Shown here piece by piece: positions 1 through 64,000 of a DNA stretch of 64,000 nucleotides. The notes beneath the pieces were generated by a model that saw only the letters and a program-made list of their open reading frames with translations, was not told the DNA's origin and ran no database searches. This DNA is from Clostridia bacterium (GTDB lineage: Bacteria; Bacillota; Clostridia; Oscillospirales; CAG-272). Within the stretch, counting starts at the first letter, position 1. Every line of letters begins with the position of its first letter. The stretch spans positions 6,418 through 70,417 of the forward strand of contig JAFTMG010000007.1 of NCBI GenBank assembly GCA_017452525.1, written 5' to 3'. The position numbers were made by a program, and so were the translations under genes.

Positions 1-282
1 CGCGACCTTTGCCTCGTCCTGACCGATGACGTACTGATCCAGCGAGTCCTTGATCTGGATGGGCTTGGGAAGGGTGGCAAGGGACAGCTCTTCAAAATCG
101 GCATTGAGTGTTTCCTGCTCGGCAAGCGTGTCAGAGATCAATTCATCACACGCCTCCACGCAGAAATCGCAAATATAGAGACCTGTGGGGGAGGGGATCA
201 GAAAATTGACCTGTGTTTCGTTTCTGCCGCAGAAAGAGCAAAATCTGAGATTGCTGTTAGAATTACCGGTGTTTGATGCCAT
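1..282 (-). CDS. clpX: ATP-dependent Clp protease ATP-binding subunit ClpX, N-terminal fragment (continues past the window start)
   Basis: My reverse-strand translation from the ATG at 282 reads MASNTGNSNSNLRFCSFCGRNE..YICDFCVEAC..LDQYVIGQDEAKVA. This has the C4 zinc-ribbon and the start of the AAA+ module. It lies directly downstream of clpP, the conserved tig-clpP-clpX order. Confidence 0.9.
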   Translation of the reverse strand, partial: MASNTGNSNSNLRFCSFCGRNETQVNFLIPSPTGLYICDFCVEACDELISDTLAEQETLNADFEELSLATLPKPIQIKDSLDQYVIGQDEAKVA

Positions 283-305
283 GTTGTTTGCCTTTCCGTG
301 CGGTG

Positions 306-917
306 TTACGCGCGCTTTTCAAAAATTTTGTCGATCAGACCGTATTCCAGCGCTTCCTTGGCGGTCATATAGTTGTCGCGGTCGGTATCGCGTGCGATCT
401 CTTCCACCGACTTGCCGGTATTTTCGGCAAGAATACCGTTGAGCATATCGCGGGTGCGCAGGATCAGATCTGCCTGGATCTTGATGTCCGTTGCCTGACC
501 GCGCGCGCCGCCGAGAGGCTGGTGGATCATGATCTCACTGTGGGGCAGGGCAAAGCGCTTGCCCTTGGCACCGGAGGAGAGCAGGAAGGCGCCCATGCTT
601 GCTGCCATGCCGACACAGATGGTCGCAACGTCGCATTTGATAAAGTTCATGGTGTCATAGATCGCCATGCCTGCCGTGACAGATCCGCCGGGACTGTTGA
701 TATAGAGCCAGATATCCTTGTCGGGATCCTGTGCCTCCAGAAACAGAAGCTGGGCAACGATCAGGGAAGCGGTGACGTCGTTTACCTCATCGGAAAGAAA
801 AACGATACGGTCGTTGAGCAGACGGGAGTATATGTCGTAGGCACGCTCACCTTTGTTGGTCTGCTCTACAACGGTGGGAACCAGTGCGTTTTGCAAGGGA
901 TTGATATACGGGATCAT
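306..917 (-). CDS. clpP: ATP-dependent Clp protease proteolytic subunit
   Basis: 203-aa ORF. Typical ClpP sequence: [47 protein letters not shown]. Confidence 0.97.
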
Positions 918-1027
918 GCAAATACCTCCTGAATATGATTGGTTATGACAGCAACTGTCAAAATGGGATAATAGAAAGCGGCGAGGGACTTCTGATGATA
1001 AAAGTCCCCCGACACAGTCTTGTTATT

Positions 1028-2362
1028 TTATGCTTCGGTTGCTTCGGTATCCTCAGCAGCCTTCTTGGCAGCGGGCTTTCTGGGCTTGCTGATCTTAGCG
1101 TTTGCCTTGACCAGATCCAGTGCCTTCTTGACCTTCATGTCCTCGGCAATGGCGGAAGCGTCGATGCTTGCCTTCACCTGATCCACGGGCATGTTGTAGG
1201 AGTTGGCGATGTTCTCATACTCGCCGTTGATCTCCTCCTCGGTGGCTTCCAGACCCTCGAGAGCGGCGATCTTTTCCAGAGCCAGTCTCAGCTTGACCTG
1301 CTGCTCTGCCTGAGGACGCATCTGCTCGCGCAGGGTCTCCAGGGTCATGCCGGTGTACTGGAAGTAGGTCTTGAGATCCAGACCCTGCATACGCAGTCTG
1401 TTGTCGTAGTCGCGGACGAAGTTCTCGGTCTCAGCCTCGAACATGCACTCGGGAATATCAGCCTCCAGCTTTTCCATCAGCGTCTTGGAGATCTGCTCGT
1501 CTACCTCGCTGTCAGCCTGCGTCTCGTGTCTCTTTTCGATTTTTGCCGTCAGACCTGCCTTGTATTCATCAAAGGTATCGAATTCGGAAACGTCCTTTGC
1601 GAAATCGTCATCCAGAGCAGGAAGTTCAACTGCGGACAGCTTGTGGATGGTTACCTTGAATACAGCAGCCTTGCCTGCCAGCTCCTTTGCGTGGTAGTCC
1701 TCGGGGAAGGTTACGTTCACGTCAAAGGTATCGCCGATGTTCTTGCCAACGACCTGCTCCTCAAAGCCGGGGATGAAGGAGCCGGAGCCTAGCTTGAGGG
1801 AGTAGTTCTCACCCTTGCCGCCCTCGAAGGGAACACCGTCAACGGAGCCCTCAAAGTCGATGATGGCAACGTCGCCGTTTTCAGCGGCTCTGTCGGTGAC
1901 TTCGATCTCGCGGGAGTTTCTGTTCTGAACGGTAGCGATCTCTGCGTTGATCTCTTCCTCGGTTACGGGCTCGACCTTTCTGGTCACCTTGATGCCCTTA
2001 TAATCCTTGATCTCGACCTCGGGCTTGACGTAGACCTTAGCGGTCAGCACAGCGCCGTTTTCGTCGATGTTCTTGATATCGAACTCGGGTCTGCCGACGA
2101 CATCCAGCTCTGCTTCCTTGATGGCAGACTCAAATGCTTCGGGCAGAACGTCATTGATGGCATCCTCGTAGAAGAAGCCCTTGCCATACATCTTCTCAAT
2201 GATGGAGCGGGGAGCCTTACCCTTACGGAAGCCGGGAATGTTGAACTTGCCGACCTGCTTTTTGTAAGCGCGGTTGACAGCCGCTTCAAACGTGTCGTGA
2301 TCGATCGCGATCTCCAACTCGTAAAGATTCTTGTCGGTCAGTTCCTTTTTTGTTAAACTCAT
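1028..2362 (-). CDS. tig: trigger factor (peptidyl-prolyl isomerase)
   Basis: 444-aa ORF. N-terminal ribosome-binding motif GFRKGKAP, central FKBP-like region (PGFEEQVVG), acidic C-terminus. Sits upstream of clpP. Confidence 0.95.
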   Translation of the reverse strand: MSLTKKELTDKNLYELEIAIDHDTFEAAVNRAYKKQVGKFNIPGFRKGKAPRSIIEKMYGKGFFYEDAINDVLPEAFESAIKEAELDVVGRPEFDIKNIDENGAVLTAKVYVKPEVEIKDYKGIKVTRKVEPVTEEEINAEIATVQNRNSREIEVTDRAAENGDVAIIDFEGSVDGVPFEGGKGENYSLKLGSGSFIPGFEEQVVGKNIGDTFDVNVTFPEDYHAKELAGKAAVFKVTIHKLSAVELPALDDDFAKDVSEFDTFDEYKAGLTAKIEKRHETQADSEVDEQISKTLMEKLEADIPECMFEAETENFVRDYDNRLRMQGLDLKTYFQYTGMTLETLREQMRPQAEQQVKLRLALEKIAALEGLEATEEEINGEYENIANSYNMPVDQVKASIDASAIAEDMKVKKALDLVKANAKISKPRKPAAKKAAEDTEATEA

Positions 2363-2408
2363 TCTTCATATCCTCCAAAGAAATGATTCTTTTTTACATA
2401 CAAAATAT

Positions 2409-2437
2409 ATTTTACATTTTTTTGTTGAAATTGTCAA
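2409..2437 (-). promoter_or_regulatory. sigma-A-type promoter for tig (-35 TTGACA, 17-nt spacer, -10 TAAAAT on the minus strand)
   Basis: Minus-strand hexamers at 2437..2432 and 2414..2409, about 45 nt upstream of the tig ATG, in an AT-rich intergenic region. Confidence 0.5.
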
Positions 2438-2498
2438 TAGATTTTTCGTTTTTTTGCCGTCTTGACCAATAAGTTTTTTTGATTTTTGCTATTTTTGG

Positions 2499-3239
2499 TC
2501 ATTCATTCCCGATGGAATCGGGCAGGATCAGCATGGGAATGAAATTCAGAAAATCGGATGAGACCAGAGTCAGCTCGATCCCCTCGTACGTGACGGTGCG
2601 GGGAAGACGGTAGGAGCTGTGGATATGTCCGTAATAGCAGTGCCGTATGCCGTATTCGTGAAGCAGATCCAATATCTCGCGGCACTCAAATCCGCCGAAT
2701 ACGGGCGGGAAATGCAGGAAGACGAGGATCTCGCGGGGGGCGGCGGGATCCTGCAGGCTGCGGGCTTGCTCCAGACTCAGCCGAAGTCTTCCAACCTCAC
2801 GGTTGACGATCTTGGCGTAGTCCACGGAGCCGACAACGACCTGCTGTTTTTCGTCGTTGAACCAGCCACGGGTACCGCAGACGATGAAGTCCTCCACCAC
2901 GTAGGCATTGTTGTAAAGGATGCGCAGGGTGGTCAGCTCATGCTCCGCAAAGAAGTTCTGCATTTTGTTCATGGTTGCCCACCAGAAGTCGTGGTTGCCC
3001 TTGCCGAGCAGCTTGGTGCCTGGCAGGCGGTCAAGCCAAGTCAGATCTGCCAGTGCCTCCTCGAAATTCAGTCCCCAGGAGATGTCGCCGGGAATGATGA
3101 CCGTATCCTCCGGATTGACGATCGCTTCCCAATTTTTTTTGAGTTTTTCGGTATATCCCGTCCATCTGGCACCGAATTTCTCCATGGATTTATTGACGTG
3201 CCCGGAGAGATGGGTGTCGGCAATGACGAAAACAGACAT
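2499..3239 (-). CDS. metallophosphoesterase family protein
   Basis: Calcineurin-like phosphoesterase motifs: IADTH, PGDISW, GKGNHDFWW, HFPP. Confidence 0.8.
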   Translation of the reverse strand: MSVFVIADTHLSGHVNKSMEKFGARWTGYTEKLKKNWEAIVNPEDTVIIPGDISWGLNFEEALADLTWLDRLPGTKLLGKGNHDFWWATMNKMQNFFAEHELTTLRILYNNAYVVEDFIVCGTRGWFNDEKQQVVVGSVDYAKIVNREVGRLRLSLEQARSLQDPAAPREILVFLHFPPVFGGFECREILDLLHEYGIRHCYYGHIHSSYRLPRTVTYEGIELTLVSSDFLNFIPMLILPDSIGNE

Positions 3240-3351
3240 GGCGGAGACCTCCTTTCGCAGATCTTACAGTCGGAAAATTTGCCGCGGCTGTATAAGGGCG
3301 CGGCGGCGCGCGCATAATAACATCATCCCACAGAGAAGGAGATGAAAACAC

Positions 3352-3546
3352 ATGGAAAACAAGAACGGCTGCTGCAAGTCCGGCAACGGCGAGAAGCACA
3401 ACAACGGCATCGTCTGCGAGGTCAAGAACTGCGTATATCACGATTGCGAGACCTACTGCACGGCAGAGAAGATCTCTGTCGGTCCCAGCTATGCATCTAC
3501 CAGCGCAGATACCGTCTGCGCTACCTTCAAGCAGAAAACCGAGTGA
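3352..3546 (+). CDS. small Cys-rich protein, DUF1540-like
   Basis: 64 aa. Repeated C-x-V-x-x-C-x-Y-H pattern (VCEVKNCVYHDCETYCTAEKISV), which I recall as typical of DUF1540. Followed by a terminator hairpin. Confidence 0.55.
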   Translation: MENKNGCCKSGNGEKHNNGIVCEVKNCVYHDCETYCTAEKISVGPSYASTSADTVCATFKQKTE

Positions 3547-3558
3547 TTTTCCCCGTAT

Positions 3559-3587
3559 CGGGCGTGCCTTGGGCACGCCCGGTTTTT
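3559..3587. terminator. intrinsic terminator hairpin between convergent genes
   Basis: cgggcgtgcc / ggcacgcccg stem with a short loop, followed by a T-run. Confidence 0.7.
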
Positions 3588-3590
3588 ACG

Positions 3591-5078
3591 TTACTGCTTG
3601 GCAAAATCGGTGACGGCATCCCGCATATCCTGCGGCATGATGGTCTCGCGGAAGCGGACCGTGCGGGATTCGAGGCCGCGGAGCGGATAGGTGATCTCCA
3701 CGCCGGAGACCTCGCGCAGCTGCTCCAGCGCAGCCAGATCGGAGTCAGCCTCCTTGCCCGTCAGCGAGCGATAGACATTTGCCGCAAACTTGTAGGGGCT
3801 GGCGGTGGACGCGATCACGGTCACGCGGTCATCCTGCGGCATATCGGCGCGGTACTGCGCGGCGGCACTGCAGGCAACGGCGGTATGGGTATCGAGAAGA
3901 TAATCAAAGTCCTGCTTGTACGTCAGAATGGTCTTGGCGGTCTCTTCTTCATCCGCAAAGTAACCGATAAAGGTTTCGTTGATCTTGTGCAGGATCTCCG
4001 GCTCGACCTCGTAGCGGCCGGTCTCCTTCAGCGATTTCATGTAAGCGACGGTCTTTTCATGTCCTGCCACGAAGTAGAGCAGACGCTCCAGATTGCTGGA
4101 GATCAGGATGTCCATGGAGGGCGACATGGTCAGATAGAAGCTGCGGTTGCGGTCATACACGCCGGTGCGCAGGAAATCGGTAAGGATGTTATTGGTGTTG
4201 GAGGCGCAGATCAGCTTGCCGATGGGCAGACCCATGCGCTTTGCCAGATAAGCGGCAAAGATATTGCCGAAGTTGCCGGTGGGAACGCAGACGTTGATCT
4301 CCTCTCCCATACGGATCTTGCCCTCGGAGAGCAGGTCGCAGTAGGCGGAAACGTAATATACGATCTGCGGTGCAAGTCTGCCCCAGTTGATGGAGTTGGC
4401 GCTGGAGAGGAAAACACCCTGCGCGTCCAGCTCCTTTGCCAGCGCTTCCTCGGCAAACAGCATCTTGACGCCGGTCTGCGCGTCGTCAAAATTACCGTGG
4501 ATGGCGCGAACTGCCACGTTGTTGCCGCTCTGCGTAGCCATTTGCAGCTTTTGTACGGTGGAAACACCGTCTACGGGGTAGAAAACGATGATCTTGACGC
4601 CGTCGATATCCTTATAGCCCTCCAGCGCCGCCTTGCCGGTGTCGCCCGAGGTGGCAACGAGGATCAGTGCGGTGCGCTTCTCGCCCGTTTTGACCAGCGC
4701 GCGGGAGAGCAGGCGGGGCATGATCTGCAGCGCCATATCCTTGAAGGCGGCGGTGGGACCGTGCCACAGCTCGAGAATGGCGGCACGGTTATCGAGAAGC
4801 TTCAACGGTGCGGCGTCGCCCTCAAAGGAGGACTCGCTGTAAGCGGCACGGCAATCGGCAAGCAGCTCCTCGGCGGTATAGTCGGTCAGAAATCTGCCGA
4901 GAATATCGGCGGCACGCTCGGGATAGGGTAGAGCAGTCAGACGCTGAATGTCCGCCTCGGAGAGAGAGGGGATGCTTTCGGGGACGAAAAGTCCGCCGTC
5001 GTCTGCCAGACCTTGCTTGATGACCTGTGCGGCGGAATAGGTTTTTTGCGCGCAATCGCGTGTGCTGTAGAATTTCAT
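3591..5078 (-). CDS. thrC: threonine synthase
   Basis: 495-aa ORF. PLP-lysine region (PTAAFKDMALQ), long-form threonine synthase layout (ATSGDTGKAA, PTGNFGN). Confidence 0.9.
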   Translation of the reverse strand: MKFYSTRDCAQKTYSAAQVIKQGLADDGGLFVPESIPSLSEADIQRLTALPYPERAADILGRFLTDYTAEELLADCRAAYSESSFEGDAAPLKLLDNRAAILELWHGPTAAFKDMALQIMPRLLSRALVKTGEKRTALILVATSGDTGKAALEGYKDIDGVKIIVFYPVDGVSTVQKLQMATQSGNNVAVRAIHGNFDDAQTGVKMLFAEEALAKELDAQGVFLSSANSINWGRLAPQIVYYVSAYCDLLSEGKIRMGEEINVCVPTGNFGNIFAAYLAKRMGLPIGKLICASNTNNILTDFLRTGVYDRNRSFYLTMSPSMDILISSNLERLLYFVAGHEKTVAYMKSLKETGRYEVEPEILHKINETFIGYFADEEETAKTILTYKQDFDYLLDTHTAVACSAAAQYRADMPQDDRVTVIASTASPYKFAANVYRSLTGKEADSDLAALEQLREVSGVEITYPLRGLESRTVRFRETIMPQDMRDAVTDFAKQ

Positions 5079-5111
5079 GGTTTGGGATCCTTTCTTTTTA
5101 GGGGTTCGGAT

Positions 5112-6056
5112 TTATTGCAAATGATTACATACGAAATTGTGGGCGTTGCGCCAAAGGATATTGTCGATCAGCTCTCTGTGGTAGCCGTGCTCGACCATGG
5201 CAGCCTCGATGGCGGGAACATCGGAAATATCGCGGATCCCCTCGGGAGGGGTGCCGATGCCGTCCAGATCACCGCCCATGGCAACGGTATATTCGCCGCC
5301 GAGATCGAGATAGTGGTCGATGTGCCTGAGAAGCGTCTCAACGGTGGCAGGTGCCTCCTTGGTGTTGGTCAGATGCGGGGGACAGAAGCTGATGCCGACG
5401 ATGCCGCCCAGATCGCGGATGGCACAGAATTGCTCGTCGGTGAGATTGCGGGTGTGGTTGTAGACGGCGCGGGAGTTGGAGTGGGTGGCGATCACGGGCT
5501 TGCCCGCCTCGCGCGCCATGCCCAGCACCTGTGCCGCGGTGGCATCGGATGCGTGCGACAGATCGGGGATGATGCCCAACTCGAAGCAGCATTGCACGAC
5601 CAGCTCGCCGAAGGGTGTCAGTCCATCCGCTGTGTCGTGAGAGCCGCCGATGCAGGAGCTACCGCCCCAGCAGAGCGTCAGAAAGCGAACGCCTCTGCCG
5701 TAGAGCACCTTCAGGCGGGTGATATCGTTATTCAGCAGCCGCGCGTCCTCCACGGCAAGAAAGGCGGCAACCTGTTCTCGGTTCCAAGCCTCAACCACGT
5801 CTTCACCCTGGCGGCAGATATGCACACGGTCGCGCAGACGGTCCAGCTCCACGTTGAGGTAGTCCATGACCTTGTGGAAATTGGTGAAGCCCTTTTCGTC
5901 GTCCAATTTCTTGGGCGTCCATATTGCCATGACCTGCGCGTAACGGGAGAGGCAGGATGCTTTATTCAGCGACACGTGCCCGTCATTTTCGTCCAGAAGG
6001 GCGTTATTGCAGTAAAGCTCGTGCGGGGTGTCGCAATGCAAATCGAAAAATCTCAT
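5112..6056 (-). CDS. membrane dipeptidase (peptidase M19 family)
   Basis: MRFFDLHCDT start, DLSHASD, ATHSNSRAV. These are renal-dipeptidase-family metal-ligand motifs. Confidence 0.85.
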   Translation of the reverse strand: MRFFDLHCDTPHELYCNNALLDENDGHVSLNKASCLSRYAQVMAIWTPKKLDDEKGFTNFHKVMDYLNVELDRLRDRVHICRQGEDVVEAWNREQVAAFLAVEDARLLNNDITRLKVLYGRGVRFLTLCWGGSSCIGGSHDTADGLTPFGELVVQCCFELGIIPDLSHASDATAAQVLGMAREAGKPVIATHSNSRAVYNHTRNLTDEQFCAIRDLGGIVGISFCPPHLTNTKEAPATVETLLRHIDHYLDLGGEYTVAMGGDLDGIGTPPEGIRDISDVPAIEAAMVEHGYHRELIDNILWRNAHNFVCNHLQ

Positions 6057-6077
6057 AGATATCCTTTCGGGAAAGCG

Positions 6078-6476
6078 TCATTGCTTTCGGTAAGCGTTTT
6101 GGATCCAATTCAGCTTAAGTAAACGGGGTACGGCGTTGTCCTCCTGCTGCAGATACAGCTCCATCACGTCCATGCGGGGAATCTTTTTGGTGGGATGGTC
6201 GCGCAGATAAGCGCGGGCTGCATACAGCGTCCGATCCCGCTTGTCATAGGTTACGGCGCGTGACGGTCTGCCATAGCGGCTTGGGGTGCGTTCGTCAGGT
6301 GCGGAACGCGTTTTGACTTCGACGAAAAGAAGATAGCCGTCATTTTCCGCGATGATGTCGATCTCGTTGCGGGCAACGCGGAAATTGCGCCGCACGACGG
6401 TAAAGCCGTTGCGGATCAGATGAGCGGCGGCAAGATCCTCACCGTAGCGACCGATCTGTGTCGTTGTCCCTTTCAT
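6078..6476 (-). CDS. YraN family endonuclease-like protein (UPF0102)
   Basis: GRYGEDLAAAHL..GF..RNFR..NEIDIIA..LFVEVKTR pattern. Conserved position next to rnhB. Confidence 0.85.
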   Translation of the reverse strand: MKGTTTQIGRYGEDLAAAHLIRNGFTVVRRNFRVARNEIDIIAENDGYLLFVEVKTRSAPDERTPSRYGRPSRAVTYDKRDRTLYAARAYLRDHPTKKIPRMDVMELYLQQEDNAVPRLLKLNWIQNAYRKQ

Positions 6477-7084
6477 TTTTTGCCGTCCTCATCCAGAAAA
6501 CGAATGAATTTAGTGCGGTAGATGGGGGCAGGCCCGTATTGTCGAAGTGCCGCCATGTGGTCCTTGGTGCCGTAGCCCTTGTGCTTGGCGATGCCGTACT
6601 GAGGATATTGGGCGTCCAGCTCGGCACACAGGCGATCTCGGTAGACCTTGGCAAGAATGGATGCGGCGGCGATGGACATGGAGAGCGCGTCTCCCTTGAC
6701 CACTGCTTGCGTGGGAATGGGGAAGTCACGGTTGATGTTTCCGTCGATCAGCGCCGCATCGGCGGGGATGGGCAGGGCGGCAATGGCACGGCGCATGGCG
6801 AGAAGATCCGCCTCCAGGATATTGGTCGCGTTGATCTCCTCCACGGAGCCCTCGGCAATGGCGTAGGCGAGCGCCTTTTCGCGAATGACGTCGTAAAGCT
6901 TCTCCCGTTTTTTCTCGGTCAGCTTCTTGGAGTCGTTCAGCCCCTCGATCACAAGCCCCGTCGGCAAAATGCAGGCGGCGGCGACCACGGGACCGCAGAG
7001 CGGGCCGCGCCCTGCCTCGTCCACGCCGCAGACGTATTGATATCCTTTTTGGATCCATTCCTGTTCGATGGAATAATCGGGCAT
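6473..7084 (-). CDS. rnhB: ribonuclease HII
   Basis: VCGVDEAGRGPLCGPVVAAA active-site motif, DSKKL, 203 aa. Confidence 0.95.
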   Translation of the reverse strand: MPDYSIEQEWIQKGYQYVCGVDEAGRGPLCGPVVAAACILPTGLVIEGLNDSKKLTEKKREKLYDVIREKALAYAIAEGSVEEINATNILEADLLAMRRAIAALPIPADAALIDGNINRDFPIPTQAVVKGDALSMSIAAASILAKVYRDRLCAELDAQYPQYGIAKHKGYGTKDHMAALRQYGPAPIYRTKFIRFLDEDGKK

Positions 7085-7103
7085 GATAAGTACCTCTCTT
7101 TGC

Positions 7104-7973
7104 TTATTCCGGGCAACGGTCGAGGGTCATGCGCCCGATCTTGGCGGCGCGGAATTCCTCGAGAAGCATGGCGGCGGTGCGCTCGGTATTGACCTCGCCG
7201 CCGCTGATGAGAAAGCCGCGCTTCTTACCGATGGCGAGAAACAGCTCGTAGGCGGGAAGGTCGTAGAACTTGCTGAGGTCTCCCAGCTTATAACGCGCGG
7301 CGAGCATTTCCGGATAAAGCTCCAGCATACGGGCACAGAGTGCGGTGGCAATGGTTTCCGTATCCAGTATCTCACTGCGGATGGCACCCGTGATGGCGAG
7401 ATTTTCGCCTACCGTCCGGTCCTCAAATTTGGGCCAGAGTACGCCGGGCATATCCATCAGATCGATACCGATATTGGTGGAGACCCATTGCTTGTTCAGG
7501 GTAACACCGGGGCGGTTTTCCACCTTGACCTTCTTGGAGCCGGTGATGCGGTTGATCAGAGAGGATTTGCCCACATTGGGAATGCCCACGATCATCGCCT
7601 TGAGGCGGCGACCGCTCATACCCTTCGCCTCGTATCTCTCCACCTTTTCACGGAGGATCTCGTGGATGGCGGGAGAGAGGCGGTTGAGTCCGTCTCCCGT
7701 GGCACAGTCGGTCAGCAGGCAGGCGGTCTCCTCATTGGTGTAATATTTCTGCCACCGCGCCGATTGAGCGGGGTCGGCAAGAGAAGCCTTGTTGAGCAGC
7801 ATGACGGTGGGCTTGCGCTCCTTCAGCTTTTTGATGTCGGGATTGCGGGAGCTGTAGGGAATGCGCGCATCGAGGATCTCGATCAGTATATCGACGTCCT
7901 TGATGTTCTCGGCGATCAAACGGCGGGTTTTCGCCATATGGCCGGGGAACCATTGAATGATTTCGGATGGCAT
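7104..7973 (-). CDS. ylqF: ribosome biogenesis GTPase YlqF/RbgA
   Basis: I trimmed the track ORF to the internal ATG at 7973 (MPSEIIQWFPGHMAKTRR). Circularly permuted GTPase motifs: LNKASL, then VGIPNVGKSSLINR. The upstream extension overlaps lepB and is compositionally odd. Confidence 0.9.
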   Translation of the reverse strand: MPSEIIQWFPGHMAKTRRLIAENIKDVDILIEILDARIPYSSRNPDIKKLKERKPTVMLLNKASLADPAQSARWQKYYTNEETACLLTDCATGDGLNRLSPAIHEILREKVERYEAKGMSGRRLKAMIVGIPNVGKSSLINRITGSKKVKVENRPGVTLNKQWVSTNIGIDLMDMPGVLWPKFEDRTVGENLAITGAIRSEILDTETIATALCARMLELYPEMLAARYKLGDLSKFYDLPAYELFLAIGKKRGFLISGGEVNTERTAAMLLEEFRAAKIGRMTLDRCPE

Positions 7974-8002
7974 ATGATTGACGTTCCTGTTCTGTAATGA
8001 AT

Positions 8003-8680
8003 TTATTCTACGGGCCCGAATTTTTCCCGTGGGGTAATGCGGCAGATGACCCGACCGAGGATCCGCCGCTCGTCCACAAAGCCGATGGCGGTACTGGTGG
8101 AGGAGTCGGAGGAATTGTTGCGGTTGTCGCCCATAACAAAGAGATGATCCTTGGGCACCTGCACGGGGAAGCTCATGGCGAAGGGGATCTCCCACTCGCC
8201 GGAGTCAAAATAACGGTAGGCGCTTTCGTCAAGCACGGTGGGGTTCTCAAAATTTTCATCGTATACCGTGACCGTTCCGGTGCCGCGGTTGATATCGACC
8301 CATTGTCCCTCGGTGGCAATGACGCGCTTGACGATGGGCTCGTTGAATCTGTCGTAGATCTCGCTGGTCTGATGGAAGATCAGGATGTCTCCCGTGGCGG
8401 GCTCGTAGTTGATATTGGAGACGATCAGATTTTCGCCGTCCATCAGGGTCTTGACCATGGAATCCCCGGTGACGGTGCAAAGACGGATCCCGAAGGTGAA
8501 GAGAAGGAGTACCACCAGAATGGACATGACGTACATCTCGGCATAGTCCAGCAGCTCGCGTGCCAGCCGGACGGAAAACTTATCCTTTTTTTCGGGCTTC
8601 TTCGGCTCTTCCGCTTGGACTTCCTGTTTGTTTTCTTCCACTGCCGCGTTTTCGGGCTGTGGGGTCTGCATATCTTCCAT
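8003..8680 (-). CDS. lepB: signal peptidase I
   Basis: GDSM catalytic-Ser box (VTGDSMVKT), MGDNRNNSSDS box, N-terminal TM helix. I prefer the ATG at 8680 (MEDMQ..) because an aaaggaaagga RBS precedes it. The longer start at 8719 abuts a TATAAT box. Confidence 0.85.
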   Translation of the reverse strand: MEDMQTPQPENAAVEENKQEVQAEEPKKPEKKDKFSVRLARELLDYAEMYVMSILVVLLLFTFGIRLCTVTGDSMVKTLMDGENLIVSNINYEPATGDILIFHQTSEIYDRFNEPIVKRVIATEGQWVDINRGTGTVTVYDENFENPTVLDESAYRYFDSGEWEIPFAMSFPVQVPKDHLFVMGDNRNNSSDSSTSTAIGFVDERRILGRVICRITPREKFGPVE

Positions 8681-8782
8681 GAGACACCGTCCTTTCCTTT
8701 GTGATTGCTCTTTAACCATAATATTATATCACAAACCTTTGCTCAGTACAATAGGAATTTTGAAACATTCCGGATTTTTGCG

Positions 8783-9514
8783 TCAAAACTGCTGTTTTTC
8801 ATCTTCCCACGGCAATTTGATATCGCAAATGACGTCATCCACGTCGTCCTTGGTGCAGAGCGTGAAGACGCGGCGCACGCCGATCTTGGAGGAATCGCAC
8901 AGAAATATTCTTCTGCGCGCTCTGGTCAGCATGACGCGGCGCAAAGAGGTCTCCTCCTCGGAAACGTCGGTGATCTCGCCCTCCTCGGTGATGCCCTGGC
9001 TGGAAAAAAAGAAAAAGTCTGCCGATACCGATCTCACGTATGCCTCTGCCGCGGGACCGACAAAGGCGTGATTGGAAGGGTTATACGCGCCGCCCGTGCC
9101 GTAGAGCTGTGCGTTCAGCCCTTGCGCCTCGTGCAGCAGGCGGAGATTGTTGGTGATGATCCGCAGATCTCTTCGGTGGGAGAGGTGGCGGACGATGCGG
9201 CGGGTTGTGGAGGAGGCATCCAGCAGGACGGTGGCGCCATCGGGGATGAGTGTGGCGGCACGCTGCGCCAGTTGTTCCTTGACGGCGGAATGCTCCGGGT
9301 CACGGAGGTCCAACGGGATGATGCTGTTTTCATGCCGCGAGAGCATAACGCCACCGTAGATGCGCTTGACGTAGCCCTGCTGCTCCAGCGCCTCGATATC
9401 ACGACGTACCGACGCCTCGCTGGCAAAGACCTCGGCGGAAAGCTCACGGACGGAGGCGGTGCCGCGGGACTGTAATATTTTGAGTATGTGTTGCTGCCGT
9501 TCGTATTGGATCAT
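8783..9514 (-). CDS. DeoR/GlpR family transcriptional regulator
   Basis: N-terminal wHTH (ERQQHILKIL..ASVRELSAEV..SEASVRRDIEALE) plus a DeoR C-terminal sensor domain. Start trimmed to MIQYERQQ. Divergent from the glycerophosphodiester genes. Confidence 0.85.
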   Translation of the reverse strand: MIQYERQQHILKILQSRGTASVRELSAEVFASEASVRRDIEALEQQGYVKRIYGGVMLSRHENSIIPLDLRDPEHSAVKEQLAQRAATLIPDGATVLLDASSTTRRIVRHLSHRRDLRIITNNLRLLHEAQGLNAQLYGTGGAYNPSNHAFVGPAAEAYVRSVSADFFFFSSQGITEEGEITDVSEEETSLRRVMLTRARRRIFLCDSSKIGVRRVFTLCTKDDVDDVICDIKLPWEDEKQQF

Positions 9515-9595
9515 GGTACCCTCTGAAAAAGTTTGAAAAAGTTTGATCGGGTTTGCACCCCACATTTGATGATATGCCAAGTTATCGGTCAATAC

Positions 9596-9624
9596 TTGAC
9601 AAAAGACATAAAAAAGGTTATAAT
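9596..9624 (+). promoter_or_regulatory. consensus sigma-A promoter (TTGACA-17-TATAAT) for the glpQ-like operon
   Basis: Perfect hexamers at 9596..9601 and 9619..9624 in the divergent intergenic region. Confidence 0.6.
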
Positions 9625-9737
9625 TGGAATGGATTTGGGGAGAAAAATTCCCGATTCTATTTTAACACGGTTTGCAAATATTTGCAAGTGTTTTCACCGA
9701 TTTGCATAAGCATGAATGAAAGGATGGAAGACCTGAC

Positions 9738-10532
9738 ATGAAACTTGCCTACAAAAACAAAATCCCCGTGGCGGCACATCGCGGCAATGCCAAGTATTTT
9801 CCCGAAAACACCATGGTATCCTTCCGCTCCGCGGTATCCCTCAACCCCGATATGGTCGAGATCGACCTGCATATGACGAGCGACGGCGTGCTGATCCTGA
9901 TGCATGACCACAAGGTGGACCGCACATCTGACGGTACGGGTCTGATCCGCGAAAAGACGCTTGCCGAGATGAAGGCGTTGGACGTGGGCTTCTGGAAGGG
10001 CGAGCAGTTCCGCGGTGAGCGCGTTCCCACCTTTGAGGAGTTCCTTGAGTTTTTCAAGGACTACCCCGAAATGCTGTTCAATATCGAGTTGAAGGACTAT
10101 CCCGCAGACAGCGGCGATTTCGCGCTGGAGGCTGCCGACAAAGCCATCGCCATGATGGATGCCTACGGTATTACCGAGCGCTCGGTCGTCAACACGTGGA
10201 GCGGGGAACTGAATGAGTATCTTGACGCAAAATACGGTAAGCGCGTCCGCATCCATGCATACTCCCCTCAGGAAAAAATGGGCAAGAATCAGAAGCGTTT
10301 CGCGTATGATTATGCTTACTGCGTCTGCCTCTTCGGTATCAAGGAGGCTCCCATAGTAGAAAAGGCAAAGTTTGATTTCGCCAAGGCATACGGTGTGGAG
10401 CCGTGGGTCTACTATAGCGTAGACACTCCCGAGGCCTATGACAAATCGATTGAGAACGGTGCCGTGCTCTTTACATCAAATGACCCCGAATGGGCAATGA
10501 ACTATCTCCGCGCGCGCGGGCTTCATGACTGA
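9738..10532 (+). CDS. glycerophosphodiester phosphodiesterase
   Basis: GDPD motifs: VAAHRGNAKYFPENT, VEIDLHMTSDGVLILMHD. Confidence 0.85.
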   Translation: MKLAYKNKIPVAAHRGNAKYFPENTMVSFRSAVSLNPDMVEIDLHMTSDGVLILMHDHKVDRTSDGTGLIREKTLAEMKALDVGFWKGEQFRGERVPTFEEFLEFFKDYPEMLFNIELKDYPADSGDFALEAADKAIAMMDAYGITERSVVNTWSGELNEYLDAKYGKRVRIHAYSPQEKMGKNQKRFAYDYAYCVCLFGIKEAPIVEKAKFDFAKAYGVEPWVYYSVDTPEAYDKSIENGAVLFTSNDPEWAMNYLRARGLHD

Positions 10533-10571
10533 TTTTAAAAATATGAACATAATTATTGGAGGATTACACCA

Positions 10572-11624
10572 ATGGCAATCGTAACAATCGTCGGCGCGGG
10601 CATGATGGGCTCCGCTCTGGCATTCCCCGCAAGAGAGAACGGCAATGAGGTTCGCCTGGTTGGTACTCACCTTGACCGTGAGATCATCGAGACCAGCCGC
10701 GCAACCGGCCGTCACCCCAAGTTCACCAAGGATTTCCCCGCAGGTGTCAAGTATTATCAGATCGAGGAGCTGATGGAGGCTCTGAACGGTGCCGATATGG
10801 TCATCGGTGGCGTTTCCTCTTTCGGTGTTGACTGGTTTGCAGACGAGATCCTGCCCAAGATCGATGACAGCATCCCCGTGCTGACCGTCACCAAGGGTCT
10901 GTGGGATACGCCCGAGGGCAAGCTGCTCACCTATCCCGACGTATGGCAGAAGAAGCTGGATTCTCTGGGCAAGAAGCTGTCCCTCAACGCCATCGGCGGT
11001 CCTTGCACCAGCTACGAGCTGGTCGCGCACGACCAGACCGAGGTCGCTTTCTGCGGTAAGGATCCCGAGATCCTCAAGAAGCTCAAAGCGATCATGGCTA
11101 CCGATTACTATCACATCAGTCTGACCACCGACGTGGTCGGTATCGAGAGCGCCGTTGCGCTGAAGAACGGCTATGCACTGGGTATCGCGCTGACCATCGG
11201 ACTCAACCAGAAGGCATTCGGTCTTGACAGCGAGCTGCACTACAATTCTCAGGCAGCCGTGTTCGGTCAGGCAGTCCGCGAGATGTATAAGCTGCTGGGT
11301 ATTCAGGGTGCCGCAACGCTGGACAATATCACCGTCGGTGCCGGCGACCTCTACGTTACCGTTTACGGCGGCAGAACCCGTCTGGTCGGTATTCTCCTCG
11401 GCAGAGGTCTGAACATCGATGAGGCAAAGGCTGAGCTGAACGGCGTTACCCTCGAATCTCTGGTGGTTGCCGTTCGTGTTGCCCGCGCGGTTCGCGCGCT
11501 TGCCGCAAAGGGCGAGGTTGACCTGGCTGAGTTCCCGCTGCTGATGCACGTGGATGAGATCCTCTCCGAGAAGAAGGAAGTCAACATTCCTTGGGAGTCC
11601 TTCACCTATACTTCTTTTAACTAA
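10572..11624 (+). CDS. NAD(P)H-dependent glycerol-3-phosphate dehydrogenase-like protein
   Basis: Rossmann start IVGAGMMGSALA. GpsA-like N- and C-terminal domain layout. Co-located with GDPD. Confidence 0.75.
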   Translation: MAIVTIVGAGMMGSALAFPARENGNEVRLVGTHLDREIIETSRATGRHPKFTKDFPAGVKYYQIEELMEALNGADMVIGGVSSFGVDWFADEILPKIDDSIPVLTVTKGLWDTPEGKLLTYPDVWQKKLDSLGKKLSLNAIGGPCTSYELVAHDQTEVAFCGKDPEILKKLKAIMATDYYHISLTTDVVGIESAVALKNGYALGIALTIGLNQKAFGLDSELHYNSQAAVFGQAVREMYKLLGIQGAATLDNITVGAGDLYVTVYGGRTRLVGILLGRGLNIDEAKAELNGVTLESLVVAVRVARAVRALAAKGEVDLAEFPLLMHVDEILSEKKEVNIPWESFTYTSFN

Positions 11625-11633
11625 AATGATCTT

Positions 11634-11663
11634 GCGGCACCCTGCGGGGTGCCGCTTTTTTTT
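11634..11663 (+). terminator. intrinsic terminator
   Basis: gcggcaccc-tgcg-gggtgccgc followed by T8. Confidence 0.85.
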
Positions 11664-11738
11664 GCGTTCCAACGATTGCGTTTCGACTGTTGGTGATGAT
11701 TTACAAAATCAAACGAATGATTTGTGATACAGTGTCAA

Positions 11739-11767
11739 TTGACAGAGCAGGGCGACTGTGGTATGAT
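11739..11767 (+). promoter_or_regulatory. sigma-A-type promoter (TTGACA-17-TATGAT, TGn-extended)
   Basis: Hexamers at 11739..11744 and 11762..11767. The leader is homologous to the one at 19893..19921 (see findings). Confidence 0.55.
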
Positions 11768-11802
11768 TATATTGTATCATCACACCGTATGGAGGTCACA
11801 CC

Positions 11803-12438
11803 GTGCTGTATCGGATCTTGAAATTTTGGGTCTTTTGCATCTATCTCTCCCCCTTCGTCATTATTTTCCTGGCGGCATCCCCGCTGTTTAAAATACTCGT
11901 CTCCCCGATCATCCTCTGGATCATTCTGCGGGGACCTCTTGGAACGTATACCTCCCGCATCACCTTTTGCTGGAAGCTGAAGAAAATCTGCCGCCGCGCG
12001 AAATATACCTGCCGTTTTCATCGCACGTGGCTCGGCTCCTTCTGGTTTCGCCGCGAGGGCTTTGACATTGAGATCGGTGACCGCCGCGAGACCGTCTATT
12101 CGATCAAGTTTTTCCCCGGAAACGTGACAGAGAAGGGGATCCACCTGCGCGGACCCGATGAGGTAGAGATCATCCGCTATACCGTCGTGCCGCATCTCGG
12201 ACGGCGCCATGCCATGGGGCGCGTGGAGCGCACCGAACGCTCACGTACGATCACGGATTATGAGATGTGCATCGCCCGCAGCGGAGAGTCCGTTCTGCTG
12301 TTTTCTCCCTCTCCGTTCAGCATGACGGCGTTGGAAAAGAACAAGATCAATCCCGTCGGCAACGGCGAGACCTATATGGGCTTTCAAATCTACACTGCCC
12401 GCGGTTTTTTGGATTATATCAAGCGGAAGGAGCTTTGA
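11803..12438 (+). CDS. hypothetical membrane-anchored protein (paralog of 20549..21214)
   Basis: GTG start. Two N-terminal hydrophobic helices, then a basic linker and a soluble domain. By eye it aligns with the 20549 protein (Y-[SA]-I-[KR]-F-x-P, G-x-GET-x-x-G, GF..x..[KR]RK at the C-terminus). Confidence 0.65.
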   Translation: MLYRILKFWVFCIYLSPFVIIFLAASPLFKILVSPIILWIILRGPLGTYTSRITFCWKLKKICRRAKYTCRFHRTWLGSFWFRREGFDIEIGDRRETVYSIKFFPGNVTEKGIHLRGPDEVEIIRYTVVPHLGRRHAMGRVERTERSRTITDYEMCIARSGESVLLFSPSPFSMTALEKNKINPVGNGETYMGFQIYTARGFLDYIKRKEL

Positions 12439-12496
12439 AATCATCGGCACAGTCCATATATTTGTGCATAAAAGATTGTTTATATTGCCAAACTTT

Positions 12497-12545
12497 CAAA
12501 AAGTCCGAAAAAGCTGTTGCTTTTTTCGGACTTTTTGATTATAAA
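12497..12545 (+). promoter_or_regulatory. hairpin (15-bp stem) overlapping a TTGCTT-17-TATAAA promoter; copy 1 of a duplicated cassette
   Basis: aaaaagtccgaaaaa / tttttcggacttttt stem with gctgttgct loop. -35 at 12518..12523, -10 at 12540..12545. Shares the 16-mer ccgaaaaagctgttgc with 14326..14341. Confidence 0.6.
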
Positions 12546-12571
12546 GAATGAGACAGAAGGGGGGAAGCATA

Positions 12572-13168
12572 TTGTTTGCCTTGCTTACAAGCATGGACGA
12601 GGACGATCGTTCTTTCGTGGAAATTCTGTACATGACATATGAAAAAACGTTATATATGATGGCAGAGAGTATACTCCGCAACCGTTACGACGCGCAGGAT
12701 TGTGTGCATGAGGTGATCTGCGCTGTGATCCGTCATGTTAAATTTTTTGAATCTCGCGGAGAAACGGATAAAAAGCGACTGTTGGCGGTTTGTTGCCGCA
12801 ACGAGGCGTTTAAGATCTATCATCGCCGTAAACGGGACGGCGGGGCGACGCTGTCGATGACACAGTACGGCGACGACGATGAGGGGGACGGTCAGTACGA
12901 CATAGAGGATACCTCGGCGGATATTTGCCGTTTGGTGATCAATGAGGAAAACTGCCGTTTGCTGAGAAAGCTGATCGCAGAGCTCAAGCCGATCTATCGC
13001 GATGTGATCATGCTTCGCTATTTTGACGATATGAGTATATTTGAGATCGCCGATCTGCTTGGCATCTCGGAGGGGCTGGTGCGCATGCGTCTGACACGTG
13101 CCAAACGGATTTTGCTGGAGAAGGGAGGAGATGATCTGTATGAGGCATATCGATCCATCGGAACATGA
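12572..13168 (+). CDS. RNA polymerase sigma-70 family (ECF-like) sigma factor
   Basis: Region 2 (FVEILY..YMMAESILRN..AQDCVHEV) and region 4 HTH (YRDVIMLRYFDDMSIFEIADLLGISEGLVRMRLTRAKR). The track ATG at 12548 lies only 3 nt after the predicted -10. I therefore favour the in-frame TTG at 12572 (aggggggaag RBS) or the ATG at 12593. Confidence 0.85.
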   Translation: MFALLTSMDEDDRSFVEILYMTYEKTLYMMAESILRNRYDAQDCVHEVICAVIRHVKFFESRGETDKKRLLAVCCRNEAFKIYHRRKRDGGATLSMTQYGDDDEGDGQYDIEDTSADICRLVINEENCRLLRKLIAELKPIYRDVIMLRYFDDMSIFEIADLLGISEGLVRMRLTRAKRILLEKGGDDLYEAYRSIGT

Positions 13169-14264
13169 TCGCTTGGACCTGATGCTGCGCCGCGCGGTTG
13201 CGGAGGATTGCGGTAACGAGGACGTAGCTTGGTTTGACAGTATGGATACCTCAGGTGTGACTTTTGATAAAGGATACCGTACAAAACGCGCGCAGATCAT
13301 TCGCGGAGAACGGCAGCCGTGGGGTTTGGCAAAGATGTACCGCCGAAGAATGCGGATCGCGATCTGTGTTGCGATGATTTCTGTCCTTGCCGCTTTTACT
13401 GTGTTGACTGCTTCGGCGGTAAAGGAGAGCTGGCGAGAATGGGTCTCATGGGAAGAGGACGGATTTAAACTGTCTGTTGTGGATCCCGATACGACGATCG
13501 GTACCTATACCGTTGCGGATGAATGTGAAGAGCACCCCGCACCGCCGACTGCGCTGGTCGAGTTCCGAAAACCGCGCTATCTGCCGGACGGTGCGATGGA
13601 GACAATCTGCCGACAGGATGCGGAAGCGCAGATCCTCACGTACTATCGGAACGAAAGCCTTTTGTATGAGTTCAGACAGTTGGTCTGGGATGGCGAATTG
13701 CCGATCCGCTACGCGGAAAATGCCGCGTTGATGCCGGTCGATGTCAACGGCAATGCCGCTGTGCTGAGTGATCGGACGGACGGCGATCTGTCGTTGATCT
13801 GGCATGACGGAGAGTATCTTTATGAGCTATACGGTACGCGTGAAATTTCCCGTGATGAGTTGATCCGGGTCGCACAGAGCGTGGTTGTTCCGGATCCCGT
13901 CAATCTGCTGCACAGGTATCATCTGCAATCCTTCCGCAAGCCGGCTTCCATCCCCGAAGGAATGAGTGAATTTGTCGTGGCTCAGAACGAGGACAGTCAT
14001 ATGATACATTATCTTGTGAACGGCGCCCCGATGATCACCTTTGAGCAGACATTGCTGGACGCGACGGAAGTGTATGAGAGCGCGGGTGTTACGCTGATAG
14101 AGATTGAGATCCACGGCAACAAGGGCGTGCTGATGTCTTATGAAAACGGTCGGGGCTATGTTGTTTGGTCGGATGGGGAATATCAGTATCGCCTGCATGC
14201 CGACGATCCGGAATACCGTGAGCGGTTGCTTCCCATGGCGGAGAGTGTACCCTTGCCTCAATAA
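13140..14264 (+). CDS. putative anti-sigma factor with one TM helix and two DUF4367-like extracytoplasmic repeats
   Basis: Overlaps the sigma gene end. Short cytoplasmic N-terminus and TM (IAICVAMISVLAAFTVLTASAV). Two internally similar modules (FRKPRYLPDG..NAAVL..IWHDGEYLYELYG and FRKPASIPEG..NKGVL..VWSDGEYQYRLHA). Confidence 0.7.
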   Translation: MRHIDPSEHDRLDLMLRRAVAEDCGNEDVAWFDSMDTSGVTFDKGYRTKRAQIIRGERQPWGLAKMYRRRMRIAICVAMISVLAAFTVLTASAVKESWREWVSWEEDGFKLSVVDPDTTIGTYTVADECEEHPAPPTALVEFRKPRYLPDGAMETICRQDAEAQILTYYRNESLLYEFRQLVWDGELPIRYAENAALMPVDVNGNAAVLSDRTDGDLSLIWHDGEYLYELYGTREISRDELIRVAQSVVVPDPVNLLHRYHLQSFRKPASIPEGMSEFVVAQNEDSHMIHYLVNGAPMITFEQTLLDATEVYESAGVTLIEIEIHGNKGVLMSYENGRGYVVWSDGEYQYRLHADDPEYRERLLPMAESVPLPQ

Positions 14265-14319
14265 CATGGCAAAACGAAAGGCAAAACAGTCTGTTTGAGC
14301 GAAATATAAGTTCTTGAAG

Positions 14320-14366
14320 AAAAAGCCGAAAAAGCTGTTGCACATTTCGGCTTTTTCGATTATAAA
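14320..14366 (+). promoter_or_regulatory. hairpin (12-bp stem) overlapping a TTGCAC-17-TATAAA promoter; copy 2 of the duplicated cassette
   Basis: aaaaagccgaaa / tttcggcttttt stem. -35 at 14338..14343, -10 at 14361..14366. Same internal 16-mer as copy 1. Confidence 0.6.
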
Positions 14367-14419
14367 AGGTAAGGGGTCCTGTGACACACCCAATGCACCC
14401 GAGAAATGGGAGGAAAGTT

Positions 14420-16360
14420 ATGTTTATCGTTTACGGCTTGAAAAGATTTTTTCGAAATCTGCTGTCATCGTCGCTGCTGACGCTGTTGCTGACGGCGACA
14501 TCCATATTGTTATGTTTGTCTGTTGGGCTGACTTATGCAGCCGATACCATATGCCAAAATCTGGATGACTTCTATACCACGTTGGCTTTCTTGCGTCCAA
14601 GCCCCAAGGTCGGGGATTATCCCGGCACCAAGCAGGGAAATGAGGAATACCGTGCCGATGCCGCGGCATATCGGTCGTTGATGCAGGATCTGATGACCGA
14701 CGAGATATCCTTTGAGAATATAAAGCAAATCGACCGCCGCCTGACCGTACTTGGCACGGGGGAAGGGATCGTACCGATCACGGTGGGTATGACAGGACAG
14801 TATCAGGAAAACGGAGAGACCGATTATCCCAATAATATGGCGATCGTTGTGATGGAAATGCTCAGCGCACCCTACAAGGCTTCGCCGCCGTTGACGGGAA
14901 ATATGGCGGGAACCTACGCGATCACACAAGTGATCACCGCGCACGGATCTTATGATATGCTCGGCGATGTGTCTCCGCAAAGCTTCTCGCGCTTGCCGGA
15001 CGAATTTGACCCGAAAAATTGGCAATTGGGTGAGAAGTACATGATGCTCTGCATCTTTGACGAACGGTCGTTGAGTGACGATATTACGTCGGGCAATGCG
15101 ATCAGTCAATATATCGTAACAGCATCTGGCGAAGGTATGCGGACCGAGGGATCGACGGTGTGGATGGCAACGAAAGTCAAAGGAACACTCATAGAAGGAA
15201 AGCTGGTAAACACCTATGAGGAATGGATCCCCGTGATCACCCGACTCGACACCGATCCCGAGACCTTTCTCGCCTCCGATGAGGGCAGGGCATGGAGAGA
15301 GATGACCATCCCGTGGGTGGAACGGCAGATCAGCGCCGTTCAGGTCACGGGAACGGAAAATGTGCAGAGTATGCAGTATTTCAATACGGGCAAGGCGCGG
15401 CTGGTAGAGGGGCGGTATATCACCGAGGCGGAATATGAAGCGGGGGCCAATGTGTGCTTGGTCAGTGCCGCACTGGCTGAAGAGAACAATTGGGTTCCGG
15501 GAGACACGGTAACGCTGGACCTCTACCCGCAGAACATATCACTTACGACCATCTATAAGACACCTCAGGTGCGCTATGATTTTGTAAAATACAATTTGCA
15601 ATATTATGAGCAACCATTTGCCAAGCAAACCTACACCATTGTGGGACTTTATCAAACGAAAAATCTGACCTTGGGAGACCAGTATTACATCAGCCCCAAC
15701 ACGGTATTTGTTCCCAAGCAGACCATTGCGGAGCAATACGAATTTCACGAGGAATACGGCTACACCGGCGCGATGCACGCCAATATGATTTCTTTTGTTA
15801 TCCCCAACGGTAAGGTGGAGGCGTTTCGGACAGAAGCGGAGGCAAAAGGATATGGCAATGCCTTTTTGTATAACGATCAGGGCTATAGCGCCGTAGCCAA
15901 TATGCTGATGGAGATTGAGGCATCCGCGTCGGGGGTCATGTATATGTGTCTGGGACTGTGGCTGTTTTCGTTGATCCTTGTGCTGTTCATCTTCTTCCGC
16001 ACCCAGCGCCGTTATGCTGCCACCATGTATGGGCTTGGGTGTCGCGAACGGCAGATCTATGCGTATCTTTTACCGCAGTTTCTGTGTCTGACGGCAGCAA
16101 CGGTGGCATTGGGTACCCAAGGCAGTATCAAACTGTATGACCGTGTCGTGACATGGATGCTCAACGGCAATATCCGTCAGTTTGACGATGCCTTCAGTGC
16201 GCTTTCCACCGGCGGCGGAACGGTGGAGGAGGTCATGGGCTATCTGAGTCAGTCCTCCGATACCTTTGTACAGGTGATGCTGATCCAATGTGCCCTGTAT
16301 CTGATCGTCTTTGCCGTCAGTTCTCTGGTGTTTGTGCTGCAGCGGCATGACGGCAGATAG
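14420..16360 (+). CDS. FtsX-like ABC transporter permease with a very large extracytoplasmic domain
   Basis: ATG at 14420 after a gggaggaaag RBS. N-terminal TM, then about 480 aa of soluble region. C-terminal three-TM FtsX-type bundle (MYMCLGLWLFSLILVLFIFF.., LPQFLCLTAATVALG, ALYLIVFAVSSLVFVL). Confidence 0.75.
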   Translation: MFIVYGLKRFFRNLLSSSLLTLLLTATSILLCLSVGLTYAADTICQNLDDFYTTLAFLRPSPKVGDYPGTKQGNEEYRADAAAYRSLMQDLMTDEISFENIKQIDRRLTVLGTGEGIVPITVGMTGQYQENGETDYPNNMAIVVMEMLSAPYKASPPLTGNMAGTYAITQVITAHGSYDMLGDVSPQSFSRLPDEFDPKNWQLGEKYMMLCIFDERSLSDDITSGNAISQYIVTASGEGMRTEGSTVWMATKVKGTLIEGKLVNTYEEWIPVITRLDTDPETFLASDEGRAWREMTIPWVERQISAVQVTGTENVQSMQYFNTGKARLVEGRYITEAEYEAGANVCLVSAALAEENNWVPGDTVTLDLYPQNISLTTIYKTPQVRYDFVKYNLQYYEQPFAKQTYTIVGLYQTKNLTLGDQYYISPNTVFVPKQTIAEQYEFHEEYGYTGAMHANMISFVIPNGKVEAFRTEAEAKGYGNAFLYNDQGYSAVANMLMEIEASASGVMYMCLGLWLFSLILVLFIFFRTQRRYAATMYGLGCRERQIYAYLLPQFLCLTAATVALGTQGSIKLYDRVVTWMLNGNIRQFDDAFSALSTGGGTVEEVMGYLSQSSDTFVQVMLIQCALYLIVFAVSSLVFVLQRHDGR

Positions 16361-16399
16361 GGGCACGAAAAATCAAAAATGTGAGAAGGAGTTGAGAAC

Positions 16400-19057
16400 A
16401 TGAGCAAAACATACCGTTCACCCTATCGCATATACCGCACGCTGTTCCTGTTGCTTGTGCTTGCCGCGATTGCCCTCAATGGTATCTGCTTTTATCTTTC
16501 CTATGAATACGCAGAGGAGGGAGATGGGGCGGGATCGGAAGCGGATTATGTGATCGTCGTGCGAAAAGCACGCGGTTTGTTGGAATCGGAGACGGATTAC
16601 CGAACGAGCTTAAACGCTTTTTATAACAGCATTTTCTCTCAGGTCACAGAAGCGGAACCAATACGGCTTTCGATGCCTGCCGCTTACCATGAGGAGATCC
16701 TTACTGTGATGTCACAGGACACGACGGAAGCAGAGATAGGGCTCCGTACCTTAGCGGTTTATGAGGTGACTTGTGAGGAGGTCACCTTCGTCTGGCACGA
16801 TGAAGGGGTTCCGAGCTATGGCCCGGATGGAAGCGCAACCTTTTACGAATATCGCGTCTCTGCAGTCGATTCGCCGCATCTGCCTGCGGGGGGAAAGAAA
16901 TATACCGAGCTGCGGATCCGATCCCTGCTGAATCATGATAACGATGCCCCGATCATGGAGGTAGGCAAGCGTTATCTTGTCTGGGGCTCGACGTATGAAA
17001 ATGAAGACGGCAGTATTACCATGAGTCTGACAAACAGCGATCTCTCCTTTACCAAGGCTGTCCGCGTATCGGACGAAACGATCCTGTATCAGGAAACGGG
17101 AACGATGCCCGCGATCTCCGAGATCACCGATTCCGTGGATGCATTTCTGGCAACAGAAAACGGCAGGCTGTGGACGGAACGGGTGTTTCCGATCGTTGAG
17201 GTCTCTTATAACACCGTCCGCGTGATCGGAACGCCAAGCTGCGGGGTGCTTTACAGCTTTGATACCGGAGAGGTGACATTGACTGAAGGCAGGACGCTGA
17301 CGCAGGAGGATCATGAGGCGAAGAATCATGTGTGTATGGTCAGCGAGGAGCTGGCGCGCGTGAACGGTTGGTCGGTGGGCGATGTTGTCCCGTTGTCCTT
17401 CTATCAGACGAACTATAAGGATAATCTCGTATCGCCCTATCCGGGGTATTTCGATTCCTATCGCGGTTTCCGAGAGGAGGGCGAGTATCGGATCGTGGGC
17501 ATTTATCATACCGAAAACTGGGTGGAAAACAGTTACGGCGTGCATCCCGATACCGTCATTCTCCCGCAGAATTCACTGAAATACAGCTATTATCAGCGCT
17601 TGCCCGCTGCCATGTATTATGCGGTATTGCCCGAAAAACTCGACGTTTTCATTGCCGAGTTGAAGGATCTGCTCGTTTATGATCGGTTTTGTATTCCCAC
17701 AGAAGAGGAGGTCGTCTCCCCTGAGCGAACAGAAGAGGATGAGGAGATCGGGCAACCGAAGTATCAACAGGTATGGCACATCGGCAATGCAGTGCTGATC
17801 ACCTGCGCAGCACTTCTGATCCTCGCCCCACTGATCCGATATTTCATCGGTCATCGCCGTACGATCGGAGTCTATATCCGAGAGATCTCCGTCTATGTAG
17901 TCAAGCGTTTGATCCGTGAGCCGTTGAGCGGTCTGCTTTCCTGCCTGCTTGTGGTGGCGGTGGCTTTTCTGCTGATGATCATGCAGAGCCGCATTGACCG
18001 TCAAGTAGCAGAGCTGGAAAACACCTACGATCAGTATCCCGTTCTGTGTACCGTCTCCGACGCTACGGGGGCACAAACGGAGCGATTAAAGATTCCGCCA
18101 AGTATCTACCGTCGGGGTATAGAGGAGGACGGCAGGCTTTATCCCTACATCAAGGATCTGACCCTGCGCACCGAAATGAATTATCTTTCCGCCTCCGTGA
18201 TCGGCGGTGTGCCGCTGGCGGGAAATACCTCGGATGAAGTTCCGGCGCAGACAGTATACGGTATTAACCGCCTCGCCGCCGAGGCACGTTTCTTGGCCGA
18301 TGCGGTGACCTTCCGCGAGGGGTACAGCGAGGAGAGCCTGAAGGGAGATAATCTTGTCTGTCTGATCCCGCAGGGGGAAGGGGAAATGCCGGCTGCAGTA
18401 ACCTTCTATCTGCAGAAGAATAAGTATGTCCGTCTGACCGTCATCGGTACCTATGCCTCGTCGCAGACCGACGCGATCTATTGTCCTTTTCTGACTGTTT
18501 GCAATTGGATCACCGAGAGCGGCGGCATTCCGTATGCCGACAGTATGTATTTTAGGGTTGCCGATAACCGTGAATTGAATGCCTGTAAGAAGGAATTGAG
18601 TCGCTATTTTATTGAGGCAAGTCAGAGTGTCAGTCCCGATATGCTGTCTGAGTTGGCGATCATCATCGACGATGCGTTGTTTGCGGAATCGGTGTACGTG
18701 CTGGAGCGGGGACTTTTGCTGTTCCGCATTACTGTAGCCATGCTGTGTGTCCTCTCGATCGGTGTCAGTTTCTTGGCAGCATTTTTAGCGATCCGCGGGC
18801 GACGTACCGAATTTGCCGTAATGTGTTCGCTGGGCAAAGCACGCACGGCAGTGTATATGACTGCGCTTACCGAGCATTTGGTCTTTTTTGCCGCGGGAAT
18901 CCTGACGGTGTTGCTTTTATATCTTGCGATATTCGGAATTTTACCGTCGCTGCTTTATCTGCTCACATTTTTGCTCTGTTATGCCGTGGGTGTTTCTATT
19001 GCAATCCGCCAGGCAATGTGGGGCAATATGATGCAAATCTTGAAAGGAAATGAGTAA
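16400..19057 (+). CDS. large (885 aa) FtsX-like permease with two extracytoplasmic domains
   Basis: GGAG RBS. N-terminal TM, large loop, two central TMs, second loop. C-terminal FtsX-type TM bundle (ITVAMLCVLSIGVSFLAAFLAI.., LVFFAAGILTVLLLYLAIF, LLCYAVGVSIAI). Confidence 0.7.
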   Translation: MSKTYRSPYRIYRTLFLLLVLAAIALNGICFYLSYEYAEEGDGAGSEADYVIVVRKARGLLESETDYRTSLNAFYNSIFSQVTEAEPIRLSMPAAYHEEILTVMSQDTTEAEIGLRTLAVYEVTCEEVTFVWHDEGVPSYGPDGSATFYEYRVSAVDSPHLPAGGKKYTELRIRSLLNHDNDAPIMEVGKRYLVWGSTYENEDGSITMSLTNSDLSFTKAVRVSDETILYQETGTMPAISEITDSVDAFLATENGRLWTERVFPIVEVSYNTVRVIGTPSCGVLYSFDTGEVTLTEGRTLTQEDHEAKNHVCMVSEELARVNGWSVGDVVPLSFYQTNYKDNLVSPYPGYFDSYRGFREEGEYRIVGIYHTENWVENSYGVHPDTVILPQNSLKYSYYQRLPAAMYYAVLPEKLDVFIAELKDLLVYDRFCIPTEEEVVSPERTEEDEEIGQPKYQQVWHIGNAVLITCAALLILAPLIRYFIGHRRTIGVYIREISVYVVKRLIREPLSGLLSCLLVVAVAFLLMIMQSRIDRQVAELENTYDQYPVLCTVSDATGAQTERLKIPPSIYRRGIEEDGRLYPYIKDLTLRTEMNYLSASVIGGVPLAGNTSDEVPAQTVYGINRLAAEARFLADAVTFREGYSEESLKGDNLVCLIPQGEGEMPAAVTFYLQKNKYVRLTVIGTYASSQTDAIYCPFLTVCNWITESGGIPYADSMYFRVADNRELNACKKELSRYFIEASQSVSPDMLSELAIIIDDALFAESVYVLERGLLLFRITVAMLCVLSIGVSFLAAFLAIRGRRTEFAVMCSLGKARTAVYMTALTEHLVFFAAGILTVLLLYLAIFGILPSLLYLLTFLLCYAVGVSIAIRQAMWGNMMQILKGNE

Positions 19058-19058
19058 T

Positions 19059-19763
19059 ATGGAACATACGAATGATCAAATTGCGTTGACGGTAAACCGT
19101 ATGACCTACCGTTACCGCACCCGCGGTGCGACCGAAAACGCGGTGGATGACGTCAGCTTTGAATTTGAATACGGTAAGGTGTATGCCATTGTGGGTAAGA
19201 GCGGGTGCGGCAAGACCACGTTGATCTCCAATATGGCAGGCTTGGATCTGCCTACGACCGGAGACGTGATCTTTGAGGGCGAAAGCACCCGTGTCATGGA
19301 CCGGTACGATTATCGCCGCGAGAAGGTTGCGGTGATCTATCAGAATTATAATCTGTTTCCGGTACTGACTGTCAAGGAAAACGTGCTGTATCCCATGCAG
19401 CTGAAAAACGTTCCCAAAAAGGAGCGGGAGCGGATCGCATGCGAAAAGCTGGAAGAAATGGGGCTAGGACGCTCCTATTGGAGACGCTTTCCCTCCATGC
19501 TTTCGGGCGGAGAGCAACAGCGCGTGGCTATTGCACGCGCGCTTGCGGGCGGGCAGCGGATCCTGCTTGCCGATGAACCGACCGGCAATCTGGATGCGGA
19601 AAACAGTGCCATCGTCATGAGTACCTTTCGAAAGCTGGCGCATGAGGATGGGTATTGTGTCATTATCGTGACCCACGATCCGCAAATTGCCGAGGAGTCC
19701 GACTGCATTGTTCGCATGTCCTCGGGAAAGATCGTTGGAGCAGAGGAAACAATGCATGCATAA
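19059..19763 (+). CDS. ABC transporter ATP-binding protein (MacB/LolD-type)
   Basis: Walker A GKSGCGKTT, signature LSGGEQQRVAIARAL, Walker B ILLADEPTGNLD. I prefer the ATG at 19059, just after the upstream stop, with a gaaaggaaa RBS. An in-frame ATG at 19050 is also possible. Confidence 0.9.
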   Translation: MEHTNDQIALTVNRMTYRYRTRGATENAVDDVSFEFEYGKVYAIVGKSGCGKTTLISNMAGLDLPTTGDVIFEGESTRVMDRYDYRREKVAVIYQNYNLFPVLTVKENVLYPMQLKNVPKKERERIACEKLEEMGLGRSYWRRFPSMLSGGEQQRVAIARALAGGQRILLADEPTGNLDAENSAIVMSTFRKLAHEDGYCVIIVTHDPQIAEESDCIVRMSSGKIVGAEETMHA

Positions 19764-19781
19764 ATGAACGGGAAAACAACG

Positions 19782-19811
19782 CCCCCCGAATGAGATTTTT
19801 CATTCGGGGGG
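19782..19811 (+). terminator. intrinsic terminator
   Basis: ccccccgaatga / tcattcgggggg 12-bp stem, followed by tattt. Confidence 0.75.
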
Positions 19812-19892
19812 TATTTGCGTTCCAATGACTGCGAAATATGGTGCTGTGAATTCTAAACAAAATTTATCGATCGATTTCGGCGGCTTTTACAA

Positions 19893-19921
19893 TTGACAGA
19901 ACGTTTTATAGATGATATAAT
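19893..19921 (+). promoter_or_regulatory. consensus sigma-A promoter (TTGACA-17-TATAAT)
   Basis: Hexamers at 19893..19898 and 19916..19921. Embedded in caattgacaga, the same string found at the 11739 promoter. Confidence 0.6.
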
Positions 19922-19986
19922 GGTGTCAAGGAACCAACGGAACACAATACGCGGTCAAAAGACCGTAAAAGAAAGGACGGACGGAT

Positions 19987-20532
19987 ATGAGTCAAGCATT
20001 ATTCAAGAAGATGGTACATTGGTTGGGGTTGGTGCTGTTGTTTTTTGCCATTGGCGCGCTGTTCAAGGCGTTGTTTTTGCAAGGAATGATCGCCGATTCG
20101 CTGGATCATGACGACGGTGCGGCGAAGGTGATCACGGTTCTCTTTTCGTTGGTTTTTCCCATCACGCTGTGTCTGAACTACGGTCTCCACGTCGGGCGCG
20201 AGAGTGAGACCCGCCGATTGACGGTCAAGCAAATGGATGCGGCTGATTTTGACGCGAGAGCGTTTTGGCGGGCGGAGTGCAAGCTGAATCTTTATCGTAC
20301 AGCCATTTTTCTCGGCGCGCAGATCCCCATGATGATCTTTTGCAGTGTGTTTGCCTATTCCTACGATTATCAGATCTTCCTCGAAGCCTTTTACGCAGGT
20401 ACGGCGGGGTTCTATGTGTTGACCCCTGTGGCGATCCTCGGTTGGCTTTTGTCGGGGATCTATCTGTTCGCGCTGTTGACGGTGACGCGGTATATTACCC
20501 TCCGCATCTGGCAGCGTGATTCTGCGGTATAA
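19987..20532 (+). CDS. hypothetical multi-pass membrane protein
   Basis: 181 aa with four or five hydrophobic helices. I recognise no family motif. Confidence 0.6.
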   Translation: MSQALFKKMVHWLGLVLLFFAIGALFKALFLQGMIADSLDHDDGAAKVITVLFSLVFPITLCLNYGLHVGRESETRRLTVKQMDAADFDARAFWRAECKLNLYRTAIFLGAQIPMMIFCSVFAYSYDYQIFLEAFYAGTAGFYVLTPVAILGWLLSGIYLFALLTVTRYITLRIWQRDSAV

Positions 20533-20548
20533 GCGAGGAGGGATTGAT

Positions 20549-21214
20549 ATGACAGATCCTCGAGAAGTTGCTTTGAATTGGTTGCTGTTTTTGCTTCAAT
20601 TGGCGGCGATCATCCTGATCGTGATCCTGTTTTTGACTTTGATCCGGTATCTGCGTATATTCCAAAAACGCGCCCGCGCGCTCAGGGATCTACGGAAATT
20701 GGCGCGGGAATGCGGTTACCGATATCAAAAAATGGGGCATTGCTATCGGTCGCTTTTTCGGAATTACGCACAGCCATATGTCGTATTGGAAAATGACGAT
20801 GTTCTTTATGCCATCCGATTTCTTCCAACATTGCGTAAAAACAGCATTGTTCAAATCCGCTCTCCGCAAGTATATCGCATCAACCGTCAATTCGGATATA
20901 TCCTCCCCAGCCGCAATGCGCGTATGCTGGCTGTGGCGCAGATCTTTCGCCCGGACAATGTCGGGGACGAACTGCTGTCCATGACACATAAAGAAATGCA
21001 TGAGTTTCAAAAGGGAGATCGGATCATGCCACGGATCGAGGTGCGGGAGAACGACAAGCCATGGCAAGAGATCATCATTCTCCATCCCGCCCCCATGCGC
21101 GCAGTGCAGGTGCATGACGGCAAGGAAAAGCAGTTGATTGGCGGCGAGACGATCAACGGCATCGGATATTACGATATGTACGGCTTTTGTGAGACACTTC
21201 GGCGGAAAAAGTAA
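20549..21214 (+). CDS. hypothetical membrane-anchored protein (paralog of 11803..12438)
   Basis: ATG at 20549 after a gaggagg RBS. One N-terminal TM, a basic linker, then a soluble domain that aligns with the 11803 protein. Confidence 0.65.
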   Translation: MTDPREVALNWLLFLLQLAAIILIVILFLTLIRYLRIFQKRARALRDLRKLARECGYRYQKMGHCYRSLFRNYAQPYVVLENDDVLYAIRFLPTLRKNSIVQIRSPQVYRINRQFGYILPSRNARMLAVAQIFRPDNVGDELLSMTHKEMHEFQKGDRIMPRIEVRENDKPWQEIIILHPAPMRAVQVHDGKEKQLIGGETINGIGYYDMYGFCETLRRKK

Positions 21215-21318
21215 CTATTTTTTATATTGACATGTACATTTTCTATTTTCTTTTGCGAAAAGATGTGTTATAATCAAACCATCAAATCTTTTATCAAAAG
21301 ACTATGGAGGTACATATC

Positions 21319-22581
21319 ATGTCGAACAAGATCAGAGTAGGCGTTCTCGGTGTTTACCGCGGCGGCAGTATGATGAAATATTGCAATATCGCGGACAATG
21401 CGGAGCTGGTTGCTATTTGCGACAAATGGGAAGAAGGCTTGGAGCGCAAGAAAAAAGAGCTCAATAACGAAAATATCACCTATTACACCAATTTTGAGGA
21501 TTTTATCAAGCACGATATGGATGCGGTCGTGCTCGCCAACTATGCCAACGAGCATGCGCCCTTTGCCATCAAGTGTCTGAAGGCAGGCAAGCACGTGTTC
21601 AGCGAGGTTTTGCCCGTGCAGACCATGAAGGAGGCTGTCGAGCTGATCGAAGCCGTAGAGGAGACGGGGCTGATCTACGCTTACGGCGAAAATTACTGCT
21701 ATATGCCCGCCCCTTATGAGATGCGCAAGCTCTACCGCGAGGGCAAGATCGGTGAGTTTGAATACGGTGAGGGCGAATATGTCCACAACTGCGAGCCCAT
21801 CTGGCACAAGATCACCTACGGCGATCGCAACCATTGGCGCAATCATATGTATGCCAACTTCTACTGTACTCACTCCATCGGTCCGCTGGTCCACATCACC
21901 GGTCTGCGCCCCGTCAAGGTCACCGGCTTTGAAAGTGGCATGAACGAAAGAAAGCTGCGCAACGGCAGCTACAGCGGTCTGTTCGGCATTGAGATGATCG
22001 AGATGGAAAACGGCGGTATCGTCAAGAGCATCCACGGCGATCTTTACAGAGATTCGATCTGGTATACCGTTTACGGCTCCAAGGGACGTATGGAATCGGC
22101 AAGAGAGGATGCCAAGCTGGAGGATGTCAAGACCATTTACGTTCATTGCGACGAGTCCTCGGGTGCTTACAACACCAAAAAGCTGGAGACATACAAGCCC
22201 GTGATGGGTGCTGAGGGAAAGGATTCCTCCTTCGGTCACGGCGGCTCGGATTTCTACAGCATGTATCACTTCATTGAGAAGATCAAGGGCAATCCCGATG
22301 CCGATACCATCGATGTTTACGAGGCACTGGATATGTTCTTGCCGGGTATGTTCGCTTATCGTTCCGTCATGGCGGGCGGCATCCCCATGGAGATCCCCAA
22401 CTTGCGCGATCAAGCGGTCCGTGAGCTATGGCGCAATGACACCGCTTGCACCGACCCCAAGGTGGCGGGCGACATGCTTCTGCCTGTTTACTCCAAGGGC
22501 AATGTGGATATCCCCGAGGAGGTCTATGACCGCGTGAAAGAAAAGTGGCATCAGCACCTGGAGCAGACCGCCAAGAAATAA
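21319..22581 (+). CDS. Gfo/Idh/MocA family oxidoreductase
   Basis: N-terminal Rossmann IRVGVLGVYRGG and the family layout. GGAGG RBS before the ATG at 21319. Confidence 0.8.
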   Translation: MSNKIRVGVLGVYRGGSMMKYCNIADNAELVAICDKWEEGLERKKKELNNENITYYTNFEDFIKHDMDAVVLANYANEHAPFAIKCLKAGKHVFSEVLPVQTMKEAVELIEAVEETGLIYAYGENYCYMPAPYEMRKLYREGKIGEFEYGEGEYVHNCEPIWHKITYGDRNHWRNHMYANFYCTHSIGPLVHITGLRPVKVTGFESGMNERKLRNGSYSGLFGIEMIEMENGGIVKSIHGDLYRDSIWYTVYGSKGRMESAREDAKLEDVKTIYVHCDESSGAYNTKKLETYKPVMGAEGKDSSFGHGGSDFYSMYHFIEKIKGNPDADTIDVYEALDMFLPGMFAYRSVMAGGIPMEIPNLRDQAVRELWRNDTACTDPKVAGDMLLPVYSKGNVDIPEEVYDRVKEKWHQHLEQTAKK

Positions 22582-22601
22582 TCCGTGGGGAGACGGTTGC
22601 T

Positions 22602-23405
22602 ATGGAGAATATCTGCAAGTTCATTCCGGTCAGTTCCACTACGGATATCATTCAGACACTGAATTTTGTGCATGAGACCAAGAGGCACGCCGCGGCAGAG
22701 GAAAAGATCGCCATCTACCGAGTTCACTACGTAACCGCCGGGAGCGGCCTGGTTCAATGCGGCGGCGTATGCAAGGAGCTTCATCCGGGAGACGTGTTTT
22801 TCGCCTTTCCCGCGGTACCGTTCACCTTGAGCGGGGATAATCGGTTCAGCTATATGTATATCAGCTATATCGGTCTCCGTGCCAATGCGGTGATGGAGCG
22901 GCTGAGGATCAACAGCAGAAATTTTTACTTTCCCGATCTCGGCGAGCTGGAGCAGATCTGGCGGCAGGGAATATCCTTGAAGAGCGATCTGCTCGATCTG
23001 ATGAGTGAGAGTGTGCTGCTCCACACGCTGGCGCGGATCGGAGAGCGAGCTTACGTGAAGGAAGACCGCACCGGTACCGGCGGAGGATCGGAAACCTTTC
23101 TGACGATCAAGAAATATATCGACGACCATTTTTCGGACAGCGCGCTTTCGTTGGAGCATATCAGCGAGAAATTTTCTTATAATAAGAAATATCTGTCCAC
23201 GGCATTCAAGAAGCATTTCAAGATCGGCGTGGTGGAATATATCAACACCGTGCGGATCAATTATGCCTGTGAGCTGATACGTCGGGGATATACGGGGGTC
23301 ACGGATATTGCGGGACTCTGCGGATATCGGGACGCGCTGTATTTCTCCAAGGTGTTCAAGCGTAAAACGGGGCAATCCCCCAAAAGTTATATCAGCGAAA
23401 TTTAA
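22602..23405 (+). CDS. AraC family transcriptional regulator
   Basis: Cupin-like N-terminus and a C-terminal double HTH (ISEKFSYNKKYLSTAFKK..GYRDALYFSKVFKRKTGQSP). Confidence 0.85.
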   Translation: MENICKFIPVSSTTDIIQTLNFVHETKRHAAAEEKIAIYRVHYVTAGSGLVQCGGVCKELHPGDVFFAFPAVPFTLSGDNRFSYMYISYIGLRANAVMERLRINSRNFYFPDLGELEQIWRQGISLKSDLLDLMSESVLLHTLARIGERAYVKEDRTGTGGGSETFLTIKKYIDDHFSDSALSLEHISEKFSYNKKYLSTAFKKHFKIGVVEYINTVRINYACELIRRGYTGVTDIAGLCGYRDALYFSKVFKRKTGQSPKSYISEI

Positions 23406-23454
23406 AAATATCACCACCGACACACAGCCGGTGGTGATATTTTCATGATTGGAA

Positions 23455-24552
23455 TTACTTTTCCATCCAGATCGGGTTGCCGATGGCGGCGGGGAAGCCG
23501 TCGCTCTGGCGCATGATCTCGGCGCGGTAGAACTTGCGAGGCTTGACCTCGATGGCGCGCTCGAAGGGAAGGGTGATGGGCGCGGAATAAGCGAGACCCT
23601 CATCGGTAATGATGTTGAGGTAGTAGATCTCCTTTTCGTCGAAGAGTTGGGGATGCGCGTCATCGACCTTGATGAGCAACTGCATGCCGTCCTCATACTT
23701 CATGGTGGAGCCGACGGGGTTGTCGCCGATGCACATCTTAATGCCCATGTAGCCGGAGTTCAGGTCGCCTGCGCGAAGCTGCTGAACGAAATCGGCGCAA
23801 TGCTGGCGCTTGGTGTATACGGTGTTCAGCGCCTTGTTGTGAGGCTTGCCGTGAGCGTCGCTGGTGGCGGTGTTGGGCATCTTCATGCCGGCGGCGAGCA
23901 TTTTCATCCAAAGCTCATAGTTCTGCGCGGTGTGGAGATACCAGCGCTTGTGGTTGGCGGAGCAGCAGTAAATGATCTCCATCGCGATGCCGTCGCCGAA
24001 GTTGTAGTCGTTAAGGTTGTCGCTGATCAGCTGCTGCATGGGATGCGCGTGAACAAAGGCACCGCCCTCTGCCAATACAGCCTGCTTGACCTCCTCAAAG
24101 CGGTCGTAATCAACGCGGATATATTTGAAATGCCCCTCAACGCCGCCCTCAAACTCGAATACGTCGGGGAATTTCTCCAATACGCGCTCAAGACCTCCGA
24201 TGTCCTGGAAGATCATCAGATAGTGGAAGGTGAGATGCGGCTCGTGCCACAGTCCAGCCGGCTCGGAGCCGTAAAGGAAGTACTTGGGGTCGAAGCAATC
24301 GAGATACTGATGGCGGACCTGACGGTGATCCATCAAGCCGACAAAGTCGATGCCCAGCTCCTTCATGGCAACCAGCCATTCCTCGGGCGTGGTTTTGCCG
24401 TCGCTGGTGCCACCGGAGTTGCTGTGTACGTGGTAGTCGCCGTAATATGCGGTACGCCCCTCATACATTTTGTCAAGCGCCGTAAAATCGGGATCAAGAA
24501 TGACGGTATGCGGGTCTGCGGGCAGATTAAAATCGCGAATGATATGTTTCAT
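23455..24552 (-). CDS. PHP-domain-like metallohydrolase (CehA/McbA-type)
   Basis: YGDYHVHSNSGGTSDG, MDHRQV and HAHP histidine clusters are typical of the PHP superfamily. The specific function is unknown. Confidence 0.6.
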   Translation of the reverse strand: MKHIIRDFNLPADPHTVILDPDFTALDKMYEGRTAYYGDYHVHSNSGGTSDGKTTPEEWLVAMKELGIDFVGLMDHRQVRHQYLDCFDPKYFLYGSEPAGLWHEPHLTFHYLMIFQDIGGLERVLEKFPDVFEFEGGVEGHFKYIRVDYDRFEEVKQAVLAEGGAFVHAHPMQQLISDNLNDYNFGDGIAMEIIYCCSANHKRWYLHTAQNYELWMKMLAAGMKMPNTATSDAHGKPHNKALNTVYTKRQHCADFVQQLRAGDLNSGYMGIKMCIGDNPVGSTMKYEDGMQLLIKVDDAHPQLFDEKEIYYLNIITDEGLAYSAPITLPFERAIEVKPRKFYRAEIMRQSDGFPAAIGNPIWMEK

Positions 24553-24675
24553 AATACGCCTCCCAAAAGAGATATTTACGAAATGTCGATGGGTCTATTG
24601 TAGCATACTTTTTTGACTTTTTCAATATAAAATGGGAAATCTTGTCGAGTTCTCTGGAGACTTTTCGGGGTTGAG

Positions 24676-25443
24676 TTATTTGGCATTCTTCCGATACTCC
24701 GCCGGTGTTTGTCCGACGGCTTCCCGGAATCGTTTGCCGAAATAGCTGGGGCTGTCAAAGCCGCACATCCGACCCACCTTTTCGATGGGATCGGTGCCGT
24801 ATTTGAGAACTCGTTTGGCTTTGGCGATGCGGATGCGGTTCAGATCGTCCATGACCGTCACGCCGCGCTCGCTTTTATAGGTGCGGCAGAGGGTAAAACG
24901 GTCCACGGAAAATTCGTCGGCAATGTCGTAGAGCGTCAGCGGCTCGGAATAACGCTGCTCCAACATCTGTAAAACGCGGGTCGAAAGGGTATCGGCAGAG
25001 GAAAGAATGGTGGAAAACAGCTCCGTCACATAGGCATAGCCTGCCGCAGAGCGGGAGAGCAGGGTACTTTTGCCGTTGGCGTGTGCCATCAGGTGTGCGG
25101 TCTCGCGATCCAGATAAGGCGGGACGGTGAAGCGCAGATACTCACCCACGCCGAGATAATCCAGCGTTTTCGGCGAAAGGGTAAAGGTGCACCACGCGGT
25201 ATGGAAGGGCTTGCCTTCATAGCTGTGCGGCACGTTGGCGCGCATAAAAACGCCCTCGCCGACGCCAAGCGTGAACCGTTCGCCCGCAATCTCAAAGCAT
25301 CCGCTGCCCTCCTTGACCCAAATGAATTGATGATGGTTAAAGCCTTCGGGGCGGTGAACGGGAATTTGTTTGACGCTTTCCCCGAGTGTGGTCAGCACGA
25401 AGGGAAGCTCAATTTCTCTGTTTTTGTGTATCTCTGCAAACAT
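24676..25443 (-). CDS. AraC family transcriptional regulator
   Basis: Cupin N-terminus plus an AraC HTH C-terminus (IADEFSVDRFTLCRTYK..GFDSPSYFGKRFREAVGQTPAEYRK). Confidence 0.85.
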   Translation of the reverse strand: MFAEIHKNREIELPFVLTTLGESVKQIPVHRPEGFNHHQFIWVKEGSGCFEIAGERFTLGVGEGVFMRANVPHSYEGKPFHTAWCTFTLSPKTLDYLGVGEYLRFTVPPYLDRETAHLMAHANGKSTLLSRSAAGYAYVTELFSTILSSADTLSTRVLQMLEQRYSEPLTLYDIADEFSVDRFTLCRTYKSERGVTVMDDLNRIRIAKAKRVLKYGTDPIEKVGRMCGFDSPSYFGKRFREAVGQTPAEYRKNAK

Positions 25444-25585
25444 TTTACAATATCCTTATATCCAAAACAATAATTTGTCATTGATTTTTGATTTTCATTG
25501 CAATATAATTATATCAAAGCATGGGGTGAAAGTAAACCCCGAAAATCAAAAAATATTGCCGTTTTTATGCGGCGAGGAGGTTATT

Positions 25586-26596
25586 ATGGGAAAGATCAGA
25601 TTGGGTCTCATTGGTTGCGGCGGCCGTGCCAAAGCACATATGAAGAGTTGGGTCAAAATGGAGAATGTCGCCGTCGTTGCTGTGGCAGATCCCATTGAGG
25701 AGCGCCGCGTCGCCGCTGCTCAGATGTTTGGCTGCACCAATATCTATGCCAACCACACCGAGCTGTATGACAATTGCGCAAAGGAGCTTGACGCTGTCAT
25801 CATTTGCGTTGAGCCTACCGCGCATGCCGATATCGAGCTTCGCGCCATCGAGCTGGGCATCCCCTTTTTGGTAGAGAAGCCGATGACGCTGGATCTTGAT
25901 TTCGCAGACCGTATTGCGGCAGGCGTTAAAGAGAAGAATCTGATCACCTGTGTTGGCTTCCAGGACAGATATCAGGATCTGACCGATATTATTAAGGAAG
26001 AAATGCCTAAGCACAAGCCGGGCGGCTTGGTTTGGGGCTCCTGGGTCGGCGGTATTCCCGGTGTTTGGTGGTGGCAGAAGAAGGATGACTGCGGCGGTCA
26101 GCTGGTGGAGCAGAATATCCACCTTCTGGACGAGCTTCGCTATCTCTTCGGCGAGCCGCTCTCCGTTTATGCTACCGCGTCCCGCGGCATCGTCAAGGCA
26201 GGCGAGGGGGCATCGGCTGAGTACGACACCGATGACCACTCCACCGCAGTCTTCCGTTTCCCCAATAACGTCACCGCGACTCTGGTCAGCGGCTGTTACA
26301 TCAAGCCTCAGCAGAATGCCCGCCGTCCCCGTTGCGGTCTCTATATCACGCTGGAGGATATCATTTTTGACTACCGTCTGCGCAACAATCTGATCATTGA
26401 GACGCCTGCCGAGACCAGAGACATCCCGCGCAAGGCAGACCAGACCGAGACGCTGGACGTCGCTTTCATCAAGGCGCTGGAAACGGGCGACAGAAGCCTC
26501 ATCCGCTCCGATTATGAGGACGCGCTCAAGAGCCTGAAGATCTGCTTTGCCGCCAACAAGTCCATGGAGACGGGCGAAGTGATTTATTTTGACTGA
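25586..26596 (+). CDS. Gfo/Idh/MocA family oxidoreductase
   Basis: Start trimmed to MGKIRLGLIGCGGRAKAH after a gaggagg RBS. Rossmann fold plus the family C-terminal domain. Confidence 0.85.
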   Translation: MGKIRLGLIGCGGRAKAHMKSWVKMENVAVVAVADPIEERRVAAAQMFGCTNIYANHTELYDNCAKELDAVIICVEPTAHADIELRAIELGIPFLVEKPMTLDLDFADRIAAGVKEKNLITCVGFQDRYQDLTDIIKEEMPKHKPGGLVWGSWVGGIPGVWWWQKKDDCGGQLVEQNIHLLDELRYLFGEPLSVYATASRGIVKAGEGASAEYDTDDHSTAVFRFPNNVTATLVSGCYIKPQQNARRPRCGLYITLEDIIFDYRLRNNLIIETPAETRDIPRKADQTETLDVAFIKALETGDRSLIRSDYEDALKSLKICFAANKSMETGEVIYFD

Positions 26597-26610
26597 GGAG
26601 GATGTGCCGT

Positions 26611-27366
26611 ATGAGATTTTGTGTTGCCGTTCCTTGTTTTTTCAAGGGTGTGGATTTTTGTGACGCACTCCGTCAGATCGCCGCTCTCGGCTACGATGCC
26701 GCCGAGACCTACAATTGGAAGAGCCTTGATCTGGATGCTGTCAAGAAGACCATCTACGAGACCGGTGTGGAGCTGCTCAGCATGTGTACCACCGATTTCC
26801 GTCTGACCGAGCCCGAGTGCCGCCAGATCTGGCTGGACGGTCTGCTGGAGAGCTGTATTGCCGCGCAGAAGCTCGGTGTACACCGTCTGATCACGCAGGT
26901 CGGCAAGGATACGGGCGCGCCCCGCGAGGAGCAGCATGCCTCCATCGTGGCAGGCTTGAAGGCTGCGGGCCCGATCCTTGAGAAATACGACGTCACCATT
27001 ATGATCGAGCCGCTGAATACCTACGTCAACCATCCCGGTTATTATCTGTGGTCGTCTGTGGAGGCGTTTGAGATCATTCGCGAGGTCGATCATCCCAACG
27101 TCAAGGTGATCTACGATATCTACCATCAGCAGGTTATGGAAGGGAATATCATTCCGAATATCACCAAGAACCTTGATTGCATTGCGCATCTGCATGCCGC
27201 GGGTCACCCGGGTCGCAATGAGATGCAGTACGGCGAAAGCGATTACAAAAATATCATCAAAGCCGTGGATGCAGCCGGATATACCGGCGCGCTGGGTCTG
27301 GAATACCGCCCGCTACTCGATCCCATCGAGAGCCTGAAGTCGGTCAAGGAGATCTACGGTCAATAA
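26611..27366 (+). CDS. sugar phosphate isomerase/epimerase (xylose-isomerase-like TIM barrel; hydroxypyruvate-isomerase-like)
   Basis: Family layout, with IEPLN and HLHAAGHPGRNE motifs. ATG at 26611, 9 nt after gaggagg. Confidence 0.75.
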   Translation: MRFCVAVPCFFKGVDFCDALRQIAALGYDAAETYNWKSLDLDAVKKTIYETGVELLSMCTTDFRLTEPECRQIWLDGLLESCIAAQKLGVHRLITQVGKDTGAPREEQHASIVAGLKAAGPILEKYDVTIMIEPLNTYVNHPGYYLWSSVEAFEIIREVDHPNVKVIYDIYHQQVMEGNIIPNITKNLDCIAHLHAAGHPGRNEMQYGESDYKNIIKAVDAAGYTGALGLEYRPLLDPIESLKSVKEIYGQ

Positions 27367-27486
27367 GCTGTTGGGGCGGATCCTTCGGGATCAGCCCCTT
27401 TTTATGAGGGAAGTTTCGAAATCGTATTGTAAACTTTTTCATTGGGTGTTATAATATAGATATATCGGGATCCGGGGGAGGCACGT

Positions 27487-28239
27487 ATGAATATAGATCG
27501 GCTTTTGCGTGAAATTTCTGAAGCTTACAGGCAGATCCTCGGCGACCGCCTGGTCGGTATCTACGTACATGGCTCCATAGCCTTCGGGTGCTTTGATCCG
27601 CGGGTCAGCGATATCGATTTTCTTGTCGTGGTAGATCGTCCGATATCCCTGCAGCAAAAAACAGCATTGATCGAGGTTCTTCTGTCGCGTGAGCCCCATG
27701 CCCCGCCGAAGGGGTTTGAGATGAGTGTCGTATTGAGGGGCGTGTGTGATCCCTTTGTTTATCCCACGCCGTACGAGCTTCATTATTCCGCCGCCTATGC
27801 GGCGGCGGCGCGGGAGGATCTTGTACGATACTGCGAGGGGATGCACGGTATTGATAGGGATCTTGCGGCACACGTCACCGTAACGAGAGCGGTGGGGCTG
27901 GTCCTTTGCGGCAAACCGATCGGCGAGGTGTTTGGTGAAGTGCCGCGCGAAGACTATCTGGACAGCATCCGTTTCGACGTGGAAAATGCGGCGGAGGATA
28001 TTTCCGAGCATCCGGTGTACGTTATCTTGAATTTGTGCCGCGTTGCGGCATTTTTGAGAGAGGGACTTGTCATCTCCAAAAAGGACGGCGGAGCGTGGGG
28101 ATCGTCTCATTTGCCCGCGGTGTATCGCCCCGTGATCCGGTCGGCGTTGTACGCCTATACCGAAGGGCGGCCGTATGAGAAAAATGAATCGATTGAGCAG
28201 AAGTTCGCGGCGATGATGCTTGCCGAGATCTTTGCATGA
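27487..28239 (+). CDS. aminoglycoside-adenylyltransferase-like nucleotidyltransferase (NTase domain plus DUF4111-like C-terminus)
   Basis: GIYVHGSIAFGCFDPRVSDIDFLVVV is the G-S..D-x-D nucleotidyltransferase motif. Length and C-terminal half resemble the AadA/ANT(3'')/ANT(9) family. Confidence 0.65.
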   Translation: MNIDRLLREISEAYRQILGDRLVGIYVHGSIAFGCFDPRVSDIDFLVVVDRPISLQQKTALIEVLLSREPHAPPKGFEMSVVLRGVCDPFVYPTPYELHYSAAYAAAAREDLVRYCEGMHGIDRDLAAHVTVTRAVGLVLCGKPIGEVFGEVPREDYLDSIRFDVENAAEDISEHPVYVILNLCRVAAFLREGLVISKKDGGAWGSSHLPAVYRPVIRSALYAYTEGRPYEKNESIEQKFAAMMLAEIFA

Positions 28240-28252
28240 AAGGGTGTTTTTT

Positions 28253-29431
28253 ATGAATTATCGCTTGGATCAGAAAGGAAATTCGCTTTCCATTCTCGGC
28301 TTTGGCTGTATGCGCTTTCCTATGAAAATGGGAAAGATCGATATGGAATCGACCGAGCGGCTGGTCATGACCGCGATTCGCGAGGGGGTCAACTATTTTG
28401 ATACTGCCTATATCTATCCCGGAAGCGAAGCGGCACTGGGAGAGATCTTAGAGAAAAACGGCGTGCGGGATCGGGTCAATATCGCCACCAAGCTCCCCCA
28501 TTATCTGATCAAGAGCAGGGAAGATATGGAGAAGAAATTCACCGAGGAGCTGCGGCGCCTGCGTACCGATCACGTAGACTATTATCTGATGCACATGCTG
28601 ACCGATACGGCTACGTGGGATCGCCTGTGTGCCTTGGGCATCAAGGAATGGCTTGCTGAAAAGCTGGCAAGCGGCGCCATCCGGCAGGTTGGGTTTTCTT
28701 ACCACGGCAACACCGAGATGTTCTGCAAGTTGGTGGACGTGTACGATTGGAATTTCTGCATGATCCAATATAACTATATGGATGAGCATTCCCAAGCGGG
28801 GCGGCGCGGTCTGCATTACGCCCATGAAAAGGGTCTGCCGGTGATGATCATGGAGCCGCTGCGCGGCGGTAAGCTGGTCAGCCATCTCCCCGAGGAGGCA
28901 AAGCGTATTTTCGCAGAATATCCGGTGCGGCATACCCCTGCGGGGTGGGCATTCCGTTGGCTGTGGAATCAGCCGGAGGTGACGGTCGTTCTCTCGGGAA
29001 TGAATTCCGATGATATGCTGCGGGAGAATATCAAAACGGCGTCGAGCGTACAGGTTGGTGAGCTCAGCGAGCGTGAAGAGAAGATGCTGCAGGACGTGGT
29101 CAAGGCCATCAATTCCAAAATGAAGGTAGGCTGTACCGGCTGCGGCTACTGTATGCCGTGCCCGAAAAACGTGGACATTCCCGGTACCTTCGCCGCCTAT
29201 AACCGCCGTTTTTCGGAGGGCAAGTTCTGGGCGCTGGTTGATTACGCAATCTGTACCACCCTGCGCGAAAACGTCACCACGCCCGCCAATTGCATCGGCT
29301 GCGGCAAATGTGAGAAGCATTGCCCTCAGCATATTGAGATCCGCGCCCGCCTCAAGGACGCGCAAAAAGAGCTGGAGGTGCCGATCTACCGCTTTTTCCG
29401 TAAGGTCGCCAAAAAGATCACCAAGTTTTGA
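28253..29431 (+). CDS. aldo/keto reductase with a C-terminal 4Fe-4S ferredoxin-type domain
   Basis: LGFGCMRFP, YFDTAYIY, DYYLMH AKR motifs. Two Cys clusters: CTGCGYCMPCP and CIGCGKCEKHCP. Confidence 0.85.
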   Translation: MNYRLDQKGNSLSILGFGCMRFPMKMGKIDMESTERLVMTAIREGVNYFDTAYIYPGSEAALGEILEKNGVRDRVNIATKLPHYLIKSREDMEKKFTEELRRLRTDHVDYYLMHMLTDTATWDRLCALGIKEWLAEKLASGAIRQVGFSYHGNTEMFCKLVDVYDWNFCMIQYNYMDEHSQAGRRGLHYAHEKGLPVMIMEPLRGGKLVSHLPEEAKRIFAEYPVRHTPAGWAFRWLWNQPEVTVVLSGMNSDDMLRENIKTASSVQVGELSEREEKMLQDVVKAINSKMKVGCTGCGYCMPCPKNVDIPGTFAAYNRRFSEGKFWALVDYAICTTLRENVTTPANCIGCGKCEKHCPQHIEIRARLKDAQKELEVPIYRFFRKVAKKITKF

Positions 29432-29522
29432 AAAGAGCAGGGAACCGCCGCGCGGAATTGCCCGATATCTCATAATGTCGAACAATTTAATCAATTCCGC
29501 ACGGCGAATCGCGCCCAAAACC

Positions 29523-29552
29523 TTGACAAAACCGCCTCCGGTGTGGTATAAT
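29523..29552 (+). promoter_or_regulatory. promoter for tRNA-Pro (TTGACA, 18-nt spacer, TGn-TATAAT)
   Basis: -35 at 29523..29528 and extended -10 tggTATAAT at 29544..29552, about 25 nt upstream of the tRNA 5-prime end. Confidence 0.6.
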
Positions 29553-29577
29553 ATTCAAGTATGAAAAAATATATTTT

Positions 29578-29653
29578 CGGGGTGTGGCGCAGTTGGTAGC
29601 GCGCGACGTTTGGGACGTCGATGCCGCAGGTTCGAATCCTGTCACTCCGACCA
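29578..29653 (+). tRNA. tRNA-Pro (anticodon TGG), CCA encoded
   Basis: Folded by hand. Acceptor CGGGGTG/CACTCCG (one G-T), D-arm GCGC/GCGC, anticodon stem CGACG/CGTCG with loop TTTGGGA (TGG), T-arm GCAGG-TTCGAAT-CCTGT, discriminator A plus CCA. 76 nt. Confidence 0.92.
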
Positions 29654-29665
29654 CATGAAAATAAT

Positions 29666-29710
29666 CCGAACATTCTCCTCTTTGGAGAGTCGTTCGGGTT
29701 ATTTGTTTTA
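29666..29710 (+). terminator. terminator hairpin after tRNA-Pro
   Basis: ccgaac..(inner ctcc/ggag)..gttcgg, followed by the T-rich ttatttgttttattt. Confidence 0.6.
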
Positions 29711-29748
29711 TTTGAGTATCCCAATTTTAATAGCAAGAAATGAAAATA

Positions 29749-29782
29749 GCCGATACCACGGTCTTTTGACTATGGTATCGGC
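29749..29782. other. 10-bp perfect inverted repeat (gccgatacca N14 tggtatcggc) between the tRNA and the AbiH-like promoter
   Basis: Read directly. No T-run follows, so it may be an operator or an island-boundary relic rather than a terminator. Confidence 0.4.
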
Positions 29783-29792
29783 ATTTGTATTG

Positions 29793-29821
29793 TTGAAAAA
29801 GACACAAATTTATGATATAAT
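29793..29821 (+). promoter_or_regulatory. sigma-A-type promoter for the AbiH-like operon (TTGAAA-17-TATAAT, TGn-extended)
   Basis: -35 at 29793..29798, -10 at 29816..29821 (tgaTATAAT). Confidence 0.6.
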
Positions 29822-29857
29822 ATAAAAAACATCAAAGAAGCGGAAGGAAGTGATGGT

Positions 29858-30733
29858 GTGACATTTTATGTTCTTGGCAACGGCTTCGATTTGCATTATG
29901 GTTTACCCACAAGGTATTGTGATTTTAAGAAATATCTTATTATAAACGGATATCGCGAAATAGTAGAAAGAGTCGATGATCTGTTCTGGAGATTCGGTCA
30001 TTACTGTCCGAAAGATATTAAAGAGTGGTCAACGTTCGAAGATATGCTTATGGTATTTAATGACCTGGACCCGGATGAGTTGTACGAAGAGGCATTTGAC
30101 AATGCTGAAACGGATGATGACAGAGCCGGATATTGGGATAGTCCTTCTTGGAATGTAAATTTCTATAATGAGTATATCAAGGTATTAAAGGGTGAGTTTG
30201 ATAATTGGATTAGAGAAATGAATACAGAAATCATACCGGATAGGTATTTTAATCCAGTTCCGGGAGATGCGGTTTTAACCTTTAATTATACCACTACAGT
30301 CGAAGATAATTTTGATACAAGAGGAATTCAGATAACTCATATTCATGGAACAAAAAATCAAGAGATCGTGCTGGGACATAACGATGTCCCGAATCCTAAC
30401 TTGTATAACGTAATCGAAGACGAGGATTCCGATTATAGGGATACTACCACAAGAAATGCTATTAACGACGTCCTTGCACAAGCTTCTCAAAATTATTACA
30501 AAGATAGTGTGCGAATTCTTCAAAGAAACAGTCGTATATTCTCACAAATATCCCGATTTAACAAAGTCGTTATAATGGGTCTGTCGTGCGGTCTACAAGA
30601 CGAAATGTACGTCGAAGAAATCATAAGATATGCTTCTACTATCGACTTCTATTATTATGATGACGATGCAAAGGAAAACTTCGATGACATTTTGGACAAT
30701 TATAATGTTACCGTAAATTATTATAAATGGTAA
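29858..30733 (+). CDS. AbiH-like abortive-infection family protein
   Basis: GTG start 7 nt after a ggaaggaag RBS. The N-terminus FYVLGNGFDLHYGLPTRYCDF matches the hallmark I-x-GNGFD-L-x-x-GL-x-T-x-Y-x-x-F start of AbiH (Pfam Abi_H, from memory). Also a mid-protein HIHG motif, a late IMGLSCG..D..Y motif, and AT-rich codon usage. Confidence 0.75.
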   Translation: MTFYVLGNGFDLHYGLPTRYCDFKKYLIINGYREIVERVDDLFWRFGHYCPKDIKEWSTFEDMLMVFNDLDPDELYEEAFDNAETDDDRAGYWDSPSWNVNFYNEYIKVLKGEFDNWIREMNTEIIPDRYFNPVPGDAVLTFNYTTTVEDNFDTRGIQITHIHGTKNQEIVLGHNDVPNPNLYNVIEDEDSDYRDTTTRNAINDVLAQASQNYYKDSVRILQRNSRIFSQISRFNKVVIMGLSCGLQDEMYVEEIIRYASTIDFYYYDDDAKENFDDILDNYNVTVNYYKW

Positions 30734-30748
30734 AAACATATGTGAGGT

Positions 30749-31402
30749 ATGAATAAATTGAAAAATGAAATAATAAATACAACGTGTTCTTGGCTATCTT
30801 TGGGAATTCCGTGCATAACTCCGATTAAAGATACCGTAGAGGCAATACACTCCATTTATGACCAGGTGTTGTTTGATAAATTGGCTTATGTACTCTCAAA
30901 TCAAGAGAGTGATTTTGATGACTGGTTAAAGATATCAGAAAAATTTGATGAAGATAATAAAGCTTATAACAAAATGGTAAAACAACTTATCTATTATATA
31001 AATGCAATGAATGAAACGGATTTGCTCTTTGCATTTTCCAATTTATTAAGAGCATATAAGTGCGGATTGATTTGTAAAAATGATTTCTTCAGACTCGGAT
31101 TTTGTCTTACCAAGCTATTAGCGGAAGATGCTCAATACTTATCAAATAATATCAGCAAAGGTAGCATAGAGGAAAATATTTATTGCATATCACTGAGCAA
31201 TAATGGTTTAATGTATAACAGATCTCGTGGCTTTTCTGATAGTGAATCTGATGCGGAAAAAGAATTTTATAGTTTTACACAGATGGGTAAAATGTTGGAT
31301 AAATATGCTCTGAATTTTGGCAATGAAGAACGTTATAATTATAAAGAAGTGGATAATATTATTATTCAAGGTGTCGCAGAGCACGTTTTGAAGAAACTAT
31401 AA
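30749..31402 (+). CDS. hypothetical protein (217 aa, predicted mostly helical, no assignable family)
   Basis: Clean ORF 15 nt after the AbiH-like stop, with the same AT-rich composition. No TM helices and no catalytic motif I recognise. Confidence 0.65.
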   Translation: MNKLKNEIINTTCSWLSLGIPCITPIKDTVEAIHSIYDQVLFDKLAYVLSNQESDFDDWLKISEKFDEDNKAYNKMVKQLIYYINAMNETDLLFAFSNLLRAYKCGLICKNDFFRLGFCLTKLLAEDAQYLSNNISKGSIEENIYCISLSNNGLMYNRSRGFSDSESDAEKEFYSFTQMGKMLDKYALNFGNEERYNYKEVDNIIIQGVAEHVLKKL

Positions 31403-31417
31403 TTGCTTGAGAGGTAA

Positions 31418-32125
31418 TTGCTTTTGATTATTAAAGGTTCAACATCGAATTTTATATCCTTCTCTGCAGATATTGATCTAATTAATGATTTGCAAGAAAA
31501 CGCAAAGAAACAACTCACGGATATGGGTTACAAAGATCTCAATCCGAAAGATTATTTGAATACTTACTTTAATGTAAAGAAAAGAAAAATCATCCCAACA
31601 CCACGCACCATACACAAATCGGATGTCTTTTGTTGTCCAAGGGGCTATGAATCCCCACTCAAAGAGATTGAAAAGCATATCACTAACGGTGATGATTTAA
31701 CGCCATATATGAGCAAATCTATAGATAAAGGTGATTTTTATGATAGTCTTCTTTATGATTGGAATATCCAACATCTACACTTAGGTAGTATAGTTCCAAG
31801 CGAGAAGTTCGTTTCACGAAGCAATTATTTACTTTTCGTATTCTTTACAGAAAAAGACGCATATTTTATTCAAATATATCCACATAAAGAGAAATATGTT
31901 TTTGCCAAAGACGAAATGATGCACATTATAGATCGTAATTGGAGTGGTTTAATCAGCCGCTTTTCAATAAATGGAATTTTATCTGAAACCATCACGGACA
32001 AGGATCGCGCCATGTTGAGGAAATGCGGAATATCAACATTTACAGATATGGGAAACGGAAAGATATATGGTAATATTGGTGGAGGGTATGCGTCCAATGG
32101 AATATCGATCCTCCTTGTGTTTTGA
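31418..32125 (+). CDS. hypothetical protein (about 233-235 aa, no assignable family)
   Basis: Starts at TTG 31418 or TTG 31424 after a gagagg RBS, 15 nt after the upstream stop. Contains a distinctive LLYDWNIQHLHLG segment. I cannot assign a family. Confidence 0.6.
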   Translation: MLLIIKGSTSNFISFSADIDLINDLQENAKKQLTDMGYKDLNPKDYLNTYFNVKKRKIIPTPRTIHKSDVFCCPRGYESPLKEIEKHITNGDDLTPYMSKSIDKGDFYDSLLYDWNIQHLHLGSIVPSEKFVSRSNYLLFVFFTEKDAYFIQIYPHKEKYVFAKDEMMHIIDRNWSGLISRFSINGILSETITDKDRAMLRKCGISTFTDMGNGKIYGNIGGGYASNGISILLVF

Positions 32126-32133
32126 TTGCGGTT

Positions 32134-32205
32134 TTATTGTAACACGAAAGTAGAGTCCTGTCCGTGACTTTTGTCACAAGCTGCTTTGCGTTTGCTGATA
32201 TGTAG
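32134..32205. repeat. direct repeat copy A (about 70 bp), carrying a cGTGA-N6-TCACa palindrome
   Basis: The first 46 nt (ttattgtaacacgaaagTagagtcctgtccgtgacttttgtcacaa) match 32921..32966 with one mismatch. Similarity continues, with a 4-nt indel, to about 32205 / 32990. Confidence 0.85.
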
Positions 32206-32280
32206 CCTTTGCCTTAACTGCTCGAGTGAGAGTTCACCGTTTTTCTTCATTCTTCCGTACCCCTTATTCTGTGTATTAAA

Positions 32281-32305
32281 TAGGGCGCAGCAAAGCCGCA
32301 CCCTA
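32281..32305 (-). terminator. probable terminator hairpin for the 137-aa gene
   Basis: tagggcgc..gcacccta arms (7 of 8 pairs) immediately after the stop at 32310. A/T-rich tail on the minus strand. Confidence 0.4.
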
Positions 32306-32309
32306 TAAC

Positions 32310-32723
32310 TTATGTATAATATTTGATTTCTAGCGTAGAAGAATAGCCACTTTCGGTAGAGTGTATAACAACATCCCCATGCTTCATGCAGTGTCGCATA
32401 GCATTGCATACCATAGGATAAGATCTCTTGAGATTCAAACCATTGTGAACATCTCTCGCAACAATTACAATGCTTGATTTGCCATCATTTCTAGCACTTT
32501 CAATCATTCGGTTGATATGAAATCTTATAGCCTCTGTGGTTATTTTCTTCTCTTTTTTAGATTCAGGCATACTTTCGCTGATTTCTATATCCCAATCATC
32601 ATCGAAAGCATCATCTTCATCAAATACACCCTCTTGAATGAGTCGTTTTTCCATTTTGTTGATTCGCTTCTCTAAAATTTTTACTTTTGCTAATAATTCT
32701 ACAATGATAGTATCGTAATTCAT
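32310..32723 (-). CDS. hypothetical protein (137 aa): N-terminal coiled-coil-like helix, acidic linker, small C-terminal globular domain
   Basis: aggaggta RBS, consensus promoter, AT-rich. The N-terminus LLAKVKILEKRINKMEKRLIQE is heptad-like. DEDDAFDDDWDIEISE is an acidic stretch. The C-terminal VARDVHNGLNLKRSYPMVCNAMRH domain is unassigned. Confidence 0.7.
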   Translation of the reverse strand: MNYDTIIVELLAKVKILEKRINKMEKRLIQEGVFDEDDAFDDDWDIEISESMPESKKEKKITTEAIRFHINRMIESARNDGKSSIVIVARDVHNGLNLKRSYPMVCNAMRHCMKHGDVVIHSTESGYSSTLEIKYYT

Positions 32724-32822
32724 AGAATTCTACCTCCTTTTTTTAAAATTCTATCATATTAAGTAGAATTTGTCAATAGAATTTTTAGAATTTTAATAGA
32801 ATTTGTATAGAATTTCTATTCT
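32723..32822 (-). repeat. array of AAATTCTA / TAGAATTT repeats (five phased direct copies plus inverted copies and two TAGAA(A)TTCTA palindromes)
   Basis: Plus-strand tagaatt at 32723, 32764, 32777, 32786, 32797 and 32808 (spacings 13, 9, 11, 11). Inverted aattcta at 32747. Palindromes tagaattcta (32723..32732) and tagaaattcta (about 32808..32818). Confidence 0.85.
32748..32776 (-). promoter_or_regulatory. consensus promoter for the 137-aa gene (minus strand TTGACA-17-TAGAAT, TGn-extended)
   Basis: -35 is the reverse complement of 32771..32776; -10 is the reverse complement of 32748..32753. Both are embedded in the AAATTCTA repeat array. Confidence 0.65.
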
Positions 32823-32920
32823 GATGATTTGTTTCGGACAAAAAGTGTTCATTTTCGACTTATATCTTTGTTTAATGCGGTGTAATTTTTATACACCGCA
32901 TTTGCCTTACTCGTCCTTGC

Positions 32921-32990
32921 TTATTGTAACACGAAAGCAGAGTCCTGTCCGTGACTTTTGTCACAAACGGCTTTGTGTTGATATGTGGCA
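32921..32990. repeat. direct repeat copy B (about 70 bp), overlapping the native promoter region of the CoADR operon
   Basis: See copy A. Copy B also contains the -35 element of the downstream promoter. Confidence 0.85.
32950..32965. promoter_or_regulatory. CRP/FNR- or Rex-like palindrome cGTGActtttgTCACa upstream of the -35
   Basis: 16-bp dyad matching TGTGA-N6-TCACA at 9 of 10 half-site positions. An identical copy is at 32163..32178. Confidence 0.5.
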
Positions 32991-33006
32991 CAAAATATGA
33001 TATAAT
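32978..33006 (+). promoter_or_regulatory. promoter of the CoADR-trx-rhodanese operon (TTGATA-17-TATAAT, TGn-extended)
   Basis: -35 at 32978..32983, -10 at 33001..33006 (tgaTATAAT). Confidence 0.6.
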
Positions 33007-33024
33007 ATTCTTGTAATACGCTTG

Positions 33025-33040
33025 AGTGACAAAAGTCACA
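33025..33040. promoter_or_regulatory. second palindrome aGTGAcaaaagTCACa, downstream of the -10 (operator position)
   Basis: Same half-sites as 32950..32965 with a complementary spacer. Centred about 20 nt downstream of the predicted start site. Confidence 0.5.
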
Positions 33041-33099
33041 GCGGACACGAAAAAGGTATGGTAAAATATACTCACAGAAAGAAAAACGGAGGTAAACTT

Positions 33100-34782
33100 A
33101 TGAAGACCTTGATCATAGGAGGCGTGGCAGGCGGTGCATCCTGCGCGGCAAGACTCAGACGACTTGATGAGAAAGCTGAGATCGTTATTTTGGAGCGCGG
33201 AGAGTATATTTCCTTCGCCAACTGCGGACTTCCTTATTATATCGGCGGAGAGATCACCGAAAAATCCAACCTCACATTGCAAACACCGGAGAGCTTCAAG
33301 GCTCGTTTTAATATTGACGTTCACACTTTCAGCGAGGCGGTTGCCATAGATGCAGAAAACAAGACTGTGACGGTCAAAGATCTGACAACAGGCGAGGAAT
33401 ACACCGAGCGATACGACAGCTTGGTTCTTTCTCCGGGAGCTTCTCCCATTCGTCCGGACATTGAGGGAATCGACAGCGAAAAGGTATTCACCCTTCGTAA
33501 CATTCCCGACACGCTAAAAATCAAGCGGTATATAGAGGAAAGCCATCCAAAATCGGCGGTGGTCGTAGGCGGTGGATATATCGGAGTGGAGATGGCTGAA
33601 AATCTTGCCAACGCAGGGCTTGACGTGACCATTGTGGAGCTATCCGACCATCTCATCGCTCCTCTTGATTTTGATATGGCGGCGGACGTACACAGATATG
33701 TTAAGGGGCAGGGCATCAAACTTGCACTTGGTAACGGCGTTGTTGCCATCAAGGAACGCGATGACTCTCTGACGGTTGTATTGAATAAGGGGGCAATAGA
33801 AGCAGATATGGTTCTCCTGTCCGTAGGCGTTCGCCCCGATACCGCCTTTATCAAGTCAGCCGGAATTGAAACAAACGAACGCGGCAGTATTATCGTGAAT
33901 GAGAGAATGCAAACGAACGTTCCCAATATTTACGCCGTGGGTGATGCGGTAACCGTCAAGAATTTCGTAACGGGTGAGCCGTCCTTCATTCCGCTTGCAG
34001 GTCCTGCCAACAAGCAAGGGCGCATCACGGCAGACAATATCTGCGGTATTCTCTCGGAATACAAGGGTACGCAAGGCTCGTCGGTGCTGAAGCTCTTTGA
34101 TATGACGGTCGCTACCACGGGTCTGAACGAAAAGAGCGCGGCTGCCGCAGGCTACGATTATGATAAGACCTACACCTATTCCGCATCCCACGCATCCTAT
34201 TATCCGGGTGCGTCTATGATGTCGGTCAAGGTGTTATGGGACAAGGCAACGCACAAGATCCTCGGTGCGCAGATCGTGGGTTTTGATGGGGTGGATAAGC
34301 GTATGGACGTGATCGCCACCGCCATGCGGCTCGGCGCGAAAGTGACCGACCTTGCAGAACTCGAGCTTTGCTATGCGCCGCCCTTCGGCTCTGCCAAAGA
34401 TCCCGTGAATATGGTAGGATTTGTTGCTGAAAACGTCATCACGGGCAAGATTGGGCAGTTCTTTTGGCACGACGTGGAAAAGCTCCCACGCGACGGAAGC
34501 GTGACGTTGCTTGATACTCGCACAAACACCGAGGTCTCTCGCGGCAAAATCGAAGGCTTTATGCACATTCCGCTTGACTCGTTGCGTGAGCGCATCGACG
34601 AGATTCCCAAGGGAAAGCCCGTGTACGTGCATTGTCACTCAGGACTTCGCTCCTATATCGCTTGCCGCATCCTCGTTGGAAACGGATTTGAATGCTACAA
34701 TCTCGCAGGCGGATGGAGGCTCTATGAGTCGGTCATCCATGAAAGAACGGTGCCTGAGTATATCTGCACCGAATGCAAATAA
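33100..34782 (+). CDS. CoA-disulfide reductase / NADH-oxidase-family flavoprotein with a C-terminal rhodanese domain
   Basis: Start trimmed to MKTLIIGGVAGGASCAARL after a ggaggt RBS. Redox Cys motif SFANCGLPY, a second dinucleotide fold VVVGGGYIGVE, and the rhodanese active-site loop VHCHSGLRS. Confidence 0.88.
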   Translation: MKTLIIGGVAGGASCAARLRRLDEKAEIVILERGEYISFANCGLPYYIGGEITEKSNLTLQTPESFKARFNIDVHTFSEAVAIDAENKTVTVKDLTTGEEYTERYDSLVLSPGASPIRPDIEGIDSEKVFTLRNIPDTLKIKRYIEESHPKSAVVVGGGYIGVEMAENLANAGLDVTIVELSDHLIAPLDFDMAADVHRYVKGQGIKLALGNGVVAIKERDDSLTVVLNKGAIEADMVLLSVGVRPDTAFIKSAGIETNERGSIIVNERMQTNVPNIYAVGDAVTVKNFVTGEPSFIPLAGPANKQGRITADNICGILSEYKGTQGSSVLKLFDMTVATTGLNEKSAAAAGYDYDKTYTYSASHASYYPGASMMSVKVLWDKATHKILGAQIVGFDGVDKRMDVIATAMRLGAKVTDLAELELCYAPPFGSAKDPVNMVGFVAENVITGKIGQFFWHDVEKLPRDGSVTLLDTRTNTEVSRGKIEGFMHIPLDSLRERIDEIPKGKPVYVHCHSGLRSYIACRILVGNGFECYNLAGGWRLYESVIHERTVPEYICTECK

Positions 34783-34799
34783 AAACGGAGGTATATCTT

Positions 34800-35102
34800 A
34801 TGTCAGTACAAAAACTGAATCAAAATAATTTTAATAACGCAATCGCAAACGGCACGACTCTCGTGGATTTCTACGCCGATTGGTGCGGACCTTGCCGTAT
34901 GGTTTCTCCCATCGTGGACGAGATCGCCGAGGAAAGAAGCGATATTACCGTTGGCAAGGTAAACGTAGACGACGAAAACGCCCTTGCTATGAAATACGGC
35001 GTGATGAGTATTCCCACGCTGATCGTCTTTCAGGACGGAAAAGAAAAAACAAGAATCGTCGGAGCAAGACCCAAAGCCGCCATTCTTGCGGAGCTTGTGT
35101 AA
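34800..35102 (+). CDS. trxA: thioredoxin
   Basis: WCGPC active site. About 100 aa. ggaggt RBS. Confidence 0.92.
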   Translation: MSVQKLNQNNFNNAIANGTTLVDFYADWCGPCRMVSPIVDEIAEERSDITVGKVNVDDENALAMKYGVMSIPTLIVFQDGKEKTRIVGARPKAAILAELV

Positions 35103-35497
35103 TGAAGCGCATTTTAGGCGCCTTATTGGCTGTGCTGATGCTCACTTCTCAGCTTATAGGCTGCAACGGTGGTAATCATAAAAAAGTCTACGAGCAGATC
35201 ACGCCTGCCGAGGCAAAAGCGCTTATGGATAGCGAGGAAGGATACATTATTCTCGATGTACGTACCGAAGCGGAGTTTGCCGAGGGACACATTGAAGGCG
35301 CGATCCTGATTCCCGACTATGAGATTGGTGAGAAAGCAGAAAGCATATTAACCGACAAGGAACAGCTGATCCTCGTTTATTGTCGAAGCGGCAGGAGAAG
35401 TAAAAATGCCGCCAATGAGCTTGCGATGTTAGGCTATACGAATATTAAAGAGTTCGGCGGTATTATGGATTGGAAATACGGAACTGTAACAGAATAA
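35102..35497 (+). CDS. rhodanese-like lipoprotein
   Basis: TAATG overlap with trx. Signal peptide with lipobox LIGC. Rhodanese loop VYCRSGRRS. Confidence 0.85.
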   Translation: MKRILGALLAVLMLTSQLIGCNGGNHKKVYEQITPAEAKALMDSEEGYIILDVRTEAEFAEGHIEGAILIPDYEIGEKAESILTDKEQLILVYCRSGRRSKNAANELAMLGYTNIKEFGGIMDWKYGTVTE

Positions 35498-35504
35498 TCG
35501 CATA

Positions 35505-35548
35505 AAAGATCAAAGCCACGGCTCGTTTGAGCCGTGGCTTTGATCTTT
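35505..35548. terminator. bidirectional terminator (20-bp perfect stem)
   Basis: aaagatcaaagccacggctc-gttt-gagccgtggctttgatcttt, between convergent genes. Confidence 0.85.
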
Positions 35549-36213
35549 TAGTATGCAAGTTTTTGGAGTTTCTTTTTATCCTTGATCACGATACCTTTTC
35601 TCGTGACCTCAATAAGTCTGTCGGAAGCGAGGTGCTTTAACATTCTCGTAACCACCTCACGGGCAGTTCCAAGGTGCCGCGCAATTGTTTCGTGTGTCAG
35701 CGTGACGGTATCCGTTCCGTTTGCCTGCGTTTCTTCAAGAAGAAAGATGGCAAGGCGCTTATCCATACTCATAAAAACGACCTGTTGCATGATCCACATC
35801 ACGTCCGAAAAGCGTCCGACGGCAGTTTCAAGGGCGTAATTTTTCACTTCAAGATAGCGGGAACTAATGTCACCGAAAGCCGCGCTGCTGATACGGTAGC
35901 AATCGCTTGGAACTTCGGCATCCACATATACGTCAAAAGTGATACTGTTCAACACGCACGAAGCGGATAACATACAGATATCACCGGGCACAAGGCGATA
36001 GAGTGTGATCTCCTTGCCGTCCTCCGAGAGCATATACAGGCGCAATCTGCCCGAGCGCACAATAAATAGCCCCGAGCATCCCATATTGTCGTGAACGGGC
36101 TGTTCCTTGTCAAAGTGTTCCTCTGCGGTATTCTCACACAGATGGTTTTTATCTTCTTCCTTTAGTGCTTTCCAGAACGGAAAGTATTGTTCGTAGAAGG
36201 CGTGTAAAGACAT
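35548..36213 (-). CDS. Crp/Fnr family transcriptional regulator
   Basis: Start trimmed to MSLHAFYEQYFPFW. cNMP-binding-like beta-roll (GLFIVRSGRLRLY..EDGKEITLYRL) and a C-terminal HTH (THETIARHLGTAREVVTRMLKHL). Confidence 0.88.
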   Translation of the reverse strand: MSLHAFYEQYFPFWKALKEEDKNHLCENTAEEHFDKEQPVHDNMGCSGLFIVRSGRLRLYMLSEDGKEITLYRLVPGDICMLSASCVLNSITFDVYVDAEVPSDCYRISSAAFGDISSRYLEVKNYALETAVGRFSDVMWIMQQVVFMSMDKRLAIFLLEETQANGTDTVTLTHETIARHLGTAREVVTRMLKHLASDRLIEVTRKGIVIKDKKKLQKLAY

Positions 36214-36408
36214 ATATCTCCGTCCTTTCATGATTTTGTTTTTACTATTATACCATATTTTTATAAATTTTTCAACCGATTTGGCTTTTCTTTGCTTCCT
36301 CCGATGCAATTTTTGAGGTCTGACGGTGGATTTCCATCAGACTCTTCACGTTCTGCCACATTCCTTCGTCCCTCGGCACGCTTTGCTTCGATCTGATCCC
36401 CCGAGCCG

Positions 36409-36588
36409 ATGCTGCGCTTTTTCTCATCGGACGAGGAGGTCATCCGCATCGGCATTACCGCATTCCGCATGATCGGTTGGAGCTTCTTGCCGCTTGTTAC
36501 ATCATTGACCTATCCCGTACTTTTCCAAGCGGTGGGGCAGCCCGTGAAAAGTTCGGTTCTGACGGTGATCCGTACGGTGATACTATAA
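36409..36588 (+). pseudogene. remnant of a MATE-family efflux transporter (59-codon internal/C-proximal fragment)
   Basis: My translation: MLRFFSSDEEVIRIGITAFRMIGWSFLPLVTSLTYPVLFQAVGQPVKSSVLTVIRTVIL*. It resembles the MATE segment ..lF..d.eVi..g..yl.i......f......f.QalG.. An in-frame stop lies just upstream, and no TM11-12 follow. Confidence 0.4.
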
Positions 36589-36645
36589 ATCCAACTTTTT
36601 CATCGGATGCTTTCTTTGACTACTGCGACTAAATTTTTGACATGT

Positions 36646-36678
36646 AAAATCACCGCCAAATTATTTGACGGTGATTTG
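36646..36678. terminator. terminator hairpin downstream of the Mn-catalase gene
   Basis: atcaccg..cggtgat stem flanked by A/T runs. Confidence 0.5.
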
Positions 36679-36684
36679 GAATAC

Positions 36685-37347
36685 TTACTTGAAAGCTGGT
36701 GCATGGGTTTCGTTGTTAGCGAAAGTATTGGGTCCGGGATTGGAAAGTGAAAAATACATTTTTGCCGCTTTCGTCGTACCGAAATCACGGTTCGAGCCCG
36801 TTTCCTGTACCTTGTTGAAGGCATCACGGAACATCTGATTGTGCGCTTCCTCGCGGTTGAGGAGAAAATCGATGGTCTCTCGGACTTTCTTATCCTCAAT
36901 CTGACGGTAGAGATACTCGTAAACCACCTTGGCTCTCTGCTCGGATGCGATGTTGGAAAGCAGGTCGGCACACAGGTCACCCGTGACGGTGACGTAATCT
37001 CCCGTCCACGAATATCCGGAGGAGTTGATCAATCCGGGATTCAGACCGAGCAGAACGTGCGTCTGCACCTCACCTGCCTGTACTTTGGTTGCATCCACGT
37101 CGTGACCGTTGAGGAGATTGATGGTCTGCGCCACCATCTCCATGTGTCCCAGCTCCTCGGCTGCGATATCGAGAAAGAGATCCTTGATCTCGGGATCCTT
37201 GATCCGAAAGCTCTGCGACATATACTGCATTGCCGCCTTGAGCTCACCGTTACCGCCGCCGAGCTGCTCCTGAAGCAAAACCGCATACTGCGGATTCGGT
37301 CTTTCGACCTCTACGGGATGAAATAACTGCTTTTCATGTTTGAACAT
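36685..37347 (-). CDS. manganese catalase family protein (CotJC-like)
   Basis: PNPQYAVLLQEQLGGGNGELKAAMQYMSQSF and EELGHMEMV di-Mn ligand motifs. Confidence 0.9.
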   Translation of the reverse strand: MFKHEKQLFHPVEVERPNPQYAVLLQEQLGGGNGELKAAMQYMSQSFRIKDPEIKDLFLDIAAEELGHMEMVAQTINLLNGHDVDATKVQAGEVQTHVLLGLNPGLINSSGYSWTGDYVTVTGDLCADLLSNIASEQRAKVVYEYLYRQIEDKKVRETIDFLLNREEAHNQMFRDAFNKVQETGSNRDFGTTKAAKMYFSLSNPGPNTFANNETHAPAFK

Positions 37348-37558
37348 TGCAAATCTGACCTCCGTTTATGGATTTGATACTATGATTTCCCATAACGCGG
37401 GGAAATATACCGTGATCTTCTTTTATGATCTGTCGTGGGGGCATCGATCAGCTTGCCGTATTCGGTGAAGCGCCGTTGCTGTGTCTGTTTACCGGGATAC
37501 GACATAGTTTTTGTTTTTCGGAGGCTTTATTTATGCTTTTGTTTTATTTGTTCGAGAT

Positions 37559-37579
37559 TTTATGATATAATATAAAAAA
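37559..37579 (+). promoter_or_regulatory. extended -10 promoter (tgaTATAAT at 37563..37571) for the long sigma-like gene
   Basis: The 21-nt string tttatgatataatataaaaaa is identical to 29809..29829. The -35 is weak. Confidence 0.45.
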
Positions 37580-37624
37580 ATTCCAACCCGATCTCATTCT
37601 CGGTTACTCAATAGGCGAAACAAC

Positions 37625-39268
37625 ATGTTGGATTTCAAAAAAAGTGAGGTGAATACGTTGACAGAAAAAGAAGCTCTTTTATGGGTCTTTGAACAGGAGA
37701 TGGTTTCCAAAATATATGGCTTTTGCCGTGCCAAGCTGAATACGGTAGAGGACGCGGAGGATCTTTCGCAGGACATCTGCCTTGAGGTGTTACAGGCGAT
37801 CCATGCGGGGAAGCAGATCGAAAATCTGAACGCGTTCGTGTGGAGTGTTTCCAACCATATGTTTTTCAATTGGTTACGGAAAAAGAAGCACGGGACGACG
37901 GCGTATCTGTCGGAGCTGGTTGCCTCCGAGGAGAACGTTGAGCAGGAATATATGCTGCGGGAGCAGAGAAATCTGTTGCGCCGCGAGCTTTCGCTTATGT
38001 CGGGCAACTACCGCCGCGCGGTGGTCATGCATTATTTTGAGAATATGTCCTGCGAGGAGATCGGGCATGCGCTCGGAAAGAGTAGCGGTACTGTCAAATG
38101 GTGGCTTCACGATGCCAGAGAGGCGATCGAGAAAGGAATGAATACGATGAGAGAATACGGAGAAAAGAGCTACCGTCCCGGAAAGCTCAGCTTATCCTGC
38201 ACGGGCAATCCCGGCGGCAATCTGGAGCCGATGGTGTGCGCACAGAGAAAGTCTTCCCAGAATATCCTGTTGGCGGCATACAACCGCCCGTTGACTGTCA
38301 CAGAGCTTTGCGAGGAGCTTGGTATTTCTGCACCTTATATGGAGGATGAGGTGGAATATCTGGTAAAAAACCAACTGATGGTGGAGATTTCCAAAGGAAA
38401 ATATCAAACGGACTTTGTCATTCTGCCCGGCAACAACCCGACACCCGCAAATAAAATATACGCCGCCGTTTTTCCCGCGTACTACGAAAAGCTGATGGCG
38501 TTTCTGGAGTCGAAAAAGGAGATCCTGACGGGGAATCGATTCAACACCGCAGGTTTTACGTGGGAGCGCTTGCTTTGGGTGTATATCCACATCCTATCGG
38601 ACATGGCGGTGAATACGTACCGATACGAAAACAACGTCTCGGTCAAATATGAGGATATTCCAATGCGCCCCAACGGCGGAAAATGGATCGCGCTTGGTTT
38701 TGAAGGCGGGTACGGTCTGGATGAGAAACTCAAATGGGAGATCTATCACGTTTACGACGGTCCCGTCCACAAGACCGACAAAGCGTTTGCGCAAGGCTTT
38801 TTCCACATCTGGAGCGGGGTGGACAGCTCGGTGTTCTTCGATACGCCCGATGAGGTCTTTGCACTTTGCCGCGAGATCATTCGCGGGAAGGCAGATATCG
38901 AGGCATTGAATGAGGAGGAGAAGTATCTGTTCAGCGTCGCGCTGGAAAAGAAGCTCTTCGTGAAGACCGAGAGCGGTTTCAGACAGAATTATTATTATGT
39001 GGACCGTGCCGAGAGGACGGCGATCGAGGGGCTTGCCCGTGAATTTTATCATACCGTTTCTCCGCTGATCGGACAGGCGTGGAAGATCGTATTGGGGGAA
39101 TATTTGCCGTCGGTCCCCAAGCATCTGCATTGGCAGATGGGGAATTTCCTGAGTAACCAATTGAACCATTTTGTGACCTGCAGTTTGCAAATCGCCGACC
39201 GCGAGGGTGTTTTGTCCGAGCCGGATGATGCAAACCGGGAATGGCTGAGTCTGTTTGCAAGCGAATAA
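37625..39268 (+). CDS. sigma-70 family (ECF-like) sigma factor with a ~370-aa C-terminal extension
   Basis: Region 2 (AEDLSQDICLEVLQAI..FVWSVSNHMFFNWLRKK) and region 4 (YRRAVVMHYFENMSCEEIGHALGKSSGTVKWWLHDAREAI). A long non-membrane extension follows, with no motif I recognise. Confidence 0.75.
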   Translation: MLDFKKSEVNTLTEKEALLWVFEQEMVSKIYGFCRAKLNTVEDAEDLSQDICLEVLQAIHAGKQIENLNAFVWSVSNHMFFNWLRKKKHGTTAYLSELVASEENVEQEYMLREQRNLLRRELSLMSGNYRRAVVMHYFENMSCEEIGHALGKSSGTVKWWLHDAREAIEKGMNTMREYGEKSYRPGKLSLSCTGNPGGNLEPMVCAQRKSSQNILLAAYNRPLTVTELCEELGISAPYMEDEVEYLVKNQLMVEISKGKYQTDFVILPGNNPTPANKIYAAVFPAYYEKLMAFLESKKEILTGNRFNTAGFTWERLLWVYIHILSDMAVNTYRYENNVSVKYEDIPMRPNGGKWIALGFEGGYGLDEKLKWEIYHVYDGPVHKTDKAFAQGFFHIWSGVDSSVFFDTPDEVFALCREIIRGKADIEALNEEEKYLFSVALEKKLFVKTESGFRQNYYYVDRAERTAIEGLAREFYHTVSPLIGQAWKIVLGEYLPSVPKHLHWQMGNFLSNQLNHFVTCSLQIADREGVLSEPDDANREWLSLFASE

Positions 39269-39270
39269 AC

Positions 39271-39308
39271 GGAGGGACCTATTCCGGATTTCCGGAATAG
39301 GTCCCTCC
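39271..39308. terminator. bidirectional terminator (17-bp perfect stem)
   Basis: ggagggacctattccgg-attt-ccggaataggtccctcc. Confidence 0.85.
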
Positions 39309-39324
39309 GCTTGTTGTATGCGGG

Positions 39325-40341
39325 TTAAAGCAGGGAATCAAACAATCGGATATTGCTTGCCTGCGGCTTCAGTACTCCGCTTTCGCACTGCTTTACGATC
39401 TCGACGATCTTATCGTTGATTGGCGTCCTCACGCCGCATTTCTTTCCCCACTCGCAAACGATGCCGTTGATGGCGTCGATCTCGCACGGCTTGCCTTTCT
39501 TCAGATCCTGCAGCATAGACGGCTCAATGTTGCGGTGTTTTTTCATGGCGATCGGGATCAGCGCGGTAGCAAACGCGCGTTTCAGCGCGTTTTTATAGTA
39601 AAAGAGCGCCGTGATATTCTTTCCCTGAACGGGTGCAAAGGTCGCGCCTGCCGCGTGACCCACGTCGATACATTCTTTCATGCACCGTATGGCGACCTTG
39701 CGCGCCGCCCTGTTTTCCGAAACGTCGCCGAACAAGCCGCCGACCACGGTACCAAGCCCTGAGAATGTGGCGTTGATCAACAGCTTTGACCAGCGGGCGC
39801 CGATCAGATTGGGCTCCTCGTGAACGGGGCACATCAGCTCCAGCAACGTTTTGACCTCGCGGAATTTCTCATCCGTGATGCCGGCCATCTTGCCCATATG
39901 GAAAGAGAGGCTTGCGGGGTCGCTGGTCAGCGTGCATACGCCGGGCGCGGAAAGGGTCGCCCCCCATTCCACCACACAGCCCATGGTGCGGTGCTCACCG
40001 ACGATCTCGGCGATCCCCGGCTCGGGGAGTCCGTTTTGCAGGGTGACGATCACCCCGTCATCTGCGAGGTGGTCCTTCAGAAAGGTGACGACCTCCCGGT
40101 TGAAGAGCTGCTTGGTCATCAGCAGGATCACGTCGTACATCCCGCTCATTTCATCGGGCGTCAGCGCGGTAACGGGAACGGTCAGCTCGATGGTTCCCGT
40201 GATGCGAGCGCCGTTTTGGCGCAGTGCCGCTACGTGAGCCTTGTTGCGATTGATCAGATCGATCTGTCCGCCGTTTTTGGTGATATAGGCGCCGAGCACG
40301 GTTCCCAAAGAACCCGCGCCGTAAATGGCATATCTGTTCAT
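39325..40341 (-). CDS. 2-dehydropantoate 2-reductase (ketopantoate reductase family)
   Basis: Start trimmed to MNRYAIYGAGSLGTVLGAY. ApbA/PanE N- and C-terminal domain layout. Confidence 0.8.
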   Translation of the reverse strand: MNRYAIYGAGSLGTVLGAYITKNGGQIDLINRNKAHVAALRQNGARITGTIELTVPVTALTPDEMSGMYDVILLMTKQLFNREVVTFLKDHLADDGVIVTLQNGLPEPGIAEIVGEHRTMGCVVEWGATLSAPGVCTLTSDPASLSFHMGKMAGITDEKFREVKTLLELMCPVHEEPNLIGARWSKLLINATFSGLGTVVGGLFGDVSENRAARKVAIRCMKECIDVGHAAGATFAPVQGKNITALFYYKNALKRAFATALIPIAMKKHRNIEPSMLQDLKKGKPCEIDAINGIVCEWGKKCGVRTPINDKIVEIVKQCESGVLKPQASNIRLFDSLL

Positions 40342-40363
40342 GCTTTTGTACCTTTTTGTTTTT

Positions 40364-41170
40364 TTATTTGCGCTTGGCGTCAATATATACGGGGCAATGG
40401 TCGGAGATGGCAAGCGCTGTCTCGTCGTGGGGAATGTTGTGCGTCAGCACCTCAACGGTATCCTCGGTGACGAAAATGAAGTCAATGGGGTTGCCCTCGT
40501 CACAAGGACGACCCGGGACGCGGTGGAAGGAGTCGATTCCCTCGGTCGCGCCCAGCTTGGCAACGGTTGCGCTGTCGGGCAGGACCTTCTTCATGTTCAT
40601 GATCGAGTCTCGGGGCTGACGGGAGTTGAAGTCACCCGTGATGAAAACGGGAAGGGAAGCGCCGTATTTTGCCCGTAACTCGTCCTTCTTTTCCAGCATC
40701 TGGCGCACGTTGTCCACGCGCCACTGCTCGCCCTCCACGGCATCGGTGGCTTCCAAATTGTAGGATTTGAGGATCAGAGAGCCGTGGGAATTGATCAGCG
40801 CCAGCTTCTGACCGCTTTCCCGATCTGCAAGAATGACCCATGCCATAGATTTGGTGTCTGTGCCGCGCATACGGTAAAGCTCACTGCCGCTTTCCACGGC
40901 ATCAAAGCGGTCGTGGCGGTAGAGGATGGGGGTGAAGCAATGCTTATCCTCGGGATGGCGGGTAGCAACGGGGGTATACAGATCGGAAAGGGTCTCAAAG
41001 AGGGAGGTACCGATCTTGTTGACCTCCTGCATACCGATGATATCGGCACCGCAGGCGCGATAGTAATCGGCGATCAGGGGGAGACGGTCTGCAAGGGTCT
41101 TGTCAAAAAGAATATTGCTCGACATGATGCGCCATTCAGCTTCCGGCGCGCGGAGAATAGAGTTGCTCAT
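40364..41170 (-). CDS. endonuclease/exonuclease/phosphatase (EEP) family protein
   Basis: SSNILF..MQEV near the N-terminus, INSH, GDFN, and SDHCPV at the C-terminus. Confidence 0.8.
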   Translation of the reverse strand: MSNSILRAPEAEWRIMSSNILFDKTLADRLPLIADYYRACGADIIGMQEVNKIGTSLFETLSDLYTPVATRHPEDKHCFTPILYRHDRFDAVESGSELYRMRGTDTKSMAWVILADRESGQKLALINSHGSLILKSYNLEATDAVEGEQWRVDNVRQMLEKKDELRAKYGASLPVFITGDFNSRQPRDSIMNMKKVLPDSATVAKLGATEGIDSFHRVPGRPCDEGNPIDFIFVTEDTVEVLTHNIPHDETALAISDHCPVYIDAKRK

Positions 41171-41364
41171 GGTGAGGTTCCTTTCGTGATCTGAAAAATG
41201 ATGATCTGTCCGATCTTTGGGGTTGTACTGTCATTATTATACAACGTGCTTTTCGAAAAGTCAACTTTTTTCGGATAGGTGTGCGGATTTCAGAGGAACC
41301 GTTGCTTTTTTCTCCAATTTGTGTTATACTGAAACGGTAAAATCTGTTTAGGAGATGATGCTTC

Positions 41365-42309
41365 ATGCTGTGGCTTTGGATCGGTCTGGGTGCCGTTTTG
41401 GGCGTGATACTGTTGGTGCTGCTGACGGCACTGATCTGTTTCTTTCGGGTCTTTTATTCTCCCTCACGCAAGCCGTTGGGGGAAGAGGAATATGCGATCC
41501 CTGATGGTGAGATCTACGAGGTACACCGCGAGGCAATGATCCGTTGGACCAAAATGATCCGCACCATGCCCCATGAGAACGTGTCCATACGCTCCTATGA
41601 CGGATTGACGTTGCGGGGAAGATATTACGAATATCAGCCCGGGGCACCGCTGGAGCTGCTTTTTCACGGCTATCGCGGCACGGGGGAGCGGGATCTCAGC
41701 GGCGGCGTGGAGCGTTGCTTTGCCTTGGGCAGAAACGCGCTGATCGTGGATCACCGTGCCGCCGGGACGAGCGACGGACACGTGATCACCTTTGGTATCA
41801 AGGAGCGGAGGGACTGTCTCGATTGGATCGCCTTTGCCCTGAAGCGCTTCGGCGCGGACACCAAGATCATCCTGACGGGGATCTCCATGGGCGCGGCAAC
41901 GGTCATGATGGCGATGGGGGAGAAGCTACCTCCCAACGTGGTCTGTGTTCTGGCGGATTGCGGCTACAGCTCACCGAAGGAGATCATCCAAAAGGTGATC
42001 CGTGACATGAAACTGCCACAGTTCCTGTATCCCTTTATCAGGCTGGGTGCCCGTCTGTATGGCGGATTTGATCTGGAGGAGACTTCGCCGATGGAGGCGG
42101 TGGCAAAATGCCGTGTGCCGCTGATCCTCATCCACGGTGACGCGGATGATTTTGTCCCCTGCGAGATGAGCCGCCGACTGTATGAGGCGTGCGCGTCCAC
42201 TAAAAAGTTCGTGGCGATCCCCGGGGCAGGGCACGGTCTGGCTTTTCCCGTGAATCAGGAGATGTATCTGACCGCACTTGCCGATTTCCAGAAGGAATGC
42301 GGTTTTTGA
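41365..42309 (+). CDS. alpha/beta hydrolase with an N-terminal membrane anchor
   Basis: TM helix, FHGYRG, nucleophile elbow GISMGAAT, HGDADDFVP, GAGHG. Confidence 0.8.
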   Translation: MLWLWIGLGAVLGVILLVLLTALICFFRVFYSPSRKPLGEEEYAIPDGEIYEVHREAMIRWTKMIRTMPHENVSIRSYDGLTLRGRYYEYQPGAPLELLFHGYRGTGERDLSGGVERCFALGRNALIVDHRAAGTSDGHVITFGIKERRDCLDWIAFALKRFGADTKIILTGISMGAATVMMAMGEKLPPNVVCVLADCGYSSPKEIIQKVIRDMKLPQFLYPFIRLGARLYGGFDLEETSPMEAVAKCRVPLILIHGDADDFVPCEMSRRLYEACASTKKFVAIPGAGHGLAFPVNQEMYLTALADFQKECGF

Positions 42310-42432
42310 GCGAAAAATGAGCAAAAAAGATGGGTTTTGCCCATCTTTTTTTCGTTGCGGATATTGACACAGTGCGTCTTTTGTGATAAAATAACAATCG
42401 ATATATAACGGTTGATATAAAAGGAGAAAAAC

Positions 42433-42987
42433 ATGCCTCCAAAGATCAGAGTAACGAAAGAAGAGATCATAAAAGCGGCGGTGGACCTCGTCAGAGAGCA
42501 AGGCGAGTCTGCTTTGAATGCCAGAACGGTTGCCGCGCGCTTGAATTGCTCCACCCAGCCCATATTTTTTAATTTCGAGTCCATGGGTCAATTGCGCAAT
42601 GCCGTGATCGAGGCTGCGTATGTCATGTATCGGCAGCACATACGTGCCGAGATGGAGAGCGGGGAATATCCGCCCTATAAGGCGAGCGGCATGGCATACA
42701 TCAGCTTTGCGCAGAAGGAAAAGCTGTTATTCCAATTGCTCTTTATGCGTGATCGCACGGCAGAGGAGATCCCTGAGAAAACAGAAGAGGGGGATGAAAT
42801 GGCGGCTATGGTGCAGGATTCCACGGGGCTTTCCGCGGAGGAAGCGCGGCTGTTTCATCTGGAAATGTGGTTTTACGTCCATGGAATCGCCACCATGGTA
42901 GCCACCAACTTTCTGACCCCGGATCGGGAGCTGATCAGCAGAGTCCTATCCGATGCCTATCTGGGGCTGAAAAAGAACAAGACGTAA
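42433..42987 (+). CDS. TetR/AcrR family transcriptional regulator
   Basis: N-terminal HTH (IIKAAVDLVREQGESALNARTVAARLNCSTQPIFFNF). Confidence 0.85.
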   Translation: MPPKIRVTKEEIIKAAVDLVREQGESALNARTVAARLNCSTQPIFFNFESMGQLRNAVIEAAYVMYRQHIRAEMESGEYPPYKASGMAYISFAQKEKLLFQLLFMRDRTAEEIPEKTEEGDEMAAMVQDSTGLSAEEARLFHLEMWFYVHGIATMVATNFLTPDRELISRVLSDAYLGLKKNKT

Positions 42988-42999
42988 GGGGGAAAAGAT

Positions 43000-43728
43000 A
43001 TGTACGCCATCCAAACCAAGGACCTGAGCAAGCAATACCGTGACGTGCTTGCCGTTGACTCCTTGAATTTATCGGTCCGCAGCGGCGAACTGTTTTCCTT
43101 GCTGGGTGTCAACGGTGCGGGAAAAACGACGACCATCAAGATGCTTTCCTGCCTGACGGCACCTACGGGTGGAGATGCTTTTCTGAATGGAAAAAGCATC
43201 GTTCATGAGACAGCCGAGGTCAAGGCGATGATCGGGGTGTCTCCGCAGGAGACGGCGATCGCGCCCGGGCTGACGGTGCGGGAAAATCTGAAGCTGATCT
43301 GCGGCGTGTACGGCTTCTCCAAGGAAAAAAGCGAGAAAAGGATTGTGGAGATGGGAGCGCGGTTGGACCTTTCGCGCATCTTCGGCAAGAAGGCGGGAAA
43401 GCTCTCTGGTGGCTGGCAGAGGAGGCTCAGCATTGCCATGGCATTGATCAGCGAGCCGCAGATCCTCTTTCTGGACGAGCCGACGCTGGGGCTGGACGTG
43501 ATCGCGCGCAGTGAGCTTTGGGATGTGATCCGTGCCTTGAAGGGGCAGATCACCGTGATCCTGACCACCCATTATATGGAGGAGGCAGAGGCACTTTCCG
43601 ACCGTATCGGCGTGATGAAGGACGGCAAATTGCTTGTGTGCGACACTGCGGAAAACATCAAGCGCACGGCGGGGACGGACCGCTTTGAGGATGCGTTCGT
43701 CCGCATCGTAAGGGGGGAAGTGAAATGA
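43000..43728 (+). CDS. ABC transporter ATP-binding protein (ABC-2 type)
   Basis: Walker A GVNGAGKTTT, signature LSGGWQRRLSIA, Walker B LFLDEPTLGLD. Confidence 0.92.
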   Translation: MYAIQTKDLSKQYRDVLAVDSLNLSVRSGELFSLLGVNGAGKTTTIKMLSCLTAPTGGDAFLNGKSIVHETAEVKAMIGVSPQETAIAPGLTVRENLKLICGVYGFSKEKSEKRIVEMGARLDLSRIFGKKAGKLSGGWQRRLSIAMALISEPQILFLDEPTLGLDVIARSELWDVIRALKGQITVILTTHYMEEAEALSDRIGVMKDGKLLVCDTAENIKRTAGTDRFEDAFVRIVRGEVK

Positions 43729-44456
43729 GAATGATCACACTTGCGCAGCGAAATACCAAGGAGATCCTGCGCGATCCCTTGAATCTGGCGTTCGGTCTGG
43801 GCTTTCCCATCGTGCTTCTGCTGCTACTCAGCGCCATTCAGGCAAACGTTCCGGTATCACTTTTTGAGATCGCGCATCTGACACCGGGAATCACGGTGTT
43901 CGGGCTGTCGTTTATGACGCTGTTTTCTGCAACGCTGATCGCCAAGGATCGCGGAAGTGCGCTTCTTCAGCGGCTTTACACCACACCGCTGACCGCATGG
44001 GACTTTATTCTGGGATATACCTTGCCAATTCTTCCCATTGCCATAGCACAGTGCGCCGTCTGCTATGGCTTTGCCATGATCCTTGGCTTGGATCTGACGG
44101 TGCGGATCCTTTGGGCGGTGCTTGCCATCCTGCCCGTGTCGCTCTTGTACGTTTCTCTTGGCTTGCTGTGCGGCAGTGTGCTGACCGATAAGCAGGTCGG
44201 CGGAGTCTGCGGCGCGCTTCTGACAAACCTTTCCGCCTGGCTTTCCGGCACGTGGTTTGATCTGGAGCTGGTGGGCGGTGCCTTCCGCGAGATCGCTTAT
44301 GCTTTGCCTTTCGTCCACGCGGTGGAGTGGGAGCGGGCGGTGCTCGGCGGAAACGCAGCCGACGGACTATCCCATCTGCTATGGGTGGTCGGATACAGTC
44401 TCGTTATCCTGCTGGCGGCGATGCTTTTGTTCTTCCGTCAAATGAAACGGCAATAA
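43725..44456 (+). CDS. ABC-2 family transporter permease
   Basis: ATGA overlap with the ATPase gene. Six hydrophobic helices, 243 aa. Confidence 0.85.
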   Translation: MRMITLAQRNTKEILRDPLNLAFGLGFPIVLLLLLSAIQANVPVSLFEIAHLTPGITVFGLSFMTLFSATLIAKDRGSALLQRLYTTPLTAWDFILGYTLPILPIAIAQCAVCYGFAMILGLDLTVRILWAVLAILPVSLLYVSLGLLCGSVLTDKQVGGVCGALLTNLSAWLSGTWFDLELVGGAFREIAYALPFVHAVEWERAVLGGNAADGLSHLLWVVGYSLVILLAAMLLFFRQMKRQ

Positions 44457-44460
44457 ATTG

Positions 44461-44496
44461 AAGATCGCCAAGGGTCCGTGAACCTTTGGCGATCTT
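44461..44496. terminator. terminator hairpin (15-bp stem)
   Basis: aagatcgccaagggt-ccgtga-acctttggcgatctt. Confidence 0.75.
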
Positions 44497-44590
44497 ATAC
44501 TTATGTTGTGCTTGCGGTCTTTGCCTCTGAACGTGTGCGGCGGATCTTGGGGAGATGCAGCTTGTAGATCTCGTGATACGGCATCCGGGA

Positions 44591-45886
44591 TCAGTGTTCC
44601 GCAAGTCCGAGCTGTTTTTGAAACCAGGCAAGTACAGCGGCTTCGCTCTCGGGGCAGGTGCGGGAGGTGTTATACCACGCGGCTGCATTGATTACCTCAT
44701 AGCCGCCGTAGGGGAATTCCTCGGCGGGGGCGAGATAGCCCTCGACGGAGTTGGAATAGGCGCAAATGTAGATCGCCTCCCGCGGAAATCCTGCGGCGAC
44801 GAACATTTCTTCCAGCTTGTTTCCGGTGAGCGTAAGCACCTCAAAGGGGACGAAGGCAAAGACGCACTGCTTGCCGACGGTGAGAAGCTGAAGCGTAACG
44901 GTGATGTCAAAGCTCTCTCCCACGAGGCTTTTGCGAAGCATACGGCGGAGCCATTGGAGCTTGCGCAGATTGTAGTGCTTTTTGATATCGGTGGGGGCGG
45001 CGGCAAAATATGCCTTTTCGTGGGCAAGAATGTCAGCGCGAAGCGCGTCGGTGTCATTCAGCACCATCATAGGAACCGTGACTTGCTCGGTAGTCCAGCA
45101 AAGCGCACCGTCCATGCAGATCCCCTTCTCCGATGCCTGTGCGGCGGATCGGACGGGCAGGGCAAGCTCCCGCCCCAAGATACGGATCTTATCATCAATG
45201 GAGAGACCGTCCTCAAAATGGGGATCAATGTCGCCGCAACGACCCTGAAAATAGAGATAGGGTGCCTCGTCGGAGGAGAGGGCGTTGAGCTCGGTGAGCC
45301 AGTCGGCGGATACGGTATATTGGGTATTGATGACGGCATGGCAGGCGGCGGTGCAGAGGACGGCGCGCAGCGTACCCTGCTCGTCGCGGAAGGCGGCGGC
45401 ACGTACAGAGCGGTCGATCACGTCTCTCTTGCGGCGGTTATAGGAGTGGCGGAGGGGTTCGGGCAGGATCATGAAGGAGAAGGTACCTTCGCATGCCCTC
45501 TCCATAGCCCGAATGGCGGCTCTGCCGCAGCATTCGCCCACGTAGGCAAAATAATCGTATTGGATCGGCAGCTCGTCTATCAGCCCCGTGGCGGGTGCCG
45601 CGTGGGTGTGAATGCAGGTCAGGGCGATGCGGTCGCGGGGAATGCCTGTCAGCGAGGTGATCTGATCGGCGACCAGCTCATAGGTGCGGGAGCGCAGACC
45701 CACCAGATCGAGAGAAAAGATCAGATAGGTGTCGTCTCCGTCCATGATGGCGCAGACCTTGGCGTGCAGATCGTCGCGCACCCCTTCGGCGGGATGCACA
45801 CGGAAGCCGTAGCCGTCCAGATAAAGGGCAGAGGGGTGTGAGGGGGTAATGATCGCGTCGGCAAAGCCGAATCTCTTAGTGCTCAT
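44591..45886 (-). CDS. hypothetical protein, neutral/alkaline-ceramidase-N-terminal-domain-like
   Basis: The N-terminus FGFADAIITP..LDGYGFR..AEGVRDDLHAKV resembles the ceramidase_alk N-terminal pattern. Assigned from memory only. Confidence 0.5.
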   Translation of the reverse strand: MSTKRFGFADAIITPSHPSALYLDGYGFRVHPAEGVRDDLHAKVCAIMDGDDTYLIFSLDLVGLRSRTYELVADQITSLTGIPRDRIALTCIHTHAAPATGLIDELPIQYDYFAYVGECCGRAAIRAMERACEGTFSFMILPEPLRHSYNRRKRDVIDRSVRAAAFRDEQGTLRAVLCTAACHAVINTQYTVSADWLTELNALSSDEAPYLYFQGRCGDIDPHFEDGLSIDDKIRILGRELALPVRSAAQASEKGICMDGALCWTTEQVTVPMMVLNDTDALRADILAHEKAYFAAAPTDIKKHYNLRKLQWLRRMLRKSLVGESFDITVTLQLLTVGKQCVFAFVPFEVLTLTGNKLEEMFVAAGFPREAIYICAYSNSVEGYLAPAEEFPYGGYEVINAAAWYNTSRTCPESEAAVLAWFQKQLGLAEH

Positions 45887-46025
45887 TGGGATGCCTCCTG
45901 CAAACTTAGGTTGCTTTTATTATACTTGCGGGCGGTGAAAAAGTCAATAGAATCTCTGTTTTTGCATTGACATCGCCATGGGATTTTGCTACAATAAAGC
46001 TACTATCATATGGGGAGGCTGACCC

Positions 46026-46946
46026 ATGGAGAAACGACTGTTTATCGGTGTGGACGGCGGTGGAACCAAAACTGCGCTGACCGCATTGGACGGGGAGGGA
46101 AGAGAGCAGGCAAGTGCCTTCTGTCCTCCGCTCAATTATCATTTTATCGGTGTGGATGCAGCGCTTGCGCATCTCCGTCAGGGACTTGATGCGCTGCAGG
46201 TGCCGCATGAGAGGATCGCCGCGGTGGGGATTGGAGATCCCGCATTGGACGACGTGACCTCGGGCGCGGCGGCACATCGCTTTGCCGCCGCGGCGCGTGA
46301 GCTGCTGGGTGTTCCGGTCTATATTCGCAGTGATGCGTATATGACTCTTTATGCTCTGACCGGCGGAGAGGGTCCCGGTGTGCTGACGATCTCGGGTACG
46401 GGCGCGATGTCGATCGCCGAGAACGCCTCGGGAGAGATCTTCGTGGCGGGCGGCTGGGGACGGCTGACGGGTGACGAGGGTAGCGGATATTATATCGGGC
46501 TTTGCGGTATCCGCGCCGCGTTGCATGCCGCCGACGGGATCACGCCGCCAACCTCCCTGTTGGGCGCGGCACTCGATCATTTTGGCTGTGAAACGTCCCG
46601 CGCGTTGATCGACGTTTTTTACGGAGAAAGAGAGCCGGACGTGGCAGGCTTTGCCCGCAGGGTGGCGACGTGCGCTGAGACGGGCGACGGAAGAGCGGCA
46701 GAGATCCTGTCGGATGCCGCGGGCTATCTTGCGGATTACACGGCGGTGCTGATGGAAAAAAGCGGAGCCGACCGTGTCGGTGTTTACGGAAGCGTGCTTT
46801 GCCGCAATCGCGCGGTGAGAGAGGAATTTGAGCGGAGGATCCTTTCGCGTTACCCTTCCGCTACCGTGGCGGAGCCGACCGTCAGCGCGCAGGTCGCGGC
46901 GGCGCTCTATGCCAAAAATCAATGGAGAAAAGAGGAGACTGTATGA
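46026..46946 (+). CDS. BadF/BadG/BcrA/BcrD-type ATPase (N-acetylglucosamine-kinase-like)
   Basis: IGVDGGGTKT phosphate-1 motif, ISGTGAMS, GGWGRLTGDEGSGYYIG. Confidence 0.8.
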   Translation: MEKRLFIGVDGGGTKTALTALDGEGREQASAFCPPLNYHFIGVDAALAHLRQGLDALQVPHERIAAVGIGDPALDDVTSGAAAHRFAAAARELLGVPVYIRSDAYMTLYALTGGEGPGVLTISGTGAMSIAENASGEIFVAGGWGRLTGDEGSGYYIGLCGIRAALHAADGITPPTSLLGAALDHFGCETSRALIDVFYGEREPDVAGFARRVATCAETGDGRAAEILSDAAGYLADYTAVLMEKSGADRVGVYGSVLCRNRAVREEFERRILSRYPSATVAEPTVSAQVAAALYAKNQWRKEETV

Positions 46947-47677
46947 AAGCCAGTGAAGCTTATATTAGGGAGATCATGCGTCTGACAGAGGAGGTTGCCG
47001 CCGCGCAGGCGGAGCCCATCGAGCAGGCGGCAGAACTTGCCGCGCAGGCTCTTTGCTCGGACGGTTACATTTTTACCTTTGGTACGGGACATTCTCATCT
47101 GCTTGCGGAGGAGATCTTTTACCGTGCGGGCGGTCTGGCGCGTGTTTGCCCCATTCTGGAGGATTCGCTGATGCTTCACCGTGCCGCGGCGAGAAGCAGT
47201 CAGATCGAGCGGGCGTCGGGGCTTGCCAAGCCGCTGTTGGATGATGTGGATGCGGTGCGATTTGGAGGCGTGATGTTCCTCTTTTCCAATTCGGGATGCA
47301 ATACGGTGGCGGTTGACATGGCGCTCGAGGCGAAAGCCCGCGGTCTTTCCACCGTTTGTATCACCAATCTGAAGCACGCGGCACGTTCCGTCTCGCGCCA
47401 TCCCGAGGGGAAAAAACTGTGCGAGGTGTGCGACGTGGTCATCGATAACATGGGGTGCTACGGCGACGCGGCGATCTCCGTGGGAGATTGTGTTACCGGC
47501 GCCACCTCTACAGCCATCGGTGCCATGATCCTGCAAGCCGTCGTCTGCCGTGCCATTGAGCTGTCGCAGGCGCATGGAGTCGAGCCGGAGGTCTTCCATT
47601 CGGCGAACACCGTGGGGGGAGACGATGCCAATGAAGCGTACATTCAAAAATACAAGCCTTACGTCAAAGCGCTTTAA
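46943..47677 (+). CDS. SIS domain-containing protein (UPF0309-like)
   Basis: ATGA overlap with the upstream gene. FTFGTGHSHLLAEE and FSNSGCN sugar-isomerase-domain motifs. Confidence 0.75.
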   Translation: MKASEAYIREIMRLTEEVAAAQAEPIEQAAELAAQALCSDGYIFTFGTGHSHLLAEEIFYRAGGLARVCPILEDSLMLHRAAARSSQIERASGLAKPLLDDVDAVRFGGVMFLFSNSGCNTVAVDMALEAKARGLSTVCITNLKHAARSVSRHPEGKKLCEVCDVVIDNMGCYGDAAISVGDCVTGATSTAIGAMILQAVVCRAIELSQAHGVEPEVFHSANTVGGDDANEAYIQKYKPYVKAL

Positions 47678-47696
47678 AACTGAGGAGGTCTGACAT

Positions 47697-48893
47697 ATGC
47701 TTGCTATTCAGGGCGGAACGCCGATCAGAACTGAGAAATATCCCGCATGGCCGCGCGTGACCGATGCGGATCGGAGCATCCTTTCTGCCGTGGTGCTGGA
47801 GGGAGAAATGCACAGCGGAAAATACCGCCGTGCCTTTGAAGAGCGCTTTGCCGCCGATTGCGGTGTGAAGCATTGCTTTGCCGTTGCGAACGGAACGGTC
47901 TCGCTGGAGTTGATCCTGCGCGCCTACGGCATTGGTGCGGGAGACGAGGTGATCCTGCCGCCGTATACCTTTGTGGCAACCCTTTCCTCCATCGTGTTTG
48001 CGGGGGCGACTCCCGTCTTTGCTGATATCGCGCGGGGAAATTATCTTCTGGATCCCCGTGTTTTGGAGGAGAAGATCACGCCGCGGACACGGGCGGTGGT
48101 TGCCGTTGCCGTTGCCGGCTGTCCTCCCATGCTGGATGAGCTGGAGGAGATCTGCCGCCGTCACGGCGTGCGGCTGATCGTGGATGCCGCGCAGGCGGTC
48201 GGCGCCGCTTGGCGGGATCGCAGGATCTGCGCTTGTGGCGACGTGGCGTCCATCTCCTGTCAAAATACCAAAAATCTTACCTGCGGAGAAGGCGGTTTGA
48301 TCACTACCAACGACGATGTGCTGGCAGAGAAGCTGGCGTGTATTCTGGGAGGCGGTGCCAAGGACGGCGTTTATATTACCGTCGGGCAGGATCACGGTAT
48401 CAGCGAATATCAGGCGGCGATCCTGACGTCTCAGTACGGGAAGCTGGGCGGAGAGATCCTTTTGCGCGAAAAAAATGCCGCGTATCTGGCGGGAAGATTG
48501 AAGGAGCTGGATTTTGTAAAGAGCGCATCCTATGATCCGCGCATCACCTGTCATGCCTTCCATCTGTATCTGATGCGCTTTGAGCGCGAGGTGTTGGCAG
48601 AGCGTGGCATTACGAGACGGCAGTTTTTGAAGGCGATGAACGCGGAGGGTATCCCCGTATCGGCGGGTTATATGCCGCTTTATACCTTCCCGTGTACGGT
48701 GTCTGCCGATACGGTACGTATGATCGGTGGGCACATCGACGTGACCCCGCTGCCGGAATGTCAGCGTGCTTCCTACGAGGAGGGCGCGTGGCTGACACAG
48801 AATCTTCTTTTGGGAACGAGAAAAGATATTGACGATATTGCCGACGCAATGATCAAGGTGTGGGCGCACGCCGATGATGTGCGCCGGCTGTGA
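47697..48893 (+). CDS. DegT/DnrJ/EryC1/StrS family aminotransferase
   Basis: Typical family layout: FAVANGTVSLELILRA, DEVILPPYTFVAT, DAAQAVGA, SCQNTKNLTCGEGGLITT (PLP-Lys region). Confidence 0.88.
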   Translation: MLAIQGGTPIRTEKYPAWPRVTDADRSILSAVVLEGEMHSGKYRRAFEERFAADCGVKHCFAVANGTVSLELILRAYGIGAGDEVILPPYTFVATLSSIVFAGATPVFADIARGNYLLDPRVLEEKITPRTRAVVAVAVAGCPPMLDELEEICRRHGVRLIVDAAQAVGAAWRDRRICACGDVASISCQNTKNLTCGEGGLITTNDDVLAEKLACILGGGAKDGVYITVGQDHGISEYQAAILTSQYGKLGGEILLREKNAAYLAGRLKELDFVKSASYDPRITCHAFHLYLMRFEREVLAERGITRRQFLKAMNAEGIPVSAGYMPLYTFPCTVSADTVRMIGGHIDVTPLPECQRASYEEGAWLTQNLLLGTRKDIDDIADAMIKVWAHADDVRRL

Positions 48894-48902
48894 GAGGAGG
48901 TC

Positions 48903-49730
48903 GTGACGATGGATCGCAAGCAGTTGGAACAAAAGGAGCTTGAAGTACTGAACAGCGGAGTCTGGGGCACGATCGCGCCTCATTCGACCTCTGCCGCCAA
49001 GGCGTTGGCGGAATATACGGGAGGCAAGTACGGCTTGCTGTGTCACAGTGCCGACGCGGCGTATGACGCGGTACTGCGCCACCTCGGCGCGAGATTTGCC
49101 GGTCAGCCACACGGAGACGTTGTCATCGTCGGTGAGCGGAGCATGCCCTCCGATTCTTTGGTGGCACTGTGCGTCGGCGCCGAGCCGATCTTCGCTTCCG
49201 TTTGCGGGCGGTGTGATATGATCACGCCCGACGGACTGCGGGAGGCATTGACGTCTGCCGCTCTGCCGATCCGCGCGGCGGTGTTGGATTACTACGCGGA
49301 GGGAGAAATGGCGGAAAAGTACCCGCTTGCCGAGGTGTCCCGCATTTGTCGGGAGGGGCAGATCCCGCTTGTGCTGATGGCAGGCGGCTGTATCGGCGCG
49401 CGCCATGACGGACAGCCGCTGACGGCATTTGCCGACGCGGTGATCTATACCCTCGGTAAGGGAAGCGCCGTAGACGCGGGCGGCGGCGGTCTGATCGTGA
49501 CGGACGTGCAGGCGGTGTGGGCAGGTGCCTTTGCCTACCATAATTGCGGCCGTTCCCCGGGGGCGGGATGCTCCTTGGTGATGGACGACATCGTGGGAGG
49601 CGATATGCGCGTGACGGAATGGATCGCGGTCGCGGCGGAGGATATTTTTGACCGCGGCGCACTCGCGGTGCCATCTCTGCGTGTTCCCGTGAACATGAAG
49701 GATCAACCGGTGTTTCAACATAAAAAATAA
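48903..49730 (+). CDS. divergent, shorter DegT-like PLP-enzyme paralog
   Basis: ALAEYTGGKYGLLCHSADAAYDAVLRHLG and YTLGKGSAVDAGGGGLIVT align by eye with DegT motifs. Only 275 aa. Confidence 0.55.
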   Translation: MTMDRKQLEQKELEVLNSGVWGTIAPHSTSAAKALAEYTGGKYGLLCHSADAAYDAVLRHLGARFAGQPHGDVVIVGERSMPSDSLVALCVGAEPIFASVCGRCDMITPDGLREALTSAALPIRAAVLDYYAEGEMAEKYPLAEVSRICREGQIPLVLMAGGCIGARHDGQPLTAFADAVIYTLGKGSAVDAGGGGLIVTDVQAVWAGAFAYHNCGRSPGAGCSLVMDDIVGGDMRVTEWIAVAAEDIFDRGALAVPSLRVPVNMKDQPVFQHKK

Positions 49731-49771
49731 ATACAGGGCGGGGATCCCCCCGCCCGGAAAATGAGGTTTAC

Positions 49772-50797
49772 ATGAATAAGGGATCGCGTATTCTGATATC
49801 CGTTGCGGTGGGGCTGATCGCGCTGATCGTGCTGGTTTTGGTCGGTTTCCGTCTGGTCATGAGGATTCCCGTCGCATCCTATTACCGCGCCTCGGAAAAG
49901 GCGTTCGTTATTCCGGGACTTGATGAGAATTTCGTGCCCCAGGGCTTTCATCACGATGGGGAAAACGGATATTTCCTGGTTTCCGGCTATTCCGCCAAGA
50001 GCGGGGCGCACTCGACGGTGTACGTGCTGAACGGCGAGAGCGGCGAGGTTGTGGGCAAGGCGCTTCTCTGCAAGGAGGATGGCGAGGTGTTCACGGGGCA
50101 CAGCGGCGGCATTGCGCGCAACGGCGATTACGTCTATATTGCAGGCGGATCGGGCAGATGCCTGTACGTCTATTCCTACGCCGATATTCTGGCGGCGGGG
50201 AATGGCGGCACGGTCAATCGCCTTGGAAAATTTTCTCTGAAATATTCCGATGAGGACTATCAGGGAACTTCCTTTGTGAGCGTGGTCGGTGACCGACTGA
50301 TCGTGGGTGAATACCGCACCGAAACGGACTATTCTTATCCCGATTCCCACCGAGTGACCACCTCCGCGGGAGATGAGCACGGCGGTCTTGCCATGGAGTT
50401 TGCGTTGGATCCGAGCGGTCCCTACGGCATCAGCGCCAATCCCTCAAGAGTGTATTCCATCCGCGACTACGTGCAAGGGCTTTGGGTCGAGGACGGTAAG
50501 ATCTATCTTTCCACCTCTCACGGTCTGAGCCACTCGCTGATCTATGTGTACGACGAGGCAAAGGCGGTCGAGGAGGGAACGATCAAGATCATCGGCAGAA
50601 CGTTGCCCCTCTACTCGCTGGATTCGGCGTCACTTACGGCGACCTATCGGATCGCGCCCATGTCGGAGGAGCTGTTTGTGAAGGACGGTAAGCTGTACGT
50701 TATGTGTGAGTCTGCCTGCTCGAAGTATTTCTTTGGAAACCTGATCGGCGGCAAATGGTGCTACCGTACTGACCTGGAGCAAATGAAAACAGAATAA
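49772..50797 (+). CDS. hypothetical membrane-anchored protein
   Basis: N-terminal TM (ILISVAVGLIALIVLVLVGF), then a beta-rich soluble domain. No motif recognised. Confidence 0.6.
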   Translation: MNKGSRILISVAVGLIALIVLVLVGFRLVMRIPVASYYRASEKAFVIPGLDENFVPQGFHHDGENGYFLVSGYSAKSGAHSTVYVLNGESGEVVGKALLCKEDGEVFTGHSGGIARNGDYVYIAGGSGRCLYVYSYADILAAGNGGTVNRLGKFSLKYSDEDYQGTSFVSVVGDRLIVGEYRTETDYSYPDSHRVTTSAGDEHGGLAMEFALDPSGPYGISANPSRVYSIRDYVQGLWVEDGKIYLSTSHGLSHSLIYVYDEAKAVEEGTIKIIGRTLPLYSLDSASLTATYRIAPMSEELFVKDGKLYVMCESACSKYFFGNLIGGKWCYRTDLEQMKTE

Positions 50798-50800
50798 GAA

Positions 50801-50837
50801 ATGGCGGCAGTCTGAAAACGATCAGACTGCCGCCATT
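50801..50837. terminator. bidirectional terminator (15-bp stem)
   Basis: atggcggcagtctga..tcagactgccgccat, between convergent genes. Confidence 0.8.
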
Positions 50838-50853
50838 CGCTGTTGCTGTGAAA

Positions 50854-52089
50854 TTATTCCAAAGTGACTTCGGCAACACGGACCACCAGATTTTTGCCGT
50901 AAGGGTAGCCGGTGCATTCGATCTGAAGCGTGTCTCCGTCCTGCGTAAAATTCAGTGCCTCGTCACAATCGGTCCAGCGTACCGAGGCGACCTTCCGGGG
51001 AATACCGCGGAAGGTCTTCGCGCCCGCGCCGCCGTGCTCCACCGTAACGTTGGCGTCGCCGACGATGGAGAGATCGTGAACAAAGAGATAGAGCTTGTCT
51101 CCGTCCTGCAGGCCGAAGTTTTTGCCCTCACCGTCCACGCCGCAGGGCTTGGCGGTATAGATGACGTTGCCCGTTTCGCGGACCCAATCACCGATGCCGC
51201 GCATCAGCGCCTCCTGCATCAGGGAGATCTTGCCCGAGCCCAAAGGACCGACGTTCAGAAGATAATTGGCACCGACGCGTCTGCAGGCACAGAGCGTCTC
51301 GATCAGATGTGCCAGGGATTTATAGTTGAAATCGTTTGCCCCGTGTCCCCAATGTCGGTTCATGGTGTGGCACATTTCGGCAGCGACGTATTTGGGCATG
51401 CCCTCGCGATCCATCGGTGTGGGGCGCCCCTGCTCAAATGTGACGCTGTCCAGCTGCAGATTGCCGATCTGACCTCGTGCGCCAAGTCCGGTGTTGTTGA
51501 CGATGATCGCCTCCGGCTGATGCTTGCGGATCACGGCGTAAAGGGCATCCTCCTCCCAATCGTCATCGGGACGGGACCAATTGCCGTCAAACCAAAGACC
51601 GCCGATCTTGCCGTATTGGGTACACAATACCTCCACCGAGTCGCGAAGATATTGCAGATATGCCTTGAAATCGTTCTTGAAATCGGGATGATGCCAATCC
51701 AGTGTGGTATGATAGAAGAAGGGGACGATGCCCGCATCGTTGCAGGCATCCACAAATTCGCGGATCAGATCTCTGCCGCAGGGTGTGTGGGGGGCGTCAT
51801 AGGTGGAGAGTCCCTTGGTGTCGTAGAGCGAAAAGCCGTCGTGATGGCGTGTGGTCAGCGTAATATAACGGGCGCCTGCCGCCTTGGCAATGCATGCCCA
51901 TTGATGTGCGTCAAATTCAGAGGCGGTAAAGGTCTGTGCAAGACGCTCGTATTCTTCCTTCGGGATCTTTGCCTGATGCTGGATCCATTCGCCGCGTCCC
52001 AGCTGGGAATAGATCCCCCAGTGGACGAACATGCCGAATCCGAAATTTTCAAACTCAGCGATCCTTTTTTCGGGCTTGGGTATAGACAT
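50854..52089 (-). CDS. alpha-L-fucosidase (GH29)
   Basis: Start trimmed to MSIPKPEK after a gaggagg RBS. FGMFVHWGIYS, YITLTTRHHDGF and WFDG GH29 motifs. Confidence 0.88.
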   Translation of the reverse strand: MSIPKPEKRIAEFENFGFGMFVHWGIYSQLGRGEWIQHQAKIPKEEYERLAQTFTASEFDAHQWACIAKAAGARYITLTTRHHDGFSLYDTKGLSTYDAPHTPCGRDLIREFVDACNDAGIVPFFYHTTLDWHHPDFKNDFKAYLQYLRDSVEVLCTQYGKIGGLWFDGNWSRPDDDWEEDALYAVIRKHQPEAIIVNNTGLGARGQIGNLQLDSVTFEQGRPTPMDREGMPKYVAAEMCHTMNRHWGHGANDFNYKSLAHLIETLCACRRVGANYLLNVGPLGSGKISLMQEALMRGIGDWVRETGNVIYTAKPCGVDGEGKNFGLQDGDKLYLFVHDLSIVGDANVTVEHGGAGAKTFRGIPRKVASVRWTDCDEALNFTQDGDTLQIECTGYPYGKNLVVRVAEVTLE

Positions 52090-52280
52090 GACAAATTCCT
52101 CCTCGTCTATGGAATCCACTTTATTATAACAGACTTTGGAACGCTTGTCATTGCCTTTTCGGATTTTTGGTGAGATGGATAAAAATCGTGTCCGATGTTT
52201 GGCGAATCTGTCAATACGCTTGCTTTTTTAACGAAAATATGATATGATATGAGAAACAGAAACGATAGGGAGGATTGGTC

Positions 52281-52655
52281 ATGCGGCAATATTTGAAGAT
52301 CGGCGATCTTGTGTTGATGTCTTTTTTGCTGGCACTTGCCGCAGCACTGATGTTCCTTCCGTGGCTTCGCGGCGAGGAGGCAAATACCTTTGAGGTCGTA
52401 TATGCCCGTACAGGGGTGGTCGAGAGCTATCCTTTGGATACCGACGGCGAGTATGTGATCGTTTCAGAGGAAACGGAACTGTGCGTTTCGGTTTCGGCGG
52501 GAGCGGTTCGGGTCATTTCGTCCGATTGCCGCGACCGTATCTGTGTGCAGAGTCATGAGATCTCGCAGGCAGGGCAGAGCATCGTTTGCGCGCCGGCGGG
52601 GATCGTGATACGTATTGTAAGTGAGGAGGCGGTATCGGATGCGATCTCGGGATGA
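52281..52655 (+). CDS. NusG domain II-containing membrane-anchored protein
   Basis: About 124 aa. N-terminal TM, then a small beta domain. Usual position upstream of a Gx transporter gene. Family call from memory. Confidence 0.5.
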   Translation: MRQYLKIGDLVLMSFLLALAAALMFLPWLRGEEANTFEVVYARTGVVESYPLDTDGEYVIVSEETELCVSVSAGAVRVISSDCRDRICVQSHEISQAGQSIVCAPAGIVIRIVSEEAVSDAISG

Positions 52656-53208
52656 TCACGGAGTGGATATCTATCGCCTTTGTCTGGACGGTATGCTGCT
52701 TGGTGCCGCATTGCTGCTTTCCTATCTGGAGGCGATCCTGCCGCCTCTGCTTTGGATCCCCTTGCCCGGCTTTAAATTAGGACTTTGCAACGTGCTGATC
52801 ACCGTTGCTTTTCTCGCTGTTTCTCCGAGGGACGCGGCGGCGATCTCGCTCTGCCGTATTCTTTTGATGGGCTGGCTGTTTGGAAATGGTATGAGTCTGA
52901 TCTTTTCTCTGTGCGGCGGAATATGCGCCTACGTGGGACTTTGGCTGTTTGCGGTGGCGGGGAAACGGTGGTTCGGCTTGATCGGCGTGTCGGTGGGCTG
53001 TGCTGCGTTGCACCAGCTGGGGCAATTGGGCGCGGCTTGTGTGTTGCTTCGCACCAACGCGGTCTACAGCTATCTGCCCGCGCTTCTCCTCTCCGCACTG
53101 ATCTTTGGTACGGTCACGGGGATCCTGCTGCAGCTTTTTTTGCCGCGCTTTGAGCAGATCAAACGAAAATGGATGAAGAGGGACGGTGCGACATATGTGG
53201 AGAGATAA
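52639..53208 (+). CDS. Gx transporter family protein (heptaprenyl-diphosphate-synthase-component-I-like)
   Basis: LPGFKLGLCNV motif and five hydrophobic helices. ATG at 52639, 9 nt after gaggagg. Confidence 0.65.
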   Translation: MRSRDDHGVDIYRLCLDGMLLGAALLLSYLEAILPPLLWIPLPGFKLGLCNVLITVAFLAVSPRDAAAISLCRILLMGWLFGNGMSLIFSLCGGICAYVGLWLFAVAGKRWFGLIGVSVGCAALHQLGQLGAACVLLRTNAVYSYLPALLLSALIFGTVTGILLQLFLPRFEQIKRKWMKRDGATYVER

Positions 53209-54238
53209 AGGTACCCGGATCAAGCGCTTGACCTTTCTTCTCGCCGTCATTCTGTGTTTTTCCTGCGTATCCTGCGGCCGCGCTTCGGGCGAGCGCACGG
53301 TCTCGAAGACTTATTTTTTGATGGATACGGTGATCGAGATCAAGTTGCGGTGCGGTGAAGAGACGGCGGCTCCCGTTTTCTCGGCGTGCGGCGAGATCAT
53401 GAGCGGCGTCGAGGCAGTTCTGTCCCGTACCGTATCGGATAGCGCGGTGTCACGGTTCAATACCGAGGGACAGTGGCAGGTGGACGCGGCGTTTTCCAAG
53501 GTGGTCCAAACGGCGCTTGACGTTTCGGGGGCTACCGACGGTGCTTTTGATCCCACCGTGGAGCCGATCGTCTCTTTGTGGAAGCGGTGTGAGGAGCAGG
53601 GGCGATTGCCTGTTGAGGAGGAACTGCACGAGTGCCTGGCACACGTAGGAACGGAACACCTTGTGTGGGAAGAGAATACCTTGACCCGTACCGATCCCGC
53701 AACCGCACTGGATCTCGGTGCCATCGGTAAGGGATATGCCATCGATCTTGTGGTGGATTATCTGGAGAAGACCGAGGTTCCCGGCGGTGTGGTGTCCTTT
53801 GGCGGTAACGTTGCGGTGTTTGGCGCAAAGAAGAACGGGGAGGCGTATCGCATCGGCTTGCGCGATCCGCAGAATACGGCGGGCGTGCTGGGCTATCTGT
53901 CCGTCCCGTCCGGTGTGATCTCCGTGTCGGGCGATTATGAAAGATACGTGACGATCAACGGGGCGCGATATCACCATATCATCGACCCCAAGACGGGATA
54001 TCCCGCCGAAAGCGGACTGCGGAGTGTGGCAGTGCTGTGTGAGGACGGCACGCTGGCGGACGCCCTTTCCACCGCGCTCTTCGTTATGGGTGTGGAGGAG
54101 GCAATGGCGTTGTACGAGTCGGCTGTTTTTCCGTTTGAGGCAGTGTTTGTGACCGAGGACGAGATCATTCTGACCGAGGGACTTGCGGAGGGCGGTCGAT
54201 TCGAGCATACTGCCAAGCAATATCGGCTTGCTTCATAA
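53186..54238 (+). CDS. FAD:protein FMN transferase (ApbE family) lipoprotein
   Basis: Lipobox-like LCFSCVSC. ApbE motifs FDPTVEPIV, DLGAIGKGYA, HHIIDPKTG. Confidence 0.88.
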   Translation: MRHMWRDKGTRIKRLTFLLAVILCFSCVSCGRASGERTVSKTYFLMDTVIEIKLRCGEETAAPVFSACGEIMSGVEAVLSRTVSDSAVSRFNTEGQWQVDAAFSKVVQTALDVSGATDGAFDPTVEPIVSLWKRCEEQGRLPVEEELHECLAHVGTEHLVWEENTLTRTDPATALDLGAIGKGYAIDLVVDYLEKTEVPGGVVSFGGNVAVFGAKKNGEAYRIGLRDPQNTAGVLGYLSVPSGVISVSGDYERYVTINGARYHHIIDPKTGYPAESGLRSVAVLCEDGTLADALSTALFVMGVEEAMALYESAVFPFEAVFVTEDEIILTEGLAEGGRFEHTAKQYRLAS

Positions 54239-54254
54239 AAAAGAAAATTGCCTC

Positions 54255-54283
54255 TTGAAAGTACGCCACCGTCGGTGTATAAT
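54255..54283 (+). promoter_or_regulatory. sigma-A promoter (TTGAAA-17-TATAAT) upstream of ribF
   Basis: Hexamers at 54255..54260 and 54278..54283. Confidence 0.55.
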
Positions 54284-54395
54284 ATAAAGAGATTTCAGCG
54301 AGCAAACGCTGATTTGCATTGTTTTGTTTGACTTTGAATCGAAATACACTTATAAAACAACTGATGGTTGATTTTTGAGAGGAGGGGGAAATCTG

Positions 54396-55358
54396 TTGAT
54401 CATCATAGATCTGTCTGATATGAGACCGTTTTCTTCTCCCGTCCTGCCGCCCGCGGTGCTGTGCCTCGGCAATTTCGACGGTGTTCACCGCGGACATGCC
54501 GCGCTGATCGGTGCGGCAGTCAAGCAGGCTGAGGCACTCCGCACGGAAGTACCCGGCGTGCGAAGCGGCGCGTGGTGCTTTGCCACGTCGCCCCGTCGCA
54601 GGCTGGGCGGTGAGCGGCAGGCGCAGATCACCTCTCTTCGCGAAAAGCTGGAGTGGATGGCATCGCTTGGGCTGGAGTTAGCCTATCTCGGTGAGTTTTC
54701 TTCGCTTTGTTCGTATTCTCCCGAGCAGTTCATTTCCGAAATATTGCAAAAGGAATGTCGTTGCATTTCCACGGTCTGCGGCTTTAATCATCGGTTCGGT
54801 CAGGGCGGCAGAGGAAAGCCGTCGGACCTTGAGGCGGTGTTCGGCACGCGTGCATTGGTCGTGCCGCCGGTAAACGACATGGGGCAGGGTGTGGTGATCA
54901 GCTCCAGCTATATCCGCTCGCTTCTGCGCGAGGGACACATGGAGGAGGCGGTCCGCCTACTTGGTCACCCCTTCGTTCTCCGCGCGCCCGTAATGCATGG
55001 AAAGGCACTTGGTCGCACCATCGGTCTGCCGACGGTCAACCAGAATTTCCCCGCGGGGCACCTGATCCCCGCGCGTGGGATCTATGCCACCCGTGTGAGC
55101 GTGGACGGCAGAAGCTATATTGGCGTGACCAACGTGGGGAACCGCCCCACGGTAGAGGACAGCGGGCGTGTAAACAGCGAGACCTTTATTCTGGATTTCA
55201 ACGAAACGTTGTACGGGAAGGTCATCACTACAGAATTTTACGGAAAATTGCGCGATGAAAAGAAATTCGGCGGGTTGCAGGAGCTGCAGGACGCCATTCG
55301 GGCAGACGCGCAAAATGCGCGTCTCTTCTTTGCAAGGAGAGAAGGAGGCGCCGTATGA
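54396..55358 (+). CDS. ribF: bifunctional riboflavin kinase / FAD synthetase
   Basis: GNFDGVHRGH, GFNHRFG, and GRTIGLPTVN..GIYA in the kinase domain. Start is either TTG 54396 (gaggaggggg RBS) or ATG 54420. Confidence 0.9.
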   Translation: MIIIDLSDMRPFSSPVLPPAVLCLGNFDGVHRGHAALIGAAVKQAEALRTEVPGVRSGAWCFATSPRRRLGGERQAQITSLREKLEWMASLGLELAYLGEFSSLCSYSPEQFISEILQKECRCISTVCGFNHRFGQGGRGKPSDLEAVFGTRALVVPPVNDMGQGVVISSSYIRSLLREGHMEEAVRLLGHPFVLRAPVMHGKALGRTIGLPTVNQNFPAGHLIPARGIYATRVSVDGRSYIGVTNVGNRPTVEDSGRVNSETFILDFNETLYGKVITTEFYGKLRDEKKFGGLQELQDAIRADAQNARLFFARREGGAV

Positions 55359-56677
55359 AGCGCGCGGCGACACGTTTTTTGAGCGTACTTTGCCTGCTTT
55401 CTGTCCTTGCTGTCTCCCTCACTTTTTCTGTCTCAGCGGAGTCAGCGACTGTGGCGGATCTTTCTCGCGCCAATGCGGTATACCTTTATCAGATCGAGAA
55501 TGACCGCGTGCTGATCTCGCAAAATACCGACCGACCGATCTTTCCCGCCTCTACGGTAAAGATCATGACAGGACTTCTTGCAGTGGAGGCGTTGCAGGGA
55601 AGATACGCCGAAACGGTCACGGTGACGCAGGAGATGGTCAACGCCGCGTCCGGATTCCGTATGTATCTCAACCCCGGCGAGAACGTTACGGTGGAGCAAA
55701 TGCTTTACGCAGGGCTCTGCGCCGGCTATAACGATGCCTGCATGGTGCTTGCGTGCTTGGTAGCTGGGTCTGTCGATGCCTTTGTGGCACAGATGAACGT
55801 TCGTGCGGCAGAGCTTGGAATGACATCCACCGTTTATACGAATCCTACGGGAATGCACCATGACCGCATGATGACCACGGCAGACGATCTTGCCAAGCTC
55901 GCTCTTGTCGCCATGGAAAACGAGGCGTACATGGAGATCGTTTCCACCGTGAAATATACCATGGCGGCAAACGGTCTTGCCCCGTCGCGGACCTTTTACA
56001 ACCGCAATTTTCTGCTCGCGCGAAACGTAACGGCGCGATATTATCACGGAGCGGCTACGGGAATGAACGCGGGAACCACCACGGAGGGCGGCTACTGTAT
56101 CGTTGCCACCGCCGAGGAGGAGGGACTGCGATACCTTTGCATCGTGATGGGTGCGGATGAGGACAGCGCGGAGATGGGCGGTACGGTATATTCCTATCAG
56201 ATCGCCAACGATCTTCTGGACTTTGCGCTGTATTCCCACGGCATGGTGAAGATTCTCGCAAAGGATACCGTGATATCGAGAGCAGAGGTATCGCTTTCGG
56301 ATCGGCAGGGCGACGTTGCCTTAGTGCCGCGTGAGGACGTTTCTGCCTATCTGCCCACGGATCTCGACGAGGACGAGCTGGAATACCGTGTGATGCTGAC
56401 GGAGGAGCCTCTCAAAGCGCCCTTGTCTGTTGGGGATACAGTGGGCTTTGTGACCGTGACTCACCGCGGCAGTCTGATCGCCACGGTGGAGCTGTGCGTG
56501 GCAGAGGATGTGGAGCAGAGTGCCTTTTTGGTAGCGCTGGACCGCATTTCCGCCTTCACAGCCGACCGCTTCTTTTGGCTGAGCTGCGGCTATGCGGCGG
56601 TATTTCTGTTAGGGTACTTCGTTCTCCTCCCCTATCTGCGGAAGAGAAAAAACCGAAAAAGAGCAAAATATTTTTAA
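55355..56677 (+). CDS. D-alanyl-D-alanine carboxypeptidase (serine-type, PBP5/DacB-like) with a C-terminal membrane anchor
   Basis: Signal peptide, SxxK (PASTVKIMT), and a later GYNDA segment that is a candidate SxN-equivalent region. C-terminal TM plus a basic tail. Confidence 0.85.
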   Translation: MKRAATRFLSVLCLLSVLAVSLTFSVSAESATVADLSRANAVYLYQIENDRVLISQNTDRPIFPASTVKIMTGLLAVEALQGRYAETVTVTQEMVNAASGFRMYLNPGENVTVEQMLYAGLCAGYNDACMVLACLVAGSVDAFVAQMNVRAAELGMTSTVYTNPTGMHHDRMMTTADDLAKLALVAMENEAYMEIVSTVKYTMAANGLAPSRTFYNRNFLLARNVTARYYHGAATGMNAGTTTEGGYCIVATAEEEGLRYLCIVMGADEDSAEMGGTVYSYQIANDLLDFALYSHGMVKILAKDTVISRAEVSLSDRQGDVALVPREDVSAYLPTDLDEDELEYRVMLTEEPLKAPLSVGDTVGFVTVTHRGSLIATVELCVAEDVEQSAFLVALDRISAFTADRFFWLSCGYAAVFLLGYFVLLPYLRKRKNRKRAKYF

Positions 56678-56766
56678 AGAACGAGCAGGGAGATGCACCG
56701 CCGTGTGTGTCTTCCTGCTTTTTGTCACGCAAAAAAGTCTTGACGGGAGGTGAGAAAAGGGGTATA

Positions 56767-57198
56767 ATGAAGAAAAAAGGAGGGTCGGTCATGGTCGAGG
56801 TCGTTGCCGCGTTGATATGGAATGGGGATCGGTTTATGATCTGTCAGCGCCCGCCGCACAAAGCACGGGGCCTTCTGTGGGAGTTCGTGGGCGGCAAGGT
56901 GGAGCCGGGGGAGAGCCGTGAGGCGGCACTCATTCGGGAATGCCGCGAGGAGCTGGCGGTCACGGTGTCAGTCGGAGACGTGTTTATGGACGTTACACAC
57001 GAATATCCGGATATCACGGTACATCTGACTCTGTTCCATGCCGCCGTCGCGCAAGGTGAGATTCGCATGCTGGAGCATTGTGACCTTCGATGGATCACGC
57101 CGCGAGAGATCCCCCAATATGATTTTTGCCCCGCGGACGAGGAGATATTACAACGGATCGTTGCGTGTTATTCGGACGGAGACGACAGTATTGAATAG
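56767..57198 (+). CDS. NUDIX hydrolase (MutT/8-oxo-dGTP-diphosphatase-like)
   Basis: Nudix box GGKVEPGESREAALIRECREELAV. Start trimmed (ATG 56767, or ATG 56791). Confidence 0.85.
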   Translation: MKKKGGSVMVEVVAALIWNGDRFMICQRPPHKARGLLWEFVGGKVEPGESREAALIRECREELAVTVSVGDVFMDVTHEYPDITVHLTLFHAAVAQGEIRMLEHCDLRWITPREIPQYDFCPADEEILQRIVACYSDGDDSIE

Positions 57199-57256
57199 AT
57201 TTCGCGGGGGCGTTGCTTTCGCGCAATTCGGAATTTTGTAGCAAAGGAGCTAACAT

Positions 57257-58009
57257 ATGAAGCTGGTCTCGTGGAATGTCAATGGCTTCCGGGCATGTCT
57301 CGGAAAGGGCTTTGAGGATTTCTTTCAGAATACAGATGCCGATATTTTCGGGATTCAAGAGACAAAAATGCAGCCGGGACAGGCAGAATTGGATGCACCC
57401 GGATATCATCAGTATTGGTACAGCGCCGAAAAAAAGGGCTATTCCGGAACGGCGGTGTTCACCAAGGTCGAGCCGATCTCCGTTCGCTACGGCATCGGCA
57501 TCCCCGAGCATGATACCGAGGGGCGCGCCATTACCTTGGAGTTTGAGAACTTTTATTTTCTGTGTGTCTATACGCCGAACGCGCAGCGCGAGCTGGCGCG
57601 GCTCGACTACCGCATGAGCTGGGAGGACGCCCTGCGGGGGTATATCACCGAGCTTGATCGCGTCAAGCCCGTGGTCTATTGCGGGGACCTGAACGTAGCA
57701 CACGAGGAGATCGACCTCAAAAACCCCAAGACCAATCACTACAGCGCGGGTTTTTCGGATGAGGAGCGTGGGAAATTCACCGAGCTGCTTGCCGCCGGCT
57801 TTGCCGATACCTTCCGCACACTGTATCCCGACAAGGTGGAATATTCTTGGTGGAGCTATATGATGAAGGCAAGAGAAAAGAACATTGGTTGGCGTATCGA
57901 CTATTTTGTGGTGTCCAACCGACTGATGGAAAAGGTCAAGGACAGCTTTATTCTTGGTGAGGTCATGGGTAGTGACCATTGCCCCGTGGGGATCGAGCTG
58001 GACGTTTGA
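57257..58009 (+). CDS. xth: exodeoxyribonuclease III
   Basis: MKLVSWNVNGFRA, QETK, GDLNVAHEEIDL, SDHCPV. Confidence 0.93.
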   Translation: MKLVSWNVNGFRACLGKGFEDFFQNTDADIFGIQETKMQPGQAELDAPGYHQYWYSAEKKGYSGTAVFTKVEPISVRYGIGIPEHDTEGRAITLEFENFYFLCVYTPNAQRELARLDYRMSWEDALRGYITELDRVKPVVYCGDLNVAHEEIDLKNPKTNHYSAGFSDEERGKFTELLAAGFADTFRTLYPDKVEYSWWSYMMKAREKNIGWRIDYFVVSNRLMEKVKDSFILGEVMGSDHCPVGIELDV

Positions 58010-58028
58010 AAAAGAAAGGAAAGTACCT

Positions 58029-58484
58029 ATGTTGAAGCTTTATGATCAAGCCCCCGAATTTACGTTGACAGACAAGAACGGTCATCCGGTATCCCTGTCG
58101 GATTTCCGCGGCAAAAAGGTGGTTCTGTACTTTTATCCCAAGGACAATACGCCGGGATGTACCCGTCAGGCATGCGCATTTGCTGCGTCTTATGCGGCAT
58201 TCCGCGAGAAAAACGTGGAGGTCATCGGCATCAGTAAGGATAGCGTGGCATCCCACGTGAGATTTGCCGAGAAATACGGTTTGCCCTTCGTGCTGCTCTC
58301 CGACCCGGAGCGGCAGGCAATTGAGGCTTACGGCGTCTGGCAGGAAAAAAAGATGTGCGGTAAGGTCAGCATGGGCGTGGTGCGCACTACCTTTCTGATC
58401 GATGAGGAAGGGAAGATCGCCAAGATCATGCCCAAGGTCAAGCCCGATACCAACGCGGCGGAAATTCTGGCGGAGCTGGCATGA
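58029..58484 (+). CDS. bcp: thioredoxin-dependent thiol peroxidase (Bcp-type peroxiredoxin)
   Basis: YFYPKDNTPGCT active site. Start trimmed to MLKLYDQAPEF. Confidence 0.9.
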   Translation: MLKLYDQAPEFTLTDKNGHPVSLSDFRGKKVVLYFYPKDNTPGCTRQACAFAASYAAFREKNVEVIGISKDSVASHVRFAEKYGLPFVLLSDPERQAIEAYGVWQEKKMCGKVSMGVVRTTFLIDEEGKIAKIMPKVKPDTNAAEILAELA

Positions 58485-59149
58485 TGAAGCTGCTTTTGAA
58501 CGCCCTTTGCAAATTTCTGTGCGGTATTCTTCTGGTGGGGCTTCTTCTGTTTCTGCCGGCAGGCACTTTTGCTTATCTCAACGGATGGTTGTTTTGTACG
58601 TTGCTTTTTGTGCCGATGTTGTTCCTCGGTGCCGTATTATGGATCAAAGCCCCCGATCTTTTGCGAAAACGGCTGGACGGCAGGGAGCAAGAAAACACGC
58701 AAAAGGGAGTGGTTGCCCTCTCCGGACTGCTCTTTTTCGTCGGCTTCATCCTGGCAGGACTTGACTTCCGTTTCGGTTGGTCTCATGTTCCTCTGTGGGT
58801 CGTTGTCCTCGCTTCCGTGATCCTGCTGATCTCATATGGGCTGTATGCCGAGGTCATGCGGGAGAACGCCTATCTTTCCCGCACGGTAGAGGTGCAGAAG
58901 GATCAGAAGGTGATCGATACCGGGCTTTACGGCATCGTTCGCCACCCCATGTATGCCGTGACGCTGTGGTTGTTTCTGTCGATCCCGTTGGTGCTCGGTT
59001 CATGGTGTTCGCTGATCTGCTTTCTCCATTATCCCATCGTGATCGTCATTCGGATCCTCAACGAGGAGAAGGTATTGACCGAGGGACTTGCGGGATATCG
59101 GGACTACAAGAAAAAGGTGAAGTACAGACTGATCCCCTTTATCTGGTAA
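58481..59149 (+). CDS. isoprenylcysteine carboxyl methyltransferase (ICMT) family membrane protein
   Basis: Multi-TM, with the GLYGIVRHPMY and EE..L motifs typical of the ICMT / phospholipid methyltransferase family. Confidence 0.8.
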   Translation: MMKLLLNALCKFLCGILLVGLLLFLPAGTFAYLNGWLFCTLLFVPMLFLGAVLWIKAPDLLRKRLDGREQENTQKGVVALSGLLFFVGFILAGLDFRFGWSHVPLWVVVLASVILLISYGLYAEVMRENAYLSRTVEVQKDQKVIDTGLYGIVRHPMYAVTLWLFLSIPLVLGSWCSLICFLHYPIVIVIRILNEEKVLTEGLAGYRDYKKKVKYRLIPFIW

Positions 59150-59160
59150 AAAAACGCAAA

Positions 59161-59208
59161 ATAACCAAAGGTCGTACAAGCCCCGGGGCTTGTACGACCT
59201 TTGGTTAT
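59161..59208. terminator. bidirectional terminator (24-bp palindrome)
   Basis: ataaccaaaggtcgtacaagcccc/ggggcttgtacgacctttggttat. Confidence 0.8.
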
Positions 59209-61787
59209 TCATGTTCCCGTGCCAGCTTTCTGACAAAAGCGGTGATCTCATTTCCCACGCCGGTGACCTCTGCCTCAAATTCACCGGGTGTCATTCTGGA
59301 AATGCCGGAATGTACGGCGGAGAATTGCAGCAGGCGGTCTCCCGTGACCACGCGAATGTGGTAATTGGGTCCCAACTCGTGCATCATGATCTCGATGAAG
59401 GTATCTGCGGTCTGGTTTTCCTTGGTATAGACCACGCGGTAGTGATCGCGCATAAAATCCGATCCCACACCGTCCTTGACCAGATAGGCATCGAACACGA
59501 GGACCAGCTCCGTTTTGGTATAAGCCACGTAACTGCTCAGAAGGTCCATCAAGGTCTCCCGTGCCTTCTCAAGACTGTAGTCGGCGATCTCCTTGAGCGC
59601 ATCCCATGAGAAGATCAGGTTGTAACCGTACACAATGGTCATGTGCTTTTGCGGTAACTCTATAGCCTTGCGCGGCTTTTGCTTGGGATTTGAGGCAACG
59701 ATCTTCGGCTCACTGTAGCGCTTGCGGCGGATGGGCCCGAATTCCCGAAGCATGATCGCCTCCAGATCCTCGTCACTCAGGTGATACCGCTTGGCAAGTC
59801 CCGCCGCACGCGGCAGAATGGTCTCTGCGGCGGAGGGCAGAGAGACATTGGCGTCCAGATGCTTGTGTTGCTCCACCTCGTGCCACGGTACCACAACGCC
59901 CGCGCCGCGGGCGCAGAAGACGGAATGGGGCGTGTTTTCCAGATCTGCCTCGGGATCGTATGCCGAGGCGGCTACGATCTCTTCCTGATTGTGGCATGGG
60001 TCATACCCGTCGGAGGTGCAGAACAGCCTGCCTTGACCGCGGGTATAGGAGATCAACTCACGCGCGTAACCGTGTAGCTTGGCAACGGGAGCACGGCCGA
60101 CGAGTACCGTTCGCTCCCCGTCCGAGGATTCGATCTCAAACTGTGCCGCTCTGTTTTGCAGGTCCGTCATGGCGCGCCCTACCGCCTCGGCGGGGATCTC
60201 CATGCGGAATCGGTAATAGGGCTCGAGCAACACGCAGCCCGCGCGCATCAACCCCTGACGGACGGCGCGCAAGGTCGCTTCGCGAAAATCGCCTCCCTCG
60301 GTGTGCTTCAGATGTGCTTTTCCTGCGACCAGTGTGATCTTGGTATCAGTCAGCACCGCGCCGATCAACGTTCCGCGGTGCGCTTTTTCGTACAAATGGG
60401 AGAGGATGAGTCTCTGCCAGTTGATGTCCAGGCTGTTTTCGGGGAGATGGGTGTCGAAGATCAGCCCCGTTCCCGACGGCTGCGGCTCCATCAAAAGTTG
60501 AACCTCGGCATAATGTCGTAGTGGCTCAAAATGACCGATGCCGACCGTTTTCTTGGCAATCTTTTCTTTGTACAGTATCTTTCCGGTGTCAAATTCGCAG
60601 GAGATGTCAAATCGTTCCCGGATCATTCGCTTGAGAAGATCGATCTGAATGTCGCCCATCAGCCGTGCCTCGATCTGCTGCAGCTCCTCGTTCCAATAGA
60701 GGTGTAGGGAAGGCTCTTCCTCCTCCAGCTCCTTCAGCTTGGGGAAGGTGGCGGTCAGATCGCATTCCGGCGGCAGAAGGATCCGATAAGCAAGGACCGG
60801 CTCCAGCACGGGGCGGCAGGTGTCGCTTTCCGCCCCTAACCCCTGTCCCACAAAGGTGGCGGAAAGACCGCTGACAGCGCAGATCTCTCCCGGGGATACC
60901 GAATCCACCTGCTCGAACTTTTCGCCCGAATAAAGACGGATCTGGCTGACCTTTTCCGATATCCGCTTACCGTCGGCGCTCAGATAGGTCAATTCATCTC
61001 TTGCCGAAAGCTTGCCGCCCGTGACCTTCATATAGGTCAATCTGGCGGAGGAGGCGCGGGCGATCTTGTATACCTTGGCACCGAAGGCACCTTCTTCATA
61101 GACGGGGGCAAGGGAATAACGGTCCACGGTGTCCAGCAGGAAATCGATCCCGATCATGCGGAGCGCCGAGCCGAACAGACAGGGAAAGAGCTTTCGCCTG
61201 CTGATCTGTCGGGCAATGTCTCCCTCATCGATGGGCTCTCCCGAAAGAACGCTGTTCAGAAAATCCTCGTGGACCAGCGCCAGCCGCTCATCCAGCTCGG
61301 CTTTGGTCTGCGCGTCATAAAAGCCGACGCAATGGGGAGAGAGCGCTTTGGCGATCTCTGCCTCCAGATCCTCCTTTTGCTTGATAGCAATATCCGTTTT
61401 GTTGACGAATAGGAAGGTGGGAACGTGATAAAAATCCAACAGCTGCCAGAGGGTCCTGGTGTGGTTCTGAACGCCGTCCGGCGCACTGATCACCAGAATG
61501 GCATAATCCAACAAGGCAAGCGTGCGTTCCGTTTCGGCAGAAAAATCCACGTGTCCCGGGGTGTCCAGCAGGATGAAATCGCAATGGGCGGAGGAGAAGC
61601 GTGCCTGCTTGGAAAAAATGGTGATGCCGCGCTCCCGTTCCACCGCGTTGGTGTCTAAAAAGGTATTGCGATGGTCTACGCGTCCGAGAGACCGAAGCTT
61701 TCCCGAATAAAAAAGAAGCGCTTCCGAGAGGGTGGTCTTTCCCGCGTCCACGTGAGCCAGAATGCCGATGGTCAGTTTTTTTCTCAT
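59205..61787 (-). CDS. translation-factor-type GTPase (TetM/TetO/EF-G-like) fused to a C-terminal YacP/Rae1-like NYN domain
   Basis: Start trimmed to MRKKLTIGILAHVDAGKTTL after an aaggagg RBS. G1-G4 motifs (AHVDAGKTT, DTPGH, NKTD) and EF-G-like domains II-V. The last ~150 aa (IVYGYNLIFSWDALKE..VLVFDAY..YTKENQTADTFIE..VVTGDRL) align by eye with B. subtilis YacP as I recall it. Confidence 0.85.
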   Translation of the reverse strand: MRKKLTIGILAHVDAGKTTLSEALLFYSGKLRSLGRVDHRNTFLDTNAVERERGITIFSKQARFSSAHCDFILLDTPGHVDFSAETERTLALLDYAILVISAPDGVQNHTRTLWQLLDFYHVPTFLFVNKTDIAIKQKEDLEAEIAKALSPHCVGFYDAQTKAELDERLALVHEDFLNSVLSGEPIDEGDIARQISRRKLFPCLFGSALRMIGIDFLLDTVDRYSLAPVYEEGAFGAKVYKIARASSARLTYMKVTGGKLSARDELTYLSADGKRISEKVSQIRLYSGEKFEQVDSVSPGEICAVSGLSATFVGQGLGAESDTCRPVLEPVLAYRILLPPECDLTATFPKLKELEEEEPSLHLYWNEELQQIEARLMGDIQIDLLKRMIRERFDISCEFDTGKILYKEKIAKKTVGIGHFEPLRHYAEVQLLMEPQPSGTGLIFDTHLPENSLDINWQRLILSHLYEKAHRGTLIGAVLTDTKITLVAGKAHLKHTEGGDFREATLRAVRQGLMRAGCVLLEPYYRFRMEIPAEAVGRAMTDLQNRAAQFEIESSDGERTVLVGRAPVAKLHGYARELISYTRGQGRLFCTSDGYDPCHNQEEIVAASAYDPEADLENTPHSVFCARGAGVVVPWHEVEQHKHLDANVSLPSAAETILPRAAGLAKRYHLSDEDLEAIMLREFGPIRRKRYSEPKIVASNPKQKPRKAIELPQKHMTIVYGYNLIFSWDALKEIADYSLEKARETLMDLLSSYVAYTKTELVLVFDAYLVKDGVGSDFMRDHYRVVYTKENQTADTFIEIMMHELGPNYHIRVVTGDRLLQFSAVHSGISRMTPGEFEAEVTGVGNEITAFVRKLAREHE

Positions 61788-62083
61788 GTCAGCGCCTCCT
61801 TTGAAAAATTTACGGTATCTATTATACCACACCTTGCTCGTCTTTGCAAGAACCAAGCTGGATTTTACTGCGGAAGCCCGATATAGTGAGGTGCTTTCAT
61901 CCAAACGGAGGAGGGAGTGACCGTTTCACCAAAAAGCGGAAGGCGCGAAAAAATTTCTCGTGTTTTCGGAAAGATGTGGGCGCAAAGGTATATACAAACG
62001 GAGAGGAATATGATATAATGGGATCATAGCATGCGCTGTGACCCGATGCGCACGTACACGGATCGGCGCGACGGAGGAGAGAG

Positions 62084-62560
62084 ATGTTCAGAGAGCTTGC
62101 AAGAAAAAATAAGCAGATATCCCGTGAGGAATGTCTTGAACTGTTGAAAAAAGAAACCCGCGGCATCCTGTCGGTCAACGGAGATGACGGCTACCCTTAC
62201 GGCATGCCGATGAACCATATCTATGTGGAGGAGGACGGGTGTCTCTATTTTCATTGCGGCAGATACGGGCATCGGTTGGACGCGTTGAAACGCTCGGACC
62301 GCGTCTCCTTCTGCGTTTGCGAGCAGGGAAGACGTGCGGAGGGAGACTGGGCATATCTCGTGCGGAGTGTGATCGTTTTCGGGCGCATGGAGATCGTGGA
62401 TGATGCGGATGAGATCGCCCGCGTGACTACCGCGCTCTGCCACAAATTTACGCAGGATGAAGCGTATATCAAGCAGGAGATCGAGCGCTACGGAAAGGCA
62501 ACACTGTTGCTGAAGCTGAATTTTGAGCATATGTGCGGAAAGCAAGTCAAGGAATCATAA
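62084..62560 (+). CDS. pyridoxamine 5'-phosphate oxidase family protein (Nim-like flavin-binding split barrel)
   Basis: 158 aa. The pattern ..ECLELLKKETRGILSVNGDDGYPYGMPMN..YFHCG is typical of NimA-related PNPOx-fold proteins. Confidence 0.75.
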   Translation: MFRELARKNKQISREECLELLKKETRGILSVNGDDGYPYGMPMNHIYVEEDGCLYFHCGRYGHRLDALKRSDRVSFCVCEQGRRAEGDWAYLVRSVIVFGRMEIVDDADEIARVTTALCHKFTQDEAYIKQEIERYGKATLLLKLNFEHMCGKQVKES

Positions 62561-62597
62561 AAACCAGGTGCCGGAGTACGGCAGAGAGGAGAACTAT

Positions 62598-63158
62598 ATG
62601 CGTAAGGATTTCGGATCGAAAAGCTGGCTGTATCCCATGCCGGTATTGATCATCGGCAGCTATGATGAAAACGGTGTTCCCAATGCCATGAACGCGGCGT
62701 GGGGCGGGATCTACGATATCGCGCAGGTCATGGTCTGCTTGGCACATGACCACAAAACAACGGAGAACATCAAAAAAAGCGGTGCGTTTACCGTCAGCTT
62801 TGCCACCGCCGCCACGGTGGTGCCGTGCGACTACGTGGGGATCGTGTCCGCCAACGACGTTCCCGATAAATTTACAAAGGCGGGCTTTCATGCGGTGAAG
62901 AGTGCGCACGTCAACGCACCTATCATCGAAGAGCTCCCCATGACGCTGGAATGCCGTCTGATCGGCTTTAACGAGGACGGGATCTGCGTGGGCGAGATCG
63001 TCAACGTGTCCGCCGACGAGAATATTTTGGGAGAGAACGGCAAGATCGATGCCAAAAAGCTGGATCCCATCTGCTATGACGGCGTGACGCACGCCTATTG
63101 GAGACTCGGCGAGCAGGCAGGGCAGGCGTTTTCGGATGGGAAACAGATCGATGGCTGA
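62598..63158 (+). CDS. flavin reductase family protein
   Basis: Start trimmed to MRKDFGSKSWLYPMPVLIIGSYDENG.PNAMNAAWGG, typical of the flavin reductase-like FMN-binding domain. Confidence 0.8.
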   Translation: MRKDFGSKSWLYPMPVLIIGSYDENGVPNAMNAAWGGIYDIAQVMVCLAHDHKTTENIKKSGAFTVSFATAATVVPCDYVGIVSANDVPDKFTKAGFHAVKSAHVNAPIIEELPMTLECRLIGFNEDGICVGEIVNVSADENILGENGKIDAKKLDPICYDGVTHAYWRLGEQAGQAFSDGKQIDG

Positions 63159-63498
63159 TCGCGAAGGCGCGCGCATCTGTTGCTGCGGTCACGATTGTTC
63201 CCGTTGTGTGACCTATCTGGCAACGGTCCGACAAGATGAGAGTCTGCGCCGGCGGGCGCAGAGATTCTATGAGGAAAGCTTCGGGCGTCATATTCCCGCG
63301 GAGGAGATCCGCTGTCTCGGAATACGGTCCGATTGCGTTCTCTCTCTGTGTCGGGAGTGCCCGTGGTGGAAATGCTGTGAGCAGCGCGGGATCACGCGCT
63401 GTGAGGAGTGTGAGGAATATCCTTGCGCGCCTCTCGCGGCTTATCGGGAAAAGTATGTGAATCGATGCAACGTGGTGGACGGGGAAGCACCAATATGA
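63151..63498 (+). CDS. Cys-rich protein, DUF3795-like
   Basis: CCCGHDCSRC..C..LCRECPWWKCC..CEECEEYPC cysteine clusters. Family call from memory. Confidence 0.5.
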   Translation: MADREGARICCCGHDCSRCVTYLATVRQDESLRRRAQRFYEESFGRHIPAEEIRCLGIRSDCVLSLCRECPWWKCCEQRGITRCEECEEYPCAPLAAYREKYVNRCNVVDGEAPI

Positions 63499-63546
63499 TG
63501 CCCGTTTCCGCAACACGTGAATTGTAATCTGAAAAGGAGAGATAGA

Positions 63547-64000
63547 ATGAGACGTTTCGGTATATCCATTTACGGTGTGTCCCGTAAGATCAGAACGGGA
63601 GAGCTTTCTCCCATTGTCGCCTTCGAGCGTATTTGCGAAATGGGTGCGGAGGTCGTTGAGCTGGTGCCCTTTGGCTTCAATCTGGTAGAGACCCCGGAGC
63701 TGAAGGCGGATTTCAAGCAGGCAAGCGCCCGCATGGGTGTGCCCATCGGCAACTATTCGCTCAATGCCAATTTCCTGATGCTGAGCGAAGAGCAGTATGC
63801 CAATGAGATCGCCCGTGTGAAAAAGCACATCGATATGGTATCGGATATGGAGATCCCGACCATTCGTGTCGATTCGGCAGCATTTTCCCGCCCCATGGCG
63901 GAGAACACCATGGAAAAGTTCCAGGCGGAGCTGCCGCTGATCTTGAATACGTATGAGACCCTTTGTGATTATGCCAAGCCTTTGGGAATCACCGTTCTGT
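63547..64000 (+). CDS. sugar phosphate isomerase/epimerase (TIM barrel), N-terminal part; continues past the window end
   Basis: My translation from the ATG at 63547: MRRFGISIYGVSRKIRTGELSPIVAFERICEMGAEVVELVPFGF..IPTIRVDSAAF.. The frame stays open to the window edge. Confidence 0.65.
   Translation, partial: MRRFGISIYGVSRKIRTGELSPIVAFERICEMGAEVVELVPFGFNLVETPELKADFKQASARMGVPIGNYSLNANFLMLSEEQYANEIARVKKHIDMVSDMEIPTIRVDSAAFSRPMAENTMEKFQAELPLILNTYETLCDYAKPLGITVL

Follow-up and report, generated by a model that had tools for sequence, protein, structure and literature searches.

The region analysed lies directly downstream of a tRNA-Pro(TGG) gene in a 64,000-nucleotide stretch of contig JAFTMG010000007.1 from a Clostridia bacterium, referred to here as the window, and its features are collected in Table 1. 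The initial annotation had described an abrupt fall in G+C content right after this tRNA gene, and the composition agreed with that description: G+C is 0.341 at positions 29654-32133, compared with 0.527 and 0.511 in the flanks (20000-29577 and 33022-43000, respectively), and single 60-nt lines range from 0.23 to 0.45 in the tract versus 0.42 to 0.67 at 28.5-29.4 kb. The AT-rich tract reaches approximately position 33020, beyond the third of the ORFs first described, and contains one more gene, ORF4, which is encoded on the minus strand. Across 29654-33020 the G+C content is approximately 0.34, as opposed to approximately 0.53 outside, and this is the sole tract of the window in which 1-kb G+C drops below 0.40. 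The island was correctly placed at the 3' side of the tRNA gene, and its boundary is located exactly at the tRNA 3' end. In an alignment of related loci (A3) the tRNA bodies vary, with both TGG and CGG isoacceptors and unlike acceptor stems, and conservation sets in at the tRNA-Pro 3' end, from the junction of ...CGACCA with CATGAAAATAATCC onward. An Rfam search of 29400-33200 returned only the tRNA above threshold; a SurA match in this interval was disregarded, as it scored 22.8 bits against a gathering score of 100.

Table 1. Features of the AT-rich tract downstream of tRNA-Pro and of its boundaries.
Feature	Position	Strand	Basis or description
tRNA-Pro(TGG)	29578..29653	+	ARAGORN; Rfam tRNA, 65.7 bits; 3' end is the left island boundary (attL-like junction)
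First hairpin	29659..29704	+	RNA fold; strong hairpin then T-rich run, terminator-like; first island-borne insulator after the tRNA
Second hairpin	29744..29786	+	Inverted repeat I11, fold and alignment; followed by ATTTGTATTGTT, terminator-like; abuts the -35 hexamer
Promoter of the AbiH gene	29793..29821	+	Sigma-70-type, TTGAAA-17-TATAAT with extended TG; 11/12 positions match
ORF1, intact AbiH-family gene	29858..30733	+	291 aa, GTG start; Pfam PF14253, PADLOC AbiH
Junction A/B	30735..30752	.	Last position homologous to AbiH-only loci, 30734; ORF2-family loci homologous from 30753 at the latest
ORF2, chimeric gene	30749..31402	+	Body (to 31354) from an uncharacterised ~220-aa family; last 16 codons from the 3' end of an S24 (LexA/CI-like) repressor gene
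Fragment C	31352..32109	+	758-bp piece of a different element; 99.7% identical to positions 43-800 of locus L020, 92% to L019, 86% to L021
ORF3, 3'-truncated PD-T4-7-family gene	31418..32125	+	235 aa as listed, 233 aa from TTG 31424
59-nt direct repeat, copy 1	32134..32192	.	Family D1; holds palindrome GTGACTTTTGTCAC; starts 8 nt after the ORF3 stop
ORF4, orphan gene	32310..32723	-	137 aa; lies between the two 59-nt repeats
59-nt direct repeat, copy 2	32921..32979	.	Directly upstream of the promoter of a CoA-disulfide-reductase/rhodanese gene; near the right end of the AT-rich tract

The RNA fold predicted for 29654-29800, which holds both terminator-like hairpins, has a free energy of -54.1 kcal/mol (z = -7.55), and none of 200 shuffled sequences was equally stable. 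The first hairpin is kept in loci L013, L014, L022 and L023. The consensus promoter that had been placed ahead of the three ORFs proved to be a near-consensus site, and four related loci have it unchanged. The three ORFs run in the same direction at the coordinates originally given, but the 15-nt gaps described between them become 24 and 21 nt when TTG starts are used for ORF2 (likely at 30758) and ORF3 (at 31424), as indicated by the gene calls on the same contig and by the N-termini of homologs. A purine-rich, Shine-Dalgarno-like run can be read in the sequence ahead of each ORF, and a terminator scan found only one weak terminator-like site, inside ORF2, with none convincing between the ORFs. 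Given the tight co-directional spacing, the purine-rich runs and the lack of a convincing terminator, co-transcription is likely; reading of ORF1-3 from one promoter, as originally proposed, is plausible and would be a by-product of the joints described below. With three co-directional genes at gaps of 15-24 nt that are likely to be co-transcribed, functional interaction is possible. At the right end of the tract, the two copies of the 59-nt direct repeat are 93% identical, and ORF4, for which family, PDB, plasmid and phage searches returned nothing, has a promoter of its own (32776-32748) embedded among TAGAATTT repeats.

ORF1 had been considered AbiH-like because of its N-terminus, an HIHG motif and a late motif, and this assignment was upheld: on sequence grounds it is clearly a genuine AbiH-family protein. 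It matches Pfam PF14253 with 131.9 bits (GA 30.9, E = 5.7e-38), residues 4-259 aligning to profile positions 2-249 of 260, and it matches the PADLOC AbiH model with E = 1.3e-19. Homologs of ORF1 form 193 clusters, nearly all of 290-293 aa. In 32 aligned relatives with 46-85% identity to ORF1, G7-N8-G9-F10-D11 and H161-I162-H163-G164 are invariant and the late motif G241-L242-(S243)-C244-G245..D248..Y251 is conserved. Two invariant residues, Asn143 (FNYT) and His163 (HIHG), are approximately 20 residues apart, and we take this pair to be like the N...H catalytic pair of sirtuins. The AF2 model of ORF1 has a pLDDT of 89. A Foldseek search of this model against the PDB gave no significant match, the best being sirtuins at E 0.3-1.2 with TM-scores of 0.24-0.35, and a PDB sequence search with ORF1 returned nothing meaningful. 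NCBIfam gave no match for ORF1, ORF2, ORF3 or ORF4; in PHROGs AbiH matches an unnamed family only, and no member of this AbiH clade was present in viral contigs.

AbiH of Lactococcus lactis was reportedly described by Prevots et al. in 1996 and is catalogued in PADLOC as the single-gene system 'AbiH'. ORF1 resembles it in the near-full-length Pfam match and in the GNGFD, HxHG and GLSxG..D..Y motifs. However, ORF1 has 291 aa against 343 positions in the PADLOC profile, and its best stretch covers only profile positions 141-332, so it appears to belong to a short, divergent clade from Clostridia. AbiH has been classed with SIR2-like immune proteins, termed 'SIRim' (bioRxiv 10.1101/2024.09.18.613514), and it has been reported to resemble sirtuins and to be ICE-associated in lactococci (PMC13064643). 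This classification suggests that AbiH may consume NAD+ upon phage infection; the SIR2-like link is taken from the literature and not from our own Foldseek search, because the AbiH model gave no significant PDB match. As a working analogy we propose the SIR2-domain NAD+-depleting effectors, namely ThsA of Thoeris, DSR1/DSR2, SIR2-HerA and SIR2-pAgo, but unlike these AbiH is without a fused sensor domain (SLOG, HerA partner, Argonaute).

The relatives of ORF1 also stand alone. Close relatives are monocistronic and are followed by convergent genes, which on genomic evidence marks AbiH as a single-gene system, and it may act alone as an abortive-infection effector. In 11 loci these close relatives adjoin tRNA-Pro. 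The block that runs from the tRNA 3' end to the AbiH stop ends at that stop codon in other genomes, and usually the next gene is a convergent tyrosine integrase; such integrases, with a Phage_integrase domain and a SAM-like N-terminal domain, were found in L023, L024, L026, L029, L031 and L037, and in L026 an HTH_17 gene is adjacent to the integrase. As the AbiH block at tRNA-Pro (TGG or CGG) is usually followed in relatives by an integrase and an excisionase-type HTH gene, AbiH would be cargo between attL and int of elements that target tRNA-Pro. The integrative-element association is a further likeness to lactococcal AbiH (PMC13064643); the differences are that the ORF1 clade is fixed beside tRNA-Pro, and that here accreted genes follow and there is no integrase. 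The absence of a recombinase from this tRNA-adjacent hotspot, pointed out in the initial annotation, held for the whole window, in which no remnants of an integrase, excisionase or serine recombinase were detected, nor a second copy of the tRNA-Pro 3' end (attR). Since neither an integrase nor an att copy is present in the window, whereas relatives carry the integrase, the window copy appears to be a remnant.

ORF2 is a hybrid gene. Its tail, DNIIIQGVAEHVLKKL followed by a stop codon, is identical to the C-terminus of S24 peptidase genes in L019 and L020 and unlike that of all 22 aligned relatives (the homologs form 56 clusters), and the window copy is without the family-typical C-terminus, the conserved C-terminal residues being gone. 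No Pfam, PADLOC, NCBIfam, PHROG or PDB match was obtained for ORF2, PDB sequence searches with profiles of its family and superfamily found nothing meaningful, and Pfam, PADLOC and PHROGs gave only scattered single-member matches to 63 superfamily members. The family consists of ~220-aa all-helical proteins, and the wider superfamily comprises 200 representative clusters. The AF2 model of ORF2 has a pLDDT of 65, and a MarR-type winged-helix fold, to which most of the top Foldseek PDB matches belonged, was set aside as too weak (E ~0.1, TM-scores ~0.2-0.35). ORF2 was found at one locus only in GTDB genomes, and in none of the JGI metagenome collection, viral contigs, phage records and plasmids. 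One context of its relatives is 12 nt after a gene with a DEDDh-exonuclease domain (L002-4); another is a type I R-M operon, where the relative separates hsdS from hsdR and lies 2 nt after hsdS (L012). Relatives also occur alone in hotspots beside tmRNA, tRNA-Leu and recombinases. The anticodon nuclease PrrC is known from hsdS-hsdR gaps of this kind. Placement beside an effector-like gene and within a type I R-M operon is compatible with a role as a modular partner.

The second supposedly unassignable partner, ORF3, could be assigned. It matches two PADLOC models of PD-T4-7, a system that reportedly came from the E. coli pangenome selection of Vassallo et al. in 2022, with E-values of 2.4e-39 (PDLC04066) and 3.7e-37 (PDLC04065), covering only profile positions 8-235 of 337. 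A full-length relative of 325 aa (P0057), 98% identical, likewise matches both PD-T4-7 models (4.3e-44). The homologs of ORF3 form 26 clusters and are 300-340 aa long except for two fragments. ORF3 parallels P0057 to residue ~230 of 325 (...NGISI), then reads LLVF and stops, so that in comparison with full-length PD-T4-7 proteins (~300-340 aa) approximately 95 C-terminal residues, or ~29%, are missing. The related PD-T4-7-family copy in L021 is also disrupted, and the two disruptions suggest that genes of this family decay readily. ORF3 is probably a pseudogene and non-functional. A truncated PD-T4-7 product could, as a separate consideration, keep some activity. Plasmid-borne relatives of the PD-T4-7-like gene have only 24-34% identity, it was not present in viral contigs, and a PDB sequence search with full-length P0057 returned nothing meaningful. 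PD-T4-7 has been counted as one of the TA-like systems that protect by abortive infection (PMC9519451).

The origin of ORF3 can be seen in fragment C, which holds the 3' end of an S24 repressor gene, a spacer and the first ~230 codons (~70%) of the PD-T4-7-family gene, and which meets ORF2 at a 3-nt microhomology (GAT). Clostridial relatives of the PD-T4-7 family sit after a LexA-like S24 repressor gene, and the donor element already had the tight spacing now seen between ORF2 and ORF3. DNA homology to L022 and L023 (85%) covers 29578-30734 only, ending at the AbiH stop, and homology to L013-15 (95%), the closest relatives, covers 29577-31354 only; these relatives are without ORF3. The breakpoints at 30734/30735, 31352-31354 and 32109/32110 show that the three genes were not acquired as a single unit. 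Assemblies of three separate samples (L001, L102 and L103) all show this mosaic, and because both junctions are common to all three, an assembly chimera was ruled out and the arrangement is not an artefact. AbiH and ORF2 have stayed paired in two sub-lineages, L013-15 and that of the window.

Conserved linkage of ORF2 and ORF3 homologs to AbiH, on which the proposal of a multi-gene system depended, was not found. The survey of AbiH comprised 80 loci (L022-L101), of which 56 had at least 800 nt of downstream sequence and were informative. Tblastn detected no ORF2 relatives in the 80 loci; its only PD-T4-7-like match was an unrelated gene in L074, at a distance of 3 kb. L022-L101 gave no match to the HMM profiles for the family and superfamily of ORF2, and L002-12 and L016-18 gave none to the AbiH profile. 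AbiH is present in one of nine independent ORF2 contexts, the other eight being without it. Any two of the three genes are adjacent only in loci that are at least 95% identical in DNA (L001, L013-15 and L102-103).

Taken together, we consider it very probable that 29654-33020, at the 3' end of tRNA-Pro, is what remains, after decay and without an integrase, of cargo from an integrative element: a small defence islet built by successive recombination and not a three-component system. A self-contained monocistronic AbiH unit (module A), made up of the two terminator-like hairpins, its own promoter and the intact AbiH-family gene, would have been the starting point. ORF2, an independently mobile gene of an uncharacterised family (module B), may then have been appended downstream of AbiH in one lineage, and a fragment of another element (module C) would have overwritten the last ~16 codons of ORF2 and supplied the 5' 70% of a PD-T4-7-family gene; we infer this order of events. 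Like the defence cargo of tRNA-targeting elements (P2/P4-like hotspots, ICE cargo regions), the islet has its left boundary at the tRNA 3' end and a foreign composition, and relatives have the att junction on one side of the cargo gene and a convergent tyrosine integrase on the other. In contrast to such cargo, the integrase, excisionase and far att site are missing here, and illegitimate recombination at a 3-nt microhomology has reshaped the islet.

It is unlikely that the tract is an ordinary defence island in which two or three single-gene defences, namely AbiH, the ORF2-family gene and a shortened PD-T4-7 that is still active, each work independently. PADLOC has entries for both AbiH and PD-T4-7, solitary ORF2 relatives occur in tmRNA, tRNA-Leu and recombinase hotspots and a further one in the type I R-M operon, and the ORF3 frame is open for 233-235 codons behind a purine-rich run; however, ORF3 is without the ~29% of the protein present in nearly all full-length relatives and the L021 copy is disrupted too, while ORF2 has lost its conserved C-terminal residues and has neither catalogue (PADLOC) nor experimental support as a defence gene. 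It is distinctly improbable that AbiH and ORF2 make up a genuine two-gene system in this lineage, with ORF2 as regulator, sensor or antitoxin-like partner of a SIR2-like effector and ORF3 alone as debris. The two genes are co-directional with a gap of 15-24 nt and are kept together in L013-15 and the window lineage, the positions of ORF2 relatives behind the DEDDh-exonuclease-domain gene and hsdS suggest a module for different effectors, and the weak top structural matches of ORF2 are mostly to MarR-type winged-helix regulators. Against this, none of the 56 informative AbiH loci has a gene of the ORF2 family or superfamily, eight of the nine ORF2 contexts are without AbiH, homology with loci that have AbiH only breaks off exactly at the AbiH stop codon, the C-terminus typical of the family is gone from the ORF2 of the window, the structure matches are not significant, and the pairing, restricted to loci 95% identical in DNA, represents one evolutionary event. 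The earlier reading of the ORFs as one undescribed three-component anti-phage system, to which the single promoter, tight spacing, AT-rich tRNA-adjacent island and recurrence in three samples would be favourable, is scarcely tenable, since ORF3 belongs to a catalogued family and is truncated, recombination has left a scar at the ORF2/ORF3 joint with the tail of an unrelated S24 repressor gene in it, L013-15 are without ORF3 altogether, and outside near-identical copies no locus has any two of the genes adjacent.

What looked like a multi-gene system, from the tight spacing, the shared promoter and the AT-rich tRNA-adjacent island, is shown by the breakpoints to be an ordinary single-gene AbiH followed by recombination debris. 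The short-AbiH clade is consistently located between tRNA-Pro and an integrase in Clostridia, which adds to the ICE association published for lactococcal AbiH. A modest lead is offered by the ORF2 family, which recurs in defence and mobile contexts and could be screened as a candidate defence gene; we suggest only tentatively that it might be an undescribed type of gene associated with defence, working on its own or as a portable accessory module captured beside different effectors.

The G+C content directly behind tRNA-Pro(TGG) is 0.341 (29654-32133), below that of the 10-kb flanks (0.527 and 0.511), which bears out the abrupt drop described in the initial annotation. Nowhere else in the window does 1-kb G+C fall below 0.40, and the low-GC tract extends to approximately position 33020. 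The consensus promoter annotated in this tract was also upheld, and the region between it and the tRNA has a fold energy of -54.1 kcal/mol (z = -7.55) and contains two strong hairpins; both look like terminators that would insulate the island from tRNA read-through. The coordinates of the three downstream open reading frames (ORF1, ORF2 and ORF3) were confirmed, but not the 15-nt gaps between them, as source-contig gene calls and homolog N-termini favour TTG starts for ORF2 and ORF3 that give gaps of 24 and 21 nt. An assembly chimera was ruled out because the identical gene arrangement recurs in assemblies of three different samples (L001, L102 and L103), with 10 differences in 4747 positions between L103 and the window.

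Features of the island and of compared loci (window positions unless a locus is named)
Feature	Position	Strand	Remarks
tRNA-Pro(TGG)	29578-29653		sole tRNA of the window (ARAGORN); Rfam agrees
Hairpin 1 and T-rich run	29659-29704		between tRNA and promoter
Hairpin 2 and T-rich run	29744-29786		between tRNA and promoter
Promoter TTGAAA-17-TG-TATAAT	29793-29821	+	score 11/12; kept in related loci
ORF1	29858-30733	+	AbiH family
ORF2	30749-31402	+	favoured TTG start 30758
ORF3	31418-32125	+	favoured TTG start 31424
Module A	tRNA 3' end to AbiH stop		alignment to L022 and L023
Module B	ORF2 body, to 31354		DNA homology to L013-15
Module C	31352-32109		foreign fragment, 99.7% identical to L020 43-800
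59-nt direct repeat	32134-32192; 32921-32979		93% identical, 787 nt apart
Palindrome GTGACTTTTGTCAC	32164-32177; 32951-32964; 33026-33039		perfect; 0.02 expected by chance
ORF4	32310-32723	-	137 aa
ORF4 promoter TTGACA-17-TAGAAT	32776-32748		within at least five TAGAATTT repeats (region 32740-32820)
Promoter of CoADR-rhodanese / thioredoxin / rhodanese operon	32978-33006		flanked by two GTGACTTTTGTCAC copies
Crp/Fnr-family regulator gene	35548-36309	-	
Partial tRNA-Pro 5'-half copies	L026 4581-4618; L027 3181-3218; L030/L037 3476-3511 and 3697-3735		87-89% over 36-39 nt
S24 repressor and PD-T4-7-like genes	L019 1037-5084; L020; L021 6863-8483		21 nt apart
Defence island	L021 1-13587		
590-aa protein	L002-L004 6216-7988		ORF2-family gene 12 nt downstream
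Type I R-M operon	L012 2347-9792 (NZ_CAUWGY010000036.1)		HsdM, 295-aa unknown, HsdS, ORF2-family gene, HsdR

ORF1 is clearly an AbiH-family protein. It matched Pfam PF14253 over nearly the whole model (E = 5.7e-38; 131.9 bits, cut-off 30.9) and the PADLOC AbiH model (1.3e-19), confirming the AbiH-like assignment, and it showed all AbiH membership features open to assessment in silico. The motifs first quoted for it, GNGFD, HIHG and GLSCG..D..Y, proved invariant or nearly so across 32 relatives. Its homologs form 193 clusters, nearly all of 290-293 aa, and compared with known AbiH this clade is shorter, clostridial and tied to tRNA-Pro. The AF2 model of ORF1 was confident (pLDDT 89) and had no significant Foldseek match in the PDB; other Rossmann NAD-binding proteins came up alongside sirtuins, which reached E values of only 0.3-1.2. 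We infer a NADase mechanism for AbiH; the invariant residues N143 and H163, within FNYT and HIHG respectively, are a candidate sirtuin-type Asn/His pair.

In most of 11 tRNA-Pro-adjacent loci from other genomes (L013, L014, L022-27, L029, L030 and L037), some 200-280 nt separate tRNA-Pro from a close AbiH relative (59-86% identity) downstream; in L030 and L037 the distance is about 1.2 kb. These relatives are monocistronic. In L023, L024, L026, L029, L031 and L037 AbiH is directly followed by a convergent tyrosine integrase gene, whose product has a Phage_integrase and a SAM-like N-terminal domain, and in L026 an HTH_17 excisionase-type gene comes after it; reverse-strand ORFs with putative integrase-like sequence are present in L025, L027, L028 and L030. 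AbiH is therefore cargo of integrative elements that target tRNA-Pro, lodged between their attL and int, much as lactococcal AbiH has been described in association with ICEs (PMC13064643). Partial copies of the tRNA-Pro 5' half were seen just upstream of the intact tRNA-Pro preceding AbiH in four loci, and may have been left by repeated rounds of integration and excision, or may be an uncalled tRNA array. The islet in the window is a remnant of an integrative element. As initially noted for the islet, no recombinase was found: the window lacks integrase, excisionase and serine-recombinase remnants, and the tRNA 3' end occurs in it only once.

Three homology blocks, the AbiH unit (module A), the ORF2 body (B) and a foreign fragment (C), compose this islet, and the breakpoints between them are sharp. 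The AbiH genes of L022 and L023 are 85-86% identical to ORF1, and their alignment with the window spans only 29578, in the tRNA, to 30734. A five-way alignment shows conservation of all sequence starting with the terminal CGACCA, whereas the tRNA bodies vary (TGG or CGG isoacceptors, unlike acceptor stems); this sets the island boundary at the tRNA 3' end. L013-15 carry tRNA-Pro, AbiH and ORF2 in DNA 95% identical to the window and lack ORF3. This homology ends 48 nt short of the ORF2 stop, and ORF2 of L013-15 has a family-typical C-terminus (220 aa), followed by a hairpin resembling a terminator and by a convergent gene. Module C is also 92% identical to L019 and 86% to L021; in these two loci and L020, a LexA/CI-like Peptidase_S24 repressor gene precedes a PD-T4-7-like gene. 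The aberrant C-terminus of ORF2 in the window is exactly the last residues of the S24 repressor, DNIIIQGVAEHVLKKL and the stop, so ORF2 is a chimera, and the ORF2-ORF3 spacer is the donor's S24-to-PD-T4-7 spacer. The B/C joint has a 3-nt microhomology (GAT), and the other end of module C truncates ORF3, 24 nt before the first copy of a 59-nt direct repeat.

Initially called unassignable, ORF3 matched both PADLOC models of the catalogued PD-T4-7 (2.4e-39 and 3.7e-37), at profile positions 8-235 of 337 only. Its homologs (26 clusters) are 300-340 aa except for two fragments. ORF3 tracks P0057, a full-length PD-T4-7-like relative (325 aa, 98% identical), to YASNGISI and then terminates with LLVF and a stop; it therefore lacks about 95 C-terminal residues, or 29% of the protein, matching the PD-T4-7 family HMM but falling short of full length. 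PD-T4-7 is listed among the TA-like systems giving abortive-infection defence (PMC9519451). ORF3 is a probable pseudogene; L021 has a related copy that is likewise disrupted. The position of full-length clostridial PD-T4-7-like genes behind the S24 repressor gene, followed in L019 by a 290-aa unknown and then a serine recombinase, hints that the family is there part of a repressor-controlled mobile module, a linkage seen in three closely related loci without independent replication. L021 is a dense defence island, in which AAA_5 with a DUF2357/PDDEXK_7 gene (which looks McrBC-like), an HNH gene and a Ser/Thr kinase gene precede the S24 repressor, and an HTH gene, then CTD1, MComp1 and SMC-like ATPase genes, follow the disrupted PD-T4-7-like gene.

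At the right end of the tract, the 59-nt repeat brackets the orphan ORF4 and may be an att-like duplication that a further insertion left behind. Copy 1, within which the L001 contig terminates, starts 8 nt past the truncated ORF3, and copy 2 lies just upstream of the CoA-disulfide-reductase promoter. On inspection, the palindrome fits the TGTGA-N6-TCACA box type. ORF4 has an acidic middle, a possible N-terminal coiled coil and no match in Pfam, PADLOC, NCBIfam, PHROGs, PDB, plasmids or phages; the pattern of repeats around its promoter suggests operator sites.

AbiH and its two neighbours had been read as a plausible undescribed multi-gene anti-phage system. A scan of metagenome contigs for AbiH relatives gave 80 loci (16 at 49-86% identity and 64 at 24-31%), 56 of them with at least 800 nt downstream. 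By tblastn, none of these loci contained an ORF2 relative, and a PD-T4-7-like gene appeared in one, L074, at 3 kb from AbiH; profile HMM searches with the ORF2 family and superfamily were likewise negative in them. AbiH is present in one of nine independent ORF2 contexts, that of the window lineage. Conserved linkage was thus not found, and the proposed system fails on both points that would define it, as its genes neither co-occur independently nor were acquired as one unit. AbiH and the tRNA-linked island survive from the earlier interpretation, but the novel three-gene system does not, given the lack of co-occurrence and the internal breakpoints. The locus is very probably a stand-alone AbiH in an integrative-element remnant, accompanied by recombination debris.

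The novel residue of the locus is the ORF2 family, which as first reported is unassignable, with no match in Pfam, PADLOC, NCBIfam or PHROGs. Its homologs form 56 clusters (about 220 aa, 50-98% identity), and a profile search extended these to a superfamily of 200 representative clusters, almost all single-domain and 200-250 aa, for which no family assignment was obtained either. The ORF2 model was poor (pLDDT 65), and its top PDB matches (E of about 0.1), the majority of them winged-helix regulators of the MarR type, are at most a hint of such a fold. In the eight contexts lacking AbiH, ORF2 relatives occur behind a 590-aa protein with a DEDDh/RNase_T domain (L002-4), between three upstream serine-recombinase genes and a downstream Fic gene (L005-7), 158 nt after a tmRNA gene (L008), before an HTH_3 gene (L010), alone (L011 and L016), 93 nt after tRNA-Leu (L017) and, in a Ruthenibacterium MAG (L012), inside a type I R-M operon, in the interval from hsdS to hsdR. 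That operon contains two embedded, uncharacterised genes; gaps of 2 nt and 21 nt separate the ORF2 relative from hsdS upstream and hsdR downstream. The exonuclease domain of the 590-aa protein is central (PADLOC 'DEDDh, CAS-associated', 4e-14; Pfam RNase_T, 8.8e-5, just below cut-off), and the DEDDh/ORF2-family pair appears inserted in a VanZ-like gene, split in L003 and L004. Because it has been captured repeatedly in defence and mobile contexts (AbiH, the DEDDh-domain gene, the R-M operon interior, and tRNA and tmRNA hotspots), the ORF2 family is a reasonable, unproven candidate for a defence-associated gene, although we think it unlikely to be a new defence-associated gene or module.

Follow-up and report, generated by a model that had tools for sequence, protein, structure and literature searches.

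A promoter with built-in repeat units suggests self-repression of a 137-aa gene in the remnant of a tRNA-associated defence island

Which factor recognises the short repeats in which the promoter of a small gene is buried, and what would that recognition achieve? This question is raised by the gene for a 137-aa protein within a 64,000-nucleotide stretch of Clostridia DNA, which we analysed as a whole and refer to as the window. The original prediction likened the layout to iteron and centromere arrays, called the gene an orphan, and proposed the encoded protein as a possible binder, acting either in the relic of a mobile element or on the adjacent Abi-like operon. We find that the repeats are most likely the sites at which the 137-aa protein would bind, shutting off its own strong promoter. 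We give a probability of roughly 70% to the combined reading of a sigma-A-type promoter with built-in sites for its own product, self-repression by that product and a gene that is the remnant of an island regulator. The binding of the protein, the repression caused by binding and the role of the protein in the island are what we infer.

Re-reading the minus strand upstream of the gene gave exactly the sequence that had been quoted, with five direct copies of AAATTCTA spaced at 9–13 bp (11, 11, 9 and 13 bp from start to start). The fourth of these units adjoins the -35 hexamer, and the fifth begins at its last base. As had been claimed, the -35 and -10 hexamers lie amid the array and the -10 is part of an inverted unit; together they form a near-consensus promoter, TTGACA-17-TGnTAGAAT, which matches 11 of the 12 consensus positions (Table 1). 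In the entire window, AAATTCTA occurs seven times, compared with 1.9 copies expected and with none of 100 shuffles reaching seven, and six of the seven copies fall inside 70 bp.

Table 1. Positions of the promoter elements, repeat units, gene and island remnants in the window.
Feature	Position	Strand	Basis or remark
Direct-unit array of five AAATTCTA	32764..32815	-	Motif positions
Individual AAATTCTA units	32808-32815, 32797-32804, 32786-32793, 32777-32784, 32764-32771	-	
-35 hexamer TTGACA	32771..32776	-	Kept in 59/75 family promoters
Inverted unit, AAATTCTA read on the plus strand, contains the -10	32746..32753	+	
-10 hexamer TAGAAT, preceded by extended TG	32748-32753	-	
Distal inverted half-site TAGAA	32814..32818	-	With the first unit gives TAGAA-A-TTCTA
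Ribosome-binding site (RBS) GGAGG	32733..32737	-	Sequence reading
Perfect palindrome TAGAATTCTA between RBS and ATG	32723..32732	.	Position filled in many homologues
137-aa gene, unnamed family, ORF intact	32310..32723	-	ORF list, homologues, AlphaFold2
Hairpin after the 137-aa gene	32280..32306	-	-19.9 kcal/mol, z = -2.7
HTH_17 remnant MKKNGELSLEQLRQRLHISKRKAA…, 24 codons, fused to R'	32177..32250	-	L001 comparison
R', second copy of promoter/operator segment	32134..32206	-	Repeat comparison
Hairpin, terminator of the lost integrase	32874..32902	-	-16.7 kcal/mol, z = -5.5
Integrase ORF remnant, last 14 nt (…KDE, stop), joined to R	32907..32920	-	L085 alignment
R, first copy of the segment, between the cassette and the CoA-disulfide-reductase promoter	32921..32989	-	

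The perfect palindrome reported at the start codon is indeed there, its final A being the A of the ATG. An RNA-level role for this palindrome was rejected because the leader has no stable RNA structure (z = -0.2 for the 5' UTR and start region), and an Rfam scan of the region returned the tRNA plus sub-threshold noise and nothing else. The second palindrome described, TAGAAATTCTA at the distal end, stands in part: its arms are present, but they are really two 5-nt arms round one central base. The left arm is not kept in 81%-identical relatives. The distal half-site TAGAA occurs only in the nearest relatives (loci L001, L093, L095 and L096) and is absent in L085 and L002, so it is probably not essential. 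A further TAGAATT unit lies inside the coding region, at codons 8–10 (32695-32701). We rejected it as an operator site, since codon choice shows no clear preference across 76 genes, and explain it as a side effect of the conserved IVELL motif.

The repeat unit recurs near homologues in other genomes. Across 75 homologous loci of different species, with 427 upstream regions of those same loci as controls, TAGAAT was found in 63/75 family upstream regions and in 16/427 controls, and ATTCTA in 60/75 and 10/427, respectively. Family-wide, the motif belongs to the promoter of the family gene itself: every perfect copy of TAGAATTCTA in 528 kb (45/45) lies within 130 nt upstream of a family gene, and the consensus of 47 non-redundant family promoters reads TTGACATTCTa…TGaTAGAATTCTAATAGAAT. 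The motif is missing from about 12 of the 75 loci, with L017 and L020 among those that lie directly behind an upstream gene. The direct-repeat array upstream of the -35 is specific to a clade of long-linker proteins that includes the window; its members have two to five units upstream of the -35, and L083 has six in all. This association of array and long linker counts as one evolutionary event, because it rests on a single clade. The core 20-mer AATTCTATTGACAAATTCTA alone is not diagnostic, as it is also present at an unrelated tRNA-operon promoter. A metagenome scan found it in nine JGI contigs, none of which (0/9) has a family gene, and five of the nine represent that one tRNA-operon promoter, with no family gene nearby. 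The JGI collection does not seem to contain the window's clade.

In some lineages the motif has been altered in concert at every site, to TAGTATACTA or TGCAATTGCA. The loci L011 and L009 are syntenic and encode proteins that are 80% identical; in L011, each of the five half-sites reads TAGTA/TACTA in place of the TAGAA/TTCTA of L009, and with all half-sites altered the TAGAATTCTA position in L011 reads CAGTATACT. A distant clade (L074–L079 and L037) has (A)TGCAA/TTGCA(T) units, and in L075–L078 a unit is once more found abutting the -35 or immediately behind it. Because these unit changes are locus-specific, a host-wide factor is unlikely to be the binder. A point against the proposed recognition is that the presumed recognition helix of the family protein, PMVCNAMRQCM, is identical in L011 and L037 despite their different operators.

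The gene is under purifying selection, with third codon positions 56% identical between the window and L085 and a dN/dS of 0.023 for the window gene against both L001 and L085; L002, L003 and L083 were left out of the dN/dS calculation because a one-codon indel is unaligned. Upstream of the gene, the window and L085 are 89% identical from -100 to -1, with no change in any unit (all five of the array included), in either promoter hexamer or in the RBS, compared with 31% identity from -200 to -101.

The AlphaFold2 model of the protein agrees with the predicted layout of a coiled-coil N terminus, an acidic linker and a small C-terminal domain, placing the coiled coil at residues 3–30, the linker, which is disordered, at 42–58 and the domain at 63–136. 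Modelled alone, the C-terminal domain reached a pLDDT of 89 with the winged-helix topology H-S-H-H-S-S (elements H5-21, E26-30, H31-37, H44-53, E60-63 and E74-78), and the order expected of a winged helix, H1-S1-H2-H3-S2-wing-S3, is present in this model. Of the two kinds of fold initially considered, ribbon-helix-helix and helix-turn-helix, the former is absent from the model. The best Foldseek hits in the PDB, with TM scores of 0.5–0.56 and E values of at least 0.07, were the winged helices of Stn1, Rpa2, Zalpha and CodY. Smr domains score as high, and no match was significant for the full and domain-only models against the PDB or for the full model against BFVD. Scans of the protein with Pfam, NCBIfam, PHROGs and PADLOC gave nothing above noise, and the only PDB matches from single-sequence and profile searches were GCN4-type coiled coils, aligned with the N-terminal helix; the C-terminal domain had none. 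A sub-threshold SKA1 match falls on the C-terminal domain. The same domain is also found fused to DUF6884 + GIY-YIG nuclease + topoisomerase zinc-ribbon proteins, and P0161 carries three tandem copies of it; a literature search on the palindrome and DUF6884 found nothing relevant. The proposal that the encoded protein is the binder is supported by the family-wide motif, by its concerted change and by the combination of a coiled coil with a winged-helix-like domain, making the 137-aa protein the best candidate to bind the putative operator.

The gene is no orphan. At 90% identity, its family falls into more than 246 clusters; it counts 816 representatives, mostly from gut Clostridia, and is unnamed and so far undescribed, with no Pfam or NCBIfam model. 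Most members are not beside recombinases; the partners of the family gene are a ~30-aa membrane peptide plus 87–127-aa proteins, or an HTH_17 protein. All contexts of the family gene are chromosomal. Searches by tblastn found no homologue in 72,556 plasmids (PLSDB) or 50,697 phages (INPHARED), and a pattern scan found none in the 2.9 million viral contigs of IMG/VR.

These features suggest the following mechanism. The N-terminal coiled coil presumably dimerises the 137-aa protein, with the flexible acidic linker connecting it to the winged-helix-like C-terminal domain, and one such domain would recognise one 7–8-bp unit, AATTCTA (TAGAATT on the other strand). Putative sites are found ahead of the -35, adjoining it and immediately behind it; another covers the -10, and the last lies in the gap from the RBS to the ATG. 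Protein bound at these positions would exclude RNA polymerase. Once enough protein had been made, the gene would shut off and so regulate itself negatively. In the long-linker clade, to which it is confined, the tandem array ahead of the -35 probably makes binding cooperative and occupancy high. Transcription from the same promoter would, in intact relatives, pass a weak hairpin and continue into an excisionase-like HTH_17 gene. As this gene belongs to an integrative defence island, the 137-aa protein is likely to be the maintenance or immunity regulator of the island. The island in the window has decayed, with the integrase deleted, the HTH_17 gene truncated and the self-regulated gene alone left.

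The cassette is the relic of a tRNA-associated mobile anti-phage island. Its relatives have the order integrase, 137-aa-family gene, excisionase-like HTH_17 gene and defence cargo, with a tRNA adjacent. In line with the mobile-element relic that the original prediction had suggested, close relatives have a tyrosine integrase upstream (L085, L086 and L067) and HTH_17 downstream, of which only fragments are found in the window. The integrase ORF of L085, cut by the contig start, is seen for 201 aa and ends in …GNKDE-stop; because the integrase is present in relatives and down to 14 nt in the window, the latter holds a remnant and not a functional element. The HTH_17 gene is intact at 192–194 aa in L001, L080, L067 and L085–L088 (at least 180 aa in L001, owing to the contig end), with HTH_17 domain matches in L001 and L067. 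In the window it is broken at the 12-nt microhomology CAAAGCAGCTTG (32177-32188), and collinearity with L001 ends at 32177.

The terminator hairpin of the lost integrase has a homologue after the integrase stop codon in L085, and is predicted to insulate the promoter of the 137-aa gene against upstream transcription. The hairpin that follows the 137-aa gene is kept in L001, L080 and L094, and its poor U-tract makes it a weak terminator. R and R', the only long direct repeat, are copies of the promoter/operator segment of a redox locus (a GTGAC-AAAA-GTCAC box plus CGGACA-17-TACAAT), and in L094 and L095 an R'-type segment serves as the promoter of a gene for a 106-aa rhodanese. A second copy of the tRNA-Pro 3' end, as an att repeat, was not found. 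The tRNA-Pro gene itself (29578-29653) lies beside the island, which occupies its 3' side, has a GC content of 30–39% over about 29.7–32.9 kb compared with 50–58% in the flanks, and carries AbiH and a PD-T4-7-like gene as defence cargo. tRNA-Ser(tga) plus cargo is found in L003, L067, L081 and L085.

Could another protein of the island bind the units instead? Candidates are the excisionase-like HTH_17 protein and the integrase, through its arm-binding domain; the array would then act in recombination directionality or as an att arm. Phased direct repeats are typical targets of excisionases, and in phage P2 the Cox boxes have a double role, in excision and in repression. Moreover, the array lies about 100–180 nt downstream of the integrase and upstream of HTH_17 in L085, L086 and L067, and both the direct-repeat extension and the HTH_17 partner are confined to one clade. 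However, arrays of three to six units persist in L083, L084, L002 and L003, which have neither HTH_17 nor integrase, and this ties the array to the 137-aa-family gene. About 60 further family members without HTH_17 or integrase have the unit embedded in their promoter, and in the window, where both genes are destroyed, the units are still perfect. We therefore consider this explanation unlikely.

A nucleoid-associated or xenogeneic-silencer-like protein that coats the AT-rich island, with the promoter as its highest-affinity autoregulatory sites, is more improbable still. Rok and H-NS, which act on AT-rich horizontally acquired DNA and autoregulate, have a coiled coil, a linker and a C-terminal DNA-binding domain (a winged helix in Rok), and H-NS is 137 aa long. 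The protein studied here resembles them in domain order and size, its gene lies inside an AT-rich acquired island of 31–37% GC in a 50–58% GC genome, its proposed autoregulation is alike, and the variant unit TACTA of L011 matches a motif reported for Rok. By contrast, it has no sequence match and no significant fold match to either protein, and its sites are discrete, specific and confined to its own promoter: in 528 kb of loci the perfect palindrome occurs only there, and AATTCTA is not enriched elsewhere in the island. The discrete, concerted steps in which specificity shifts fit a sequence-specific regulator.

We give slightly less credence again to the possibility that there is no dedicated binder, and that phased A-rich repeats serve as an UP element or curved DNA that, together with redundant -10-like hexamers, makes a very strong promoter. 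A3–A5 tracts do recur in the upstream region at a mean spacing of 11 bp, and an almost identical AATTCTA-TTGACA-AATTCTA core is found at the tRNA-operon promoter of unrelated contigs. Nevertheless, the conserved part of the unit is TTCTA/TAGAA and not the A-tract, units also lie downstream of the -10 and beside the ATG, and replacement by TAGTATACTA or TGCAATTGCA retains the architecture but not the composition. The motif is also enriched ~30–45-fold over other upstream regions of the same genomes.

Regulation of the adjacent AbiH / 217-aa / PD-T4-7-like operon by the 137-aa protein, as once suggested, now seems very improbable. Although the genes are adjacent in the same low-GC island, the 137-aa gene and the operon are convergent, and no site is found near the AbiH promoter, the interval 29654-32690 being free of AAATTCTA, AATTCTA and TAGAATTCTA with one mismatch allowed. 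In close relatives the neighbouring genes differ, an AbiU/AIPR, Pycsar, dCTP-deaminase-like or rhodanese gene taking the AbiH position. Least credible is the plasmid- or phage-type centromere (parC/ParR-like) or iteron origin first envisaged, with the gene encoding a centromere-binding or Rep protein: direct repeats about one helical turn apart round the gene's own promoter, plus an inverted repeat, recall such elements, but no ParA/ParM or Rep gene was found in the window or in about 95 related loci, the units are 8 bp and not 17–22 bp, the model shows neither a ribbon-helix-helix nor a double winged-helix Rep fold, and plasmids, phages and IMG/VR yielded no relatives, which leaves both versions unsupported.

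Self-repression by the 137-aa protein, the reading that we prefer, involves a regulatory principle that is itself not new. The Omega repressor of inc18 plasmids (pSM19035) is a small dimer that binds cooperatively to 7-bp heptads and represses its own and other promoters; the heptads vary in number, are direct or inverted, and overlap or adjoin the -35. The present system shares short units of variable number, in both orientations, at the -35 of the gene's own promoter. However, Omega is a 71-aa ribbon-helix-helix protein on contiguous heptads in a plasmid, whereas here a coiled coil plus a winged-helix-like domain, with no sequence or structural relationship to Omega, is paired with units 9–13 bp apart in a chromosomal or integrative-island context.

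In type II partition (ParR/parC of R1 and pSK41), binding both builds the partition complex and autoregulates. There, as here, the promoter of the binder gene is flanked and overlapped by direct repeats whose spacing is close to one helical turn. Unlike that system, ours has no ParM gene, no ribbon-helix-helix and no plasmid, and its family-wide site is the palindrome on the -10 and not the repeat array. ParM or ParA was not found in the window and is not reported among the genes called in L081–L096, the 123 flanking genes at 76 loci include no partition NTPase within their 25 commonest Pfam families, and the 137-aa model, which begins with a long helix and has no N-terminal strand, shows neither the ribbon-helix-helix of ParR nor a ParB fold. 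Rep initiators (RepE, pi and TrfA) have two winged-helix domains in 250–350 aa and bind iterons of 17–22 bp beside an origin. Winged-helix-type domains on direct repeats and an inverted-repeat operator for autorepression are points of likeness, but those Rep features are absent from the present system, whose protein, with 137 aa, one small domain and no Pfam Rep match, is unlike a Rep initiator (Foldseek E = 2.3 for RepE54).

P2 Cox, ICEBs1 ImmR and SaPI Stl bind repeats in a promoter from which excision-side genes are controlled, and share with the 137-aa protein the position of a small DNA-binding protein between integrase and excisionase-type genes. The 137-aa protein has no Pfam HTH, Cox or cI-type domain, and its putative island function is read from gene order. 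The C proteins of restriction-modification systems, like type II antitoxins, fold as Xre-HTH, ribbon-helix-helix or AbrB domains. They too are short autoregulated binders encoded by the first gene of an itinerant, variable cassette, with palindromes on the -35 and -10, but the partners here are the ~30-aa membrane peptide with 87–127-aa proteins, or HTH_17, and no toxin was identified.

A wider reading, which we regard as possible but doubtful, is that the family forms a new, widespread and self-contained module of gut Firmicutes, in which the binder, usually followed by the ~30-aa membrane peptide and a small partner and sometimes fused to that partner, acts with them as a switch. The switch might be toxin-antitoxin-like or serve abortive infection or island maintenance, and the module would, in the window's clade, have taken on the role of immunity repressor for integrative defence islands that target tRNAs. 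If so, the tandem unit array would provide cooperative, threshold-type control of excision, and TAGAATTCTA, TAGTATACTA and TGCAATTGCA would be ready orthogonal repressor/operator pairs on a new DNA-binding fold.

The proposed self-repression would give a testable function, sequence-specific DNA binding with repression of the binder's own gene, to a family and a domain without a Pfam, NCBIfam or PDB relative. Members of the family are frequent in gut Clostridia, and the domain recurs in predicted nucleases. Natural operator variants, which changed along with closely related proteins, open the recognition code to direct testing and could supply orthogonal repressor/promoter pairs for Clostridia. 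Finally, the module marks tRNA-adjacent hotspots that exchange AbiH, PD-T4-7, AbiU, Pycsar and dCTP-deaminase-like genes, and may thus be useful for defence-island mining.

The 137-aa gene, described as an orphan in the original prediction, has homologues that fall into more than 246 clusters at 90% identity, and a profile search of 1.84 billion representatives returned 816 matches to its product at E < 1e-3. The family has no meaningful name in any source checked, and no model in Pfam, NCBIfam, PHROG or PADLOC matches the 137-aa protein. Strong purifying selection acts on the gene (dN/dS 0.023 for the window versus the related loci L001 and L085). The AlphaFold2 model agrees with the layout read from the sequence, namely a coiled coil, an acidic linker and a small C-terminal domain. 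In the family alignment the N-terminal helix (MNYDTIIVELL..LE) is invariant, the linker varies and is long and acidic solely in the window's clade, and the C-terminal domain (…PMVCNAMRQCM…SGYSSTLEIKY) is conserved; the model has a long helix at residues 3-30, a disordered linker at 42-58 and a compact H-S-H-H-S-S domain. The helix matches GCN4-type coiled coils. Modelled by itself, the C-terminal domain reached a pLDDT of 89; its predicted topology is that of a winged helix, and the model has no ribbon-helix-helix fold. Because the Foldseek matches were weak (winged helices of Stn1, Rpa2, Zalpha and CodY, and Smr domains; TM-scores 0.5-0.56, E ≥ 0.07), we call the modelled domain winged-helix-like, short of a proven winged helix.

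The same domain is also C-terminal in proteins with DUF6884, GIY-YIG and topoisomerase zinc-ribbon domains, and its fusions and tandem copies fit a nucleic-acid-binding module. Its presence on varied proteins therefore marks it as a mobile, still unnamed domain. Without the rest of the family protein, the domain is appended to DUF6884 proteins; its carriers are P0205, P0215, P0220, P0223, P0229, P0198 and P0161. P0205 has an additional GIY-YIG nuclease domain, P0205 and P0223 share a topoisomerase-type zinc ribbon, and P0223 matches the Pif1 2B domain besides; P0161 has three tandem copies of the domain.

The minus-strand sequence of 32723-32822, upstream of the gene, is identical to that quoted originally. 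The 64-kb window contains seven copies of AAATTCTA versus 1.9 expected, a number reached in none of 100 shuffles, and six of the seven are packed into 70 bp. As proposed, the promoter lies inside the array: a promoter scan found TTGACA-17-TAGAAT, which has an extended TG and agrees with the consensus at 11 of 12 positions. The distal palindrome stood in part, with two 5-nt arms about one central base, but its outer arm is unconserved in relatives. No further copies of the operator site were found elsewhere in the 64-kb window, so the sole downstream target would be whatever the family-gene promoter reads into. An extra TAGAATT unit lies within the gene itself, where codon choice in 76 homologues showed no clear preference for the unit.

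Coordinates of features in and around the low-GC segment
Feature	Position	Strand	Remark
Low-GC segment holding the family gene	about 29.7-32.9 kb		30-39% GC; bordered by tRNA-Pro and, on the other side, the CoA-disulfide-reductase operon
tRNA-Pro	29578-29653
217-aa gene	30749-31402		between AbiH and the PD-T4-7-like gene
PD-T4-7-like gene	31418-32125	+
Decay junction	about 32108		PD-T4-7-like ORF ends in foreign leader sequence
R'/R direct repeat, two copies	32134-32206 and 32921-32989
Decay junction	32177-32188		HTH_17 gene ends after 24 codons at 12-nt microhomology
Extra TAGAATT unit	32695-32701		codons 8-10, IVELL motif of the family gene
Perfect palindrome TAGAATTCTA	32723-32732		last base is the A of ATG
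Single inverted AAATTCTA copy	32746-53
Five direct AAATTCTA copies	32808-15, 32797-04, 32786-93, 32777-84, 32764-71	-	spacing 11, 11, 9, 13 bp start-to-start
Decay junction	32920/32921		integrase ORF reduced to last 14 nt and terminator hairpin
Third box AGTGACAAAAGTCACA	33025-33040		just downstream of the CoA-disulfide-reductase promoter
Sub-threshold match to Vibrio RNA AS7	33119-33287	-	antisense to the 5' part of the CoA-disulfide-reductase gene
Crp-family gene	35548-36309

We read the DNA upstream of each homologue in the fetched loci, a sample of 80 loci, each from a different species (chiefly Oscillospirales and other Clostridia, plus a few Bacilli and Erysipelotrichales). The motif recurs in most family promoters: TAGAAT was present in 63 of 75, versus 16 of 427 other upstream regions of the same loci, and ATTCTA in 60 of 75, versus 10 of 427 control regions. 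A family promoter consensus was built from 47 non-redundant promoters. ATTCTA directly follows the consensus -35 in nearly all family promoters, the family -10 is TAGAAT, extended to TAGAATTCTAATAGAAT, and (TA)GAATTCT stands immediately 5' of the ATG in many homologues. All 45 perfect copies of TAGAATTCTA in 528 kb lie ≤130 nt upstream of a family gene. In the syntenic loci L009 and L011, whose proteins are 80% identical, all half-sites are TAGTA/TACTA in L011 where L009 has TAGAA/TTCTA; the change extends to the half-sites that follow the -35, those of the -10 palindrome and its neighbour, and those preceding the ATG. A distant clade (L074-L079 and L037) has (A)TGCAA/TTGCA(T) units, including the palindrome ATGCAATTGCAT, and in L075-L078 one unit lies against or just after the -35, as elsewhere in the family. 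Judged from these comparisons, a changed word in a kept architecture bears the mark of a binder encoded at the locus together with its sites, and speaks against a promoter feature of a purely physical kind or a factor acting host-wide.

Only the long-linker clade, whose proteins of 135-138 aa have the acidic linker, carries the tandem array 5' of the -35, with two to five units there (mean 3.1, versus 0.23 in shorter members); the total in L083 is six. L085 agrees with the window at 89% of positions in the -100..-1 region, where every one of the five units, the -35 and -10, the ribosome-binding site and the palindrome are preserved, but at just 56% of third codon positions and 31% of the next 100 bp upstream; the units are therefore under selection. 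That linker length may be tied to direct-repeat binding is only a suggestion, because the clade represents one evolutionary event.

The comparative evidence thus bears on the idea that the encoded protein binds the array: the reading of the array as a putative operator for the family gene's own product holds up well, and from it we infer the binding itself. In a predicted very strong promoter, specific units lie on both sides of the -35 and against it, cover the -10, and recur at about +9 to +18. Coiled-coil dimers would put one C-terminal domain on each 7-8-bp unit, and the flexible linker would permit direct as well as inverted arrangements. Occupied units would exclude RNA polymerase, giving negative autoregulation, to which the upstream array would contribute cooperativity.

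A pure UP-element or curvature effect was rejected, as conservation within the unit falls on TTCTA, some units lie 3' of the -10, and the words change in concert. In an unrelated lineage, the 20-mer AATTCTATTGACAAATTCTA also supplies the -35 region of a conserved promoter, which precedes a tRNA cluster lying 5' of secE-nusG (JGI metagenome contigs L098 and L101-L104, for example L101 6916-6935), with no family gene near it in the fetched DNA of these contigs. This near-identical core at an unrelated tRNA promoter shows that the sequence is also good promoter context. Excisionase or integrase arm sites are an unlikely account of the array, which persists in loci without those genes. Regulation of the adjacent Abi operon, as first suggested, is unsupported, given the lack of a site at that operon and neighbour genes that vary among relatives. 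A centromere or iteron origin was rejected on the basis of the 8-bp units, the lack of an NTPase or Rep gene and of a ribbon-helix-helix or double winged-helix fold, and the absence of family relatives from plasmid, phage and viral collections.

The proposal of a mobile-element relic is supported by three decay junctions in the window and by an integrase/HTH_17 order that is intact in relatives. Besides the family gene, the low-GC segment contains AbiH, a 217-aa gene with no match in any library, and a PD-T4-7-like gene. The latter matches positions 8-235 alone of a 337-position PADLOC model, and its final codons read as the reverse complement of the rhodanese leader seen in L094; it is therefore probably a C-terminally truncated defence gene. 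Relatives with proteins 81-91% identical have an integrase (found in L085, L086 and L067), the array, the family gene, a hairpin, a gene for a 192-194-aa protein with two HTH_17 (excisionase-type) domains, and convergent cargo, which is AbiU/AIPR in L085, followed by tRNA-Ser(tga), and Pycsar PycC and PycTM in L087. Other clade members (76-84% identical) have related forms of this order. Between the HTH_17 gene and tRNA-Ser(tga), L067 has an unassigned 229-aa gene and L081 (76% identical) a dCTP-deaminase-like cargo gene; the HTH_17 protein of L081 is merely 88 aa. L003 lacks both the HTH_17 gene and cargo, and its tRNA-Ser(tga) follows 115 nt after the family gene. By gene order and junctions, the surroundings of the family gene in the window are a decayed integrative defence island.

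The R'/R direct repeat (59-73 nt, 88-93% identical) lies on both sides of the cassette. On the minus strand, each copy has a TACAAT -10 and, about 41 bp upstream of it, the palindromic box TGTGAC-AAAA-GTCACG. In L094 and L095, a rhodanese gene of 106 aa is driven by R'. R/R' is a promoter/operator segment belonging to the redox locus; the box looks like an operator of the Rex or Crp/Fnr type for that locus. In 33022-33100, the TTG listed mechanically as the start of the 586-aa reductase ORF falls within the operator box; translation probably begins about 26 codons further on, at the ATG of MKTLIIGG…, with which a 560-aa gene-caller product in L091 accords. The Rfam match to Vibrio RNA AS7 (62.7 bits versus a gathering score of 90) probably reflects conserved coding sequence.

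Family-wide, flanking genes are heterogeneous; the commonest, each rare, are integrases, serine recombinases, GmrSD, DUF559 and HTH_17. The 528 kb of DNA flanking 76 family loci (L001-L079) contains 36 tRNA genes. In 20 of the 76, a tRNA gene is found no more than 2 kb away, for the most part convergent with the family gene and shortly after it, which suggests that cassettes occupy tRNA-side integration hotspots. The apparent intergenic spacer of about 25 loci (L030, L031, L035, L047, L057 and others) encodes a conserved membrane peptide of ~30-33 aa (…GRRxGLFIGGVLFGLIRGIFFKNKY), about 110-130 nt downstream of the family gene and followed by a small partner protein of type A (84-115 aa, ending …GIWGPSYVYGIITDKRI), B (108-127 aa, ending …NQVYWYGIFADMGI) or C (108 aa). 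Remote homology between types A and B is probable (hhalign E = 2e-4), and neither has a PDB relative; none of the three types matches Pfam. The window's clade has neither the peptide nor these partners. The family protein is fused with its downstream partner in P0127, P0135 and L026 (type B) and in P0143 (type A-like), and such single polypeptides in several genomes suggest that the two act together physically. Since the gene immediately downstream in divergent members encodes a GmrSD-type restriction enzyme (L075, L076 and L078) or a DUF3990 (L066), DUF1643 (L019) or DUF6508 (L077) protein, the regulator may head different cargo genes. The family and its domain are undescribed, and the regulatory principle is a classical one.
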